A stretch of DNA of 64,000 nt from an uncultured Thermoleophilia bacterium (GTDB lineage: Bacteria; Actinomycetota; Thermoleophilia; Gaiellales; Gaiellaceae). Under the pieces are notes generated by a model. That model made no database searches. It worked only from the letters and a program-made list of their open reading frames with translations, and was not told where the DNA came from. The stretch lies in NCBI GenBank assembly GCA_963715115.1, contig CAVQRE010000004.1:4647-68646 (forward strand), written 5' to 3'. Positions 1 to 64,000 of this stretch are shown in pieces. Positions within the stretch are counted from its first letter, which is position 1, and each line of letters opens with the position of its first letter. The translations under genes and the position numbers were made by a program.

Positions 1-2
1 AC

Positions 3-65
3 CGAGAAATCGAGGCGGAGCGGCGGCAGGCACGCGCGGCAGCGCGCTTCCAGAACGTCGCGTGA
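3..65 (+). CDS. 3' end of an upstream CDS (partial, function unknown)
   Basis: Frame 3 reads REIEAERRQARAAARFQNVA then TGA at 63-65. The stop overlaps the GTG at 62 (GTGA), a coupling pattern seen repeatedly in this window. Confidence 0.3.
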   Translation, partial: REIEAERRQARAAARFQNVA

Positions 66-1013
66 CCGACGAGGAGATGCTCGCAGAGACGCGAGCGTTC
101 AACGCGGGCCTGGAAGCAGATCCTGCAAGGGCTGCCGCATGTCCATACGGTCCCCGCCGAGGTCACGCGGCAAGCGCGCCGCGCAGACGGGGGCATCTTC
201 CCCGCCCCCGTCTACCTGCCGGAGGCCAGGTGGGAGCGGATTGCGGGCCGCGACGGTGAGATCCCACTGCGCATCGTCGAGCCCGAGGGAGACGCACGGG
301 GCGCCTACCTGCACTTCCACGGCGGCGGCTGGACACTCGGCGCCGCCGACCTTCAGGATCCGACGCTCAAGGCGGCCGCAGACGCGACCGGGCTCGTGAT
401 GGTGAGCGTCGACTACCGCCTCGCACCCGAGCATCCGTATCCGGCTGCGCCGGACGACTGCGAGGACGCAGCCCGCTGGCTCCTCGACAACTTCGCCGGA
501 CGCCGGGCGATCGGCGGAGAGTCTGCGGGCGCACAGCTCGCAGTCGTCACACTGCTTCGCCTCCGCGACCGCTGCGGCATCGCGCCTCGGCAGGCGTTCG
601 CCGCCGCCAATCTGGTGTTCGGGCCGTTCGACCTGACGGGCACGCCGAGCCGGTTTCTCTGGGGCGAGCGTGAGCTGGTGCTGTCCGACCCGATGATGGC
701 GTGGTTCGCAGAGAACTACGTGCCGGGCCTGTCGGATGCCGAACGGCGACAACCCGACGTCTCACCGCTGTACGCCGACCTCCGCGACATGCCGCCTGCG
801 CTCTTCACCTGCGGCACGCTCGATCCGCTTCTCGACGACACGCTGTTCATGGAGGCCCGCTGGCGGTCGGCAGGCAACGACACGATGTTGACTCTCTGGC
901 CCGACGCAGTACACGGCTTCGTCGCTTTTGACATCGAAGCGGCGCGGAGATCGCGCGCCGAGCAATATGCGTTCCTGCTTGGCGACGAGTCTACGGCGCG
1001 AGCTTTCGCCTGA
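62..1013 (+). CDS. alpha/beta hydrolase fold-3 esterase/lipase (HSL family), one apparent frameshift near 118
   Basis: Translation contains the HGGGW oxyanion-hole motif (about 315-330), VDYRLAPEHPYP, the GESAG nucleophile elbow, and DPLLDD and HGF catalytic-triad contexts. The N-terminal 20 aa are in a different frame from the rest. Confidence 0.8.
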
Positions 1014-1227
1014 ACGCGGCCTCGTCGACGTAGTAGACGAACGCGCGCCGACCGTCGACCTCCACGACCGGCAGCCATTCGCGATAACGCGCCTCGAGCT
1101 CGGCGTCGCCGCTGATGTCGACCTCTTCGAGATCGAACGGCACGTCGTCGCGCACACGAACGAGCAAATCGCGCGCACGCTCGCAGAGGTGGCAGCCTCG
1201 AGCGTGATAGAGCGTGACCCGCGTCAG
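991..1227 (-). CDS. glutaredoxin-like small protein (thioredoxin fold, DUF836-like)
   Basis: The C-terminal 75 aa of ORF 991..1653 read VTLYHARGCHLCERA...VDISGD.ELEARY....PVVEVDG, a CxxC thioredoxin-fold pattern. The start codon is uncertain (no ATG/GTG near, possibly CTG at 1227). Confidence 0.55.
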   Translation of the reverse strand: MTRVTLYHARGCHLCERARDLLVRVRDDVPFDLEEVDISGDAELEARYREWLPVVEVDGRRAFVYYVDEAAFRRKLAP

Positions 1228-3778
1228 GGGAGGACCCGGAACCGCACGGTCGCGCGGCTCGGCGTCGCGTCGGTCGGCAGCGTCGGCCAGGCTGCGAGGC
1301 GAAGCTCGTAGGCGCCCGGCGCGAGCGGCGCGCTCGTCGGGCCGCGCCCGGTGATGCCGAAGCTGTACGACCCGGGCAGCACGTCGCGAAGACGCGTGAG
1401 CAGCCCGACGTACCGCCCGCCTGCCGTGTACAGCAGGACGTCGAGGCGCGCGACCGGCTGCACCTCGAGTGAGCCGCCCTGCCTGACGAGGTTCCCAGCC
1501 TGCACCGTCAGCACCGAGGGCTTCGCATCGGACTGCTTGAACGCGGTCGAACTGAGCGACGCATGAGCGATCAGATTTGCCGAGGGCTGCTCGAAGCTGA
1601 GCGCCCACGGAACACGAAGCGTCTCGCTGCCCGTTCGCAGCGATCCTGATCACGCCGGTGACCGTGTGCGGCCCGGGCGGCCGAAGGCGCGACGATCCGG
1701 ACCTTGACTCGGACTGCGTCGCCGATGCCGAGCACGACCCGGTCGGGTGTGACCTTGAAGCCGAGCGCCTCCGGGTCGACGTTGCTGACGATGCTGACCG
1801 ACAACTGGAGGCGGCGAGAAGACACGTTGCGGACGACGACCGTGCGCGTTCCGTGCCACCTCGGGCCGCCCCAGATCCCGAAGCCGAGAGTGGTCGGCTG
1901 CGCCGCGACTTCGCCGACCGCCGACGTCCCCAGCCGGAACGTGCCGGCTCCCGCCTCGGTCACCGACGCTCCTCCCGGCTCGGCATAGCCGACGAGCAGG
2001 CTCTGCAACGAGGGGCCGTCGAGGTCCGGCCGCATCTGCACGAGGAGCGCGGCACCCCCGGCGACCGTGGCTGCCGCCGCGCTCGTCCCGTTGACCGTCC
2101 CGTAGACGGGCGAGCCGTCGGGCGCCGAGCCGGGCTCGGAGGTCGCGACCGAGACCCCGGGAGCTGCGACATTCGGCTTGACGCTGCCGTCGAACGCAAG
2201 CCCGCGAGACGAGAAGTCGGCAACGTCACCGCGATCCGTGTTCGCCTTCGTGGCGCGCGGGGCCGATCGCGATGCCGACGTCCAGGCCTGCGCGCTGCGC
2301 CGCCAGCATCTCGAGGGCAGGCGCGGTCGGGACGACGACGACGGGGGGCGTCTGCTGCCGCGAAAGGCGAAGCGAGCCGGCTGGAAGCGAGTCGCCGTAC
2401 AGGACGAGGGCGGCGGCGCCTGCGTCGGAAGCAGCGGCCGCCTGCGTCTCCGGACTGCCGCCGGCAGGCGCGACGATCGCGCGACCGGCAATGCGGCTGA
2501 AGCCCTTCTTGTCGAACGCGGCTGCCGGGGCGGCTGCAACCGGGGGCGCAGGGCTCACGGTCAGGGCGTGGGACGGCCCGGCGACCCCGAGCAGCGGCAC
2601 GTTCTGGTCGAAGATCACGTCGAGACCGCGCCGGAGCACGACGCGCGCCTCCGGGAGCCTGGCCCGCGTGTCGGTCGCCGCGACGGCGAGCGCACCGGGT
2701 GCGCCGGCAGGACCGCCGACGGAGCCGAAGCTCGGCCCGGCGTTGCCGTCGTTGCCGGCCGGGGCGACGACGACCGTGTTCAGCGCCAGGGCCCCGGCGA
2801 CCGCGGTCGCCTCCGGCCCGTCGGTGAACGCCGCGTACGGCTCGGCGACGCCGAGCAGCGCGACTCGAACGGCGTCGTGACAGTCGCCGTCGCCGTTCGG
2901 ATCGACCGCGCGTTCGAGGCCGGCGATCAGCTGATCCGTGCGGCTGAACACGAGCTCGCGACCGTCGCTCGCCGGTTGCCAGCCGGCGATACGGATCGGG
3001 AGAATCGTCGCGCCCGGGGCCACGCCGTGAATTCCGCCCGGTCCGTCGGCGCCGGCGAGGATCCCCGCCAGCTCAGTGCCGTGACGCTCGACCTCCGCCG
3101 GATCCTGGGGGTTCGCGCGCGCCGATGCGTCCGTCCCGCCGTCGACGAGGTCGTAGCCGGAGAGGAGGCGGCCGCGCAGGTAGGGCTGATTGAGATCGAC
3201 GCCGGTGTCGAGGAGCGCGATGGTGACGCCACGGCCGTCGAAGCCGGGCAGGTCGGCGCTCGGCTGCCCGCTCGAGCTGCGAGAACTCCTTCGACGACAG
3301 TTCCGACGAGGAGATCGAGGCCGGGAACGCGGCCCGGACCGGGTAGACGCCGCTCGACCTCGGTGTCGTTCTCGAGCAACGGAATCGCGCGCGGATCGAG
3401 CGAGGCCGAGAAGCCGTCGAGCACGCGGGTGTAGCTGAAGTCCGGTCGCACCTGGAGCCCGTGCGCGGCGAGCGAGAGCAGAACCTCCTTCTGCGCGGCG
3501 ACGGCCTGTGTGCTCCAGGAACGTTCCTGACTCTCGGTCGCGTACCGCACCTTCGCCAATCGATCGGCGACGGACTGCGTCTTCAGGACGACGATCATCC
3601 GCTGCCCCGAGGGAGTCGCTGCACGCGGTCCACCGACGAGACCGCGCCAGCTCGCGGCGTGCGACCAGCGTCGCCGGGCCGTGTCGTCCTCGCGCCCAGA
3701 CGGCCGCGTGAGCCCGACGGCGTCGCCGTCGGCCGCGAGCTCGAGGACCACGGCATCGTTACGCGGCCGCCTGTGCAT
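1224..3778 (-). CDS. subtilisin-like serine protease (peptidase S8) with I9 propeptide and PA-type insert; at least 4 frame breaks
   Basis: Pieces in three frames give an I9-like propeptide ([14 protein letters not shown]...) and the catalytic Asp context [11 protein letters not shown] (about 3200-3230). They also give the His context [11 protein letters not shown] (about 3080), a PA-like insert, the catalytic Ser [11 protein letters not shown] (about 2060-2090) and a C-terminal Ig-like domain ending at 1224. Confidence 0.8.
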
Positions 3779-4714
3779 CGAGTGAAAGGTACTCGGGATA
3801 CGGGACGGCGCGGACGTAGCGGGCGGCCGAAGCGATCATCGCCGCGTTGTCGGTGCACAGCGCCAGTGGCGCGAGAGCGGCGTCGTGCAGGGCCGCGCGC
3901 AGCTCCGAGTTGGCCGCCACGCCGCCGACGACGGCGATCCGGCCGGGCACCGGTCGCCTCGCACGCGTTCGACGAGCGCGCGTCACGATCGCGCGCTGGT
4001 AGCGCGCTGCGAGGTCGGCCCGGCGCGCTCGAGCTCGGCTGCGGGCGAGGTCACGGACGGCGTACAGCAGGGCGGTCTTGAGCCCGGAGAACGAGAAGTC
4101 GAGACCCGGGACGCGAGCGACCGGAAAGTCGAGTACGCAGACGGGTCGCCGTGTTCGCGAGCGCGTCGATCGCGCGGCCGCCGGGATAGCCGAGGCCGAG
4201 CAGCCGCGCGCCCTTGTCGAACGCCTCGCCGGCGGCGTCGTCGAGTGTCGTGCCGAGCACGCGGTAGCCACCGCGATCGGTGACGTCGAGCAGCATCGTG
4301 TGGCCGCCGCTCGCGAGCAGGCAGATGAACGGCGGCTCCAGGTCGATCGGCTTCAGGTAGAGCGAGGCGACGTGCCCGTGCAGGTGGTTGACCGGCACGA
4401 GCGGGAGTCGGCGCGCCCACGCGATCGCCTTGCCGGCGCTGACGCCGACGAGCAGCGCACCGATCAGGCCCGGATGGGTCGTGACGGCGACGGCTCGACG
4501 TCCGTCGAGTGGTGCGCCGGCGCCGGCGAGCGCCTCTCGACGACGGGGACGACGAGCTCGAGGTGGCGGCGGCTCGCGATCTCGGGCACGACGCCGCCGA
4601 AGCGCGCGTGCAGCTCGTCCTGTGACGCGACGACGCTCGTCGAGGATCTCGCCGTCGCGCGGTGACGAGCGCGGCGGCCGTCTCGTCGCACGACGTCTCG
4701 ATGCCGAGGATCAC
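3759..4714 (-). CDS. tsaD: tRNA N6-adenosine threonylcarbamoyltransferase TsaD; at least 3 frame breaks
   Basis: [16 protein letters not shown]-terminus (GTG at 4714), [37 protein letters not shown] and a [10 protein letters not shown]-terminus, spread over three frames. Confidence 0.85.
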
Positions 4715-5186
4715 CGCACCGCTCGGGGGCGGGCTTGGCGGTGCGTCGCGCCACATGATCAGCGCGTCCTCCCGGTTGTCGGTGTAGTAGCCGCGGCGGA
4801 TGCCCGCGCCTCGAAGCCGAGCCTGCTCGTAGAGGTGGATCGCGGTGTCGTTCGAGACGCGTACCTCGAGGGTGTAGCCGCGGCGCTCGTCGTCGGCGTC
4901 AGCTCGAAGAGCCGCTCGAGCAGCTGCCGGTGCGATCCCGCGGCCCTGGTGATCCGGGTCGACGGCGACGTTCATCACGTGCCAGGCGTCGACGTAGCGG
5001 GAGTTGACGACGTAGCCCGACGAGCAGGTCGCCCTCGAACGCGCCGAGGCTGATCGACGTCGGCTTCGCGAGCTCAGACGCGAACATGGCGCGCGACCAC
5101 GGCGTCGGGTAGGCGCGGCGCTCGATCTGCTCGATCGCGTTCAGCTCGGCGAGGTCGAGCAGCCGGATCTCGAGCGGCGACGGCGG
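4715..5186 (-). CDS. rimI: ribosomal-protein-alanine N-acetyltransferase RimI (GNAT); frame breaks; reads without a stop into tsaD
   Basis: The motifs [40 protein letters not shown] and [15 protein letters not shown]...GIRRGYY support the call. The position between tsaB and tsaD fits the conserved t6A cluster. Confidence 0.7.
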
Positions 5187-5764
5187 TCACGGGTCTCCTT
5201 CGGCATCGCGTCGGGCTCGCGAAGGTAGGTCGGCTCGACCGCGCTGTGCCGGGCCGAAGGCGCCGGCGTGCGCCGACGAGCAGGTGCGCGGGTCGGGCCG
5301 TGGGCCGGGTCGTCGTCCGGCGGGATCGCGGCCCCGGCGCCTCGAAGACGGCGCGGTAGCGGATCGCGCCGTCACCGACGAGACGGCGCCCGTCGACGGT
5401 CGAGCTCCTCGGGCGGGCGACGACGGGCCGGCGGCGAAGACTTCGCCGCGGCTTGCGCGTCGATCACGGCGTCGCCTCCGGCGAAGCCGAGTAGCGTCGA
5501 GACGCCGGCTACCGGGAGCGCGAGCGCGAAGCCGAGACCGCGGGCGGTGGCCAGGCCCATGCGGATCGACGTGAAGCTACCCGGGCCGGTACCGACGACG
5601 AGCCCGTCGAGGTCGGACGCGTCAGCCCGGCCTCGTCGAGCGAGCGTCCGTCGCAGCGAGCATCGAGCGTGCGTCGGTCCGGCTCGGCAACCAGCGCCGC
5701 CGTCCCGGATGAGGGAGCAGGAGGCCACGGAGGTGGCGGTGTCAAAAGCGAGGATCGTCCGCAT
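5187..5764 (-). CDS. tsaB: tRNA threonylcarbamoyladenosine biosynthesis protein TsaB; frame breaks
   Basis: MRTILAFDTATSVASCSL start at 5764, the GTGPGSFTSIRMGLATARGL motif, and a C-terminus in another frame ending at the TGA at 5187. Confidence 0.75.
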
Positions 5765-6168
5765 CGGCGATCGAGACGCGTCGGCGACTCGGGTCGACGT
5801 GACGGAGGGTAACCACGACGCGGGCCTCGGGCAGCCAGTCGCCGCCGTGCTCGGGCCATTCGACGAAGCGACGGTGCCGTCGAAGTACGGCTCGAGGTCG
5901 CCCCACTCCTCGGGATGAGGCCGGCGAGCCGGTAGAGGTCGAGGTGCGCGACGGGCGTCTGCCCGTGCGTAGCGGTGGCCGATCGTGAACGTCGGGCTCG
6001 AGATCGGGCTCGGTCGACGCCGAGCGCCCGGGCCGCTCCGCGCACGAACGTCGTCTTGCCGGCCCCGAGCTCGCCCGGAGACCGCGACCACGTCGCCCGC
6101 CTCGAGCCGGGCCGCCAGACCCGCCGCAAGCGCGTCGGTCTCCTCCGGGGAGCGGTCACCATGTCCAT
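5742..6168 (-). CDS. tsaE: tRNA threonylcarbamoyladenosine biosynthesis ATPase TsaE; frame breaks
   Basis: P-loop SGELGAGKTTFVRG, SPTFTIGHRY, VAHLDLYRL and EEWGDLEPYF motifs across frames. It overlaps the tsaB start by about 23 nt. Confidence 0.7.
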
Positions 6169-6184
6169 CCCGCCGAAATGGGGC

Positions 6185-6858
6185 CTAGAAGAGGCCGAGC
6201 TGGACCGGCGGACGTCGCCGACCGGCTCCGGCTCGACAGAGACGGGCTCCGGCACGCGGCCGAGCAGCTCGGGCAGGCGCGCGAAGTCCGCTTCGAGCAC
6301 GTCGAGCATGCGCGGCGTGTAGAGCGCCGCGGCCGGATGGAAGATCGGGAAGAGCAGCACCTTGCGGCCGCCCAGCGACCTCCTGCGGCACGCCGTGCAC
6401 GCGCGTGATCCCGTCGGCTTGCCGGACAGCAGCTTCGTCGCGAAGTTCCCGAGCGTCGCCACGACCTTCGGCTGGATCAGCTCGATCTGCTTGAAGAGGT
6501 GCGACTCGCAGGACTCGATTTCGTCCGGGCAACGGGTCGCGATTACCCGGAGGCCGGCATTTCAGGACGTTCGCGATATAGACCGTCTCGCGGTCAGGCC
6601 GATGCCCGCGAGCAGCTTCGACAGCAGCTGTCCGGCGGCTCCGACGAACGGAACGCCCTGCTTGTCCTCGTGGAAGCCGGGCGCTTCGCCGACGAACATC
6701 AGGTCGGCGTGCGGTGAGCCGGAGCCGAAGACGACCTGCGTTCGCGTGGCCGCCAGCGCGCACCGTTCACAGCCGGCGACGACGTCGCCGTAGGCGAGCA
6801 GCGAGAGCGAGGGGTCAGCAGCAGCCACAGGAACCGCCGCAACAGCCGCCACCGCCAA
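6185..6858 (-). CDS. uracil-DNA glycosylase, family 4; at least 2 frame breaks
   Basis: [19 protein letters not shown]...[27 protein letters not shown], then [17 protein letters not shown], then [10 protein letters not shown] and [11 protein letters not shown] in other frames. Confidence 0.8.
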
Positions 6859-7018
6859 AGGTGGGCTGCCCGACGGTGCCGTGAGCCACGAAACCGCTCA
6901 GCTGCTTGGCCACCTTCGCATTGCCGCAGTCGGGACAGGCCGGATCAGGGGCCGACATCCCGACGAGCTCCTCGAAGTGGGACTCGCAACTCATGCAGAC
7001 GTATTCGTAGATCGGCAC
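6815..7018 (-). CDS. FmdB-family zinc-ribbon regulatory protein with Gly/Cys-rich tail
   Basis: [18 protein letters not shown]....CPDCG matches the CxxC...CxxC FmdB signature. The intact 67-aa ORF ends [13 protein letters not shown]. Confidence 0.85.
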
Positions 7019-7135
7019 TCGTTCAGCACCCTACCAATCGGAGATCTTTGCGCGGCCCCCGGACGGTATCGGCCGCGAGTCGGCTAGAGGATACACTGCC
7101 GGTGCCCGGTATCCCGAAGGAACTGGAGCCACAGC

Positions 7136-7796
7136 TTGTTCGAGAGCGTCACCGTCATCGGCGCGGGTCGCGCCGGCTCAGCCATCGCCGCGCGCCTGCG
7201 CGAGCGCGGCGTTCGCCGTGCGGCCCGGACGGCGAGTTCCGTCTCTTGTGCGTGCCGGACGCGCGCAATCGCCGAGGTCGCCGCTGCGATCCCGCCCGGC
7301 CCGTGGGTCGCCCACGTCTCCGGGGCGACGCCGCTGGCCGCGCTTGCGCCTCACACGCGCCGTTTCTCGGTGCATCCGCTGCAGACCCTGGTGCGCTCGC
7401 GCGGTCCCGAGCAGCTCGACGGCGCCTGGGCCGCCGTCACCGCCGAGACGCCGAGGCGCACGGACGCGCGCTGTGGCTCGCCGAGACGCTCGGCCTGCAC
7501 GCCCTTCGACCTCGCCGACGACGCGCGGGCCCTCTACCACGCCGGCGCGGTCGATGGCATCGAACTTCCTCGTCACGCTCCACCGCGCCGCCGCCCGGCT
7601 CGCGGTCGATGCCGGCGCGCCGCCCGAGGACTCCTGCCGCTGATGCGGCGCACGATCGACGAACGACTTCGAGCTGACCGGCCCGATCGCACGCGGCGAC
7701 CGCGAGACCGTCGAGCGACACGTTGCGGCGATCCGCGAGCACGAGCCCCAACTCGAACCGCTCTACGCCGCGCTGGCGGAGGCGACGGCCCCGTGA
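7136..7796 (+). CDS. Rossmann-fold DUF2520-type putative oxidoreductase (pan-cluster associated); frame breaks
   Basis: TTG start; VTVIGAGRAGSAIA dinucleotide-binding motif. Later pieces read ALYHAGAVMASNFLVTL and TGPIARGD..TVERHV in other frames. The gene lies directly upstream of panC with a GTGA overlap. Confidence 0.6.
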
Positions 7797-8578
7797 AGGT
7801 CGTCCGACACGATCGCCGAGGTGCGGGCTGAGCTCGCGGGACGAGCACGGCGTTGTCGGGCTCGTGCCGACGATGGGCGCGCTGCACGCGGGTCACGTCG
7901 CGCTGTTCCGGGCGGCGCGCCCGGTCTGCGACGACGCTCGTCGCCAGCGTCTTCCTGAACCCGGCGCAGTTCTCCGAACGCAGCCGACGTGACGCGTATC
8001 CGCGCGACCTCACGGCGGACGTCGCGCCGCGGCCGAGGCCGACGGGCGTCGACCTACTCTTCGCCGCCGAGCGCCGACGAGATGTACCCACCCGGTTTCG
8101 CGACCTGGGTCGATGCCGAGGGAGCGGCGCTCGGTCTCGAGTCGGCCATCGCCCGGGCCATTTCCGCGGCGTCGCGACCGTCGTGCTCAAGCTCTTCAAC
8201 ATCGTCCGCCCGCAGATCGCCTGGTTCGGGCACAAGGACGCCCAGCAGGTCGCCGTCGCTGAAGCAGCTCGTCCGCGACCTCAACCTCGACGTCGAGATC
8301 CGCGTCGTCGAGACGGTGCGCGACGTCGACGGCCTCGCGCTCTCGTCACGGAACGCACGCCTCACCCGCACGGAGCGCGAGCCGGCAGCGGCCATCTCGC
8401 GCGCACTCGCGACACGCGACCCCGACTGCGCCCGCGGCGTTCTCGCCGAGGCCGGGATCACCCCCGACTACGTCGCGGTCGCCGACCTCGACGGCCCGAC
8501 TCTCGCCGTCGCGGCCCGCGTCGGCGACACACGCCTGATCGACAACATCCGACTCGAGAAGGAGACCTCGAGCCATGA
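7793..8578 (+). CDS. panC: pantoate--beta-alanine ligase; frame breaks, 3' end uncertain
   Basis: LVPTMGALHAGH, SVFLNPAQF, GHFRGVATVVLKLFNIV.P..AWFG.KDAQQ and LALSSRNARL motifs, distributed over three frames. Confidence 0.8.
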
Positions 8579-9480
8579 CGCACACGCCCGCGGACAGCCC
8601 GCCCCCGGCGACACCCGCTCCCGGCAAGCTGCCGCTGCCAGAGCTCGCCGAGATGAAGCGTCGCGGCGAGCGGATCGTGATGATCACCGCCTACGACGCA
8701 CCGGCGGCCCGGATCGCAGACGCGGCCGGCGTCGAACTCGATCCTCGTCGGCGACACGGCGGCGATGGTCGATGCTCGGCCACGACGTCGACGGTGCCGG
8801 TCACGCTCGACGAGATGATCTTCCTGACGCGCGCCGTGACACGGGCGCTCGGCGCCCGCTCGTCGTCGGCGGACATGCCGTTCGGGATCGTACGAGGTCT
8901 CGGACGAGCAGGCGGTCGCGAGCGCGATCCGCTTCGTCAAGGAGGCCGGCGCCGACGCCGTGAAGCTCGAGGGCGCCGGGCGCATGCTCGGACGCGTCCG
9001 GGCGATCACGGACTCGAACATCCCCGTGATGGGCCACGTCGGGCTGACGCCGCAGATCGGCGACGAAGCTCGGCGGCTTCAAGGCGCAGGGTCGCACGGC
9101 CGATGCGGCGAAGCGGCTGCTCGAGGACGCACTCGCCTTGCAGGACGCCGGCTGCTTCGCGCGTCGTGCTCGAGGCGGTGCCGGCGGCAGTCGCTGCGCG
9201 AGATCACCGGCGCGCTCGACGTCCCGACGATCGGCATCGGCGCAGGCGCGCGACCGACGGGCAGGTGCTCGTCTGGCACGACATGCTCGGGCATGTACGA
9301 GGGGCCGACGCCCGCGCTTCGTGAAGCAGTACGCCGAGCTGGCGGCGATCATCGGCGAAGCGGTCGCGCGCTATGCGGCGGACGTTCGCACCGGCGCGTT
9401 TCCGGAGGACGAGCACACGTACCGGATCACCGCCGGAGGAGCTGGCGGCGTTCGAATCGGCGCTCGCGCCTCGCTCATAG
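8575..9480 (+). CDS. panB: 3-methyl-2-oxobutanoate hydroxymethyltransferase; at least 5 frame breaks
   Basis: An AAGGAG ribosome-binding site precedes the ATG at 8575. The motifs [56 protein letters not shown] and PTIGIGAG are present. The gene ends FPEDEHTY...TAG at 9478-9480. Confidence 0.8.
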
Positions 9481-9556
9481 CGCCGTGACAGTTCGGTAAC
9501 GGCGGCAGCCACCTGTCGGCCGCGCGTCGCCCGGCCGCCCCACCGCGCCCCCAGTA

Positions 9557-9573
9557 CCGCCCGTCCCGGGCGG
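9557..9573. terminator. GC-rich stem-loop between convergent panB and Yip1-like genes
   Basis: CCGCCCG-tcc-CGGGCGG forms a perfect 7-bp inverted repeat. There is no U-tract. Confidence 0.3.
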
Positions 9574-9675
9574 CTTGCAGGTGAATCGTCGCCGACGCGA
9601 GGCCGGCGCGCCCCACTCCGTTACGAACTCGGCACGGAATTGACACTGTTCCGTACCGGCGGCTGGCACCCGGTC

Positions 9676-10325
9676 TCACCGCAGGTGGAGGGCGATGGCA
9701 ACGACGGCCGGAACGCCGACCGCGAGGGCCGTAGCCGCACCGGCGCGGGCCCACGTCCAGCCGTGGACGGCACGAATGCCGATGACGAGCAACGCGATCG
9801 ACCACACGAGGAACACCGCGCCGAACAGCTCGAACACGCGAGCGCCGGTGCCGGCATCGCTGCCGCCCGACCGGAACACGTCCTCCCCGTAGAGCGCGAG
9901 ACGGATCGGCCAGACGACGAGCGAGAGCACGATCGGGACCGCCGCGAACGCAACGACGTGCCGCGTTCGCCGGTAGCTCCCCTGCGACCCGAACAGCTTC
10001 ACGGCACCGTGCACGAACGCACCGAACGCGAAGTAACCGAAGATCCCGTAGAGGCCGCCGACGATGAAAGCCCAGACCGCGACGAGCATACCGTCGTACT
10101 GCGAATCGTCCATCAGGTGCCCCGCCGTGCCGCGTCGCCAGAACGAGCGCGATCCCGGCGAGAATGACGATCGCGAGCACCGGCTCGGACCGGTCGGAGA
10201 GCGAACCGGGCGCGTCGTCCCGAAGCGCGACGAAGACGGGCCGCGGGTGCTGCAGTACGAGCGGCGGCGCGCAGCCACCAGTCGCGCATGCCGTGCGACG
10301 CGTCGACCGAGCTCGTCACAGCCAC
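9676..10325 (-). CDS. Yip1-domain integral membrane protein; frame breaks in N-terminal part
   Basis: Multiple TM helices (LVAVWAFIVGGLYGIFGYFAFGAFVHG, VVAFAAVPIVLSLVVWPI, LFGAVFLVWSIALLVIGI), typical of the Yip1 family. The N-terminus sits in other frames. Confidence 0.55.
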
Positions 10326-10346
10326 GGCGATGAGCGTACCGGGCCG

Positions 10347-10565
10347 TTACGAGCTGAGCGTGACCGTCTGGCCGTTGTGGCAGCGGAACTCGGTGTTCCC
10401 GAGCAGATCGGACCGTTGCGCCACGGGCGCCTTCCCGTTCTTGCAGATCGTGTGGTGACGGTTGACATAGCCGGCGAGGAAGCCTCCCGCGAAGATCACC
10501 GCACAGGTCGCACCGAGCAGGATCAGGACGGTGCGGCGGCTACGAAGGTTCAGGCGAACCTTCAT
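10347..10565 (-). CDS. small membrane-anchored hypothetical protein
   Basis: Intact 72-aa ORF with an N-terminal TM helix ([23 protein letters not shown]). Its ATG overlaps the uvrA stop (ATGA). Confidence 0.4.
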
Positions 10566-13399
10566 GCCGCAACGGCGTTGCGCGCGAGCAGCGCCCGCAG
10601 GAACTGGCCGGTGTACGACTCGGCGACCTGCGCGACGTCCTCGGGCGTACCGACAGCGATCACCTCACCCCCGGCCTCACCACCGTGCGGGCCGAGATCG
10701 ACGATCCAGTCCGCCTGCTTGATCACGTCGAGGTTGTGCTCGATCACGAGCACCGTGTTGCCGTTATCCGCGAGGCGCTGCAGCACGTCGAGCAGCTTCT
10801 CGATATCGGCGAAGTGAAGACCCGTCGTCGGCTCGTCGAGGATGTACAGCGTCTTCCCCGTCGCCACCTTGGACAGCTCCGCTGCGAGCTTGACGCGCTG
10901 CGCCTCGCCGCCCGACAGCGTCGTCGCCGGCTGCCCGAGCGTCATGTAGTCGAGCCCCACATCGTGCAGCGTCTGCAGTCGCCGGCGGATCTTCGGGATC
11001 TTCGCGAAGAACCGCAGCGCCTCTTCGACCGACATCTCGAGAATGTCCGAGATCGTCTTGCCTTTGAACCGCACTTCGAGCGTCTCGCGGTTGTATCGCT
11101 TTCCCTTGCACGTCTCGCATGGCACGTAGACGTCGGGCAGGAAGTGCATCTCGATCTTGATCTGCCCGTCGCCCTTGCAGGTCTCGCAGCGCCCACCCTT
11201 GACGTTGAACGAGAAGCGTCCGGGCTTGTAGCCCCGTACCTTTGCATCGGGTGTGAGCGAGTACAGCTCGCGAATGTGCGTGAACAGATCGGTGTACGTC
11301 GCCGGATTCGACCGCGGTGTGCGACCGATCGGCCGCTGGTCGATCTCGATCACCTTGTCGAAGACGTCGATCCCCTCGACGTCGTCGTGCTTGCCGGGCT
11401 TCACCCGCATGCGATTCAGCCGGTTGGCGAGCGCCTTGTAGACGATCTCGTTGACGAGCGTCGACTTCCCCGACCCGGAGACGCCGGTGACGGCAATGAA
11501 CTTCCCGACCGGGAACTCGACGTCGATCGACTTGAGGTTGTGCTCGGCCGCGCCGCGCACGACGAACCATCCGTTGTCGAGGTCACGACGCTCCGGGACC
11601 GCGATCGCGCGTGTACCGGCGAGGAACTGCCCCGTCACCGACTTCTTGCTGCGCTGCACCTTCGCCGCCGTGCCTTCGGCCACCACGTGGCCGCCGTGCT
11701 CACCGGCGCCCGGCCCCATGTCGACGAGCCAGTCGGCAGTCCGCATCATCTGCTCGTCGTGCTCGACGACGATCACGGTGTTCCCGAGGTCGCGCAGTCG
11801 CTCGAGGGTGCCGATCAGCTTGTCGTTGTCGCGCTGGTGCAGCCCGATCGACGGCTCGTCGAGGATGTAGAGCACGCCGACGAGCTGGCTGCCGATCTGC
11901 GTTGCCAGGCGAAGGCGCTGCGCCTCGCCGCCGGACAGCGTCGCCGACGCGCGATCGAGCTGCAGGTAGCCGACGCCCACGTCGTCGAGGAATGTCAGGC
12001 GCTCGCGGATCTCCTTGACGACCCGATGCCCGATCAGCTCCTCGGTGTCCGTGAGACCTAGCTCGGAGAGGAACTCGAGCGCTCGCGACACCGACTGCCG
12101 CGTGAACTCGTGGATGTTCTTCTCCCCGACCGTCACCGCGAGCACCTCGGGCTTGAGCCTCGCGCCCTTGCAAACCGGGCAGGGACGGAACGACATGTAC
12201 TCCTCGATCCGCTCGCGCTGCGAGCTGGAGTCGGTCTCGCGATACCGCCGCTCGAGCGACGTGATGATCCCCTCAAAGGCGATCATGTACGACCGCCGCC
12301 GCCCCATCCGGTTGCGGTACTGCACGTACACCTTGTCTCCGTCCGTGCCGGAGAGGAAGTACTCCTGCTGCTCGCTCGTCAGCTCTTCCCAGGGCACGTC
12401 GGTCGGGATCTCGTACCGGTCGGCGATCGCCTGGATCACCGCCTCGTAGAAGCCGGAGCCGCCGACCGCCCACGGCACGAGTGCGCCGTCGTCGATCGAC
12501 AGCGTCGGGTCGGGGACGAGCAGATCGGGGTCGATCTCCTGCTGGGCACCGAGCCCGGTGCAGCGCGGACAGGCGCCGTGTGGTGAGTTGAACGAGAAGA
12601 CACGCGGCTGCAGTTCCGGCAGCGAGACGCCGTGCTCCGGGCACGCGAACTTCTCGCTGTAGGTCCGCGTCTCACCGGTGTCGACGAGATCGATCACCAC
12701 CAGCCCCTCGGCGAGCGCGATCGCGGTCTCGACCGACTGCGTGAGCCGTGTGCGCAGATCGTCCTTCATCACGAGCCGGTCGACGACGACCTCGATCGTG
12801 TGCTTGAACTTCTTGTCGAGCGTCGGAGGCTCGTCGAGCGTGTGCTGCTCGCCGTCGACCTTCACGCGTGAGAAGCCCTCGTTGCGAAGCTGTTCGAACA
12901 GATCGCGGTACTCACCCTTGCGGTCGCGTACGACCGGCGCGTTGACCGCGAACCGCGTGGCCGGCGGAAGGGCGAGGATCTGCTCGACGATCGAGTCGAT
13001 CGACTGGCCGGCGATCGGACGTCCGCAGATCGGGCAGTGCGGGCGGCCGACGCGTGCGTAGAGCAGCCGCAGGTAGTCGTAGATCTCGGTCACAGTGCCG
13101 ACCGTCGAGCGGGGGTTCCGCGACGTCGTCTTCTGGTCGATCGAGATTGCCGGACTGAGCCCGTCGATCGAGTCGACATCCGGCTTCTCCATCATCTGCA
13201 GGAACTGGCGCGCGTACGCGCTCAGGCTCTCGACGTAGCGCCGCTGTCCCTCGGCGTAGATCGTGTCGAAGGCAAGGCTCGACTTCCCGGAGCCGGAGAG
13301 CCCGGTGATGCAGATCAAGGCGTTCCGCGGGAGCCGGACGGTGATGTCCTTGAGGTTGTGCTCCCGGGCGCCGTGGACGACGAGTTCGTCGGCAGCCAT
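10562..13399 (-). CDS. uvrA: excinuclease ABC subunit A
   Basis: Intact 945-aa ORF with two ABC ATPase modules ([24 protein letters not shown]), LSGGEAQR signatures and Zn-finger CxxC pairs. Confidence 0.97.
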
Positions 13400-13434
13400 G
13401 GGACGGCCATTGTATCTCCCGAACGTATGTTCGT

Positions 13435-13950
13435 CTAGGCCGGCAGCGCTTCCCGAAAGATCTCGTACATGCGGTCGCCGAAGAGCACGAAGCGCACGAG
13501 GTCGAGGTCGTGACCGCGCACGGCTTCCACAGCAACCGGGGCCGCGAGCTCAGGCGGATACCCGTAGATTCCGCACGAGATCGCCGGAAAGGCGACCGAG
13601 CGCGCGCCCAGCTCGGCTGCCACCGCGAGCGAGCGCCGGTAGCAGGACGCGAGCAGGTCGGCCTCCCGCGCCCCACCGCCGCGCCACACGGGCCCGACGG
13701 TGTGGATCACCCAACGCGCGGGCAGTTCCCCGGCGGTCGTCGCCTTCGCGTCGCCGGTGTCGCACCCGCCGAGCAACCGGCACTCCGCGAGGATCTCCGG
13801 GCCACCGGCCCGGTGGATCGCTCCATCCACGCCGCCGCCGCCGAGCAGCGTGCTGTTCGCGGCGTTGACGACAGCATCGACGTCCTGCGTCGTGATGTCG
13901 CCGCGGACGACCTCGATCAAGCTCTGCTTCGACAGCCGAGCCCCCTCCAT
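13435..13950 (-). CDS. macro-domain protein (O-acetyl-ADP-ribose deacetylase, YmdB-like)
   Basis: [33 protein letters not shown] and [15 protein letters not shown] motifs in an intact 171-aa ORF. Confidence 0.9.
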
Positions 13951-14062
13951 GTCTCGACTTCAGCGTATGCCAGTTCGAGGTCGTCCGCGCTACCGCGGTC
14001 GGAGACCAGTCTCGACCGGGCCGCTAACAGCCGCCTAACACGCGCTGCGTCTCAGGCATCTC

Positions 14063-14302
14063 TCAGGCCTTGCGCCAGCGGCCGAAGACCAGACCGCCGA
14101 GGGTGAACCCGAGCCCGAAGGTGCCGACCGAGAAGCCGCCGATCGCGACCGCCTTGCGCCAGGCGGAGAGACGCTGCCACCGCCCGAGTGCCTCACGTTC
14201 CTCCTCGGTCAGCGGCTCGCCGCGGCGCTGCTTACGCAGCGCGCCGCCGGCCCGGAGCCCGAGATACAGGTCGTCGAAGATCTCCGACTGGTCGTCGGCC
14301 AT
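14063..14302 (-). CDS. small hypothetical membrane protein
   Basis: Internal ATG (MADDQSEIF...) with a C-terminal TM segment (AVAIGGFSVGTFGLGFTLGGLVFG). The upstream part of the listed ORF overlaps the divergent gene and looks non-coding. Confidence 0.35.
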   Translation of the reverse strand: MADDQSEIFDDLYLGLRAGGALRKQRRGEPLTEEEREALGRWQRLSAWRKAVAIGGFSVGTFGLGFTLGGLVFGRWRKA

Positions 14303-14330
14303 CGCACTCACTGTATAGCCTGCTTCGCCG

Positions 14331-15119
14331 GTGGTTACGCGCATCCTGCACGTCTCCGATCTCCACATCGGCGCGCGTGACGATCCGGTCGTCGAGCAGG
14401 GCCTCGTCTCACTCGTCGAACGGGTCGAGCCCGACCTGATCGTGGCCAGCGGTGACCTCACCCACCGGGGCCGGCGTGCTCAGCACGAGGAGGCCGCCGC
14501 TCTGCTGCGCTCACTAGGCCCACTGGTCCTCGCAGTGCCCGGCAACCACGACATCCCGTACTCGTTTCCGGCTCGCTTGACGGCCCCGTGGCAGGAGTTC
14601 GAGCGCCAGTGGCAGACGACGGAGCCCGTCCTCGACGCCGACGGCGCGCTCGTCGTCGGGGTCAACTCCGTGCGGCCGTGGCACAACCAGTCGGGAGGGA
14701 TCACGACCGCACAACTCGATCGCGCGCAGGAGAGGCTGCGCGCTGCTGCAGCCGGCTCGTTGCGGATGGTCGTTCTCCACCACCAGTTGATTGGCCCTCC
14801 GTGGCGGACGCGAAAGCGCGCGCTCGCCCGGAGAGACGCGGTGCTCGGAGGGCTGACGGCCGCGGGCGCCGAGCTGATCGTCGGCGGGCACGTCCACCAG
14901 GGCGCCGTTACCGAGCGTCACGAGTTCGAGGTGACCGACGACGCGGCGGCTGTGGTCGTGACGACCGCACCCGGCCTCGGACAGCCTCGCCCGCACCGGC
15001 TCGGAGAGGCCCGCGGCGCGCTCGTCTACCGCGTCAACGCGTCGTCGATTGCAGTCGACACGTACATCTGGCTCGCAGACGACTGGAAGCTCACGGCTGC
15101 GCGGACGTTCCCGCGCTAG
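14331..15119 (+). CDS. calcineurin-like metallophosphoesterase
   Basis: ILHVSDLHIG, ASGDLTHRG, VPGNHD and GGHVHQG metal-binding motifs; GTG start. Confidence 0.85.
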   Translation: MVTRILHVSDLHIGARDDPVVEQGLVSLVERVEPDLIVASGDLTHRGRRAQHEEAAALLRSLGPLVLAVPGNHDIPYSFPARLTAPWQEFERQWQTTEPVLDADGALVVGVNSVRPWHNQSGGITTAQLDRAQERLRAAAAGSLRMVVLHHQLIGPPWRTRKRALARRDAVLGGLTAAGAELIVGGHVHQGAVTERHEFEVTDDAAAVVVTTAPGLGQPRPHRLGEARGALVYRVNASSIAVDTYIWLADDWKLTAARTFPR

Positions 15120-15355
15120 GTCGCGCCGTGCGAGCGTGACGCCATCACCCGGCCGTACACAGCAGTGAGAACGACCGCGATGATCACGCCGAGCACGAAC
15201 CGCCAAAAGCCGTGCGCGACGATACCGCCGATGATCAGCGACACGATGCCGAGCAGGATCGTCACGATCCAGCCCATCGGGTCGACGCCCGGGTGGAACA
15301 GCCTCCCGAGGGCACCGACGATCGCACCCACGATGATCAGCCACAGCCATGACAT
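15116..15355 (-). CDS. GlsB/YeaQ/YmgE family stress-response membrane protein
   Basis: The 79-aa ORF begins WLWLIIVGAIVGALGRL... and has the three-TM pattern typical of the transglycosylase-associated family. Confidence 0.8.
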   Translation of the reverse strand: MSWLWLIIVGAIVGALGRLFHPGVDPMGWIVTILLGIVSLIIGGIVAHGFWRFVLGVIIAVVLTAVYGRVMASRSHGAT

Positions 15356-15373
15356 GCCCGGAGTATTACCCGA

Positions 15374-15859
15374 TCAAGACCGAGTTGACTCGCGCTCGAG
15401 CTGAGCGCGCTTCACCGCAAGCTCGTCGTCGTCGAGCAGTCCGGCGCGATGGAGCTCCTCGAGGGCGGCGGCGAGCCGTGCGTGCTCGATCAGCTGCGGA
15501 TCGGGCCGGAGCTGGTCAGGGTCAACCCCCAGCTTCTGTAGCCGAGTCCGCTGCTCGTCGACGCCGAGACCCGTCTTCGGAAACGTGAGCGCTCCCGGTC
15601 CAAACAGTGGCCGTCTCTGCACGAAATGCCGGTACGACGCGACGAGCGCGATCGCCACGCCGAAGGAGAGGAACGAGATCACGTAGGCGTTGTCGTTCGA
15701 GATCGCCTTCCCGACGACGGCGCCGACGATCGAGCCGGTGAGGCCGATCGCGAGCGTCAGCCAGACAGGCATCGGATCCGGGCCGGGGATGGCGAACCGC
15801 GCGAGCGCTCCGGTGAAGAACCCCGAGATCAGGATCGCGAGCACCAGCCCCAACGTCAC
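15374..15859 (-). CDS. GlsB/YeaQ-like membrane domain fused to a SHOCT-like C-terminal helix pair
   Basis: The N-terminus ([22 protein letters not shown]) resembles the neighbouring paralog. The C-terminal [22 protein letters not shown] matches the SHOCT motif. Confidence 0.6.
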
Positions 15860-17862
15860 GCAGGCGTCTCCGCGAGCGCGTTCAGGTCGCGCCTCAGTTC
15901 CTTGAGCTCGTCACGCAGCTTCGCCGCATACTCGAACCGCAGCTCTTCAGCCGCCTGGAACATCTCCTCTTCGAGCGTGATCACGAGACGCTCGAGCTCC
16001 TCGCGCGACATCCCCTCGACCTTCGCGCCGCCGCGACGGCGTCGCGACGACGGCACGTGCGGCTGCTCGAGTGCGAGGAACTCCGCGATGTCCGACACGC
16101 CTTTCACGACCGAGATCGGCTTCGTCCCGTGGTCCTCGTTGTAGGCGAGCTGGGTCGTGCGGCGCCGGTTCGTCTCGTCGAGCGCTCCCTTGATCGCCTC
16201 GGTCATCTTGTCCGCGTACATCAGGACGCGGCCGTTGACGTGGCGTGCGGCCCGGCCGATCGTCTGCACGAGTGCAGTGCGGCCGCGCAGGAAGCCCTCC
16301 TTGTCGGCGTCGAGGATCGCAACCAGGGACACCTCGGGCAGGTCGAGACCTTCCCGCAGAAGGTTCACGCCGACGAGCACGTCGTACTCGCCGAGTCGCA
16401 GCTCGCGGATGATCTGGATGCGCTCGAGCGTGTCGATCTCCGAATGCAGATAGCGCGCCTTCACACCCGCCTCAAGGAGGTAGTCGGTCAGATCCTCGGA
16501 CATCTTCTTGGTCAGCGTCGTCACGAGAACGCGCTCACCGACCTCCTCGCGCCGGCGGATCTCGTTGAGCAGGTCGTCGATCTGGTTCTTGGTCGGCCGC
16601 AGCTCGACCTCCGGATCGACCAGGTAAGTCGGGCGAATCAGTTGCTCGGCGACCCGCGAGCTCTGGCGGAGCTCCCAGGCGCCCGGCGTCGCGGAGACGA
16701 ACACCATCTGCGGCACCTTCTGCAGGAACTCGTCGAACCGAAGCGGCCGGTTGTCGAGGGCCGACGGCAGACGAAAGCCGTAGTCGACGAGCGTCTGCTT
16801 CCGCGAGCGGTCACCCTCGTACATCCCGCCTATCTGGGGGACGGTCTGATGCGACTCGTCGACGAAGATCACGAAGTCGTCAGGGAAGTAGTCGAGCAGC
16901 GTGAACGGGTGCGAGCCGGCGGGCCGACCCTCGAGGATCCGCGAGTAGTTCTCGATGCCCGAGCAGAAGCCGAGCTCCTGCAATAGCTCGAGGTCGTACT
17001 CGGTGCGCTGACGAATGCGGTGCGCTTCGAGTAGACGCCCGTCCTTCTCGAACGCCGCGACCTGCTGCTCGAGCTCGCCGCGGATCTCCGACACGGCGCG
17101 CTCGATCGTCGGTTTCGACGTCACGTACTCGGTCGCCGGCCAGATCGCGAGGTTGTCGAGCTTGGAGTAGACCTCGCCGGCGAGCGGGTCGAAGTGCGTG
17201 ATCTGCTCCACCTCGTCGCCGAAGAACGAGATGCGGTAGGCCGTCTCGGCGTTCGCCGGTTGCACCTCGAGGATGTCGCCCTTCACGCGGAACCGCCCGC
17301 GGCCGAGGATCGCGTCGTTGCGGACGTACTGCGATTCGATCAGCTTGCGCAACACGGCGTCGCGGTCGTGCTCCGCCCCGACCTCGAGGTAGAGCAACCT
17401 GTCGCGCCATTCCTCCGGCGACCCGAGCCCGTAGATGCACGACACCGAGGCGACGACCACGACGTCGCGTCGCGTGAAGAGCGACGACGTCGCGGCCAGC
17501 CGGAGCCGCGCGATGTCGTCGTTCTGCGAGGAGTCCTTCTCGATGTAGAGGTCGGCCTGTGGGACGTACGCCTCGGGTTGGTAGTAGTCGTAGTACGACA
17601 CGAAGTACTCGACGGCGTTTTCGGGAAGAACTCGCGGAACTCGTTACAGAGCTGCGCCGCCAGCGTCTTGTTGTGTGCGACCACGAGCGCCGGTTTCTGC
17701 ACCTGCTCGATGATCCAGGCCATCGTCGCCGTCTTGCCGGTGCCGGTCGCACCGAGCAGCGTCTGGTAGTGCTCGCCGGCGCGCAGGCCGGAGCGATCGT
17801 CTCGATCGCGACGGCTGGTCGCCCGTCGGCGAGTACGACGCTGATGTCTGCAGCGGCGGCAC
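15856..17862 (-). CDS. uvrB: excinuclease ABC subunit B; N-terminal 170 aa broken into 3-4 frames
   Basis: The intact 581-aa C-terminal part starts [10 protein letters not shown] and ends in the UVR domain ([20 protein letters not shown]). Upstream pieces read [46 protein letters not shown]. Confidence 0.9.
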
Positions 17863-17882
17863 GCCCGAAGGGTACTGAGAGG

Positions 17883-19800
17883 TTAGTGCGCGGCCGCGAG
17901 CCGTGACCGGGCGAGTCGGACCAGATCATCCAAGGGGCGGCAGAGCGTGCACGTGTACGTGCGAACGGTTCCATCGCGCGAGGTGACCACGACGCGATAG
18001 CCGGCGGGAGACCAGCTCGGCGTCGGTCAGCAAGTCCGTCGGACCCCGGAGATAGAACAGCCTCGCACCCGTCGCCGCATTCCAGATTGCGGCGCTCGCC
18101 GGGCCTGCGGTGACGATCCAGCGTCCGTCCGCACTGAACGACGCAGCGGCAACGGTGCCCGCATGGCCGATGAGCACGTTTTCGAGTCGACGGTGGTCGA
18201 TGTCCCACTCGATCGCGTTCCTGACGGGTCCCTCCGATGTCGTTACGGCGGTCTGCCCCGATGGGGCGAAACGAGCCGACCTGACCGCACGCGGATGACT
18301 GCCGAGACGGCCCAGCGGCTTGCCGTCCGTCGACCACAGACGAACTGCGCCATCGCTTCCTCCGGTCAGCACGAGCTCACCGTTCGGCGAGATCGCCAGG
18401 CAGGTCACGCCGGGACCAACGACGAATCCCGCCCGCGAGGTCGGCCGGATCCGGTGTCCCAGACGTGAACATGGCCGCCAGTCACCGCGGCGACCTCTCG
18501 GCCGTCGGAGGTGAGCGCCAACGCCTGGACGGCCGCCGGTGCGCCGGTCATCGCTCTGGCGCTTCCCGAGGACGGGTCTGTGATCAGCACCGAGGTGCCG
18601 CGCGCCGTGGCGACCAGGCCGCCGCCGAAGGCGACAGGCCCGCCGTTGGCGAAGCCGCCGACGACGCGGCCACCCGGGACGAGCCGGAGCTTCCCACCGC
18701 TCGCCTCGACGATCGTGGTCCCTGCGAATCCTGCTGCTGCGATGGGCACCTGCTCGTCAGCCGCAACCGGCAGGGTTTGCTCGAGTCGCGTGTCCCAGAG
18801 GCGCGCCGTCCCGTCAGCACTGCCGGTGACGAGCCTTGCGCCGCCCGGCACATAGGCGGACGCGAGGTAGGCGCTGCTTCCACCGGCGAGGACGGCGGCT
18901 GACACGCCGGCCTCGATACCGGCGACCTCGAAGATGCGCGACGTGCCGTCATCGCTCGTGCTGACGACGGACGCCCCGTTTGGATCGAACCGCACCGACG
19001 TCACTGGCCCGACGTGCCCGGTGAAGTAGAACAACCTGCCCTCGCCGTGGAGCCCCCATACGCGAACGCCGTCGTCGTCGCTGCCGGTCGCCAGTTGCGA
19101 ACCGTCGGGGCTGAAGGCAACCGACGTGATCGAGCCACCCCCGTCGTCGAACGTCTTCACGACGTGACCGCTGTGAGCCGCCCACACGACAGTCGACCCC
19201 AGCGCGCTTCCGGTCGCGAGCAGCGACCCGTCCAACGAGAACGAGACAGCCTGCGTGCCGACCAAGGGCAGGCTGCGAACCAGCCGGCCCGTCGCGGAGT
19301 ACACCACGGGCGAAAGGTTTCCCTTCCCGTCGCCGCCGATCGCAGCGATCGAGCAGCGGCCGTCAGAACTGACGGCGACCCGCACGTCGAAGCGGCTGTG
19401 GGGAAAGCGACGCAGTAGTCGCCCGTCGGCGACAGGCCAACCATGCGCGAAGCCCTGCAGCCGATGCTGTGAGAACATCGCGCCCGCCGTTCGCGAAGAC
19501 GGCGTCGGCCGCGTGTGGGAGGTGAACCTCAGCGCGGCCGGAGCGCACGTCCCACACCGTCGTTGCCACACCTCCGGCGGTGAGCAGACTCGAACCGGTC
19601 GCGTCGTAGTGCACTACTTGTGTTGCGGGGCCACTATCGAGCACTCGGGCCTGCCCCGAGCTGAGATTCCAGATCACCGTGCCGCGACCACCGGATGCCG
19701 CGAGGGCCGCATGGCGTCCGTCGGGTGAGATCGCAACGTCGACGACGCGCCCTCCGACATGTGCAACCTTCCGAAGCCGTGAGGCGAGGAGGACGTCAGG
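17883..19800 (-). repeat. WD40 beta-propeller repeat region of gene B
   Basis: A recurrent 40-45-aa periodicity with motifs of the type V.SVAFSPDG..LAT.S.DGT.R.W, in four successive frames. Confidence 0.75.
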
Positions 19801-21262
19801 ACGTCCTCGGTTTGTTGGTCCGGCCTCAGCCGGGCCGCGTCGAGAGCCATCGCCAGGCTTGCCTGCGGATCCGAGGTCTGACCGAGCAGCGCCTGCGCGC
19901 TCAACTCGCCGGCACGCGCACGACGCGCCTGATCCCGCGCTTCATGTCGCTGCGCCACTGCGAAGATCGCGATCGCGCTGACGACGACGAGCGCGAGCAG
20001 AGCGGCCGCTGCCAGAACGATCAGCCGCTGCTGCCTTCTTCGAGCCCGCGCCCGCTCGGCCGCCAGCTGGTGGCGCCCCCGCCAGCCGACCACGGCCGCG
20101 CCAAGCACGTCGTGGAAGATCTCGTAGCGGTCGCCGCCACCGCCGCCCTCGTCGAGCGGCCGCACGATCCGCTCCCGCCCGAGGACGGCGAGCATCGTCG
20201 CCGCCTCGACCTCCGGAACGTGCGCGAACTGCGCGAGATCGGTGACCCGATGGGCGATCTTCGTCCCCGACGGCGTCACCAGGTGGTCGAACATGAGCGC
20301 GGCCGCGTTCTGCTCGCGCTCGTCGAGCACCGACATGGCGCGGTCGAGGTGCTCGCGGACGATCGCCCCCGCACCACCCAGCTCGGCGAGTGTCGAGGCG
20401 CGCAGCACGCGCGAGCCGCGCTCGCTTTCCTCGTTCCACAGACGTTCGAGCACGAGCTGCAGGTACGGCGGCTGGATCCGGTCGGGCTCACCCGCGACCG
20501 CCGCTTGCGCGAGCACTGCGTCGACGAGCGCCGGCTCTATCTCGACGCGCTGCTCGGCCGGCACGAGCTCGTTCCAGCGCTTGACCGGACCGACGATCGC
20601 AGCCGTCGCAGCCGCCCGATCGAGCCGGTCGAGCCGCAGGTTGTTCGCGAAGAGGTTCGGGAGGCGCGCCTTGAAGACGTCGAGCTGCGCGAGCGCGTCG
20701 TCGCGCAGCGAGAGCAGCACATTCGCGCGCAGGCGCGTGCGCTGCACCACCTCCGGGAGCTCGTGGTCGAGCGTTCCCGGCCCACCGCCCTCGTGGTACA
20801 CGAAGTACTCCTCGAGCTGGTCGAGGACGAGGTAGAGGCTTCCGTCGAGCACGCTCGTCCAGTGCTCGACGACATCGACGAGCGGCGTTCCCGGCACGGG
20901 CCGTGCCACCGGACGCTTGACCAGGGACGTGACCTCGTCGGCAATCGCCTCGGCGAGGTCTCGCGACCGGATCGTCGGCCCAGGAGGCGAACACGATCGC
21001 GGCGCCGTCCGGCCCGCGTCCGATGGCGCGGTGTCCCCCCAGCTCGCGTACACGTCGCGCCACCCCCGCGCGAAGGAGCGGAGCTCTTCGCCACACCGCT
21101 CGGCCCGTACAGGATCGTCAATCTCGCTGCGAGCAGATTCGCGACCGCGATCTCGGTCTCGCGCTCACGCCCGAAGAACAGCAGCGCGTCGAGCTCCGAC
21201 TCTCCGAACGGCGCTAGCCCACGGAACGGCGCGGCGAGCGGCGAGACACTCGTCGTGGTCAC
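17883..21262 (-). CDS. nSTAND1-type P-loop NTPase + hydrophobic helix + about 14 WD40 repeats (gene B of candidate system); about 7 frame breaks
   Basis: The GTG at 21262 overlaps the stop of the upstream ORF (GTGA). The sequence reads FRGLAPFGESELDALLFFGRERE, then Walker A-like GPSGVAKSSLLRAG, then Walker B LYLVLDQLEE. It continues with a winged-helix-like region, the helix LIVLAAAALLALVVVSAIAIFAV, and WD40 blades (SPDG..., LATGSDDDGVRVW, TGSADGTARLWD). The tail is TYTCTLCRPLDDLVRLARSRL, ending TAA at 17883-17885. Confidence 0.75.
19956..20024 (-). other. hydrophobic (predicted transmembrane) helix between the NTPase and WD40 modules
   Basis: RRRQQR-LIVLAAAALLALVVVSAIAIFAV-AQRHEARDQ: 23 uncharged residues flanked by Arg-rich segments. 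Confidence 0.6.
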
Positions 21263-22100
21263 GCCGCCCACCCCTCCGGGGCTCCGACGCTCCCGGCAAG
21301 CCCTTCGACGTACAGCTCGAGCGGCGTCTCCGCGAGCTCGACGTCGAGCCGCCGCCAGAGCTCGCGCTCGGCCGGCCCCGGCTTGGGGTGCACCGCCCAG
21401 GAGCGGTACGCCACCGGCTCGTCGCCCCACATTCGTCCGAGTACCAGCCGGAGGTGCCAGTCGCGCACCGTGTACCCGAGAAACAGGAAGTGGCTACGGC
21501 GAAGCGTCGCCGCGAGACCGACCGGGACTGCACTCGCCACGTCCGCGCGCACGAGGTAGTCGATGTAGTCGTCCTCGGTGACGACGAAGCTGTCGGAGCC
21601 GTCGGCGCCCGGGTCAAGCTGGCCGCGGATCTTGAGGATCACCGTGCGCCGGTCGAGCGAGAGCTCGGTCGCATACGTATTCGGGACCTCGATCACCCGA
21701 GCGGTCTCGTCAGGTGAGCGGTGGAGAACTTGCCGCGATCTCGCCCGGACGCGATGTAGGAGACGACGTCGACCTCTTCGCCCGCGTCGGCGAAGGCACG
21801 CTCGAGCGCCGACCCGTACGACGTTGTCACGAGCAGCTGATGTGGCGAACCGGCCGCGCGGAGCACCGGCGGAAGCGATGCGAAGAAGCGGTGGACGGCG
21901 CCCGGCCCGCTGTCGTTCCCCTGACCGCCTCGCGCAGCTCGTCGTAGAGCGGCCCGTACCCGCGCATCGTCGCCACGTACTGCGAGACGCGCGGCAATTC
22001 CGGCGGCTCGCTGCGTGGATAGTGGAAACGCTCGGCGAGGTGCGCGGCGAGACTCTCGGCGTCCTCGCCGAGGACCGGCACGACACGACCTCCGAGGATC
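21259..22100 (-). other. SIR2_2-like domain lacking canonical NAD-site residues
   Basis: GEDAE (22055-22069) replaces GAGxS, TTSYG (21813-21827) replaces TTNYD, and KIRGQ (21619-21633) replaces KLHGS. Confidence 0.6.
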
Positions 22101-22888
22101 GCCGTGGCGACGTCGCCGAGCTCGTCGACAGCCGGTGAGCCGCGCGCCCTCGTCGCCGATCCGGGCACGTCGACCTCCTGGCGAATGATCGCGCCATGCA
22201 ACTGCTTGAGCGCCGGGCCTGGCTCGATGCCGAGCTCGGCCAGGAGCATCCGCCGTGCGTCCTGGTACGCCTGAGACGCATCGCCCTGCCGACCGCTGCG
22301 GTAAAGGGCGAGCATCAGCTGCCCCCACAGGCGCTCGCGCAACGGGTTCGCGGCGACGAGGGCCTCCAGTTCCGGCACGACCGCGTCGTGCTCGCCGAGT
22401 GAGAGCTCGGCGTCGATCAGATCCTCGCGTGCAACCAGACGTAGCTCTTCGAGCCTGTTCGCCTCCGTCGCGGCGAACGATTCGTACGCGACATCGAGCA
22501 GAGCGCCGCCGCGCCAGAGCGAAAGCGCCTCCCGGAGCGCAACTGCCCGCGCAGCCGGCTCTGCAGCACGGGCGGCGCGCACCAGGTCTTCGAAGCGGAG
22601 CGCGTCGACGTGCGCGCGCTCGACGCGGAGGACGTATCCAGGAGCGCGAGTGACGAGGTTGTCGCCGACCACGCGCCGGAGCTTTGCGACGGCGTTGTGG
22701 AGCGACGTGACGGCGTTGCGGGGCGGCGATCCTGCCCACAGGTCGTCGACGAGGCGGTCGGTGGCGACCACCTCGTTCGCGTGCAGCAGGAGCAGGATCA
22801 ACAGCGCGCGCAGCTGCTGGGCCGCCACTTCGAGCGGGCGGCCTCCGTCCTCGACCTCGAGCGGCCCCAGGACGCGGTATTCGGGCAT
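21259..22888 (-). CDS. SARP-type regulator (OmpR wHTH + BTAD) fused to a degenerate SIR2_2-like domain (gene A of candidate system); 2 frame breaks
   Basis: The N-terminus MPEYRVLGPLEV...LLLLLHANEVVATDRLVDDLW...GYVL is a Trans_reg_C-type wHTH. Residues 96-245 form a BTAD (ALSLWRGGAL...RLEELRL...PLRERLWGQLMLALYRSGRQGDA...Y...LAELGIEPGP). The rest is SIR2_2-like: GRVVPVLGEDAES, HRFFASLP, LLVTTSYGSALE, ILKIRGQ, VVTEDDYIDYL, FLFLGYTVRDWHLR. The stop is TGA at 21259-21261. Confidence 0.75.
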
Positions 22889-22923
22889 GCGGACTACTTG
22901 TAGACACCCGTCTCGTACGGCCG

Positions 22924-23241
22924 CTACGGGGCGCCCTCCAGGCCCCGGACTGCGACGGCGTGCGTCGACGAGGCAATCCGCCCGTCGAAGGTCGCGAGCG
23001 TGAGCGTGATCACGAACGCGCCAGGCCCTGCGTACCGGTGCGTCGGCGACGACCCGGTCGCCGTCCCCCCGTCGCCGAAGTCCCAGGCACGCCAGGCCAC
23101 GCCGACACCGTCCGGGTCGGAGGACGAGTCGAAGAGCTCGATCGTCTGGCCCGCGCGCGGCAGGCGCGGGCGAAATGTGAAGTCGGCGATCGGTTGCTCC
23201 CTTCGGCTCGTCGCTGGCACCACGGTCAGTGCAGCGTCCAC
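22924..23241 (-). CDS. stand-alone PKD-domain protein without signal peptide
   Basis: FTFRP..P.AGQTIELFDSSSDPDG...WAWDFGDGGTATGSSPTHRYAGPGAFVITLTL matches the PKD consensus. There is no N-terminal hydrophobic segment. The ORF ends 36 nt upstream of the SARP-SIR2 start, on the same strand. Confidence 0.7.
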   Translation of the reverse strand: MDAALTVVPATSRREQPIADFTFRPRLPRAGQTIELFDSSSDPDGVGVAWRAWDFGDGGTATGSSPTHRYAGPGAFVITLTLATFDGRIASSTHAVAVRGLEGAP

Positions 23242-23275
23242 CAGGGCGCTAACAGCTCGCTAACTACGGGGAGTG

Positions 23276-23304
23276 GGTGCCTGGCACGAAGGGTGCCGGG
23301 CACC
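23276..23304 (-). terminator. stem-loop downstream of the USP gene (copy 1 of the GTGCCTGGCAC palindromic element)
   Basis: GGTGCCTGGCAC-gaagg-GTGCCGGGCACC forms a 12-bp stem with one mismatch or wobble. It lies between the USP stop (23317) and the PKD start (23241). Confidence 0.5.
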
Positions 23305-23316
23305 GGTTCATGAAGG

Positions 23317-23760
23317 CTACGGAACCGTGATCACGTCGCACCCGGCGGCGCGCTGCACCTCGCCGCTGACGTCCCCGCCGAGCAGCCTGCCGAAGAAGCC
23401 GTGGTGGTGCTCCCCGATCACGATCAGGCTCGCACCGCGCTCCTTCGCGATGCCGATGATCTCCCCGGCCGGCTCACCGGCCGACCAGACGTAGTCCGCC
23501 GTCAGCCCGGCCGCCTCGACTCGCTGGCGCGCCTCGGCGAGAACCGGCTCGAGCTCCGGCGGCTCGACGAGCGGCATCATCTGCACGGGGCTGTCGTCGA
23601 GCGTGCCGTAGTTCTGCAGGCCTTCCGGGTTCAGCGGCATCTCGGCGATCGCGACGACCACGAGACTCGACCCGGACTTCTGCGCCTCCTCGATCGCACG
23701 CCCCAGGGCGTGCTGCGCCGATTCGTGCCCGTCGTACCCCACGATGATCGGCCCGGCCAT
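23317..23760 (-). CDS. universal stress protein (UspA family)
   Basis: The internal ATG gives MAGPIIVGYDGHESAQHAL. The sequence carries ASLIVIGEHHHGFFGRLLGGDVSGEVQRAAGCDVITV, the G-x2-G-x9-G(S/T) ATP motif region. Confidence 0.85.
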   Translation of the reverse strand: MAGPIIVGYDGHESAQHALGRAIEEAQKSGSSLVVVAIAEMPLNPEGLQNYGTLDDSPVQMMPLVEPPELEPVLAEARQRVEAAGLTADYVWSAGEPAGEIIGIAKERGASLIVIGEHHHGFFGRLLGGDVSGEVQRAAGCDVITVP

Positions 23761-23816
23761 TCGCCGATCGTAACGAGGACGGCCTTCGGCAGTGATACGT
23801 TCGGCCTCGGCCAGGC

Positions 23817-26800
23817 ATGGACTACCGGCTCCTTGGTCCGCTGGAGGCGCGCGCGGGTGACCGCGTTGTGCCACTCGGCGGCCCGAAGCAGCGCGCCGTG
23901 CTCGCCGTCCTCCTCCTCCGGGCCGGCGAGACCGTCTCCGTCGACACGCTGATCGACGAGGTCTGGGGCGCGCGGCCGCCTGTCAACGTCACGGCGACGC
24001 TGCACAACTGCGTGTCCCGCCTGCGCAAAGCGATCGGCGCGGAGACGATCGAGACGCACCCTCCCGGTTACGTCCTCCACGCCCGCGACGAGGAGATCGA
24101 CGCGCGGCGCTTCGAGCGCGCGCTCGTTTCCGCGCAGGCTCTCGAGCCGGCGGAGCGGGCGGCGGCGCTCCGCGAGGCACTCTCGTCTTGGCGGGGAGCG
24201 GCTCTCGCCGACCTGGCCTTCGAGCCGTTCGCGGAAGCCGAGGCCGCGCGGCTCGAGGAGCTGCGACTGGTTGCGCTCGAGGAGCGGATCGACGCCGAGC
24301 TCGCACTCGGCCGCCACGAGCAGCTCGTCGCCGAGCTCGAGGCGCTGGTCGCGCGCCACCCGTTGCGCGAGCGTCTGCGCCGCGAGCAGATGCTGGCCCT
24401 CTACCGCGCGCGGCGAAAGCCGGAGGCGCTCCAGGCGTTCCAGGACACGCGGCTCGCGCTGATCGACGAGCTCGGCCTAGAGCCGAGCGATCAGCTACGC
24501 GAGCTCGAGCGGAAGATGCACCGTGACGATCCGTCGCTCGAGTCCGCGACCGAGATCCGCGCCGAGAGCGCGCCGCGCGAGGTGCGCCGTCCCGCTGTCG
24601 TGCTGTGCGTCGAGCCCGAGGCCGGAGACGACACCGACCCGGAGACCGCGGAGAGCGAGCTCGGCGACTCCATCGCCGCAGTTCGAGCCGCGGTCGAACG
24701 GCACGGCGGCTCCGTGCAGCAGCTCGCCGGCGACGAGATGCTCGCGTTCTTCGGGCTGCCGTCGGCACACGAGGACGACGCCCTACGCGCCCTGCGTGCG
24801 GCGATCGAGCTGCGTGACGAGCTCACGGCATTGAACACGCCGGCCCGCGTCGGCCTGGCCGCCGGCGAGGTGGTAGCGGGCACGGATGCCTTGCCGCGGG
24901 CAGGCCCGGCCGTGCGACGAAGCCGCCGGCTGAAGGAGCTGGCCGCTCCGGGAGCGATCGTGCTCGGCGATGCAATCCTCGCGCTCGTCGGCGGTGCGGT
25001 CGATGCCGTGCCGGTCGACGTCTCGGGCTCGGCGTTCCGACTGCTGCGCCTCGATTCGGATGCGCCGGCAGTCGCACGCCGGCTCGACGCACCGCTCGTC
25101 GGCCGCGAGCATGAGCTGGCGCGGATCGAGGCGGCCGTGGTGAAGAGCATTGAGCGCCGCCGCCCCGTCCGCGTCGTGCTCTCGGGCGAGCCCGGCATCG
25201 GCAAGACGCGCCTCGCACGGGAGTTCGCGGCCTGGCATCCCGACGCCCGCGTGCTGACCGGGCGCTGCGTCGCCTACGGCGAGGCCGCGCGCTTCCTGCC
25301 GCTCGCGCAGCTCGTCACGGGCGGGGCCGACCTCGTCGGCCGCGCCGTCGTTCCCACGGAGCTCGCGCCGCTGCTCGCGATGACGGCGCCGACCGTTCCG
25401 AATCCTGACGTCTTCCGTGCGACGCGGCTTCTGCTGGAAGCGGTCGCAGAGCATGGGCCGGTGGTCGTCGAGCTCGAGGACCTGCACTGGGGCGCACCCG
25501 GCCTGCTCGACCTGGTCGAGTACCTCGCCGCCTGGGGCGGCGAGCTGCCGCTGCTCGTGCTCTGCGTCGCGCGACCGGAGCTACTCGACGCGCGGCCGGG
25601 CTGGCGCGAGGACGAGCTCCCGGTCGGCCCGCTCGCGCCGGACGAGGCGCTCGCGCCTCGTCCGCGAGCGCGAGCCCGAGGTGACGGCCGGGCGCGCCGA
25701 TGCCGTCATCCGCGCCGGCGAGGGGAACCCGCTCTTCCTCGAGCAGCTCGTCGCGTTCGAAGGTGACGAGCTGCCGCCGACGATCGAGACGCTGCTCGCG
25801 AGCCGGCTCGACCGGCTCGAGCCGCAGCAACGGGCGCTGCTCGGCCACGCCGCCGTGGCGGGCCGCGAATTCTGGCGCGGCGCCGTCGAGGCGCTGACGG
25901 CTGACGATCCGCGCGTCGTCGCAAGCTCCCTTTCGGCGCTCGTCCGCGGACGGCTCGTGCAGCCGGCGACCTCGTCGCTCGCCGGCGAGGACGCCTTCGT
26001 CTTCCACCACGCCCTGATTCGCGACGCCGCGTACGCCTCGGTGCCGAAGACGGCGCCGTGCCGGGTCCACATGAGCGGCTCGCTCGCTGGCTCGACCCGC
26101 ACGCCGAGAGCAGCGACGACGTGGTCGGCTTCCACCTCGAGCAGGCGTACCGCTACGGCGAGGAGCTCGGCCGCGGCGACGAGAGCGCTCGCGCGGGAGG
26201 CGGCAACGCGTCTCGGGAGCGAGCGGCATCGCAGCGCTGAAGCGAATGACGATCCCGACGACGATCGACCTGCTCTCGCGTGCGACGCCTTGCTACCCGC
26301 CGAGCGATCCAGAGCGGCTCGCGCTCGCGTGCGAGCTCGGGACCGCGCTGAAGGCAACCGGCGACTCGCGCGTCGTCGAGGAGATGCTCGCCGACGGTCG
26401 CCGAGACTGCGTCGCGATGCGGCGACCGGCCGGCATCGAGCTGCGCGCGCGTCTCGAGCTCGTCTGGCCGCGTGTGCTGCGCGGCGCCGAGCTCGCTCGA
26501 CGATGCGCTGCGATTCGTCGAGCAGGCGCTCGACGAGCTGGACGGCGCCGACGACCGCACGCTCGAGCGGGCGTGGTTCTGCCTCGCGGCGCTCCGTGGC
26601 CGGCTGCAGTTCCGGCACGCGGCGAGCGAGGAGGCGGCGCTCCGAGCGCTCGACCACGCGCGCGCAGCGGGTTACGCGCCGGCGCAACTGTTTCGGCGTG
26701 CTTGCCAACGATGCGTGCGACGGCCCACGCCCGGTGCCGAAGGCATCGAGCGCTGCGAGAGAGCTGCTCGCGGAAGCGGACCGAGGTTCCGAGGCGAGGA

Positions 26801-27335
26801 TTCGGCTGTCGCTCGCGCACCTGTCGCGATGCGCGGCGACTTCGCGGGCGCCAGACGGCGAGCTCGACATCGGCGCAGGCGCTCATCGACGAGTTCGGCA
26901 CCCGGCAGCGCCACACGCGGGACGAGGCCATGCTCAAGCCGAGATCACGTGGCTGACCGAGAGATGCAGCCATTGCGCGAGAATGTCTTGCGCGATGCCG
27001 CTCGCGCAGTCCTCGAGCGCGAGGGCGACACTGCCTGGTCGCGACGATCTCGGCGCAGCTCGCGGAGCTGCTCGCCGATGCCGACCGTCCGGAGCAAGCA
27101 CTAGCTCCAGCTGACCGAGCAGGCCCGCGAGCGCGTCGTAGCCGGGCGACGTCCGGACCGAGGCCGCGTGGCGGCGGGCTCACGCGGTCGTCGGCGGCGC
27201 AAGACGGCGAGGTGCTCGCCCGCGAAGCGGTCGCGCTGCTCGAAGCGACCGACGAGCTCGAACGAGCAGGCGAAGGCGCACCTGGCCCTCGCGCACGTTC
27301 TCGAGCCGGCCGGGCGCGACGACGAAGCGACGTAG
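23817..27335 (+). CDS. large SARP-family protein: wHTH + BTAD + degenerate class III cyclase-like domain + AAA_16 ATPase + TPR-like C-terminus; several frame breaks after about 25650
   Basis: The first 612 aa are intact: MDYRLLGPLE...GYVL (wHTH), BTAD to about aa 245, and a cyclase-like AGDEMLAFFGLPSAHEDDALRALRAAIELRDEL...ARVGLAAGEVV region. It also has LVGREHEL, Walker A GEPGIGKT (25185-25208) and VVVELEDLHW. Downstream pieces (GEGNPLFLEQL, LLASRLDRL, FHHALIRDAAY, HERLARWL, helical repeats) fall in other frames. The first in-frame TAG is at 27333; coding-like sequence continues to the TAG at 27405-27407. Confidence 0.75.
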
Positions 27336-27486
27336 GCGAAAGCGTCCGCGGTGCAGCTCCTGCGCTAGAAGGAGAACGAGGCGCTGCTCGCCCGCATCGA
27401 GGAGTAGGTGGAGAGGACCCAACTCCGGGACGTCCAGGTGCAAAGGCGGTGGGGGAGCGCCGAAGCGCTCCCCACCGACGGCGGCC

Positions 27487-27664
27487 TCAGCAGCCGCCGC
27501 CGCAGCCGCCGCCCGGCATGGGCGCCGATGCCGAGCCCGACGACGTTGCGTCTGCCGACCGCGACCTGCGTGGCCGCCGAGAGGCCGATCGCCACGGCGA
27601 GGATCGCGGCGGCGATGGCGGACCGGCGAATGCCGGTCCCCTGAACGTGCGTGTGATTGGACAT
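27487..27664 (-). CDS. small membrane protein, possibly with a GGGCGGGC tail (frame uncertain)
   Basis: MSNHTHVQGTGIRRSAIAAAILAVAIGLSAATQVAV has one TM helix. After about aa 48 a -1/+1 shift would give ...MPGGGCGGGC and TGA at 27487, whereas the listed frame runs on as Arg-rich, non-coding-looking sequence. Confidence 0.3.
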
Positions 27665-27739
27665 AACCGCAACGTCCGGCCGGCCACAAACGGCTCGACA
27701 ACGGACGGCACACGCAAGACCAACTGAGTCCGAACACGG

Positions 27740-27767
27740 CGAGGGCGGCGCTCACGCGCCGCCCTCG
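27740..27767 (-). terminator. strong GC stem-loop downstream of the M23 peptidase gene
   Basis: CGAGGGCGGCGC-tcac-GCGCCGCCCTCG forms a perfect 12-bp stem, 26 nt after the stop at 27793. Confidence 0.6.
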
Positions 27768-27792
27768 TTGACCCCCGCTCAACCTTCGAAGG

Positions 27793-28846
27793 TCAGACGC
27801 CGACCCAGCCCGTGTGGTTGTGCACCGAGAACCGAAGCGACGAGCTCGAGCGGTTCCCGCGCACGTCCGCCGCGGTGACGACCAGGCGGTACACGTTGTC
27901 CGCCAGCCGGAGCGTGTTCAGCATCCCGAGCCGGAAGCGGAAGCAGCCGGGCTGTCCCCACGAGTAGTGCGGGCCGAACACCGACATGTTCTGGAACGTG
28001 CCCTTCGCGTAGTAGCGCCAGAACAGACCGTTCGACGGGATCGTGTGCCGTGCGTCCCAGGCAGTGGTCTCGGGGATCTTGACCTTGCCGTTCCAGGTCT
28101 CGACGTGCCAGGTGATCAGCGCCGGCGTCATCGGCATGTCGTGCCACTCGCCGGGCACCGGCACGGTCGGCGTGTCGTACGCCTCGGCGACGATGTTCAC
28201 CGAGCCGCGGATGAAGTTCGTCATCTGCGCCGGGCCGTCGTCACCCGTGCGCAGCTCGATCGAGGTGACCTCCGGCTTCGTCGAGTCGCGGTACGGCGTG
28301 AGGTGGCCGGGCAGCAGCGGATCGGTGACGACGCCGCCGTCGACCTCGGTCAGATGAACGTGGCCGGTGCCGCGGATGATGTGCCCGAGCACGGTGCTGT
28401 CGGTCGTCGACCTGCTGGCCGAGCTTCACGGTCGGCGCGATGTGCCAGTACTCGAAACGGTCGCCGTTCCCCGACGAGACGAAGACGCGGTCGGCGTTGA
28501 GGCTCATCACCGTGCCGTCGGCGACCGGGTAGACGGCGGTGCCGTCGGGCGCCGAGATGTCGACGCCCTGGTGGAACGAGAACGAGCCGGCCGGGTGCAT
28601 GAGCGTCGCGTGGGTCGGCGGGTCGAGGTAGACCGTCCGCGGGTCGCCGAAGCCGCCGCGGATAGGATGCTGCCGGTTGAACGGTGCGACCGGCCAGCCG
28701 TACGAGCGCCCCGCCTGCTTGACGGACGCATGTGCGGCCTCCGAGTGGAAGCCGCTCGATGCCGACGCGATCAGCGCGGCGAGCAGGAGCGGCGCGACGG
28801 CCGTGCGCAGGCCCCTGAGGTGTGTATGAGCGGTGAAGTTGGTCAT
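27793..28846 (-). CDS. secreted M23-family metallopeptidase with C-terminal Ig-like domain; one frame break near 28390
   Basis: Signal peptide MTNFTAHTHLRGLRTAVAPLLLAALIASASS. The M23 core reads FHQGVDISAPDGTAVYPVADGTV...YWHI, then GHIIRGTGHVHL in the next frame. Confidence 0.8.
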
Positions 28847-29791
28847 GTCGAGCACCGTCGAAGGGGCCCGAAACCGCTCGGTCACCGGCGACTAACGGCG
28901 CGCCAACGGCTGTTCCTGCTGCTCCTCGCGGCGGCGCTCGTGCTCCCGGGCCGCGCAGCCGCGAGCCCGCTGATGCGGGTGGAGCTCCACCTCGCGCCCG
29001 GCGCGCGCTCGACCCCGCACCTGCTCCTGCTCACGCTCGGGGGGCCGATCTACTGCGACCAGCTCAGGAACCTCGCCCGCAACGTTCACGCCTCGCTCGC
29101 GTGCACCGACTACGGGCCGAACCGCTACGAGGTCGCAGGCGGTCGCGCGGGTCGCCGTGAGGACTGGGGCGACCCGCGCTACCTCGCGCAGGTCGCCCAG
29201 CTTCCGGCGCGCTTGCGCGCGCAGGGGATCCGGATCTCGAAGCTGGTCGTCGTGGGGGTGTCGTACTCCGGTTTCGCCGACGCGGAGCTCGTGGCGTCAC
29301 ACCCGGAGGTGGGCGCCGACGCGCTGGTCGTCGTCGACAGCTACCTCGACCTCGCGGCACGCTTCGACGCACTCCCTGCGCACCACGAGACGCGGACCGA
29401 GATGGAGACGGTGCTCGGCGGTACGCCGGCCCAGGCATCGGCCGCCTACCGCTCGCGCTCGCCGAGCCATCATCTCCCCGGCCTCGCCGACGCAATCCGG
29501 CACGGGACGCATCTCGTGGTCGTCTGGAGCACGAGCGCCGGCGAGCGGCACGAGTTCAACGGCGCCACCTGCTCGCGGCTCGCGAACGCCGAATGGCTCG
29601 CCCGACTGGCAGGAGCCCTCGGCCAACCAGTAACCGGCTATGTGACCAGGCTGCCGCACGCCCACGCATTGTGGGACCGCGGACAGGGGCTGCTCGCGCT
29701 TGCCGGGATCGCGCCGGCGAGTAAGCCGCTCGACGCGCACGCCGTGACGTTCAGGCCGGGCGCGTCGCCGCCGCGCGACAGCTACTGCTGA
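28826..29791 (+). CDS. secreted alpha/beta-hydrolase-like protein (start uncertain)
   Basis: Signal-like LFLLLLAAALVLPGRAAA, a GVSYSG nucleophile-elbow-like motif, and HLVVVWS...H late in the protein. The ATG at 28826 is the first canonical in-frame start, but it overlaps the divergent M23 start. Confidence 0.45.
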   Translation: MSGEVGHVEHRRRGPKPLGHRRLTARQRLFLLLLAAALVLPGRAAASPLMRVELHLAPGARSTPHLLLLTLGGPIYCDQLRNLARNVHASLACTDYGPNRYEVAGGRAGRREDWGDPRYLAQVAQLPARLRAQGIRISKLVVVGVSYSGFADAELVASHPEVGADALVVVDSYLDLAARFDALPAHHETRTEMETVLGGTPAQASAAYRSRSPSHHLPGLADAIRHGTHLVVVWSTSAGERHEFNGATCSRLANAEWLARLAGALGQPVTGYVTRLPHAHALWDRGQGLLALAGIAPASKPLDAHAVTFRPGASPPRDSYC

Positions 29792-29796
29792 TCAGA

Positions 29797-29822
29797 GTGC
29801 CTGGCACCGACGTGCCAGGCAC
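29797..29822. terminator. bidirectional stem-loop between convergent genes (copy 2 of the GTGCCTGGCAC element)
   Basis: GTGCCTGGCAC-cgac-GTGCCAGGCAC forms a perfect 11-bp stem, 6 nt after the TGA at 29789-29791 and 15 nt before the minus-strand stop at 29837. Confidence 0.6.
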
Positions 29823-29836
29823 CGGACCTTCGTACG

Positions 29837-30190
29837 TCAGTCGCCCCAGTCGAAGTCGCGCGAGCGCGACCAGAGCGCTTCGTCCGTCTGCTCGACGGGC
29901 TCGCTCGTCTCGACGGTCACTTCGGACGGCTCTGTCGGCTCGGCGGTGAAGGTGTCCTCCGCCGACGGCCAGTCGAGTGTCGTCTCGTGCTCGTCGATCT
30001 GGACGACGCCGTCCATCGTGTCTTCGATCCGCGCCTGCTCCTCGGTCTTGAAGAGCGGATGATTCTCGAACGGGTCGTCCGACATGTACTTCTCGAGCGG
30101 CATCTCGTGCTCGAGTGCCGCGTTCCGACGCTTCAACTCGAGGTGCTCCTGGATCACCTGGGTGAACACGGACGGAGTCTCGACGGCCAT
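29837..30190 (-). CDS. acidic hypothetical protein
   Basis: Intact 117-aa ORF with a strong AGGAGGA ribosome-binding site 6 nt upstream of the ATG. The sequence is very acidic and ends LWSRSRDFDWGD. No family recognised. Confidence 0.5.
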   Translation of the reverse strand: MAVETPSVFTQVIQEHLELKRRNAALEHEMPLEKYMSDDPFENHPLFKTEEQARIEDTMDGVVQIDEHETTLDWPSAEDTFTAEPTEPSEVTVETSEPVEQTDEALWSRSRDFDWGD

Positions 30191-30235
30191 TGATTCCTCC
30201 TACTGGTACGTCTTATCTCTTCCCGGCGCGGGAGT

Positions 30236-32087
30236 TTAGACGACTGATTGGATCGTCGCGCCGCCCACGACCCGGTTCCGGCCCCCGCGCTTGGCCGCGT
30301 ACAGGGCCGAATCGGCTGCAGCAATCAAATCGTCGATGCGCGCTCCGCCGGCGCATGCCGCGACGCCGAAGCTCGCGGTGATGTTCACCGGACCGCCGCG
30401 AACGGTCATGATGGGACGCGCCGAGATGAGCCCTCGTGCGCGCTCTGCAAGGTCGATCCCACCCGAGACGCCGATGCCGACGAGGATGAGCGCGAACTCC
30501 TCGCCGCCCCAGCGACCGGCGACGTCCCCTTCCCGAACTGCACCGGCGAGCGTGTGCGCGAACGATCGGAGCACCTCGTCGCCTGCGGGATGACCGAAAC
30601 GATCGTTGATCAGCTTGAAGTGGTCGAGATCGGAGAGCACTCAGACACAGCTCGCCGTCGAGTCGACGTGCCCGCGCAAGCTCGGAGGTCAACGTCTCCT
30701 CGAGCGAGCGTCGATTGGCGAGGCCGGTGAGCACATCGACGAGCGCCTGCTGCTCGACGAGTCGATGCAGCCGCGCGTTCTCGAGTGCAACCGCTGCGTG
30801 AGCGACGAGCGCTCTCGCGGTCTCCACCTGGTCCGCGTCGAGCGCCGAGCCGCGGATCACGAGCGATCCGAAGTCGGAGGCACCGACCCGTAGCGGGAAC
30901 GTCACTTCCTCCGGCCCTGTGGACTCGCCGGCCTCGAGCACTTCGCCCGTGCGGGTGCGAACGACTGCGCCCGACGCGCCGGTCGCCTCCACGACGGTCT
31001 CCGCGACGACACGCAGGAGCTGCTGCGGATCGTGTGTCGCTCCGAGCGCCTGTCCGAACCGGGTCGTCGCCTCGTGCGCACGGCGACGCTCCGTCCGCAG
31101 CTCGGTCATCTGCTGCTGCAGCTGCTCCGCCATCCGGTTGAAGGCACTGCCGAGCTGCGCGAACTCGTCCTGACCGCGCACGTCGACGCGCTCGTCGAGG
31201 CGGCCGTCGGCGATCGCATCGGCGGCGCCGGCAAGACGCCCGAGCGTGGTCACGACCGACCGCCCGAGGAGGAACACGACCAGGGCGAAGACGAGCAGCG
31301 AGGCGATCAGCACCGCCGTCAGCCGCATCTCGGCCATACGCGCAGCCGTGTCGATCGCTGCCTGCGGCGTCAGCGCGACCAGCTGCACGCCCGCCGGTTC
31401 TGCGAGCGACGTGGAGAGGCCGCGACTCGACGTGCCGGCCACCATGACGCGCGCGGACTTGCCCGGCGAGATGGCGAGCGGCTCGCTTGGCGGGCCGCCC
31501 GCGACGAGGTGCGAGTTGCGCACCGCCACGAGACGCTCGCCTGCACCGAGACCCACCCCGATCGTCGTGAGCAGGCGATCGTCGATCGGGACGGCAACCG
31601 TCACGGTGCCGATCGTGCGCCCGCGATCGACGATCGCAACGGTGCGCTGCGCTGCGAACGGCGGGAGCGAGCCGACCGTGAGGCCACCGCCGCTGATCCT
31701 CGTCGACGGTTCACCGGCGGCGACCACGGACAAAGAGGAGCGATCGTGTCCGCGCAGAGCGCGCTGGAGGCGCGGCTCGGCAGCCAGCCGACGGGCAATG
31801 GTCGCGGCCAGGTCGAGCTGCTGTGCGTAGCCGGCGACCGCGACGCGGAGGGCGGCCTCGAGCGAGGCGTCGGCACGGCGGTTCTCGCTCCGCCGGGCGA
31901 GGTTGTCGTAGCCGTAGAAGGCGACGGCAAGTGGCAGCAGCGCGAGGAGCGCGAACCAGGCGACCAGCTTGAACCTGAAGCTGCCCAGGCGGCGGCCGCC
32001 CTGCAGGCTGATCCTCCCCCTCAAGCCATTGCGTGCCGTTGCCGATACCTCTCCTGGACAGGTTTCGGCAGATCCAGGGGGAAGCAT
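30236..32087 (-). CDS. membrane diguanylate cyclase (periplasmic sensor + HAMP + GAF-like + GGDEF); one frame break near 30645; start uncertain
   Basis: TM helix FKLVAWFALLALLPLAVAF, a second TM plus HAMP (DEFAQLGSAFNRMAEQL), a GAF-like region, then DVLTGLANRR...LSDLDHFKLINDRFGHPAGDEVL...RWGGEEFALIL...SALYAAKRGGRN. Confidence 0.85.
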
Positions 32088-32805
32088 GAGAGGTGTTTGG
32101 TTGCACGTCGCCGCCGTCGGCCTGACGGTCACCGTCGCCGGTGGTCTATGGGTGCTGCCGAAACACGTCCTCGCGCCCGACAACGTCCCCCGGGCGCTGC
32201 CCGGCGCCTCGACGATCCCGGCCCACGGGCCGGTGGCGGTCGAGGTGGTGCCGGCCCTGCGCCCGGTGCGCCGAGCACGCTCCCAGCCGCCTCCGAAACC
32301 CCAGCAGGTCCTCATCTCCTACGTCGAACCGGTGCACGCAGCCGCCCCGCCGGTGCTCCCGAAGCCGAAGCCTGTCCCGGCCCGGCCGGTCGTGGAGCCG
32401 GCGATCCCGGCGGCCCTGCCGCCGCCCAGCACGACACCCGCTCCGGCTCCCGAACCGGCGCCTCCACCTGCTCCCGCGCCCACGCCTTCACCAGCGCCCG
32501 CCCCCACCCCGCCGCCCGCTCCGGCCCCCGCTCCGGCCCCGGCGCCCCCGCCCCCTGAGCCGGCTCCGGCCCCGCCGCCGGCTACGCCACCGCCGGCCGA
32601 GCAGCCTCCCGCGGCCCCGACAGCCCAGCCGACGAGCGTCAACCCCGGCCGGATCGACGCGACTGGCCCGTATCACCCGGTGACGCTGGAGATGCTCGAC
32701 CCGTCGGCCGAGCCGCGGCTCCACGAGCAACCTCCGCCTCCGCCGCCCCCGACCGACGGATGCGACACGACGGCCGGCAGCGGCAGCTCCCCGCGCACGA
32801 GGTGA
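32086..32805 (+). CDS. membrane-anchored Pro/Ala-rich low-complexity protein
   Basis: A GGGGGA ribosome-binding site precedes the ATG at 32086. The protein has the TM helix VWLHVAAVGLTVTVAGGLWVL, then a long PAPAPxP low-complexity tract (about 32390-32640). Confidence 0.5.
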   Translation: MRGVWLHVAAVGLTVTVAGGLWVLPKHVLAPDNVPRALPGASTIPAHGPVAVEVVPALRPVRRARSQPPPKPQQVLISYVEPVHAAAPPVLPKPKPVPARPVVEPAIPAALPPPSTTPAPAPEPAPPPAPAPTPSPAPAPTPPPAPAPAPAPAPPPPEPAPAPPPATPPPAEQPPAAPTAQPTSVNPGRIDATGPYHPVTLEMLDPSAEPRLHEQPPPPPPPTDGCDTTAGSGSSPRTR

Positions 32806-32828
32806 TCCTCAGGCGGCACAATGCCGCG

Positions 32829-33011
32829 ATGCCACGGACTTCCCTGTCGAAAGCAGTCGGCCCGGTCGGCATGGCGCTGACGGCCTGGGACGTGTGGCGC
32901 CGCCTGTCGCCGGAGCAGCGTCGCTGGGTCACCGCGCAGGCGCGGACGCACGGGCCGCGCCTCGCGAAGCAGGCGTGGGCGGCTCAGCAGGCCAAGCGCG
33001 CACCCCGCTGA
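32829..33011 (+). CDS. small basic hypothetical protein
   Basis: 60-aa ORF from an internal ATG (MPRTSLSKAVGPVGMALTAWDVWRRLSPEQRRW...). No family recognised. Confidence 0.3.
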   Translation: MPRTSLSKAVGPVGMALTAWDVWRRLSPEQRRWVTAQARTHGPRLAKQAWAAQQAKRAPR

Positions 33012-33020
33012 GCGTCGTTT

Positions 33021-35888
33021 CTAGGTGAGCGCCGCGCGCGCGATCCGGTCCTGCTCGATCGCGTGTGCGGTCGGATAGCCCTCGGATGGGCTCGCGCGCC
33101 ACGGCCGCCCGACATAGCGAAGAGGCACGCCCGCCGTCGACTCCTCGAGGCGGTGCCGGATCGAGCGCCACGGCCCCATGTTCTGCGGCTCCTCCTGCGT
33201 CCAAACGACCTCGCGGAGGTACGGGTAGGAGGCGATCAACTCGCGTGCGCTGTCGGAGGGGAACGGATACAGCAGCTCGACCCGCGCCACGGCGACGCCG
33301 GCCGCGTGTGCGCGTGCCTCGTGGCCGACGAGGTCGTAGTAGACCTTGCCGGAGCAGAGAACGAGGCGCCGAACGGCTTCCTTGTCGACGGTGACGTCGT
33401 CGACCACGGGCCGAAAGCCTCCGGTCGCGAGGTCCTCGAGCGTGCATGACGCCTCCTTCAGCCGGAGCAGACCCTTCGGGGTCGCGACGACCAGCGGCCG
33501 GGCCGTTGCGTCGAGCGCCTGCCGGCGGAGGAGGTGGAAGTACTGCGCGGACGTCGTGCAGTTGACCACCCGCAGGTTCTCCTGGGCTCCCATCTGCAGG
33601 AAGCGCTCCAGCCGGGCGCTCGAGTGCTCGGGGCCGTTCCCCTCGTAGCCGTGCGGGAGGAGCAGCGTGAGGCGCGACGTCTCACGCCACTTGGAAAGAC
33701 CGGACGACACGAACTGGTCGATCACGACCTGCGCGCCGTTTGCGAAGTCGCCGTACTGCGCCTCCCAGACCACGAGCGCCTCGGGGGCGGCCGCCGAGTA
33801 TCCGTATTCGAATCCCATGCACGCGTACTCCGAGAGCGGCGAGTTGAAGACCTCGAAGGACGCCGTCCCGTGCTCGAGGTTCTGCATCGGCGTGTACGTC
33901 TCGCCGGTGTGGGCATCGTGGAGGACGAGATGGCGTTGCGCGAACGTGCCGCGCTGCGTGTCTTGCCCCGTGAGGCGGACCGGGATCCCGTCGACGATCA
34001 GCGAGGCAAACGCGAGCGACTCTGCCTGCCCCCAGTCGATTCCGCCTTCGTCGAGAGCGGTGCGCCGCCGCTCGAGCTGGCGCGCCAGCTTCGGGTGCAC
34101 CGTGAAGCTGTCGGGTGCATGCAAGAGCTCGCCGGTCAGCTCGCGGAGCTTGTCGGCGGAGACAGCGGTGACGACCTCGATGCCCGACGAGAACGGGATC
34201 GCACCGTCGTGCTCGCGCTTCGAGCCTTCGCCGAACGACGCCTTCAGTCGTTCGTGTGCTTCGCGCAGCTCTGCCTCGACCTCGGCGACAGCCAGGTCCG
34301 CGTCCGCCTCGGTGAGCACGCCGTCCTCGATCAGCCTCGCCTGGTACAGCTCGCGCACGCTCGGGTGCGAGGCGATCTGCTCGGCCATCAGCGGTTGGGT
34401 GTAGGCGGCCTCGTCCTGCTCGTTGTGGCCGAACCGGCGATAGCCGACGAGGTCGATCACGACGTCGTCGCCGAACCGGCGCCGGTACGCCATCGCGAGC
34501 CTCACCGCGGAGAGCGCCGCCTCGGCGTCGTCGGCGTTGACGTGGATGATCGGCACGTCGAAGCCCTTCGCGAGATCGGACGAGTAGCGCGTCGAGCGGC
34601 CCTCGCTCGGGTCGGTCGTGAAGCCGATCTGGTTGTTCGTGATCAGGTGCAACGTGCCGCCGGTCGAATAGCCGGCCAGGCTCTGCAGGTTCAGCGTCTC
34701 CGCAACCACCCCCTGACCCGCGAAAGCCGCATCGCCGTGCAGCAGAAGCGCGAGGGCGACCGAGGGGTCGTGCGCACCGTTCGGCGTCGAGCGATCGGTC
34801 TGCTCGGCGCGTGTCCGGCCCTCGACGACCGGATCGACCGCTTCGAGGTGGCTCGGGTTCGCCACGATCCGAACGCCGACGCTCCCGTTCAAGGTCGTCC
34901 GTGTGCCGTGGGCGCCGAGGTGGTACTTGACGTCGCCGGTGCCGCCCTCGGGGTCGGCGGAGACGGCATCGAGGGTTCGCTCGCCTTCGAACTCGCGCAG
35001 GATCTGCTCGTACGGCATCCCGATCGTGTGGGCGAGGACGTTCAGCCGCCCACGATGCGCCATCCCCATCACGATCTCGTGCGCCCCGTTCTCCGCTGCG
35101 AGCTCGATCGTCTCGTCGAGCATCGGGATCATCACATCGAGTCCCTCGAGCGAGAACTGCTTCTGCCCCAGGAACCGCTTGCGCAGGAAGCGCTCCATCC
35201 CCTCCACCTCGCAGAGGCGCCGGAAAAGCGCGCGGCGATCGTCGGCCGGGAGCGGCTCGCGATAGGCACCCGACTCGATCGCGCGGCGCAACCACACGCG
35301 CTGCTCGTGATCGGAGAGGTGCTCGAGCTCGTAGGCGATCGTGCCGCAATACGTCTCGACGAGCTTGGGCAGTACGTCGGCGAGGGTCTCGCCGGGAACG
35401 TGCACGCGAAGCACGGAGGCCGGGATGCGGGCCTGCAGCTCGGGCGTCAGCCGGGGCTCGAGCCGGAGAGGCTCGAGCGACGGGTCGCCGACCGGCTCTG
35501 ACCCGAGGGGATCCAGCCGCGCCCCGAGATGGCCGTGCGTCCGGTGTGCCTTGACCAGGGCCATCGCGGCGGCGACGCCTCCGAGCAGCTGCGGGTCGAC
35601 GTCGGCGGCCGGCGGCGCCTCGAGCACGGCGACCGGGGCTGCGTCCTCTTCATCCGGTACCGGCACCGGTTCCGGCTCGGCTGCCGCATGGTGATCGTCG
35701 TCCGCCCCGTTGCGGGGAAGCCGCTCGAGCAGCCGTGCGAGCCCGGGATGGGTTGCGATCAGCTGCGTGTCTCCGCTTTCGAACAGCGCACGCCAGGCGG
35801 GCGGGACGGCGTCCGGGTTCTCGAGATAGTCGTCGAGCAGCGCCTGCGCGTAGCCGCTATTCAGACCGTCGACGTCGCGCACGCTCAC
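33021..35888 (-). CDS. sucA: 2-oxoglutarate dehydrogenase E1 component
   Basis: Intact 955-aa ORF with GTG start. It shows the ThDP-dependent E1 motifs GMAHRGRLNVL, LLLHGDAAFAGQGVV, LPHGYEGNGPEHSSAR and VVATPKGLLR. Confidence 0.95.
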   Translation of the reverse strand: MSVRDVDGLNSGYAQALLDDYLENPDAVPPAWRALFESGDTQLIATHPGLARLLERLPRNGADDDHHAAAEPEPVPVPDEEDAAPVAVLEAPPAADVDPQLLGGVAAAMALVKAHRTHGHLGARLDPLGSEPVGDPSLEPLRLEPRLTPELQARIPASVLRVHVPGETLADVLPKLVETYCGTIAYELEHLSDHEQRVWLRRAIESGAYREPLPADDRRALFRRLCEVEGMERFLRKRFLGQKQFSLEGLDVMIPMLDETIELAAENGAHEIVMGMAHRGRLNVLAHTIGMPYEQILREFEGERTLDAVSADPEGGTGDVKYHLGAHGTRTTLNGSVGVRIVANPSHLEAVDPVVEGRTRAEQTDRSTPNGAHDPSVALALLLHGDAAFAGQGVVAETLNLQSLAGYSTGGTLHLITNNQIGFTTDPSEGRSTRYSSDLAKGFDVPIIHVNADDAEAALSAVRLAMAYRRRFGDDVVIDLVGYRRFGHNEQDEAAYTQPLMAEQIASHPSVRELYQARLIEDGVLTEADADLAVAEVEAELREAHERLKASFGEGSKREHDGAIPFSSGIEVVTAVSADKLRELTGELLHAPDSFTVHPKLARQLERRRTALDEGGIDWGQAESLAFASLIVDGIPVRLTGQDTQRGTFAQRHLVLHDAHTGETYTPMQNLEHGTASFEVFNSPLSEYACMGFEYGYSAAAPEALVVWEAQYGDFANGAQVVIDQFVSSGLSKWRETSRLTLLLPHGYEGNGPEHSSARLERFLQMGAQENLRVVNCTTSAQYFHLLRRQALDATARPLVVATPKGLLRLKEASCTLEDLATGGFRPVVDDVTVDKEAVRRLVLCSGKVYYDLVGHEARAHAAGVAVARVELLYPFPSDSARELIASYPYLREVVWTQEEPQNMGPWRSIRHRLEESTAGVPLRYVGRPWRASPSEGYPTAHAIEQDRIARAALT

Positions 35889-35903
35889 TCAGGTGTTGTA
35901 CCA

Positions 35904-35925
35904 AGGAGGGTGCGGATGTCCTCCT
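35904..35925 (-). terminator. short stem-loop between a small membrane-protein operon and sucA
   Basis: AGGAGG-N10-CCTCCT inverted repeat in the 60-nt gap. Weak, with no U-tract. Confidence 0.25.
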
Positions 35926-35948
35926 CATTCAGCTGCTGTTTCCGCGAA

Positions 35949-36209
35949 TCAGTAGAGGGGATGGTGCGTGATCACCTGCAGCGACGCTCCGACGACGAAG
36001 CACACGCCGATCACCGCGATCGCAATGCTCGTCAGCCGCTGGTGCCGACGGCTCATCACCGTCGCGACGAGCGCGAGCAGGAGCGCCACGGGTGCGAGCC
36101 GGAACGGGCGGTAGACGAGCTCGAGCGCGCCGAGGAAGAGCGCCGCTGCGGCCAGCAGGCCCGCAACGGCCTCGACCGCGCTGTGCGGGTCGCGGTCCTC
36201 GGAGGTCAC
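35949..36209 (-). CDS. small integral membrane protein
   Basis: 86-aa ORF with three hydrophobic helices. Its start overlaps the upstream ORF stop (ATGA). Confidence 0.4.
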   Translation of the reverse strand: MTSEDRDPHSAVEAVAGLLAAAALFLGALELVYRPFRLAPVALLLALVATVMSRRHQRLTSIAIAVIGVCFVVGASLQVITHHPLY

Positions 36210-36445
36210 GACGGGACTCTATCCCGACGCGCGACGCGCGCACGCCGGTCCCGGTGCCCGTGCGGACCGCCGCGGCGGGGGCGCGGGCCCGGCGGTGTGC
36301 GCCAGGGGCGCCACACCGAATAGTCGTTCGGCCCGGCACCGGGCTCGGGCTCCTTGCAGGCGTACCAGACCACGATCCCGAGATAGACGATCGGGATCTT
36401 CAGGATCACCATCAAGAAGACCAGTCCCCAAGCCTGGCCCGACAT
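36206..36445 (-). CDS. small membrane protein with basic Pro/Arg-rich tail
   Basis: N-terminal TM WGLVFLMVILKIPIVYLGIVVWY; 79 aa; translationally coupled to the next ORF. Confidence 0.4.
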   Translation of the reverse strand: MSGQAWGLVFLMVILKIPIVYLGIVVWYACKEPEPGAGPNDYSVWRPWRTPPGPRPRRGGPHGHRDRRARVARRDRVPS

Positions 36446-36534
36446 ATCCGAAGTCTACGACACCCGGACGCCGGCGGGTCTCGGATTCGACGTCCGCCAG
36501 TAGAGTCGGACGGGTGGCGTCCCCCGACGACGAG

Positions 36535-36840
36535 ATGACGCTGTACGACCTGCGCGTGACCGTGGAGCGGATCGAAGGTCGGTCGGTCTGCGGCCTCGAG
36601 GTCGGCGACTACTTCGAGCTGACGGAGTCGAGCCGCGTCCGCATCCCGTCCGGCCGCCATTTCTGCCTCTATGCGCTGCAGAGCGTTTTGCCGCTCCTGC
36701 CTGCGAAACAGCGTGCGTTGCCGGCGTCGGACTGGCTCGAGCAGGACTCCCTCGTCGCCTGCCCGGATCCGGACGAGCGGGTGATCATGCGCATCGAGCG
36801 GACCGCGCGCCGGACGATGGCAACCGGCGACCTCACGTGA
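36535..36840 (+). CDS. small Cys-containing protein (TIGR04076-like), coupled to an LLM oxidoreductase
   Basis: The 101-aa protein begins MTLYDLRVTVERIEGRSVCGLEVGDYFEL...FCLYALQSVLPLLP, resembling the TIGR04076 family as far as I recall. Its stop overlaps the next start (GTGA). Confidence 0.4.
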   Translation: MTLYDLRVTVERIEGRSVCGLEVGDYFELTESSRVRIPSGRHFCLYALQSVLPLLPAKQRALPASDWLEQDSLVACPDPDERVIMRIERTARRTMATGDLT

Positions 36841-37823
36841 CGCCGCCGCGGCGCGAGCTCGGGCTCGCGCTGCAGACCGACAAGGGAACCGGTGAGTACG
36901 CCGCGCTCGCGCGCAGCGCGGACGACGCGGGCTTCGACGTGGTGACGGTCTTCAACGACCTGTGGTTCCAGCCTGCGCTGCCGGCCCTCCTCGAGATCGC
37001 GGGCGCGACGGCGAATGCCCGCGTCGGGCCGTCGTGCCTCAACCCGTTCACGCTTCACCCCGTCGAGATCGCCGGACAGATCGCCGCGCTCGACCGGGTG
37101 TCCGACGGTCGTGCGTTCGTCGGGCTCGCCGCCGGAGCGTGGCTCGAGTCGCTCGGCGTCGACGACGGGCGGCCTGTGACCGCCGTACGCGAGGCGTGGG
37201 AGGTGATCCGGCGGCTGCTCGCGGGCGACCGCACAGGCTTCGCGGGCGAGCGCTTCTCGCTCCGCGCGGGCGACGGCCTGCGCTACGAGCTCCGGCGCGC
37301 CGAAGTTCCTCTACTCGTCGGCACCTGGTCGCCGCGGCTCGCCGCGTTCGCGGGCGAGGCCGCCGCCGAGGTCAAGGTCGGCGGAAGCGCCAATCCGCTC
37401 GTCGTCGACGTGCTGCGCCAACGGGTCGGAAACGACGACGTCGGCATCGTCTTCGGCGCCGTAACCGTGGTCGACGAGGACGGAGACCGCGCGCGGGCAT
37501 TGGCGCGGCGCGAGGTCGCGATGTACGTCGACGTGGTCGGCGCCCTCGACCCGACGACCGAGCTCGAGCCCGAGCTGCTCACGAGGCTCTCGCAGCTCGT
37601 CGCGGCCGGGGACCAGGACGCCGCGGGGGCCCTGCTGCCGGACGCGCTGCTGCGACGGTTCGCATTCGCCGGAACGCCGCACGAGGTCGCCGCGCAGGCC
37701 GAGGTGCTGTTCGACGCCGGCGCGCGGCGCGTCGACTTCGGCACGCCGCACGGAATCGACGAGCGCCACGGCGTCGAGCTGCTGTGCCGCGACGTGCTCC
37801 CTCTGCTTAGGGTCTCGTCGTGA
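36837..37823 (+). CDS. LLM-class (luciferase-like) F420/flavin-dependent oxidoreductase
   Basis: TIM-barrel LLM pattern: GFDVVTVFNDLWFQ, NPFTLHPVEIAGQIAALD..S.GRA.VGLAAG. Intact 328 aa. Confidence 0.85.
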   Translation: MTPPRRELGLALQTDKGTGEYAALARSADDAGFDVVTVFNDLWFQPALPALLEIAGATANARVGPSCLNPFTLHPVEIAGQIAALDRVSDGRAFVGLAAGAWLESLGVDDGRPVTAVREAWEVIRRLLAGDRTGFAGERFSLRAGDGLRYELRRAEVPLLVGTWSPRLAAFAGEAAAEVKVGGSANPLVVDVLRQRVGNDDVGIVFGAVTVVDEDGDRARALARREVAMYVDVVGALDPTTELEPELLTRLSQLVAAGDQDAAGALLPDALLRRFAFAGTPHEVAAQAEVLFDAGARRVDFGTPHGIDERHGVELLCRDVLPLLRVSS

Positions 37824-38071
37824 CGTTCGACTACGCGGAGCGACGGCGGCGCCTGTCGGAGCGGCTCGAGGCCGACGGCGTCGAGGCGCTCTTCCTCGCC
37901 CCTTCCGCCGACCTCGAGTACCTGACCGGGGTCGAGCGCGACATCCCGAACTTCGGTGAGGCGGCGTACGCCCACGGCTGGGTGACCGGTGCGTTCTTCC
38001 GGCCGTGGGCCGACCCGGTGTTCGTGCTACCGCGGATGTTCGCGCTGTTCCCCTACCGATCAACCATCTAG
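37820..38071 (+). pseudogene. N-terminal remnant of an M24 Xaa-Pro peptidase (creatinase_N-like), truncated at 83 aa
   Basis: MTFDYAERRRRLSERLEADGVEALFLAPSADLEYLTG is typical of the PepP/creatinase N-domain. The M24 catalytic domain is absent, and the ORF stops where the convergent GNAT gene ends (shared CTAG). Confidence 0.6.
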
Positions 38072-38913
38072 AACAACGTGTAGCTCCCGATCGCGAGCGC
38101 GGTCGGAGGCGGGACCCCGTCGGACAGGAGCAGCAACCCAGGCGTCGGTGACAGCCGGAGGCCCGCGGCGAGCGCACAGCTGACGAGCCCGCGCGACGAT
38201 CCGGGGATGCGCACGCTCACCGGGCTCTCGGCCCGCGCGAGCTCTCCTCCGAGCGCCGCGACTGCAGCCTCGGGATCGACGCCGGCGACCGGGCCGACCG
38301 CACCGCCGGGGAAACGATAGGAGTAGGCAGCCGGGCGGTCGTCGCGAAACCAGATCGTGCGCTCGGCGATCTCGCCCCAGAGGCGATGGTCGACGGACCG
38401 GTCGAAACCGTAGGCCGCCTCGTCGATCGCGACGAACCTGCTTCCCGGGCCGGTGGACAGCATCGTGTCGGCGCCCGTGAGCGACGGCACGCCGGCGAAC
38501 GACAGGAGCGGTGTTGCGGGAACGAGCCCGCGCCGCGCATAGAGCGCGTTCGAGATCGGCTGAATCGCATCGGTCAGCGTCCTCCGCCGCAGGTCGCCGT
38601 CACCCCACGCCGCCTCGAGCAGCCGGCTGCCGACACCTGCGCCCTGGGCCGCCGGGGCGATGAAGAGCGAACCGAGAAACCAGTCGCGGCCCCGTAGCCA
38701 CGCCGCGACGTAACCGACCCGCCTGCCGCTCTGTATTGCGACGAAGCACCGCTCCTGATCAGTCCCGAGCAGGTGGAGATGCTGCGCCGTGAACGCACCG
38801 GGCGGAGGCACCGGCGGAGCGAATCCGTGTGGCTCGTAGACGGACCCGATCGCGGAGAGGAACAGCTCCTCCAGCTCCGGCAGGTCCTCGGCGGTCGTGG
38901 GGTGGAGCTCCAC
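38068..38913 (-). CDS. GNAT N-acetyltransferase with C-terminal extra domain
   Basis: VGYVAAWLRG...LFIAPAAQGAGVGSRLLEAA is the acetyl-CoA binding motif (Q/R-x-x-G-x-G/A). Intact 281 aa. Confidence 0.75.
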   Translation of the reverse strand: MELHPTTAEDLPELEELFLSAIGSVYEPHGFAPPVPPPGAFTAQHLHLLGTDQERCFVAIQSGRRVGYVAAWLRGRDWFLGSLFIAPAAQGAGVGSRLLEAAWGDGDLRRRTLTDAIQPISNALYARRGLVPATPLLSFAGVPSLTGADTMLSTGPGSRFVAIDEAAYGFDRSVDHRLWGEIAERTIWFRDDRPAAYSYRFPGGAVGPVAGVDPEAAVAALGGELARAESPVSVRIPGSSRGLVSCALAAGLRLSPTPGLLLLSDGVPPPTALAIGSYTLF

Positions 38914-38939
38914 GGCCGCCGAGCATAGTCCGACGGCAA

Positions 38940-39059
38940 CTAGCGCGAACCGCCCGAGACGCTACCGTGCCCCGCGACGAAGAAGACGACGAAGAGCACG
39001 ACGAGGACCAGGACCACGAGCGACCAGAACACGAACCGGTGCGTGGTAGGGAGCCTCAC
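38940..39059 (-). CDS. 39-aa single-TM micro-protein coupled to the upstream secreted protein
   Basis: The GTG overlaps the stop of the 39056..40039 ORF (GTGA). The sequence is (M)RLPTTHRFVFWSLVVLVLVVLFVVFFVAGHGSVSGGSR. Confidence 0.3.
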   Translation of the reverse strand: MRLPTTHRFVFWSLVVLVLVVLFVVFFVAGHGSVSGGSR

Positions 39060-40039
39060 GACAGCCCGCCTGCGAACCACGTCGATGGTGCGGCGCTCGC
39101 GTAGAGATCGAGATACGGCGATCGCGACGAGCCGCAGACTCCGATCGAGGCGACGCCGACACAGGCGGCGAACTTGCCTTGGGCGAACGCGTGGACTGCG
39201 TACCCTGGCGGTGACGTGATCCAGCGAGGCTCGACCGCGTTTCCCTGGAACGACCAGGGCCAGGCGGCGTAGGTGCCGTGCGCGTTGAGGCCGGATACCC
39301 GAACGACCTTCAGGCCCGGGATGTAACAGAAGTCGAACGAGAGCTGGTACCGCCAGAGCACGTACAGGTGGACCAGGTTCGTGTACGTGTACCGCGCCCA
39401 GGCGTTCTTGCACGGCAGCAGCGCCAGTGTCCCCGGATCGATGACGAAGTACGAGCGCTCGGAGCCGATCTCGCTGGTGAGCGTTCCGTTGACGAAGTCG
39501 GACGGGACCGTCGCGTCGCAGGCGTTGCCGACGTGGTCACCATCGGCGTCCGCCTGGTCGGGGTTCCAGGCGTCCGGGCAGTTGTCGGACGCGTCCGCGA
39601 CTCCATCGCCATCACGGTCCGACGGCTTGGGAGCCGGCGGAACCGGACACGTTTGTGAACAGCCGCCACCCCCGCCCGACGGCGGGATCGCGATCGACGT
39701 CGCCACGGGTGTCGAACAGCCGTCGACGTTGCATGCCACCACGGAGGCGGACACGGTTCTGCCGGCATCGGCAGGCTGGACGACGTAGCTGTTCGTGCTG
39801 CTTGCGCCCGCGCCCGACCACGCGTACGTGTAGCCGGTCAGGGACTCACCGCATGAGGTCCACGTGCCGGTCGAGACCGTCAGGGTGCCTCCGACGGCGG
39901 TGTTGCCCGAAATCACGGGTGGGCTCTGGGGCGTGATCGCACCTGTGATGCACGCAGGCTGCGGATACGCCTGCGCCGCCGGGCCGGCCAGAGTGAGCGA
40001 AACGATGGCGAACGCCACGATCGAGATGCTCCTTCGCAC
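39056..40039 (-). CDS. secreted Cys-rich protein with thrombospondin type-3 (Ca-binding) repeats
   Basis: AAGGAGG ribosome-binding site and signal peptide MRRSISIVAFAIVSLTLAGPAAQA. The repeat DRDGDGVADASDNCPDAWNPDQADADGDHVGNACD matches the TSP3 DxDxDGxxDxxDNCP consensus. Intact 327 aa. Confidence 0.7.
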   Translation of the reverse strand: MRRSISIVAFAIVSLTLAGPAAQAYPQPACITGAITPQSPPVISGNTAVGGTLTVSTGTWTSCGESLTGYTYAWSGAGASSTNSYVVQPADAGRTVSASVVACNVDGCSTPVATSIAIPPSGGGGGCSQTCPVPPAPKPSDRDGDGVADASDNCPDAWNPDQADADGDHVGNACDATVPSDFVNGTLTSEIGSERSYFVIDPGTLALLPCKNAWARYTYTNLVHLYVLWRYQLSFDFCYIPGLKVVRVSGLNAHGTYAAWPWSFQGNAVEPRWITSPPGYAVHAFAQGKFAACVGVASIGVCGSSRSPYLDLYASAAPSTWFAGGLS

Positions 40040-40051
40040 CGGTGCCTCCTT

Positions 40052-40071
40052 TCGTTGTCAGATATGACAAC
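40052..40071. promoter_or_regulatory. 20-bp perfect palindrome (operator-like) in a divergent promoter region
   Basis: CGTTGTCAgataTGACAACG lies in the AT-richer 65-bp gap between the divergent starts at 40039 and 40105. A second TGTCA-N4-TGACA half-site pair is at 40109-40122. Confidence 0.4.
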
Positions 40072-40104
40072 GATAGAGAGACGGCAGCTACGCGTCTGTG
40101 CAGA

Positions 40105-40612
40105 ATGCGTGTCAAGAGTGACAACCCGGCGGTGACCGCACCAGTGTCCAAAGCAGACATCAGCCCGTTCGCCGAACGCGACGTCGACGCCGTCCGCCTG
40201 CTCTTCGAGGAGTACGCCGCCTCACTCTCGATCGACCTCGCGTTCCAGTCGTTCGACGATGAGCTCGCCGGGCTTCCCGGTCGATACACGCCCCCGGACG
40301 GCGCCCTCCTCGTCGCCCGAGTCGACGGCGAACCGATCGGATGCGTCGGCCTGCGGTCGCTCGATACGGAGACGTGCGAGCTGAAACGGCTGTTCGTGCG
40401 GCCGTCGCAGCGCGGCGGTGGGACCGGCCGGCGGCTGCTCGAGGAAGCAGTTGCGGAGGCTCGCAGACTCGGCTACCGCCGACTTCGCCTCGACACCGTC
40501 CCGGGAATGGAGCGTGCGCAGGCGCTGTACGAGCGCTTCGGGATTCCGCGAGATCGCGGCCTACACGCAGAACCCGATCGCGGGCACGCGCTTCCTCGAG
40601 CTCGACCTTTGA
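40105..40612 (+). CDS. GNAT N-acetyltransferase; one frame break near 40545
   Basis: IGCVGLRSLDTETCELKRLFVRPSQRGGGTGRRLLEEAVAEARRLGYRRLRLDT is followed by FREIAAYTQNPIAGTRFLELDL in another frame. Confidence 0.8.
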
Positions 40613-40642
40613 CCCGAGCCCGCGACGGGCAGTCCGCGAAGG

Positions 40643-41569
40643 TCAGCCGACGAGCGCCGGCTCGCGCAGCTGCTCGACCGCGCAAACCGATCGCGCCGCC
40701 TCCAGGAATGCCGACGCGTCGACACGCGGAGGCTGCGCACGGCTCCAGACGATCGCGATCGTCCTCGGCTCGACCACACCTTCGGCGAGATCGAGGATCG
40801 TGGTACCGGCCCACCGAACATCGGTCGCGAGCTCGGGCACGACGGCGGCACCGAGCCCCGCGGCGACCAGGCCGTGAACCGCTGCGCCCGTCTCCGCCTG
40901 CAGAACGAAGCGCGGCTCGACACCGCTCGCGATCAACTCGGATTCGACCTGGAGACGCGTGGGCGCGTGGGCGATCAACGGCAGCCGTCCGAGCTCGACG
41001 CAAGAGATCGTCCGCCGGCGTCGAGTCAGCGGCGCCCCCTCCTGCAGGAGCACGACGTACCTGTCGACGCAGAGCGGCAGGGCTTCGAACGGCCCGCGGG
41101 ACACCGGGGTGTCGATCAGCGCAAGGTCGAGGTCGCCGCGGGCGAGCGCAGCGAGCAGAGCACGCGCATCGGCATCTTCGCGCAGGACGACGGGCGCGGC
41201 GAACAGTCGGAGCACGGCGGGCACGAATCTGGTCTGCAGGTCGGGAGCCGCACCGACACGGAGCGCACCCGGCCCCATGCCCTCGAGCTCGGCGAGGTCG
41301 GCCTGAGCCGCCCGCACCCGGGCGATCACCGCCTGCGCGTGGGCGAGCATGATCTCGCCGGCCGGCGTCAGCGCGAGCGGGCGCGTTCCGCGCGAGCGTT
41401 CGATCAGCCGCCGGCCCGTCAGTCCTTCGAGGGCAGCGATCTGATGGCTGATCGCCGACTGGACGTACCCGAGACGGGAGGCGGCGCGGCGGAACGATCC
41501 CTCGCGGGCGACGGCCTCGAGCGCGATGAGATGCCGCAGTTCGACACCCGGCCACCACTCGCCCGCCAT
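40643..41569 (-). CDS. LysR-family transcriptional regulator
   Basis: The HTH reads LRHLIALEAVAREGSFRRAASRLGYVQSAISHQIAALE, followed by a LysR substrate-binding domain. The gene is divergent from a lipoprotein gene. Confidence 0.9.
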   Translation of the reverse strand: MAGEWWPGVELRHLIALEAVAREGSFRRAASRLGYVQSAISHQIAALEGLTGRRLIERSRGTRPLALTPAGEIMLAHAQAVIARVRAAQADLAELEGMGPGALRVGAAPDLQTRFVPAVLRLFAAPVVLREDADARALLAALARGDLDLALIDTPVSRGPFEALPLCVDRYVVLLQEGAPLTRRRRTISCVELGRLPLIAHAPTRLQVESELIASGVEPRFVLQAETGAAVHGLVAAGLGAAVVPELATDVRWAGTTILDLAEGVVEPRTIAIVWSRAQPPRVDASAFLEAARSVCAVEQLREPALVG

Positions 41570-41648
41570 GCAGACTCTGACGTCGCTCCGCCGAGTTCGT
41601 TGCCGCGCTGACGTTTTCTTAACAATTGGCCGAGGGTAGGCTCGACCG

Positions 41649-42170
41649 ATGAGCCCGGCACCACTCGCCCGCTCCGCCGTCGCGTCGTCGCTGGCCGTCG
41701 TGCTCACCGCGATCGGACTGCTCGGCGCCGGGTGCGGCGGAGCGAAGACGACGACGTCGACGAACGCTCAAGGCCAGACGGTGGTCAGCTGCCAGATCCG
41801 CTTCGCCAAGACGAAGTTTCTCCTGCACACGGGCGTCGCCGCCGGAGCGTTCTACCGGTACATCTACGACCCATGGCGGGCCGGCGCGTTCAAGAAGGGC
41901 GCACCGGGACGAAAGAAGGCGCTTGCGAAGGCAGGCGCATCGGGGCTCGTGGTCGTCCACGAGTTGAAGATCGCCGCGCGCGACGCTCAGTGCGACGGCC
42001 CGGCGCTGAAGGCGCTCGCTCGGCCGATGACTTCGGCGCTCGCAGCTGCCGCGACCCTGAGCGCGCTTGCCGGTGGGGGCGGGCTCGGATCGATCGGCAC
42101 GGCGGGCGCCGCGTTCGACGAGCTCAAGTCGGCGGCAGCGGCAGCGGGAGCCACGATCAAGCAGAAGTGA
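41649..42170 (+). CDS. putative lipoprotein
   Basis: Signal peptide with the lipobox LLGAGC. 173 aa; no family recognised. Confidence 0.55.
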   Translation: MSPAPLARSAVASSLAVVLTAIGLLGAGCGGAKTTTSTNAQGQTVVSCQIRFAKTKFLLHTGVAAGAFYRYIYDPWRAGAFKKGAPGRKKALAKAGASGLVVVHELKIAARDAQCDGPALKALARPMTSALAAAATLSALAGGGGLGSIGTAGAAFDELKSAAAAAGATIKQK

Positions 42171-42184
42171 TCGTGAGCTCTCGA

Positions 42185-42257
42185 TGGACCCAGGCGGGCT
42201 CGAACCGCCGACCTTCTGGCTGCCAGCCAGACGCTCTCCCAGCTGAGCTATGGGCCC
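42185..42257 (-). tRNA. tRNA-Ala (anticodon GGC)
   Basis: The reverse complement GGGCCCATAGCTCAGCTGGGAGAGCGTCTGGCTGGCAGCCAGAAGGTCGGCGGTTCGAGCCCGCCTGGGTCCA folds as a cloverleaf. The anticodon loop is CTGGCAG, the G3:U70 Ala identity pair is present, the T-loop is TTCGAGC, and CCA is not encoded. Confidence 0.9.
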
Positions 42258-42279
42258 TCCGGAAGCCCGAAGTGTAGCC

Positions 42280-42636
42280 CTACGCCGTCGCGGCTTCGAG
42301 CGCCTCGTGCGGGACGTCGTCCCAGAGCTCCTCGAGCCGGTAGAACGCGCGCGCATCGGGTGTGAAGACGTGCAACACGACGTCGACGTAATCGGCGATG
42401 ATCCACGTCGCCTCGACACCACCCTCGATCGACTTGGGCAGCAGCTGGTTCTCCTGCTTGAGCCGGCCGTGCACCTCGTCCCAGATTCCCTTGGTCTGCC
42501 GCGCGTTCCCACCCGTGCAGATGACGAAGTAGTCGGTGTACGCGCAGACGGGTCGCATGTCGAGGATGACGACGTCGCGTGCGAGCTTGTCCTGGACGAG
42601 CGCCGCGATCCGGCGTGCCTGTTCGAGTGGGCTCAA
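42280..42636 (-). CDS. rsfS: ribosomal silencing factor RsfS (iojap)
   Basis: Starts at TTG. The motifs DVVILDMRPVCAYTDYFVICTG.N.RQ and DYVDVVLHVF match the family. Confidence 0.85.
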   Translation of the reverse strand: MSPLEQARRIAALVQDKLARDVVILDMRPVCAYTDYFVICTGGNARQTKGIWDEVHGRLKQENQLLPKSIEGGVEATWIIADYVDVVLHVFTPDARAFYRLEELWDDVPHEALEAATA

Positions 42637-42658
42637 GCGTGAGGAAGTGTACCGGCGG

Positions 42659-44579
<1,921 letters not shown>

Positions 44580-44610
44580 TCACACGGCCGCGAGGCCCGA
44601 AGGCGGCGTC

Positions 44611-44871
44611 CTACGCCTGGTCGGGCTCGAGGACCGACACGCTACGGCGCTCGCCGCTCGTGCGGAACGAAACGGTGCCGGCACGCACGGCGAAGATCGT
44701 GTCGTCGCGACCGAGCTCCGTTCCCGGGCCGGGGCGGAACCTCGTCCCCCGCTGCCGGACGATGATGTTGCCGGGCACGACCGACTGGCCGTCGAACATC
44801 TTCACCCCGAGGTACTTCGGATTCGAGTCGCGGCCGTTCTTCGACGAGCCGAGTCCTTTCTTGTGCGCCAT
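44611..44871 (-). CDS. rpmA: 50S ribosomal protein L27
   Basis: [24 protein letters not shown]...[10 protein letters not shown]. Confidence 0.97.
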
Positions 44872-45441
44872 CTAGTGCTCCTCCTTCGCCTTCAGCGCGG
44901 AGTTGAGCGCAGCGATCGCGCCCTTGCGGGCAGCGTTCGCCTGCTCGTACTCGAGCGCCGCCTCGAGCATCGGGCGGTTCCAGCCCTTCGCGCTCTCTGC
45001 CACCTGCGCAACCGTCATCTCCTCGTAGCCCTTCGGCATCCCCTTGACGTGCTCATGCACCTCATGCTCGTCGACGGGAACTACCGGGATCGCCTCGGTC
45101 GCCTCGACCACCACAGGCGACACCTGTTTCGGCTCCTCGACCGCCTTCGCCTTCTTCGCCGGCGCACGTCCGGCGCCGCCGAGCGAGATCTCGATCCTGG
45201 TCATCGCCGCGCGGAACCCTGTGTGCCGCTTGTAGCCGGTTCGCCGCCGGTATTTTCCGATCCGGATCTTCGGCCCGCGCTCATGGGCGACCACCTTCGC
45301 GGTCACCGCCGCGCCGTCGCCGAGCAGGACGTCCGGCGCGAACGTCTGGCCTTCTTCGGTGCGGACGCGGTCGACGAGCAGCGTCTCGCCCTCGCGGACG
45401 CGATACTGCTTGCCGCCGACACGGATGATTGCGTAGTCCAT
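44872..45441 (-). CDS. rplU: 50S ribosomal protein L21 with an about 85-aa C-terminal extension
   Basis: MDYAIIRVGGKQYRVREGE...KYRRRTGYKRHTGFRA is the L21 core (about 103 aa). It is followed by an in-frame Lys/Ala/Glu-rich extension to 189 aa. Confidence 0.9.
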   Translation of the reverse strand: MDYAIIRVGGKQYRVREGETLLVDRVRTEEGQTFAPDVLLGDGAAVTAKVVAHERGPKIRIGKYRRRTGYKRHTGFRAAMTRIEISLGGAGRAPAKKAKAVEEPKQVSPVVVEATEAIPVVPVDEHEVHEHVKGMPKGYEEMTVAQVAESAKGWNRPMLEAALEYEQANAARKGAIAALNSALKAKEEH

Positions 45442-45452
45442 AGCGCACGAAA

Positions 45453-45470
45453 CGCGGGCACGCGCCCGCG
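45453..45470 (-). other. stem-loop in the rne-rplU intergenic region
   Basis: CGCGGGC-acgc-GCCCGCG forms a 7-bp stem, 12 nt upstream of the rplU start codon. Confidence 0.3.
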
Positions 45471-45496
45471 AAGCGGATGCAGTGTAGCCGGAGCCG

Positions 45497-48171
45497 CTAC
45501 TCCCCGTCGAGACCCCACTCGGACATCGGCGTGTAACCCCAGTTGTCATCGCCGTTCGCCGCGCCGGGTGCAGCCTCCACGGCTGAGACGTCGTCCGGAG
45601 CCTCGACAGCGGCGGTCGCTCCGTCCGCAGCGGGCTTCTTCTTCCGGTTTCGTCCGCCCCGCGTACCGCGGCGGGTGCGCTTGCGCGGCGCCGCCGGCCC
45701 GTCGCCGTCCCCATCGGCGCCGAGCGCACGGTCCGGGACGTGGATCACCGGGCCGCCGCCGTCTCCGTTCGCAGACGCCTCGGCGTCCTGCTCGACCACG
45801 TCCTGCGCGGTGTCCGGCAGCACCGTGTCGGTCGGTTCGGATCCGTTCGAGGCATCCGCCGCGACCGCTGTCGTCGCCGCGGTCTTCTTCTTGCGATTGC
45901 GGCCGCCGCGGGTTCCACGGCGGGTGCGCTTCTTCGCCGGCGGCGGGCCGTCGGCGCTCGCGCCGGGCGCCTCCTCGGCAGGCTCCTCGGGGTTCTCCTC
46001 TGCAGCCTCCTCCTCCTCGGCCACCGGCTCGTCTGCGACGGCATCCTCGGCCGCGGGCTTTGCCTTCGTCGCGCGGCGTGCGCGTGTCGGCTTCTCCGCC
46101 TCGGCCTCCGCCGTGAGCGGCTCGCGCGGCGCCTCGACCGGCGACAGCAGCTCGGCCCATGCCATCCCTTCGGTCACCAATGTGATGCGCGCCTTGATCT
46201 TCTTGCCGACCAGCTTCGCCGCATCGGCGACGTACACCTCGGCTCCGTCGAGCTTCGCCACCCCTGCGTGCGCGTCGTACAACCCGACCTCGCCGAGACT
46301 CAGCTCGAGCTCCTGGCCGACCTGCACCGGCGACTCGGGCGCGACCTTCTCGAGCGTCCCCTGCGCGAGCACGCGGAAGTGATCGACATGCTCGTCGGCC
46401 TTGCCGACGAGGAAGAATTGGCGCTTGGTCGTTTCTTCGATCTCGCGCAGTCGCGAGCCCGCGGGGCCTGCGACGATCGCTGCGGTCCGGGCGCTGACTT
46501 CAACCTTGAACGCCTTCGAGCGCGATCCCGGCGTGACGAGCGCGCGGAGCCGGCGCTCGACGTCGACCGCCGCTGTGTGCTCGGAGATGACGATGCCGTC
46601 GCCGCCGCAGGTCGGGCACTTCTTCGTCATCACCTCGCGCGGGCCGTCGGTCACGTTCTGCCTCGTCATCTCGACGAGCCCGAGCGGCGAGATCTCGACG
46701 ACATAGGTCTTCGTCCGGTCGCGCTCGAGCTCGGTGCGCAGCGCCTCTTCGACGGCGGCCCTGTTCTTCGGGTTCGCCATGTCGATGAAGTCGATGACGA
46801 TGATCCCGCCGATGTCGCGGAGCCGCAGCTGGCGGACAACCTCCTTCACCGCCTCGAGATTGTTCTTCGTGATCGTGTCCTCGAGCCTCGCGCTGACGAC
46901 TTCGACCGCGAGCCGACGAACCGCCCGGTGTTCACGTCGATCACCGTGAACGCTTCGGCGTAGTCGAAGACGAGATAACCCCCCGAGGGAAGATCGACCC
47001 GTCTGTTGAGCGTCGATCGGATCTCCTGTTCGACACCGAACGCCTCCATCAGCGGTTCGCGTTCCTTGTACCGGACGACGCGCTCGGCCATGTGAGGCGA
47101 CGTCTTCTTGAGGTAGCCGACGATGCGCTTGTGCGTGCGATCGTGGTCGACGTACAGCTTCTCGAAGTCACCCGTGAACAGGTCGCGCACCACGCGGAGC
47201 GGCAACTCGGCCTCCTGGTAGAGGAGTGCCGGGGCAGTCGACTCCTTGGCGCGGGCCTCGATCGACTTCCAGAGGCGCTGGAGGAAGTCGAGATCGCGTT
47301 CGATGTCCTCGGCCGACGCTCCTTCGGCAGCCGTCCGCACGATCACGCCGCCCTTCTTCGGGGCGCAGTCCTTGAGGATCGCCTTCAGCCGCGTCCGCTC
47401 GTCGTCTTCGAGCCGCCGCGAGACGCCCAGCCCTTCGCCGTGCGGGACGTAGACGACGAATCGCCCGGGAAGCGAGATCTCGGTCGTCAACCGGGCGCCC
47501 TTCGTCTTCATCGGATCCTTGACCGCCTGGACGAGCACCGTCTGCCCGCGCTGGATCAGATCCTGGATCTTTCGGGCACCGCGGCGCCCTTCGAGCTCGG
47601 GCGAGACGATCTCGTCGACGTAGAGGAAGCCGTTCTTCTCGAGCCCGATCTCGATGAACGCGGCCTCCATGCCGGGCAGCACGTTGTCGACGACGCCGAG
47701 GTACACGGCACCCGCGATCGACCGCCGCTCCGGCCGCTCGAGGTACACCTCGGCGACCTTGTCGTCCTCGAGCACGGCGACGCGCTTCTCGCCCGCATCG
47801 ACCGAGATCAGCAGCTCGCGTTTCGCCTTCGGCAACGGCGCGCGCTTCGGCGCCTGCCGACGGCGCGGCTGCTGCGTGCGCGCCTTGCGCTCGGCAGGCT
47901 TCTTCTTGTCTGCGCCGTCCGCCTTCGCGGCCTGCGCCTTCGCTGCGGGCGCCTGAGCGGTCGCCTCGGTGCCCGTCTTGCGCTTGCGGTTTCGCCCCCC
48001 GCGCGTGCCGCGGCGCCGCTTGTTCGGTGCGCCCGCCTCGTCGGAGCCCGCCGCCGGCCGGGCCGGGCGGCTTTCCGTGATCGTCAGCTCAGGGGTGTGT
48101 GGTGCTGCGTCGGCGGCCGTCGTCGGCGCCGGTCCTTCCGGCTTCTTGCGCCGGAACCAGGGTAGTGGCAA
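45497..48171 (-). CDS. rne: ribonuclease E/G family endoribonuclease (RNase E); one frame break near 46880
   Basis: Starts at TTG. The protein has an Arg-rich N-terminal region, an S1 domain (GAVYLGVVDNVLPGMEAAFIEIG) and the catalytic core (VIDVNTGRFVG ... DIGGIIVIDFIDM). It also has a Zn-link CPTCGGDG and an acidic/Arg-rich C-terminal scaffold. Confidence 0.9.
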
Positions 48172-48288
48172 AGAGTGTCTCCCGAATCGTGCGCGCGCTC
48201 GAGCCTGAATCGGCGAGCGTCACGCTGGTGTGGTTGAAAAGCCGTGGCATGGCCTGCTCTCAGGGTACCAGCAGGCCAGGAAGCGTTC

Positions 48289-48495
48289 CTACGCCACCTC
48301 GAACGCAGGTGAAAGCCTCGCCCGCCGGGCACGAATCGCACGCAGCCGCTGCGCGAGACGGGCCCAGGCCCACGGCTCGACCTCGCCGTAGCGCGTCTCG
48401 GTCTGGCCGCGCGTCGACTCCAGATACTCGAACCACGCGTCGGCCTCCTCGATCAAGAGCAGCTCGAGTGCCTCCTGGCTGCCGGTCAGACTCAT
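48289..48495 (-). CDS. small hypothetical protein
   Basis: Intact 68-aa ORF with coding-like composition. No family recognised. Confidence 0.3.
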   Translation of the reverse strand: MSLTGSQEALELLLIEEADAWFEYLESTRGQTETRYGEVEPWAWARLAQRLRAIRARRARLSPAFEVA

Positions 48496-48562
48496 CGAGC
48501 GTCACCTCCCAGTCATTTGCCAAGAGCGTAGGGACCGGGACCGGACGTCAATGGTCCGAGAG

Positions 48563-49330
48563 CTACTTGAAGGCGTTGAAGTAGCGCACTGCGGCCTCGC
48601 CGACGGCGCGTGTGCCCGTGTAGGCGATCGCGCCCTTCACGGCCCAGCCACCGAACGGCACGAAGTCGAGCAGGCTCCGTGCGATCGTGCGGAACGTGAA
48701 GCCGGCGCCGACGACGCCGGCCAGTTCGATCGCGCGCGCACGATCGATGCCCTCACCGTGGGCGAGCCCGATCCGGAGCACCAGCCGGAGCTGATTGAAC
48801 GTCAGGATCGGGAAGTCGACGCCCGGGATGAAGACGGCGACACCGATCAAACCGTTCCGCATGCTCGCGGCGGCGATCAGGCGGTCGGTGACGGCGCCCC
48901 GGAGAACCGGAAGCCGGGCTGCAAGCGCCAGACCCTCGTCGTCCAACTTCCGCGCCAACACCGTCGTGATCCGATCGATCGGGAAGCCTTGTCCCGCCGG
49001 AATGCGCACCAGGTCGTCGGGGAGCACATACGGGAGCGTTGCGGCCTCGGTCACCGCGATGATCGGGATCTTCGCCCGGTCGGCGGTTCGCAGCCTCTCC
49101 TCGTCGGCATCGCCGACCCAGATCAGTGCCGCGGCGACACTCACGTCCTGCTCGACGACTGCGTCCGGGTCTCCGCCCACCCGTAGCTCACGCGCGAGGA
49201 TCGGCACGAGCTCACGCGCCCCCGCGATCGCGAGCGGCTTGGTGTCGCTCTCCGCGCGCCGCACCTCGCGCAGGAGCGCGACGAGGCTCATCGGCCCGAC
49301 CTTGTTCTTCAACTTCGGCATCCCGGCCAT
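48563..49330 (-). CDS. DUF697-like protein (degenerate GTPase-like N-domain), last gene of the mre/rodA operon
   Basis: The C-terminal GVDFPILTFNQLRLVLRIGLAHG...FVPFGGWAVKGAIAYTGT resembles DUF697/YcjF-C. The start overlaps the rodA stop by 1 nt. Confidence 0.45.
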   Translation of the reverse strand: MAGMPKLKNKVGPMSLVALLREVRRAESDTKPLAIAGARELVPILARELRVGGDPDAVVEQDVSVAAALIWVGDADEERLRTADRAKIPIIAVTEAATLPYVLPDDLVRIPAGQGFPIDRITTVLARKLDDEGLALAARLPVLRGAVTDRLIAAASMRNGLIGVAVFIPGVDFPILTFNQLRLVLRIGLAHGEGIDRARAIELAGVVGAGFTFRTIARSLLDFVPFGGWAVKGAIAYTGTRAVGEAAVRYFNAFK

Positions 49331-50511
49331 CAGCGCCTCCGCACGTTACGGCGCATGTAGATCGCCTGCAGAATCCCGATCGCCAGGAAGTCGGTCAGCA
49401 TCGCGGACCCCCCGACGGAGACGAATGGCAACGGGATGCCGGTGATCGGCGCAATCCCCATCGCCATCGCGCTGTTGACGAACACCTGGAACAGGAACAT
49501 CGCCGCGATTCCCCCGGCAACGATCGCGCAGTAGAGGTCGCGCGCACTCGCCACCACCTTCAATGCGCGCCAGACGACGAGCAGGTAGAGCAGCAGCAGA
49601 ATGGACGCGCCGAAGAAGCCGCGCTCTTCGGCGAGCGACGCAAAGGCGAAGTCCGTCGAGTGCTCGGGCAGGTAGTTCAGCCTGGTCTGCGTCGCGCCGA
49701 GCACTCCGCGGCCGCGAAGCCCGCCGGCGCCGACCGCCGTGATCGACTGGCGCAGGTTGTACGTCGCGTCGCGTGGGTCGTTGTTGGGATGCGTGAAGCC
49801 GGTCAGGCGCGCCGACTGGTACGGCTTGAGGACGTTCACGCCTGCGGCCGGAAGCACCCAGAGAACGGCCAGGGCGCAGAGGACGGAGATCGCCGCGAGG
49901 ATGGCCAGGTGGCTCCAGCGCACGCCGGCGACGAACAGCATCGCCGCCAGCGCCGCCGTGTAGACGAGCGCGGTGCCGATGTCGGGCTGAACGAAGACGA
50001 GCAGGATTGGAGCGATGCCGTAGCCGATCGCTCCCAGCACCACGCCCGGGCTCGAGATCGACTTCGCACGATCTGCGAGGAACGCCGCGAGCGCAAGAAT
50101 CAGCAGCACCTTCCCGAACTCGGACGGCTGGAAGCGGAAGAAGCCGACGTCGAGCCATCGCTTCGACCCGCGGGTCGCCGCGCCCGCGACAAGCACGAGC
50201 AGCATGACGCCGAGCGTGCCGAAGTAGATCGGGCGGTGGAATCGCCGGTAGACCGCCGGGTCGACGAAGATCGCGCAGACGAACAGCAGCAACCCTCCGA
50301 GCACGTAGATCCCCTGCCGCTGCACCACAGAGCCGCCCGGGTCGTGCATCGTGATCCCGTTGATCGCCCACAGCCCGTAGGCGGCGAGTGCCGCGAGAGC
50401 AGCGAACAGCAGCCAGTCGAGCCGGCGGATGAGCGCGCCCGCGCCGATCGAAGGCGCGTGGCGGCGGGGACGAAGCCCCCGCGCTGTTGAGTCGACTGCT
50501 TCGATCGCCAT
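49330..50511 (-). CDS. rodA: peptidoglycan glycosyltransferase RodA (SEDS family)
   Basis: FtsW/RodA/SpoVE motifs: RFQPSEFGKVLLILALAAFL, HTDFAFASLAEERGFFGA and PLPFVSVGGSAM. The ATG overlaps the mrdA stop (ATGA). Confidence 0.9.
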   Translation of the reverse strand: MAIEAVDSTARGLRPRRHAPSIGAGALIRRLDWLLFAALAALAAYGLWAINGITMHDPGGSVVQRQGIYVLGGLLLFVCAIFVDPAVYRRFHRPIYFGTLGVMLLVLVAGAATRGSKRWLDVGFFRFQPSEFGKVLLILALAAFLADRAKSISSPGVVLGAIGYGIAPILLVFVQPDIGTALVYTAALAAMLFVAGVRWSHLAILAAISVLCALAVLWVLPAAGVNVLKPYQSARLTGFTHPNNDPRDATYNLRQSITAVGAGGLRGRGVLGATQTRLNYLPEHSTDFAFASLAEERGFFGASILLLLYLLVVWRALKVVASARDLYCAIVAGGIAAMFLFQVFVNSAMAMGIAPITGIPLPFVSVGGSAMLTDFLAIGILQAIYMRRNVRRR

Positions 50512-52508
50512 CAGTCGGAGGGATGTGCGTTCGGGGTGGCCGTGGTGTGGAAGTACTGCTCGAAGACCCTGAGCGCCGCAGGCGCCGCAGCCTCGCCGCC
50601 GTGGCCGCCGTTCTCGATCACGGCGCAGACGACGATCGACGGGTCGGCGTACGGCCCGTAGCCGCACCACCACGACTGGGTCAGGTTCTGCGGCGTCGGA
50701 TAGCCGGGAAGCGTCACTTCTTTCTCCGCCGACCCGGTCTTGCCGGCGATCTCGACCGGGAAGTTGCCGAAGACGCCGTACGACGTGCCGAGCGGCGACT
50801 GCGTCGCCTCCTCCAGCCCGCGCTGGACGTACGTCAGCGCGGTCGGGTCGACCCCGGTCGGCTCGGGCGGCTGCGCTCCGAAGGTCCGCAGGACGTGCTT
50901 CGGGCCGTTGGCGGCGCTCACCTCGACGTCATCGGCGATATGCGGTGTCACGAGCTTCCCGCCGTTCGCAATCATCGAGTAGACGCGCGCCATCTGAAGC
51001 GGCGTGACGAGGAGTTGCCCCTGGCCGATCGCGAGCTGGATCGAATAGCCGGGCTTCCAGGTGCGGTCGATCTCCGTGTACCCCTTGCTCGCCGGGTACG
51101 CCTGGCGCCGCCACTCCGGCGTCGGCATCAACCCTGCGGTCTCGGGCCCGAGGTCGACTCCCGTGGGCTGACCGAGTCCGAACCGGTTCGCCCATTCCTG
51201 CAACGGGTGCCCGCTGTTGGGAGGCAGCACGTAGAACCGGCGGCCGAGCTCGTAGAAGTACGTGTCGCACGACTCGGCGAGCGCGTTGATCAGATCCATC
51301 GGCTGGTCGATCAGCGGCGTCCAGTTGTTGAACGTTTGCTGGTACCTCGTGTACGTCGGCGTGCACGGGATCAGGTCGTTCGGCTGCATCAACCGCTCCT
51401 GCATCGCGGCCAGTGCCGTGACAGGCTTGAACGTCGAGCCCGGCGGGTAGCCGACGTCGATCGCGCGATCGAGCGCCGGGAAGTTGCCGGTTTCGGCTTG
51501 CTTGCCGATCACCTTGTCGAGCTTCGACGGATCCGGGCGACCCGAGAACACCGACGGCTCGTAGGTCGGGTTCGATGCCATCGCCAGGATCGAGCCGTCA
51601 CGCGGATTCATTGCGACGATCGCACCTCCATCGGCGTGCTCGCCGTCCAGGTTCGCGTGCGCGAGATGGATCCCGTACGTCAACGCGCGCTCCGCCGCGC
51701 GCTGCAGTCCGATGTCGAGCGTCAGACGCAGCGTCGATCCCGACTGCGGCAGCAGCTGGAGGGTCGACGACTTCGGGCGACCGCGCGAATCGACAGTCCA
51801 TTGCGCCTTGCCGTCGCGCCCACGGAGATAGGTGTCGTAGGTGCTCTCGATCCCCGCCTGTCCGATCGTGTCGGTCGGTTGGTATCCGCTCCGCTTCAGC
51901 TGCTTGTACTCCTGTGGCGAGATCTGGCCGACGTAGCCGAGTACCTGCGCAGCGAGCGACTGGTACGGATACTTTCGCAGCCAGCTCTGGGCGAGCCTGA
52001 CGCCGGGGAACGATTCGGCGTTCTCGCGCAGGTAGTAGATCTGGTCGTAGTGCAGCCCCGATTGCACGACGATCGGCGTCAGCGGATCGGAGCCGTGCTC
52101 ACGCAGCTGGCTCAACATGTCGCGTACCGACACGCCAGTGACCATCGAGAGACCGCGGAGCTCACGCCGCTCGGCGGCCCAGCTCTTCGGCAGGTCGGCA
52201 GGCCACAACTCGACTCGTGTCCCCGGCACGTTGCGCACGAGAACATGCCCGTTCCGGTCGAGGATCGGGCCACGGGGCGCCTGAATGCTCAGCGTCCGCA
52301 CGCGGTTGTCATTCGCCTGCGCGAGGTAGCGCGCACCGGACAGCACCTGCAGCGCCCAGAGGCGCAGGAACAACGCTGCGAAGATGGCGAGTGCGAGGAA
52401 GCCGAGGACCGCGATGCGGAACGCGAGTTGCGGCGTCAGCCGGTAGGGCTCTTCGACCCGCGGATCGCCGGGAAGGAAGCGCCCGCCGGGGGCGTTCGTG
52501 CTAGCCAA
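50511..52508 (-). CDS. mrdA: penicillin-binding protein 2 (elongasome transpeptidase)
   Basis: Intact 665-aa ORF with an N-terminal TM, a PBP dimerisation domain and a transpeptidase domain. The transpeptidase motifs are PGSTFKPV (SxxK), the SxN region and AGKTGSAE (KTG). Confidence 0.93.
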   Translation of the reverse strand: MASTNAPGGRFLPGDPRVEEPYRLTPQLAFRIAVLGFLALAIFAALFLRLWALQVLSGARYLAQANDNRVRTLSIQAPRGPILDRNGHVLVRNVPGTRVELWPADLPKSWAAERRELRGLSMVTGVSVRDMLSQLREHGSDPLTPIVVQSGLHYDQIYYLRENAESFPGVRLAQSWLRKYPYQSLAAQVLGYVGQISPQEYKQLKRSGYQPTDTIGQAGIESTYDTYLRGRDGKAQWTVDSRGRPKSSTLQLLPQSGSTLRLTLDIGLQRAAERALTYGIHLAHANLDGEHADGGAIVAMNPRDGSILAMASNPTYEPSVFSGRPDPSKLDKVIGKQAETGNFPALDRAIDVGYPPGSTFKPVTALAAMQERLMQPNDLIPCTPTYTRYQQTFNNWTPLIDQPMDLINALAESCDTYFYELGRRFYVLPPNSGHPLQEWANRFGLGQPTGVDLGPETAGLMPTPEWRRQAYPASKGYTEIDRTWKPGYSIQLAIGQGQLLVTPLQMARVYSMIANGGKLVTPHIADDVEVSAANGPKHVLRTFGAQPPEPTGVDPTALTYVQRGLEEATQSPLGTSYGVFGNFPVEIAGKTGSAEKEVTLPGYPTPQNLTQSWWCGYGPYADPSIVVCAVIENGGHGGEAAAPAALRVFEQYFHTTATPNAHPSD

Positions 52509-53013
52509 GCAGTCGCACCTCGCCGATCCGGTCGCCCAGCTGCCGCGGCGGGAAGAGCCTCCGCACCAGTGCGTAGATGGGCAGCGTCAGCACCAGGTTC
52601 AGGAGCAGTGCCAGCGGCAGGCCGTCGGCAACGGAGCCGGCCGGGGCAGGCTCGCCGAGCATGAACTGCAACAGCACCTGGCCGAACGCGAAGAGAACGG
52701 TGACGACGGCGACGGACAGGAACGGCGCATGGAAACGGTCGCGCGCGGTCGTCTCGCCGTACCGGCCGATCCAGAAGCCTGCGACCGTCAGGAGAAGCGA
52801 CGTCACGCCGAGCGTCCCGAGCGTCGCCGTGTCGAGCAGCAGCCCGGTGCCGAAGCCGGCGACGGCTCCGAACACCGAGCCCCGCAGCAGGGCGATCGAG
52901 AGCAGCGCAACCAGCACGATGCTCGCGCTCCGAAACGCGGCGTACTCGGTGAGCACGGCGACCTGGATGATCGCGGCGACGAACAGGACGACTGCAGCCT
53001 TGATGCCGTCCAT
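52501..53013 (-). CDS. mreD: rod shape-determining protein MreD
   Basis: A 170-aa polytopic membrane protein in the canonical position between mreC and mrdA. Confidence 0.8.
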   Translation of the reverse strand: MDGIKAAVVLFVAAIIQVAVLTEYAAFRSASIVLVALLSIALLRGSVFGAVAGFGTGLLLDTATLGTLGVTSLLLTVAGFWIGRYGETTARDRFHAPFLSVAVVTVLFAFGQVLLQFMLGEPAPAGSVADGLPLALLLNLVLTLPIYALVRRLFPPRQLGDRIGEVRLLG

Positions 53014-53933
53014 CAGGGTTTTCGGACGAGCACGATCACCGACTGCACCGACGAGAAGTCGACGAACGGCCGAAGTTGGATGCTGTGGTATGGGTCGATG
53101 TCGTTGTCGCTCTCGCTCGTCACGACGCCGATCGGGATCCCGCGCGGGAACATCGACGGCAACGCGTCGGAGCCGAGCGTCCCGGCGGTCATGATCACGT
53201 CGCCGACGCCGACATAGCTCGACTTCTGCACGTTGTCGACGACCAGTGTGTTGTTCCCGCTGCCGCTCGACACGATGCCGACCGAGGTCGGATGGCCAGC
53301 GTCGGCGGCGTTGACGTTGCTGTCACCGTCGGTGAGCAGCCGCACACGTGCGACGCTTGGATAGGAGCGGTCGACGACTCCGACGAGCCCGTCCGGGGTT
53401 CGCACGACGTCACCGGCTGCGACACCGTCGTTCGAACCGGCGGCGATCGTCAACGTCTGTTCGAGGGCGTTCTGCGGATTGGTCAGCACCTCGGCGTGGA
53501 CCTTCGCGAAGTTCGCCTCGGTCGGCGCGGCGTGGTAGTCGAGCTCGCGCTTGAGGTACGCGTTCTCCTTGAGCGCCGACTCGCTCCGGATCAGCTGCTG
53601 CAGCAACTGCTCGTTCTGCTTACGCAGAGCGGCGTTCTGGGACTTCGCGTCGGCGAGGCCGTGCAGCCAACCCGCGGCATCACGAAACGGGCGTGCGACA
53701 CGGTCTGCGCCGACCTCGAACGGGCGCAGAACCCCTGCTGCGCTGCCCTGCACACCGTCGAGCGCCGACGACCGGAACGAGATCGTGATCAACACGAACG
53801 AGAGCAGGATGAGACCGGCCACAACGATCCGGCGCTTGACGGCGCCTGAGCGGTTCGATGGGTAGCCGGGAGTCGCGGCGCGCTGGACGGAGGAGCCCAG
53901 GACCGCGACACGGACGGTCCGGTTGCGTGGCAC
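53013..53933 (-). CDS. mreC: rod shape-determining protein MreC (start uncertain)
   Basis: TM anchor RRIVVAGLILLSFVLITISF, coiled coil (LRKQNEQLLQQL...LKENAYLKREL) and beta-barrel domains (GDVVRTPDGLVGVV, MFPRGIPIGVV). The GTG at 53933 is the first plausible start in an ORF that continues upstream. Confidence 0.85.
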   Translation of the reverse strand: MPRNRTVRVAVLGSSVQRAATPGYPSNRSGAVKRRIVVAGLILLSFVLITISFRSSALDGVQGSAAGVLRPFEVGADRVARPFRDAAGWLHGLADAKSQNAALRKQNEQLLQQLIRSESALKENAYLKRELDYHAAPTEANFAKVHAEVLTNPQNALEQTLTIAAGSNDGVAAGDVVRTPDGLVGVVDRSYPSVARVRLLTDGDSNVNAADAGHPTSVGIVSSGSGNNTLVVDNVQKSSYVGVGDVIMTAGTLGSDALPSMFPRGIPIGVVTSESDNDIDPYHSIQLRPFVDFSSVQSVIVLVRKP

Positions 53934-54011
53934 CTGGCCCGTGAGTGTAGCCGGTCGGTTTGCGGATCCCGCCTGCTTACAGACAGGAACGACAGTGCGG
54001 AGCGTACTCCA

Positions 54012-54272
54012 GGCCCGCGGGTTGTCGATCTCACGCCCCTTGCGCAATTCCGCGACGGCGGCCAGGAACGTCTCCTGCGTCAGGTCTTCGGCGGTCGCGA
54101 CGGATCCACCGCAGCGGTGCAGCAGGTAGCCGTACACCTGCGGCAAGACCTCGTCGTAGAACGAGCGAAAGGACTCCGGATCAGGCCCGAGCGGTCGCGG
54201 GCGAGCCGGCGTCGTCTCCGTGATCACCGACAGCTCGAGCACTAGCGAATCGACCGCGGACGCATCTGACAA
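54012..54272 (-). pseudogene. ECF sigma-70 region-2 fragment, in frame with and upstream of mreC
   Basis: FRSFYDEVLPQVYGYLLHRCGGSVATAEDLTQETFLAAVAELRKGREIDNPRAW matches Sigma70_r2. No region 4 follows in any frame, and there is no stop before mreC. Confidence 0.55.
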
Positions 54273-54806
54273 CTATGTCGCTTCGAGCGCCTCGATTCCG
54301 TCGCCGGGCCAGGCATCCCGGTGCAAGACGTGCACCCACAGCTCGCCCCACCGACTCGGGATCCGCTCGAGCAGCCGGAATCCGAGCTTCGCCATCACTC
54401 GACGGGACGCGGTGTTCGCCTCGGTGGTGATCGAGACGACACGCGGGAAGCCGAGATCGCCGAACGCCCATGCGATCACGGCGGCGCCCGCCTCGGTCGC
54501 GATCCCGCGCCCCCACCACGCCGGGGCGACCGCCCAGCCGACCTCCGGATCGTGCGGCCAGACGGAGTGGAACGCCGGGCCGGTGCGGCCGATCAGCTCG
54601 CCGGTCTCCGCCCACTCGATGCCGAGCGATCCGAAGCCGTGCTCGTCCCAGTGCCGTCGCCAGCGGTCGAAAACCTCGTCGCTCTGCGCCCGCGTGTGCG
54701 GGCCGCCGAGATGCTCCGTGAACACGATGTCCGCATTCCAGCGCGCAACCGTCTCCCGGTCTTCTTCTCGAAAACGACGGAGGCGAAGCCGCCCGGTCTC
54801 GATCAC
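54273..54806 (-). CDS. GNAT N-acetyltransferase (RimJ/RimL-like)
   Basis: IETGRLRLRRFREED and WGRGIATEAGAAVIAWAF...RVVSIT...N.AS.RVMAKLGF. The GTG overlaps the upstream stop (GTGA). Confidence 0.8.
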   Translation of the reverse strand: MIETGRLRLRRFREEDRETVARWNADIVFTEHLGGPHTRAQSDEVFDRWRRHWDEHGFGSLGIEWAETGELIGRTGPAFHSVWPHDPEVGWAVAPAWWGRGIATEAGAAVIAWAFGDLGFPRVVSITTEANTASRRVMAKLGFRLLERIPSRWGELWVHVLHRDAWPGDGIEALEAT

Positions 54807-55743
54807 AACGTCACGACTGCCGTCGTCAGTGTGAGCACCGGGACGAAACCGAGCTTCCGGTTCACGGCCAGGATCGCGTCGTTCTGCTCGGCGTTCTGCG
54901 TCCCAACACGCTCGATGTCGGGCCGATCGGCGCGCAGCCGGCGCAGACTCTCGAGCTTGACGGACACTGCCAGGCCCCGTCGCCGCGCGCTCGGGACCGT
55001 CGCGGTGTCGTCGGTGTGCACGATTCTCGCGCCGACGGCGTCCGGTACCTGCATGCCCGTCAGCGCGAGAACCTCTCCGTCCTCGAGCGCGACGGTCACG
55101 TGCTGCGGCACGGCGCGCGCGATCCACCTCTGCTCGTCCAGTCGCTGCTCGTCGATCGTCCACCGCGGCATGGCGAGCCCGCCCGGCACCGGGGCGTCCG
55201 CCATCGCGTTGCGTGCGCGCACGAGCGACTCGAGTAGCTCGTCGGGCGCGGCACCGATCCACGACCGCAACTCGACGCCGAGCGGCAGCTTCGGTTCCGG
55301 GAGGTCCGCGGTACGCAGGTCGAGCACCGACACCACGTGGCGCTGGTCGTCGACCGCGCCCAGCGCGCGCGGCGAATGCGGCTCCGTCCGGCGTCGCGTG
55401 CTCGCCGAAGAACGACCGGACGCCGTCCTCGCGCGCCGCTGCGACGAGCGTGCCGAACAGAGCCTTCCCGATGCCGCGGCGGCGGAACGACGGTCGCACC
55501 AGCACTGACCCGACGACGAGCGATGCCGCCGTAGTTGGACAGGGCCCCGACACCTGTCGGCTCCCCGCCTTCGGTCGCGAGCCAGCGCCTCCGGCTCGCC
55601 GTCCCGGGATGACGGTACGAGGCGATCGCCGCGGCCAGCGGGCGCGGCCCCTCATCGAGGTTGTGCGGATCCGCCTCGCTCTCGACGCAGGTGGAGGGCA
55701 GCGAGTTTCGACTCGGCCGCCGTCCGCCCGTCGACCTCCTCGA

Positions 55744-55747
<4 letters not shown>
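54803..55747 (-). CDS. two-domain GNAT acetyltransferase; frame breaks
   Basis: The N-terminal domain motif is VLVRPSFRRRGIGKALFGTLVAAAREDG. The intact C-terminal 177 aa carry TVPSARRRGLAVSVKLESL...N.AILAVNRKLGF. The GTG overlaps the mreB stop (GTGA). Confidence 0.6.
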
Positions 55748-56832
<1,085 letters not shown>

Positions 56833-56837
56833 CTAGC

Positions 56838-57647
56838 TTGCCGCTCTCCGCATTGATCCTGGCGCTCGGGAGCGCCGCGTTGCACGCCGCGTGGAACCTG
56901 CTGCTGGGTCGAGCGCGAGACGTGCAGGCAGCCGCGGCGACGACGTTCGTGATCTCGGTCGCCGTCGCACTGCCGTTTGCGCTGATCTGGTGGCACGCGG
57001 AGCCTTCGGTCTGGCCGTGGGCTCTCGCCTCCAGCCTGCTCGAGGTGGTCTACGTGATCGCGCTCGCGCTCGCCTACCGGATCTCGGAGGTCTCGTTCGT
57101 CTACCCGGTGACACGAGGACTGGCGCCGTTGCTCGCCCTCGGTTTCGCCGTCGCCGTCCTCGGCCACGGCGTGTCGGCGGCGGAGGTCGCCGGGGTGATC
57201 TGCGTCGCGGTCGGCGTCGTCGGCGTCCGGGGCCGCCCAGGTCACGGCGACGCACTCGCACTGCTGCTCACGGTGACGATCGCCGCGACCATCGCCGGCT
57301 ACACGCTCGTCGATCGCGTCGGGATCCAGCGCGCCGGCGCGCTCACGTACTTCGTTCTCACGCTCGCGTTGCCGTGCCTCGTCTATCCGCCGCTCGTCGG
57401 TGCGCGGGCAATGCGTCGTGAGCTCGGTGTCAACGTCGGTCTCGCCGGGCTCGCAAATCTCGGCTCGTTCTCGCTCGGTCTGCTCGCTCTTCGGCATGCG
57501 AGTGCCGCGTCGGTGCTCGCGGTTCGCTCGACGTCGGTGGTGATCGCGACCGTGCTCGCCGGACGCGTGCTCGCTGAGCGGGTGTCGCGAGTGCGCCTGG
57601 CGGGATCGCTGTTCGTGTTCGCGGGGATCGTGCTGCTGGCGACCTAG
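56838..57647 (+). CDS. EamA/DMT-superfamily transporter
   Basis: The TTG start gives a 269-aa protein with about 9-10 TM helices and a duplicated EamA-like architecture. Confidence 0.75.
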   Translation: MPLSALILALGSAALHAAWNLLLGRARDVQAAAATTFVISVAVALPFALIWWHAEPSVWPWALASSLLEVVYVIALALAYRISEVSFVYPVTRGLAPLLALGFAVAVLGHGVSAAEVAGVICVAVGVVGVRGRPGHGDALALLLTVTIAATIAGYTLVDRVGIQRAGALTYFVLTLALPCLVYPPLVGARAMRRELGVNVGLAGLANLGSFSLGLLALRHASAASVLAVRSTSVVIATVLAGRVLAERVSRVRLAGSLFVFAGIVLLAT

Positions 57648-58183
57648 AAGCGCTCTGCGAGCAGACGGACGAGCAGCGCCCCGGGCAGGCCGACCACGTT
57701 CAGGTAATCGCCGTCGATCCGCTCCACGAGTGTCGCGCCGTAGCCCTGGATCGCGTACGCACCTGCGCGCCCCTCCCATTCACCGCTCGCGAGGTAGCGC
57801 CGCCGGTCCTCGGGGGTCAACGGGCGGAAGGTCACGCGTGTGGTCTCCGCATGCAGGTCTTCCCACACATCGGTACGGAGACACAGACCCGATACAACCT
57901 CGTGCACGCGGCCCGACAGGGTCGCGAGCATCGCGTCGGCCTCCGCGACGTCCGCCGGCTTGCCGATCACGTCTCCCGCGCACACGACGACGGTGTCGAC
58001 CCCGAGCACAGGCCGGCCGGCGCCGTCGACCGAGCGCGCCTTGCCGGCGGCATGCGCGACCGGATCGCCACCGGGCTCCTCGACGTACCGAGGCGCAACG
58101 ATCTCGAACGGGATCCGGAGCTGCTCGAGGATCGCGCGGCGCTGCGGCGACGTGGAGGCGAGCAGCAGCGCCGGCGCGCTCAC
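57644..58183 (-). CDS. maf: Maf-like nucleoside triphosphate pyrophosphatase
   Basis: LLLASTSPQRRAILEQL...GVDTVV...GKP...A...L......H.V.SG....GAYAIQG. The GTG overlaps the upstream stop (GTGA). Confidence 0.9.
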   Translation of the reverse strand: MSAPALLLASTSPQRRAILEQLRIPFEIVAPRYVEEPGGDPVAHAAGKARSVDGAGRPVLGVDTVVVCAGDVIGKPADVAEADAMLATLSGRVHEVVSGLCLRTDVWEDLHAETTRVTFRPLTPEDRRRYLASGEWEGRAGAYAIQGYGATLVERIDGDYLNVVGLPGALLVRLLAERF

Positions 58184-58941
58184 ACCCGCTTCCGGACGAC
58201 CCAGATCTCCTCGCAGGGCCACTGCTTCGCCCACTCGGCGGACACATACGAGTAGTACGGATGGGTCTCGGCATCCGCGGGGGCCTGGATCTCGACGAGC
58301 CGCTCGATCTCGAAGCCGTTCGCGCGCAGCAGGTCGATCCACTCGCCGTGGCCGAGGTGGAACTCGACGCCGTCTTCCGGCCACTCGATCCGATGTAGAC
58401 CGAACTGCGGCCGCTGCAGCGTCTCCTTGGCCGGCTCGTCGTCGTCCGAGCAGAGGATCACCAGCGTCGAGTTGCGCAGGAACACGAGCCGCCCACCTGG
58501 ACGCAGCAGGCGCGCCGCCTCCGGGATCCAGCGGTACGGGTCGACCCAGATCGACGCGCCGTATTCGGAGACGACGAGATCGAAGCTCGCCGCCTGGAGC
58601 CCGGTCTCGGCCGCGTCGGCCTCGATCAGCGGGAACTCGATCCCGGTCTCCGCCATCATCCGTCGAGCCGTCTCGAGCTGGGCCGGCGTCACGTCGACAC
58701 CGACCGGCCGCGCGCCGAGCTTCGCGAGCCAGGCAGAGAAGTACGCGGTGCCGCATCCAAGTTCGCAGACATCGAGCCCGCCGACGTCTCCGAGCACGTT
58801 CAGCTCGGACTCGTCGATGCCCCAGATGCCCCAGCTGACCTCGTCGAGCGCCCAGTTCGCCTGGGCGCTGTCGTTTGTGTGCTCGCGGTTGGTCTCGGTC
58901 CAGAGCGCGCGGTTCTTCGCCGCGTCGCTACGCCAGTCCAT
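58180..58941 (-). CDS. class I SAM-dependent methyltransferase
   Basis: The SAM motif I is VCELGCGTAYFSAWLA, with the post-I acidic residue in GVDVTP and LLRPGGRLVF. The start is an internal ATG (MDWRSDAAKN). Confidence 0.8.
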   Translation of the reverse strand: MDWRSDAAKNRALWTETNREHTNDSAQANWALDEVSWGIWGIDESELNVLGDVGGLDVCELGCGTAYFSAWLAKLGARPVGVDVTPAQLETARRMMAETGIEFPLIEADAAETGLQAASFDLVVSEYGASIWVDPYRWIPEAARLLRPGGRLVFLRNSTLVILCSDDDEPAKETLQRPQFGLHRIEWPEDGVEFHLGHGEWIDLLRANGFEIERLVEIQAPADAETHPYYSYVSAEWAKQWPCEEIWVVRKRV

Positions 58942-59344
58942 CGGGGAACCAGAGCCCGATCTCGCGTGAGGCCGACTCGGGCGAGTCGGAGCCGTGCACC
59001 AGGTTGTTCGGCATCGCGAGCGCGTACGTCCCACGAAGCGAGCCCGGTTTCGCCTCGGCCGGATTCGTGGCACCGATCGTGACGCGGCACGTGGCGACCG
59101 CCCCCTCGCCCTCGAACACCATCGCCAGGGTCGGCCCCGACGTGATGAACTCGACGAGCTCCCCGAAGAACGGCTTCTCGCGGTGCTCGGCGTAGTGCTC
59201 CTCGCCGAGCGAGCGCGAGGCGGTCACCAGCCGGGCCGCGCGAAGCGTCAAGCCGCGACGCTCGAAGCGGGCCATGATCTCGCCGGCGAGGCTGCGCCCG
59301 ACCGCATCGGGCTTGGCGAGGATGAGCGTCTGTTCGACGGCCAT
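58928..59344 (-). CDS. ndk: nucleoside-diphosphate kinase
   Basis: TLILAKPDAV..., the GATNP motif and the NLVHGSDS active-site His context. Intact 138 aa. Confidence 0.95.
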   Translation of the reverse strand: MAVEQTLILAKPDAVGRSLAGEIMARFERRGLTLRAARLVTASRSLGEEHYAEHREKPFFGELVEFITSGPTLAMVFEGEGAVATCRVTIGATNPAEAKPGSLRGTYALAMPNNLVHGSDSPESASREIGLWFPDGLA

Positions 59345-59357
59345 TGGGCGGACGATG

Positions 59358-59879
59358 CTAGCGCGAGCCGCGAGCCTGCCGCGCAGGTCGCTTCGCCTCG
59401 ACCACCTTCGTCCCCGCCTCGTCGTGCTCGATCGGCGTCTGGCAGTACGGGCAGACCTGCCAGAGGGGCTCGAGCGGACGGTTGCAGCTGACGCACGCCT
59501 GCCGCAGCTTCGTGGTGCAGATCGGACAGACGAGGAAGTCCTCGTCCACCTCGGCCCGGCAGACCGGACAGCGAAGGTCGCGACCGCCCAGCCGCTTCTC
59601 CATCGCCTTGATCTCGAGCTCCCGCTCGCGGACGTCCTCGAGGTACTCGGGCGGACGGAAGAGCATGTAGATCAGCGGACCGATGAACGGGACGACGCCC
59701 AGGGCGGTCGCAACGCCGACCAGCAGCTTGTCGTCGATCCGGCGTCGCGCGTCCTTGAACACCCAGTAGATCGTCGCGATCCAGAACACGATCACGAAGA
59801 AGACCAGGAGGTTCCTGATCACGTACCAGGTCGACGAGTGGAAGAAGTCGTGGACACTGCTGAAGGCTGATGCGGTCAC
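59358..59879 (-). CDS. membrane protein with C-terminal double zinc ribbon
   Basis: Two TM helices, then CPVCRAEV....CPICTTKL...CVSCNRPL....CPYCQ (four CxxC pairs). Confidence 0.6.
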   Translation of the reverse strand: MTASAFSSVHDFFHSSTWYVIRNLLVFFVIVFWIATIYWVFKDARRRIDDKLLVGVATALGVVPFIGPLIYMLFRPPEYLEDVRERELEIKAMEKRLGGRDLRCPVCRAEVDEDFLVCPICTTKLRQACVSCNRPLEPLWQVCPYCQTPIEHDEAGTKVVEAKRPARQARGSR

Positions 59880-59998
59880 AGCAGGATCCGACCTAACGCG
59901 TACCCAGCCGCGAACGCCGCGCCGACGAAGATCGCAAGCACCGCGAGTGCGAAGAGGAAGACGCTGATCCGCTCACCGCGCCGAGCCATCGTATGCAT
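59876..59998 (-). CDS. 40-aa single-TM micro-protein
   Basis: MHTMARRGERISVFLFALAVLAIFVGAAFAAGYALGRILL. Its stop overlaps the next start. It sits between folC and ndk, where actinobacteria often carry a small membrane ORF. Confidence 0.3.
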   Translation of the reverse strand: MHTMARRGERISVFLFALAVLAIFVGAAFAAGYALGRILL

Positions 59999-59999
59999 T

Positions 60000-61049
60000 T
60001 CACCGGTCGCCAGACAGGTCGGCAAGCAGGTATAGCGAGCCCGTGACGAGCACCGGCCCACCCAGTGCCCGCGCCCGCGCGATCGCACCCTCCGGGTCTT
60101 CGGCCGTCTCGACCGAGGCGAACCACCGCCGGGCGTGGGCGGCGAGGTCGTTCGCGGGGAGGGAGCGAGGGTTCGACGACCTGGTCGCGACCAGGGTGCT
60201 GCCCGCGCGCGCGAGCCGCTCGAGGATGGCATCGACGTCCTTGTCGGCGAGGATCGACGCGACGACGACGTAGCTCCCGGCGTCCGGCAGCCGGGCGAGC
60301 AGCCAATCGACCGCATCAGGCGTGTGTGCCCCGTCGCGCACCTCGCCGTTCGCGCGCAGCTCGAGGCGCCCTGGAAGCGCGGCGACGGCGGCGCGCGCGA
60401 CCGGTCGGCCGAGGAACGCCTCGACGGCTTCACGGGCACCGCCGTACTGCACCTCCCCCGCCGGAACGAGAGCGGAGAACTCCGCGTCCGGTAGAACCAC
60501 GACCTCGGCGGCATGCGCGACGGCGAGCTTCTCACCTGCGATCGCCTCCCGCGTCGTGCCGAGCACGTCGGTGTGCTCGAGACCGATGTTCGTCAGCAGC
60601 ACGACTCGCGCGTCGACGACGTTCGTCGCGTCGTAGCGCCCTCCGAGCCCCGCCTCGATCGCCGCCGCCTCGACACCGCGTGCGGCGAAGTCGGTCAGCG
60701 CTGCCGCGGTCAGGACCTCGAACTGCGTCGCCCCCACCGCCTGGGCCTGGGAGCGGACGCGCTCGAGAGCCGCCTCGAGGCCGGGCTCGTCGGTCTCGAG
60801 GCGCTCGTGCCAGCCGGACACGTGCGGCGAGGTGTAGGCCGCCGCGGCCACTCCCTCCGAGCGCAAGGTGGCAGCGATCGTCCTCGCGGCGGTCGACTTG
60901 CCCTTCGTCCCGACGACGTGGAGCGACGCGTACGCCCGTTGCGGGTCGCCGAGCGACTCGAGCAGCGCACGGATCCGCCCGAGCCCGAAACCGTCCGCCG
61001 GCCAGGGCGAGAGCGACTCGAGCCAGCGCAGGGTCGTGGGGCCAGCCAC
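60000..61049 (-). CDS. folC: bifunctional folylpolyglutamate synthase / dihydrofolate synthase
   Basis: Starts at GTG. The P-loop HVVGTKGKSTAA, the motifs AAIEAGLGGRYDATN and GLEHTD, and Mur-ligase C-domain features support the call. Confidence 0.9.
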   Translation of the reverse strand: MAGPTTLRWLESLSPWPADGFGLGRIRALLESLGDPQRAYASLHVVGTKGKSTAARTIAATLRSEGVAAAAYTSPHVSGWHERLETDEPGLEAALERVRSQAQAVGATQFEVLTAAALTDFAARGVEAAAIEAGLGGRYDATNVVDARVVLLTNIGLEHTDVLGTTREAIAGEKLAVAHAAEVVVLPDAEFSALVPAGEVQYGGAREAVEAFLGRPVARAAVAALPGRLELRANGEVRDGAHTPDAVDWLLARLPDAGSYVVVASILADKDVDAILERLARAGSTLVATRSSNPRSLPANDLAAHARRWFASVETAEDPEGAIARARALGGPVLVTGSLYLLADLSGDR

Positions 61050-61163
61050 CGTTACGAGAGTGTCGCGAACAATCCACAGGCAGGGGCGACGAGCGTCGTT
61101 TGCAGGGAAAAGCGCAGCGACCCGCGGGAGGGCGCCGGTGCCAGGCGTCGTTTACGGGAGCGC

Positions 61164-63590
61164 TTACGGGCCGCCGATCGCGTCCAGTTCGCGGCGGTAG
61201 CGCTCGAGCTTCTCGCGCTCGCCCGCGACCACCTCCGCCGGGGCGTTCTGGACGAACCGCTCGTTCGCGAGCATCGCCTCGGAACGGGTGATCTCCGCAC
61301 GCAGCCTGGCCTGCTCGGCCTCGACCTGGCCGTCCGCGGTCGGCGGGGCGCGGTCGGGCCGGACCACGGCCGCGAAGATCCGCTCCTCGTCGCCCGCGAG
61401 CCTCGGCACCACGCCGGACCGGCGGAACACCTGGGCCGCTTCCTGCACGCGGGCGAGCGCTCCAGCCTCCTCGTCGCCGCCCGCCTCCGGCCAGGCCGCG
61501 GCGAGCAATCGCGACGAGCGCGCCGGCAGGTGCGTCCAGATCTCCTCGGTCACGTGCGGCATCAACGGGTGCAGCAGCTTCAACAGCCGCTCGAGCGCCG
61601 CCGTCGCCGTCGCCCGCGCGTCGGTGTCGCCGTCGTACAGGCGCGCCTTCACCGCCTCGAGGTACCAGTCGCAGAAATCGTCGAAGGTGAGGTGGTACAG
61701 CTCGTCCGTGACGTGCGCGAAGTCGAACTCCGCGAGCAGACGCTCGACCTCGCGTTGCGACTGTGAGAGCCGCGCGAGGAGCCAGCGCTCCTCGAGCGAC
61801 GCCGGGCGCTCCTCCGGCAGCGCCCCCTCGCACGCGGTGACGATGAGACGCGCAGCGTTCCAGAGCTTGTTCGCGAGCTTTGCCCCCTCCTCGATCGCCG
61901 CGTACGAGAAACGCACGTCCTGCGTCAGGGAGTTCTTGAGCAGGCCGTACCGAGTCGCGTCCGTGCCGTAGCGCTCGATCAGCTCGAGCGGGTCGATTCC
62001 CGTTCCGAGCGATTTCGACATGCGACGACCATCGGGCGCGAGCACGGTCGAATGGATGACGACGTCGGTGAACGGCACCTGCTCGAGCAACTCGAGCCCG
62101 GAGAAGATCATCCGGTTCTCCCAGAGACGGATGATCTCGCGCGCGGTCGTCTGCAGGTTCCCCGGATAGAAGTAGCGAAGGTCGTCCGTGTCATCGGGCC
62201 AACCGAGCGTCGCGAACGGCCAGAGCGCCGAGGAGAACCACGTATCGAGCACGTCGGTCTCGCGCCGGAGCGAAGTCGAGCCGCATTCAGCACACGCCGA
62301 CGGCGCGGTCTCCTCGACCGTCACGTGGCCATCCGGGCAATACCAGACCGGCAGCTGGTGGCCCCACCAAAGCTGCCGTGAGACGCACCAGTCCGGCGCG
62401 TTCTCGAGCGAGTCGATTGCGAAGCGATGCTGGCTCTCGGGGTGGTAGCGCACATCACGGTTGCGGAGCGCCTCGAGCGGGCGGCGCTTGAGCTCCTCCA
62501 TCGAGCACCACCACTGCAGCGAGATCAGCGGCTCGATGCGATTCTCGCAGCGCTCGCAGAGCGCGACGCTGTGCCGATAGTGCTCGCGCCTCTCGAGCTG
62601 TCCGCGCTCCTTCAGCCAGTCGAGGATCCTCGCCTCGGCCTCCGCCTGCGTCAGCCCGTCGAGCCCGTCGACGCCGCTGAGGCGGCCGTCAGGCCCGATG
62701 CACATCGGCTCCGGCAGCCCGTGATCGCGGCCGATCTCGAAGTCGGTCGGATCGTGACCCGGCGTGATCTTCAATGCGCCCGTGCCGAACTCGCGCTCTA
62801 CGCGCTCGTCGGCAATCACCGGTACCCGCCGTTCGACCCACGGCACCACGACCTCGCGGCCGACCAGGTGACGATAGCGGTCGTCGTCAGGATGCACCGC
62901 GACCGCAACGTCGGCAGGAATCGTCGCCGGACGAACGGTCGCGATCGGGATGTAGCCGTCGCCGTCTGCGAGCGGGTAGCGAATCGTCGACAGCGTGTCG
63001 TCCACGTCGACGTGGACGAGCTCGAGGTCGGAGAGCGACGTCTGGTGATACGGGCACCAGTTGATGATCCGATTGGCGCGATAGATCCAGCCACGCCGGT
63101 ACAGATGCACGAAGAACCGCATGACCGCGCGGATGTAGTCGTCGTCCATCGTGAAACGCGTGCGCCGGTAGTCGAGCGACGCGCCCATGCGCCGGAACTG
63201 CACGAGGATCTTGCCGCCGTACTCGTGCAGCCATTCCCACACGCGCTCCTCGAAGCGCTCACGACCGAGCTCCTGACGCGACGTCCCTTCGGCGATCAGC
63301 GCCTTCTCGACGACGTTCTGCGTCGAGATTCCGGCGTGGTCGTAGCCGGGCTGGAACAACACGTTGTAGCCCTGCATTCGCTTGTAGCGCACGACCGTGT
63401 CGCCCAGCGCGAGCTGAAGTGCGTGCCCGGTGTGCAGCTCACCCGTCACGTTCGGCGGTGGATGCGCATCGACGTACGGCGTTCGCGACGGGTCGGGATC
63501 AGCGGCGTAAAGGCCCTCGGACTCCCAGGTCGCCTGCCAGCGTTCCTCGACGCCCTGGGGCTCGTACCGCGGGTCCATCCCTGCGCTCAT
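61164..63590 (-). CDS. valS: valine--tRNA ligase
   Basis: Intact 808-aa ORF with HIGH-type PPNVTGELHTGHA, the KMSKS motif RMSKSLG, a CP1 editing domain and a C-terminal coiled coil. Confidence 0.97.
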   Translation of the reverse strand: MSAGMDPRYEPQGVEERWQATWESEGLYAADPDPSRTPYVDAHPPPNVTGELHTGHALQLALGDTVVRYKRMQGYNVLFQPGYDHAGISTQNVVEKALIAEGTSRQELGRERFEERVWEWLHEYGGKILVQFRRMGASLDYRRTRFTMDDDYIRAVMRFFVHLYRRGWIYRANRIINWCPYHQTSLSDLELVHVDVDDTLSTIRYPLADGDGYIPIATVRPATIPADVAVAVHPDDDRYRHLVGREVVVPWVERRVPVIADERVEREFGTGALKITPGHDPTDFEIGRDHGLPEPMCIGPDGRLSGVDGLDGLTQAEAEARILDWLKERGQLERREHYRHSVALCERCENRIEPLISLQWWCSMEELKRRPLEALRNRDVRYHPESQHRFAIDSLENAPDWCVSRQLWWGHQLPVWYCPDGHVTVEETAPSACAECGSTSLRRETDVLDTWFSSALWPFATLGWPDDTDDLRYFYPGNLQTTAREIIRLWENRMIFSGLELLEQVPFTDVVIHSTVLAPDGRRMSKSLGTGIDPLELIERYGTDATRYGLLKNSLTQDVRFSYAAIEEGAKLANKLWNAARLIVTACEGALPEERPASLEERWLLARLSQSQREVERLLAEFDFAHVTDELYHLTFDDFCDWYLEAVKARLYDGDTDARATATAALERLLKLLHPLMPHVTEEIWTHLPARSSRLLAAAWPEAGGDEEAGALARVQEAAQVFRRSGVVPRLAGDEERIFAAVVRPDRAPPTADGQVEAEQARLRAEITRSEAMLANERFVQNAPAEVVAGEREKLERYRRELDAIGGP

Positions 63591-63602
63591 CGGAGCCGCA
63601 CG

Positions 63603-64000
63603 CTAGCGGCAGACGGCGTAGCCCTGCATCGTGCGAGCGTTTGCCGCAGCGACGATCTGACCGTCCTCGAGGGCGACGGCGCTGACCCGGCCGAGCGACC
63701 ATTGCTCCTCCACGGTCACGTCGTGCCCGCGCCGGCGAAGCACCCCGGCAGCGGCCTCGCCCGCCCGCGCCTCGATCGAAAGCGAGCGCGGCTGGAATCC
63801 CCGCGGGTAGAACGAGCTGATCAAGTGGTCGGTGTGCCACTCCGGCTCGTCGATCGCCTCCTGCAGGTTCCGTTGGCGATCGACATGGCGAAGGAACACG
63901 TGCAGCGCCCACTGTTCCTGCTGGTCGCCACCCGGCGTCCCCCAGGCGAGCCACGGATCGCCACCGCGCAGCGCAAGGCCGGGCGAGAGCGTCGTCCGCG
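63603..64000 (-). CDS. ggt: gamma-glutamyltransferase, C-terminal part (partial at window edge)
   Basis: WGTPGGDQQEQW... and AAANARTMQGYAV are typical of the GGT small subunit. The ORF is open to the window end. Confidence 0.75.
   Translation of the reverse strand, partial: RTTLSPGLALRGGDPWLAWGTPGGDQQEQWALHVFLRHVDRQRNLQEAIDEPEWHTDHLISSFYPRGFQPRSLSIEARAGEAAAGVLRRRGHDVTVEEQWSLGRVSAVALEDGQIVAAANARTMQGYAVCR

What the first reader, a model, noticed from the sequence alone, without database searches (positions are those of the whole stretch)
17883..23241. Candidate undescribed STAND-type conflict/signalling module: orphan PKD, then SARP(wHTH-BTAD)-SIR2-like, then nSTAND1 NTPase-TM-WD40
Three co-directional minus-strand genes sit between a stem-loop (23276-23304) and uvrB.
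1. A 105-aa PKD domain with no signal peptide.
2. An OmpR-type winged helix plus BTAD (the SARP DNA-binding/activation head) fused to a SIR2_2-like domain.
3. An nSTAND1-type NTPase that starts at a GTG overlapping gene 2's TGA. It has the FGRE motif, a P-loop and Walker B DQLEE, followed by a hydrophobic helix, about 14 WD40 blades and a CxxC tail.

SIR2 + STAND NTPase + repeat sensor is the logic of Avs5-type antiphage proteins and other NLR-like systems. I know of no described system that combines a SARP DNA-binding head, a SIR2-like domain and an nSTAND1-WD40 partner. The module could be an NLR-like sensor with a transcriptional output, or a decayed immune gene co-opted as a regulator. A paralogous SARP-AAA-TPR giant gene lies divergently next to it.
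Basis: partly seen in the sequence, partly recalled or inferred. Interest (0 to 1): 0.85.

Follow-up and report, generated by a model that had tools for sequence, protein, structure and literature searches.

The report
SARP regulator paired with membrane STAND receptor
A transcription activator carrying a dead sirtuin-like domain is always encoded next to a membrane-anchored NLR-like ATPase with WD40 sensors in one group of soil actinobacteria, which looks like an immune-type module turned into a core gene-regulation pathway.

Summary
The domain calls are right. PKD (22924-23241), SARP+SIR2-like (21259-22888) and nSTAND1-TM-WD40 (17883-21262) are real minus-strand genes. About 8 frame breaks interrupt them; these are most likely assembly indels, because intact 99% and 79-93% identical counterparts exist and uvrB is also broken.

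The core is a two-gene pair, not a trio. In 77 of 80 Gaiellaceae/Thermoleophilia species genomes the nSTAND1 gene starts directly after SARP-SIR2. uvrB lies downstream in 34 of 50 loci with enough flank. PKD occurs only in the window's sub-clade. The locus is a fixed chromosomal one, not a mobile defence island.

The SIR2-like domain belongs to a clade that is generally coupled to nSTAND1-TM-WD40 genes and carries swappable N-terminal outputs (none, cyclase, kinase, HTH, TIR, CHAT, SARP). Stand-alone members keep the NAD-site motifs (97%). SARP-fused ones have lost them (0%), and the window has lost all three.

Arrays of CTAAC/GTTAG repeats with an 11-bp period (SARP-box geometry) lie upstream of the operon. 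They usually sit exactly 44 nt from a divergent secreted-hydrolase gene. The window has three such boxes, before PKD, the M23 peptidase gene and the Macro gene.

Best reading: an NLR-like membrane receptor with a transcriptional output, derived from a conflict-type module. No description of it was found.

The parts
23248..23264 (.). Operator-like box GCTAAC-N5-GCTAAC (on the gene strand: GTTAGcgagctGTTAGcg). It is two repeats with an 11-bp period, immediately upstream of PKD.
   Evidence: 2 hits in the window against 0.06 expected; 3 hits against 0.22 expected. The box is conserved in L001 and in the 83%-identity relative L004 although the flanks diverge. The same repeat type lies upstream of SARP-SIR2 in 48 of 75 loci, against 0.8% of control windows, and only at an 11-nt period.
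22924..23241 (-). Small PKD-domain protein (105 aa, no signal peptide). It is the first gene of the operon in this sub-clade only.
   Evidence: Pfam PKD_4 1.7e-14. GC3 is 0.90-0.92 in this frame. Found only in L001, L002/L004 and L007 among 80 loci.
22897..22906 (-). TGTcTACAAG, a copy (with a 1-nt insertion) of the conserved TGTTACAA element that lies 6-10 nt before the SARP-SIR2 start codon. It looks like an extended -10 for a leaderless mRNA.
   Evidence: Upstream alignments of 78 loci. L001 has TGTTACAAG at this position.
21259..22888 (-). SARP-SIR2-like regulator (about 542 aa). The wHTH+BTAD part spans about 22150-22888 and the SIR2_2-like domain about 21259-22125. There are two frame breaks: a 2-nt insertion near 21921 and a 1-nt deletion near 21722.
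   Evidence: (99% identical to the intact P0001). Active-site motifs are degenerate: VLGED in place of GAG, TTSYG in place of TTNYD, and KIRGQ in place of KxHG.
17883..21262 (-). nSTAND1 NTPase - TM helix - double WD40 propeller - CxxC tail (about 1120-1125 aa). The GTG start overlaps the upstream TGA. Six frame breaks lie near 21080, 20965, 19790, 19450, 18410 and 18020.
   Evidence: Pfam nSTAND1 4e-21 and WD40 1e-28. The stitched protein aligns end to end with the intact P0510 (1125 aa, 79% identity). The AF2 model of a 90% homologue shows P-loop, helical and winged-helix domains followed by a long helix. Its Foldseek matches are ORC/Cdc6, CED-4 and Apaf-1.
21083..21106 (-). Walker A, reading GPSGVAKS. 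The invariant Gly before Lys is Ala here (GCG, against GGG in L001).
19956..20024 (-). Predicted single transmembrane helix LIVLAAAALLALVVVSAIAIFAV, with an Arg-rich N-terminal flank.
   Evidence: A Kyte-Doolittle 19-mer score of 2.3-2.9 occurs at the same position in nearly all orthologues and in the generic pairs of L086. DNA homology with the 95.5%-identical L001 ends at 20023, exactly at the start of the helix.
17940..17951 (-). CTLC of the conserved C-terminal tail DGTVRTYxCxxCG..L..LA..RL.
   Evidence: Present in 54 of 61 complete orthologues.
28892..28907 (.). Second operator-like box (GTTGGcgcgccGTTAG on the gene strand), 45 nt upstream of the ATG of the M23 peptidase gene.
   Evidence: The spacing matches the fixed 44-nt box-to-ATG distance seen in 24 of 32 loci.
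27793..28846 (-). Secreted M23 peptidase gene, the strongest predicted target. Its product starts MTNFTAHTH followed by a signal peptide. One frame break lies near 28400.
   Evidence: Divergent genes at other loci share this N-terminus and encode M23, DMFA2_C, Polysacc_deac_1 or abhydrolase proteins.
14024..14039 (.). Third box (GTTAGgcggctGTTAG on the gene strand), about 100 nt upstream of the Macro-domain gene (about 13447-13920, minus strand).
   Evidence: It is not conserved in L002.
23276..23304 (-). Stable hairpin without a U-tract, between the Usp stop codon and the box. It is probably the Usp terminator.
   Evidence: RNA fold of -21.3 kcal/mol.
23817..27398 (+). Neighbouring AfsR-like large SARP (SARP-AAA_16-TPR, about 1190 aa, two frame breaks). 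It lies divergent to Usp (23317-23760, minus strand).
15868..17862 (-). uvrB, the conserved downstream neighbour. It is also frameshifted near its 5' end.

Best explanation
The locus encodes a two-protein signalling pair.

**Protein 1** is a SARP-type transcription activator (OmpR-type winged helix plus BTAD). Its C-terminal regulatory domain has a SIR2 fold that has lost its NAD-site residues.

**Protein 2** is translationally coupled to protein 1. It is an nSTAND1 (NLR-like) NTPase anchored by one transmembrane helix, and its roughly 14-blade WD40 region probably faces outward.

**Origin.** The pair descends from a broader class of modules of the form [variable output domain - SIR2-like] + [nSTAND1 - TM - WD40]. 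In that class the SIR2 domain keeps its catalytic motifs.

**Proposed mechanism.**
1. A ligand binds the WD40 propellers.
2. The cytoplasmic NTPase domains oligomerise in an NTP-dependent way.
3. The SIR2-like domain docks on that assembly. This clusters or releases the SARP domains.
4. The SARP domains bind tandem CTAAC/GTTAG repeats spaced 11 bp apart and activate transcription.

**Predicted targets.** In most genomes the target is a divergent gene for a secreted hydrolase (M23 peptidase, polysaccharide deacetylase or a DMFA2_C protein) plus the operon itself. In this window the candidates are the M23 peptidase gene, the PKD-led operon and possibly the Macro-domain gene.

**Shown:** domain identities and folds, obligate gene pairing, core-genome conservation, loss of catalytic motifs, and the repeat arrays with their fixed geometry.

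**Inferred:** physical contact between the SIR2-like domain and the NTPase, the direction of signalling, the membrane topology, the ligand, and that this SARP rather than another factor binds the boxes.
For: **Pairing**
- The nSTAND1 gene starts directly after SARP-SIR2 in 77 of 80 species-representative loci at 53-99% identity. The three exceptions are two contig ends and one relocation of 7.6 kb.
- The two genes share a 4-nt GTGA overlap.
- The same SIR2-like clade is followed by an overlapping nSTAND1 gene in four other settings: stand-alone (L085, L086 twice, Nonomuraea L087), kinase-fused (L084) and cyclase-fused, the last next to a Crp-type regulator.
- Single-chain nSTAND1-HEAT-SIR2 fusions exist.

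**Output swapping**
- Among 87 representatives the C-terminal SIR2_2 domain is fused to BTAD (10), TIR (10), CHAT (8), HTH_31 (4), Pkinase (3), cyclase (3) and EAD7 (3).

**Loss of catalysis**
- The GxG, Asn and His motifs are all present in 97% of 119 stand-alone or cyclase-fused members and in 0% of 118 SARP-fused members.
- The window's Arg aligns on the catalytic H146 of KomC.
- The rest of the domain is strongly conserved.

**DNA-binding head**
- The model superposes on the AfsR SARP domain in its transcription-initiation complex with TMt 0.91.

**Operator**
- There are 84 repeat pairs at an 11-nt period and 0-2 at every other period from 7 to 16 nt. They occur in 48 of 75 loci against 0.8% of 3967 control windows.
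- The nearest repeat is exactly 44 nt from the divergent gene's ATG in 24 of 32 loci.
- SARPs are known to bind direct repeats spaced 11 or 22 bp apart (PMC10936776).
- The window has 3 boxes where 0.22 are expected, and all three lie in promoter regions.

**Receptor features**
- The TM helix is conserved.
- The WD40 region evolves much faster than the rest and is sometimes swapped. L039 against L041 gives SARP-SIR2 97%, NTPase 91% and C-terminal region 38%. The window against L001 gives 95% against 29%, with the breakpoint at the TM helix.
- The predicted targets are secreted proteins.

**Precedents**
- AfsR is a SARP-NOD-TPR protein in one chain that is autoinhibited and activated by ATP.
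- From my own knowledge: EmbR is a SARP-FHA protein controlled by the membrane kinase PknH.
Against: - There is no experimental or structural evidence that the SIR2-like domain contacts the NTPase.
- A transcription factor tethered to a membrane receptor needs either release or DNA looping to the membrane.
- The extracytoplasmic location of the WD40 domain rests only on hydropathy and charge bias.
- A neighbouring AfsR-like SARP, or some other factor, could be the protein that binds the boxes.
- The boxes before PKD and Macro do not have the canonical 44-nt geometry, and the Macro box is absent in L002.
- About 62% of SARP-fused members keep the His and a minority keep the Asn. Some residual chemistry in relatives is therefore not excluded.
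- In the window the Walker A Gly is Ala and the NTPase gene carries 6 indels. This particular copy might not work.
Confidence: 0.55

Rival explanations
1. The locus is a working NLR-like anti-phage or abortive-infection system. nSTAND1-WD40 senses an invader and switches on the SIR2 domain to destroy NAD+. The SARP head only autoregulates the operon or tethers the effector to DNA.
For: - The SIR2 fold is closest to the defence NADases KomC, DSR2, ThsA and SIR2/HerA.
- The broader SIR2-like clade keeps its catalytic motifs and is fused to TIR, CHAT and EAD domains typical of conflict systems.
- Tandem duplicated pairs lie next to a CHAT gene in L086.
- The WD40 region turns over quickly.
- Avs5 combines SIR2, a STAND NTPase and repeats (PMC12931631).
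Against: - The window protein lacks the GxG loop, the Asn and the catalytic His. None of the 118 SARP-fused members keeps all three.
- The locus is conserved, apparently single-copy and syntenic with uvrB, not a variable island.
- PADLOC finds no system.
- No relative occurs in phage records or on true plasmids.
- A TM helix separates the sensor from the cytoplasm.
- Fixed-register operator arrays lie in front of secreted-hydrolase genes.
Confidence: 0.1
2. The two genes are only co-transcribed neighbours. SARP-SIR2 is a self-contained regulator whose SIR2-like domain senses a metabolite such as NAD+, ADP-ribose or a related nucleotide. nSTAND1-WD40 has a separate role.
For: - Large SARPs carry their own regulatory domains.
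- A Macro-domain (ADP-ribose-handling) gene with a box upstream lies nearby.
- In L002 the nSTAND1 gene has moved 7.6 kb away from SARP-SIR2.
Against: - The SIR2-like clade is paired with nSTAND1 in almost every context examined, whatever its N-terminal domain. It is also fused to nSTAND1 in single chains.
- The phosphate-binding GxG loop is replaced by G-E/A-D, which argues against dinucleotide binding.
- Even in L002 the NTPase gene stays within the same 10-kb neighbourhood, next to the predicted target M23.
Confidence: 0.12
3. The components are the same but the sign is reversed. The membrane NTPase holds SARP-SIR2 inactive at the membrane and releases it on signal (an anti-activator or sequestration model), rather than assembling it into an active array.
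For: - The evidence is the same as for the best explanation.
- A soluble DNA-binding activator paired with a membrane-anchored partner is easier to reconcile with release than with tethering.
- AfsR is autoinhibited by its own NOD-TPR part.
Against: Nothing in the sequence distinguishes the sign of regulation. Defence SIR2 domains such as ThsA, KomC and DSR2 act as assemblies (entries listed), which favours activation by clustering.
Confidence: 0.13
4. In this particular genome the module is a decaying pseudogene cluster. The frame breaks and the Walker A Gly-to-Ala change are real.
For: - There are 8 frame breaks in 5 kb. The NTPase gene has the highest density, with 6.
- The invariant P-loop Gly is replaced.
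- uvrA (2.8 kb) in the same window has none.
Against: - uvrB, the M23 gene and the AfsR-like gene are frameshifted at a similar rate.
- About half of the indels are homopolymer length changes.
- Apart from the frame breaks the reading frames contain no premature stops, and intact counterparts exist at 99% (P0001) and 79-93% (P0510) identity.
- Related long-read MAG contigs show the same kind of breaks.
Confidence: 0.08

Closest known systems
AfsR-type 'large' SARPs (SARP-NOD-arm-TPR; S. coelicolor AfsR)
   Same: - Both have an OmpR-type winged helix plus BTAD head. The sequence is 38% identical and the model superposes with TMt 0.91.
- Both link a SARP to a STAND-type NTPase and a repeat sensor.
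- Both use binding sites made of direct repeats with an 11-bp period.
   Different: - Here the NTPase and sensor are on a separate polypeptide.
- The NTPase belongs to the nSTAND1 clade rather than the AfsR NOD.
- The sensor is WD40 behind a TM helix rather than cytoplasmic TPR.
- The SARP carries a SIR2-fold domain that AfsR lacks.
- The boxes sit further from the gene's own promoter than the AfsR afs box does.
Avs5 (SIR2-nSTAND3-TPR antiviral STAND)
   Same: It combines a PF13289 SIR2 domain, a novel STAND NTPase and C-terminal repeats.
   Different: - Avs5 is a single chain, whereas this is two genes.
- Avs5 uses nSTAND3, whereas this uses nSTAND1.
- Avs5 has TPR or Sel1 repeats, whereas this has WD40.
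- Avs5 has no TM helix and no DNA-binding head.
- Avs5 has an active NADase, whereas here the catalytic residues are lost.
- Avs5 is a defence gene, whereas this is a core-genome locus.
Defence SIR2 NADases (KomC of Kongming, ThsA of Thoeris, DSR2, SIR2/HerA)
   Same: The fold of the C-terminal 290 aa matches (Foldseek E 4e-8 to 1e-5, TMt up to 0.70). The conserved TEDDY and FLFLGY..DW motifs are shared.
   Different: - The catalytic His is Arg here (it aligns on KomC H146).
- The Asn is Ser.
- The GAG loop is GED.
- The partner is an nSTAND1 NTPase, not HerA, a TIR protein or a nucleotide-signal module.
EmbR/PknH of Mycobacterium tuberculosis (SARP-FHA regulator controlled by a membrane sensor kinase)
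   Same: - Both have a SARP head plus a C-terminal protein-interaction or receiver domain (EmbR Foldseek E 4.5e-16).
- Both have a membrane-anchored partner with an external sensor domain.
- Both have cell-envelope targets. The EmbR/PknH biology is from my own knowledge.
   Different: The receiver is a SIR2 fold rather than FHA. The partner is a STAND NTPase rather than a Ser/Thr kinase.
nSTAND1 conflict-system NTPases (Kaur, Iyer, Burroughs, Aravind 2021; Pfam PF20703)
   Same: - The NTPase domain matches PF20703 above threshold.
- It has C-terminal WD40 repeats.
- One homologue is annotated by IMG as 'conflict system STAND superfamily ATPase/WD40'.
   Different: The described nSTAND1 systems use EAD adaptors and N-terminal effectors. 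In the texts I searched I found no mention of the coupling to a separate SIR2-like protein, the TM helix or a SARP output.

Membership tests
SARP family transcription activators | N-terminal OmpR-type winged-helix DNA-binding domain followed by a BTAD | tested here: met
   Pfam Trans_reg_C 4e-6 and BTAD 3.6e-44. NCBIfam matches residues 4-248 to the AfsR model. Foldseek gives 8k60_J TMt 0.91, rmsd 1.7 A.
SARP family transcription activators | Binds tandem direct repeats spaced 11 or 22 bp apart at target promoters | tested here: inconclusive
   Candidate repeat arrays with a strict 11-nt period and fixed register are found. Binding itself was not tested, and the geometry relative to the -10 is not the canonical 8 bp.
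SIR2_2 / defence-type sirtuin NADases | SIR2 Rossmann-type fold | tested here: met
   Pfam SIR2_2 4.6e-12. Foldseek matches KomC, DSR2 and ThsA.
SIR2_2 / defence-type sirtuin NADases | Catalytic His (KxHG), Asn (TTNYD) and the GxG NAD-phosphate loop | tested here: not met
   The window has KIRGQ, TTSYG and VLGED. None of 118 SARP-fused members has all three motifs, against 97% of stand-alone relatives.
STAND NTPases, nSTAND1 clade (PF20703) | Profile match above the gathering score, with the N-terminal FFGRE motif and Walker B D-Q-[FL]-E-E | tested here: met
   nSTAND1 scores 76.5 bits against a cut-off of 27.1. The motifs are visible.
STAND NTPases, nSTAND1 clade (PF20703) | Intact Walker A GxxxxGK[ST] | tested here: inconclusive
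   The window reads GPSGVAKS. All complete orthologues have G-K. I cannot tell whether this is an error or a real substitution.
STAND NTPases, nSTAND1 clade (PF20703) | NOD architecture (P-loop, helical and winged-helix domains) followed by superstructure-forming repeats | tested here: met
   The AF2 model has pLDDT 87.5. Foldseek matches ORC/Cdc6, CED-4, Apaf-1 and Sr35. WD40 repeats follow.
Avs5 (AVAST type 5) | Single polypeptide of SIR2, nSTAND3 and TPR-like sensor with an active NADase | tested here: not met
   This is two genes with nSTAND1, WD40 and a TM helix, and the SIR2 site is degenerate. No Avs model hit in PADLOC.
Avs5 (AVAST type 5) | Protection against phage | not testable with these tools
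   This needs expression and phage challenge.
AfsR-type large SARP | SARP, NOD and TPR in one chain | tested here: not met
   The SARP-SIR2 protein has no P-loop domain, and the NTPase is encoded separately. The neighbouring gene at 23817-27398 does fit this family.
Mobile defence island | Variable presence and location, with defence or mobile genes as neighbours | tested here: not met
   The pair is adjacent in 77 of 80 loci, uvrB is downstream in 34 of 50, and the flanks hold uvrA, uvrB and housekeeping genes. It is absent from phage and plasmid records.
PKD domain proteins | PKD/Ig-like beta-sandwich domain, usually extracytoplasmic | tested here: met
   The domain is met: PKD_4 scores 54 bits against a cut-off of 27. 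The usual secretion signal is absent, because a stop lies 6 codons upstream of the start.

The most novel reading that the evidence does not exclude
A previously unrecognised class of membrane-anchored, NLR-like receptors in Actinomycetota has the form nSTAND1 NTPase - TM helix - outward WD40 propellers. It uses a SIR2-fold domain on a separate, translationally coupled protein as a universal adaptor. Different outputs plug into that adaptor: SARP or HTH for transcription, cyclase, kinase, TIR or CHAT. In Gaiellaceae one such immune-type module lost SIR2 catalysis. It was fixed in the core genome as a pathway that switches on secreted cell-wall hydrolases, such as M23 peptidase, in response to an external cue.
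Probability: 0.3. Interest if true: 0.8.

Novelty: new variant of a known kind. Interest (0 to 1): 0.62.

Why it matters
If the model holds, it gives a natural example of an NLR/STAND-type sensor whose output is transcription through a separate partner protein. The catalytically intact and the domesticated versions both exist in related organisms. That makes two questions testable.

1. How do immune-type STAND modules become ordinary regulators?
2. Can a SIR2 fold serve as an assembly or adaptor domain once its NADase chemistry is gone?

The analysis also supplies concrete material for experiments:
- a candidate operator (CTAAC/GTTAG repeats with an 11-bp period);
- predicted targets (M23 peptidase and other secreted hydrolases);
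- a cultured organism, Nonomuraea gerenzanensis, that carries the generic SIR2-like + nSTAND1 pair.

For annotation, thousands of soil-metagenome proteins now labelled 'SARP family activator' or 'hypothetical' could be grouped into one two-gene system.

Tried and rejected
- **PADLOC and NCBIfam scans.** I scanned the three proteins and the generic relatives. Only domain-level hits appeared (ThsA, Dsr2 and PDC-S25 SIR2 parts; the AfsR SARP part). No system or family matched.
- **Literature searches.** I searched nSTAND1; SARP+SIR2+STAND; BTAD+SIR2; nSTAND+SIR2; and SARP+SIR2-like. No description of the pair turned up. Most BTAD hits were journal-code artefacts. Kaur 2020 does not mention SIR2 or SARP in its text.
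- **Rfam and tRNA scans of the window.** Only one tRNA-Ala was found, and nothing in the locus.
- **The TTGAGC repeat.** This second 11-nt repeat occurs in one sub-clade. In the window it matches only at chance level.
- **Source record.** The look-up through the 100%-identical fragment P0391 found nothing on record.
- **Canonical SARP geometry.** I looked for a 3' repeat 8 bp from a -10 element at the window's boxes. I could not identify a convincing -10 for the PKD or Macro boxes and left this open.
- **uvrB linkage.** I considered that it might mean a DNA-damage role. Conserved gene order by descent explains it equally well, and no box lies before uvrB.
- **L001 C-terminal difference.** I considered that it might be a chimeric contig. 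This cannot be excluded, but similar NTPase/WD40 discordance occurs in other genome pairs.
- **Pfam on window frames.** Scans of the Macro and Usp window frames failed because of coordinate or frame problems. I replaced them with tblastn using L002 proteins.

Full report

- The 105-aa PKD protein is at 22924-23241 (PKD_4, E 1.7e-14).
- The next protein starts at the ATG at 22888. It has Trans_reg_C (4e-6) and BTAD (3.6e-44), then, after two frame shifts, SIR2_2 (4.6e-12).
- The third protein starts at the GTG at 21262, which overlaps the preceding TGA as GTGA. It matches nSTAND1 (4e-21) and carries FFGRE, a P-loop and LVLDQLEE.
- After the NTPase come a 23-residue hydrophobic helix (19956-20024), about 690 residues of WD40 repeats (1e-28) and a CTLC tail.

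I count eight frame breaks.

**2. Are the frame breaks decay or error?**

My frame-corrected SARP-SIR2 sequence is 99% identical to an intact 542-aa protein, P0001. My stitched 1120-aa NTPase aligns end to end with an intact 1125-aa protein, P0510 (79% overall, about 93% in the NTPase).

Compared with L001, which is 95.5% identical at the DNA level, about half of the indels are homopolymer length changes. uvrB, the M23 peptidase gene and the AfsR-like gene in the same window are also frameshifted, although uvrA is not.

Assembly error is the simplest reading. Real decay of this copy cannot be excluded, especially because the invariant Walker A glycine reads alanine here.

**3. What is the unit?**

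A scan of one genome per GTDB species found 258 loci. The best 80 are all Gaiellaceae or Thermoleophilia MAGs, at 53-83% identity and essentially one per assembly.

- In 77 of these 80, an nSTAND1 gene begins directly after SARP-SIR2. Two exceptions are contig ends.
- The third exception is L002/L004, where the NTPase gene has moved 7.6 kb, to just upstream of the M23 peptidase gene.
- uvrB lies downstream on the same strand in 34 of 50 loci with enough flank.
- PKD is present only in the window's sub-clade: the window, L001, L002/L004 and L007.

The conserved unit is therefore a two-gene operon at a stable chromosomal position. PKD is a lineage-specific addition. The locus is not a variable defence island. 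No relative is found in phage records or on true plasmids.

**4. The SIR2-like domain**

An AF2 model of P0001 (pLDDT 82) splits into two parts. The first is a SARP domain that superposes on AfsR in its transcription-initiation complex (TMt 0.91, rmsd 1.7 A). The second is a C-terminal domain with the fold of the defence sirtuins KomC, DSR2, ThsA and SIR2/HerA.

Sequence alignment places the window's Arg (KIRGQ) on the catalytic His146 of KomC. The TTNYD Asn is Ser, and the GAG loop is GED.

A HMMER search of 1.8 billion representative proteins with this domain alone found 572 clusters at E<1e-30. In that wider family the domain is always C-terminal and the N-terminal partner varies. Among 87 representatives the partners were BTAD/SARP (10), TIR (10), nSTAND1 (9, several of them likely fused gene calls), CHAT (8), HTH_31 (4), Pkinase (3), cyclase (3) and EAD7 (3).

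All three catalytic motifs are present in 97% of 119 stand-alone or cyclase-fused members and in none of 118 SARP-fused members. The rest of the domain is highly conserved in the SARP-fused set. In this lineage the domain is therefore a constrained pseudo-enzyme.

**5. The link to nSTAND1 is general**

An nSTAND1 gene follows each of these SIR2-like proteins, usually with the same 4-nt overlap:

- a kinase-SIR2 protein (L084);
- stand-alone SIR2-like proteins (L085, two tandem pairs in L086, and Nonomuraea gerenzanensis L087);
- a cyclase-SIR2 protein, which sits next to a Crp-type cNMP-binding regulator.

Single-chain nSTAND1-HEAT-SIR2 fusions also exist.

This is Rosetta-stone and neighbourhood evidence that the SIR2-like domain and the nSTAND1 NTPase work together. 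The N-terminal domain of the SIR2 protein appears to be the exchangeable output.

**6. The NTPase partner**

A strongly hydrophobic 19-mer (Kyte-Doolittle 2.3-2.9), flanked on its N-terminal side by an Arg-rich stretch, sits about 400 residues into nearly every orthologue. It is also present in the generic pairs.

An AF2 model of the N-terminal 507 residues of a 90% homologue (pLDDT 87.5) shows P-loop, helical and winged-helix domains. One continuous helix of about 90 residues follows and contains the TM segment. Foldseek finds ORC/Cdc6, then CED-4, Apaf-1 and the plant NLR Sr35.

With the NTPase necessarily cytoplasmic, a single TM helix would put the WD40 propellers outside. This is an inference.

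The WD40 part evolves far faster than the rest and is sometimes replaced.
- L039 against L041: SARP-SIR2 97%, NTPase 91%, C-terminal region 38%.
- The window against L001: 95% against 29%, with DNA homology ending at 20023, exactly at the start of the TM helix.

The C-terminal tail DGTVRTYxCxxCG..L..LA..RL is nevertheless kept in 54 of 61 complete orthologues.

**7. A candidate operator and regulon**

The 250 nt upstream of SARP-SIR2 contain arrays of two to five pentamers, C(T/C)AAC or the inverse GTTAG/ATTAG.

- There are 84 pairs at an 11-nt period and 0-2 at every other period from 7 to 16 nt.
- Pairs occur in 48 of 75 loci, against 0.8% of 3967 control windows.
- In most loci a divergent gene starts about 100 nt upstream. 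The nearest repeat is exactly 44 nt from its ATG in 24 of 32 cases.
- These divergent genes encode different secreted proteins: M23 peptidase, DMFA2_C, polysaccharide deacetylase and an alpha/beta hydrolase. They share a conserved 5' end and the N-terminus MATNTH.
- SARPs are known to bind direct repeats spaced 11 or 22 bp apart (PMC10936776).

A conserved TGTTACAA lies 6-10 nt before the SARP-SIR2 start codon, preceded at 17 nt by T(A/G)TTCA. This looks like a promoter for a leaderless mRNA.

In the window the pattern occurs three times where 0.22 are expected, each time in a promoter region.
- 23248-23264 is directly before PKD. It is conserved in L001 and in the 83%-identity relative L004.
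- 28892-28907 is 45 nt before the ATG of the M23 peptidase gene, whose product starts MTNFTAHTH plus a signal peptide.
- 14024-14039 is about 100 nt before the Macro-domain gene. It is not conserved in L002.

**8. How it most likely works**

The best-supported model is an NLR-like receptor with a transcriptional output.

1. The WD40 domain perceives a ligand.
2. The nSTAND1 domains oligomerise with NTP.
3. The SIR2-like domain of the partner docks on that assembly.
4. The SARP heads then bind the repeat arrays and activate secreted-hydrolase genes and the operon itself.

The opposite sign, sequestration followed by release, cannot be told apart from this by sequence. The catalytically intact relatives with TIR or CHAT outputs look like conflict systems. 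The SARP-fused Gaiellaceae version looks like a domesticated descendant of such a system.

Rival readings are less well supported. They are an active NADase defence system, two unrelated neighbouring genes, and a pseudogene relic. The reasons are given under each rival.

**9. Comparison with known systems, and novelty**

- AfsR combines a SARP with a NOD and TPR in one chain.
- Avs5 combines SIR2, nSTAND3 and TPR in one chain.
- EmbR/PknH pairs a SARP-FHA regulator with a membrane sensor kinase.

None of these has this combination. This system has four distinguishing features: the split into two genes, the nSTAND1 clade, the TM helix with WD40 repeats, and a dead SIR2 fold as the regulatory domain of a SARP.

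PADLOC, NCBIfam and the literature I could search have no entry for it. IMG labels one NTPase homologue 'conflict system STAND superfamily ATPase'.

I rate it a new variant of known kinds (STAND signalling and SARP regulation), of moderate to high interest. The main caveat is that every mechanistic step beyond co-occurrence and motif content is inferred.

Noticed in passing
window 15868-28900: Frame breaks are not confined to the finding. uvrB has 2 near its 5' end, the M23 peptidase gene has 1 (near 28400) and the AfsR-like SARP gene has 2 (25656, 26070). uvrA (10565-13399) and Usp have none. About half of the indels relative to L001 are homopolymer length changes, a typical long-read assembly error pattern.
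   Followed up: partly
L002/L004 (GCA_035473635.1, DATIOD010000038.1), L002 550-3900: In this 83%-identity relative the nSTAND1-WD40 gene is not between SARP-SIR2 and uvrB. It sits 7.6 kb away, directly upstream of the M23 peptidase gene, between the equivalents of window 28968 and 28911. This looks like a clean relocation of a single gene.
   Followed up: partly
L005-L083, about 100 nt upstream of SARP-SIR2; window 28820-28860: Unrelated secreted proteins (M23, DMFA2_C, polysaccharide deacetylase, alpha/beta hydrolase) share a conserved 5' region. It reads CGACGGTGGCCGC-ATG-GCT-ACC-AAC-ACC-CAC and gives the N-terminus MATNTH before the signal peptide. The promoter, leader and first codons seem to behave as a cassette onto which different genes are placed.
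   Followed up: partly
L044, L061, L062, L066, L067, L070, L071, L074-L077, L080-L083 (upstream regions): A second direct repeat with an 11-nt period, CTTGAGCgggtCTTGAGC, lies between the CNAAC array and SARP-SIR2 in one sub-clade. Several of these loci also have an AfsR-like SARP gene upstream. The window has no such repeat above chance.
   Followed up: partly
L086 8001-16440 (ENA ERZ25039494 contig_11055, 1.35 Mb): Two tandem copies of the generic pair lie here, a few genes downstream of a CHAT-domain gene: SIR2-like 317 aa with nSTAND1-TM-WD40 1158 aa, then SIR2-like 302 aa with nSTAND1-TM-WD40 1029 aa. Both SIR2 proteins keep the GAG, TTNYD and KxHG motifs.
   Followed up: partly
JGI 3300047160 contig (no DNA held), genes at 7073-13000: A cyclase-SIR2 fusion (503 aa) with an overlapping nSTAND1-WD40 gene (1163 aa) sits divergent to a Crp-type regulator (cNMP_binding + HTH_Crp_2). 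In this variant the output may reach transcription through a cyclic nucleotide.
   Followed up: no
L087 5968-9020 (Nonomuraea gerenzanensis NZ_LT559118.1, near 7.49 Mb): A cultured actinomycete carries a stand-alone SIR2-like gene with intact motifs. An overlapping nSTAND1 gene follows, and its C-terminus has several hydrophobic helices instead of WD40 repeats. The stretch is unannotated in the copy held, and the record is filed as a plasmid although it is 11.85 Mb long.
   Followed up: partly
window 14024-14039 and about 13447-13920: A repeat box lies upstream of a Macro-domain (ADP-ribose-handling) gene located between uvrB and uvrA. This is intriguing next to a SIR2-derived regulator, but the box is absent at the same place in L002.
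   Followed up: partly
window 21083-21106: The Walker A motif reads GPSGVAKS (codon GCG). L001 has GGG, and every complete orthologue has Gly at this position. It is either a base error or an inactivating substitution.
   Followed up: partly
window 42185-42257: tRNA-Ala (GGC) on the minus strand is the only Rfam or ARAGORN hit in the 64-kb window.
   Followed up: no
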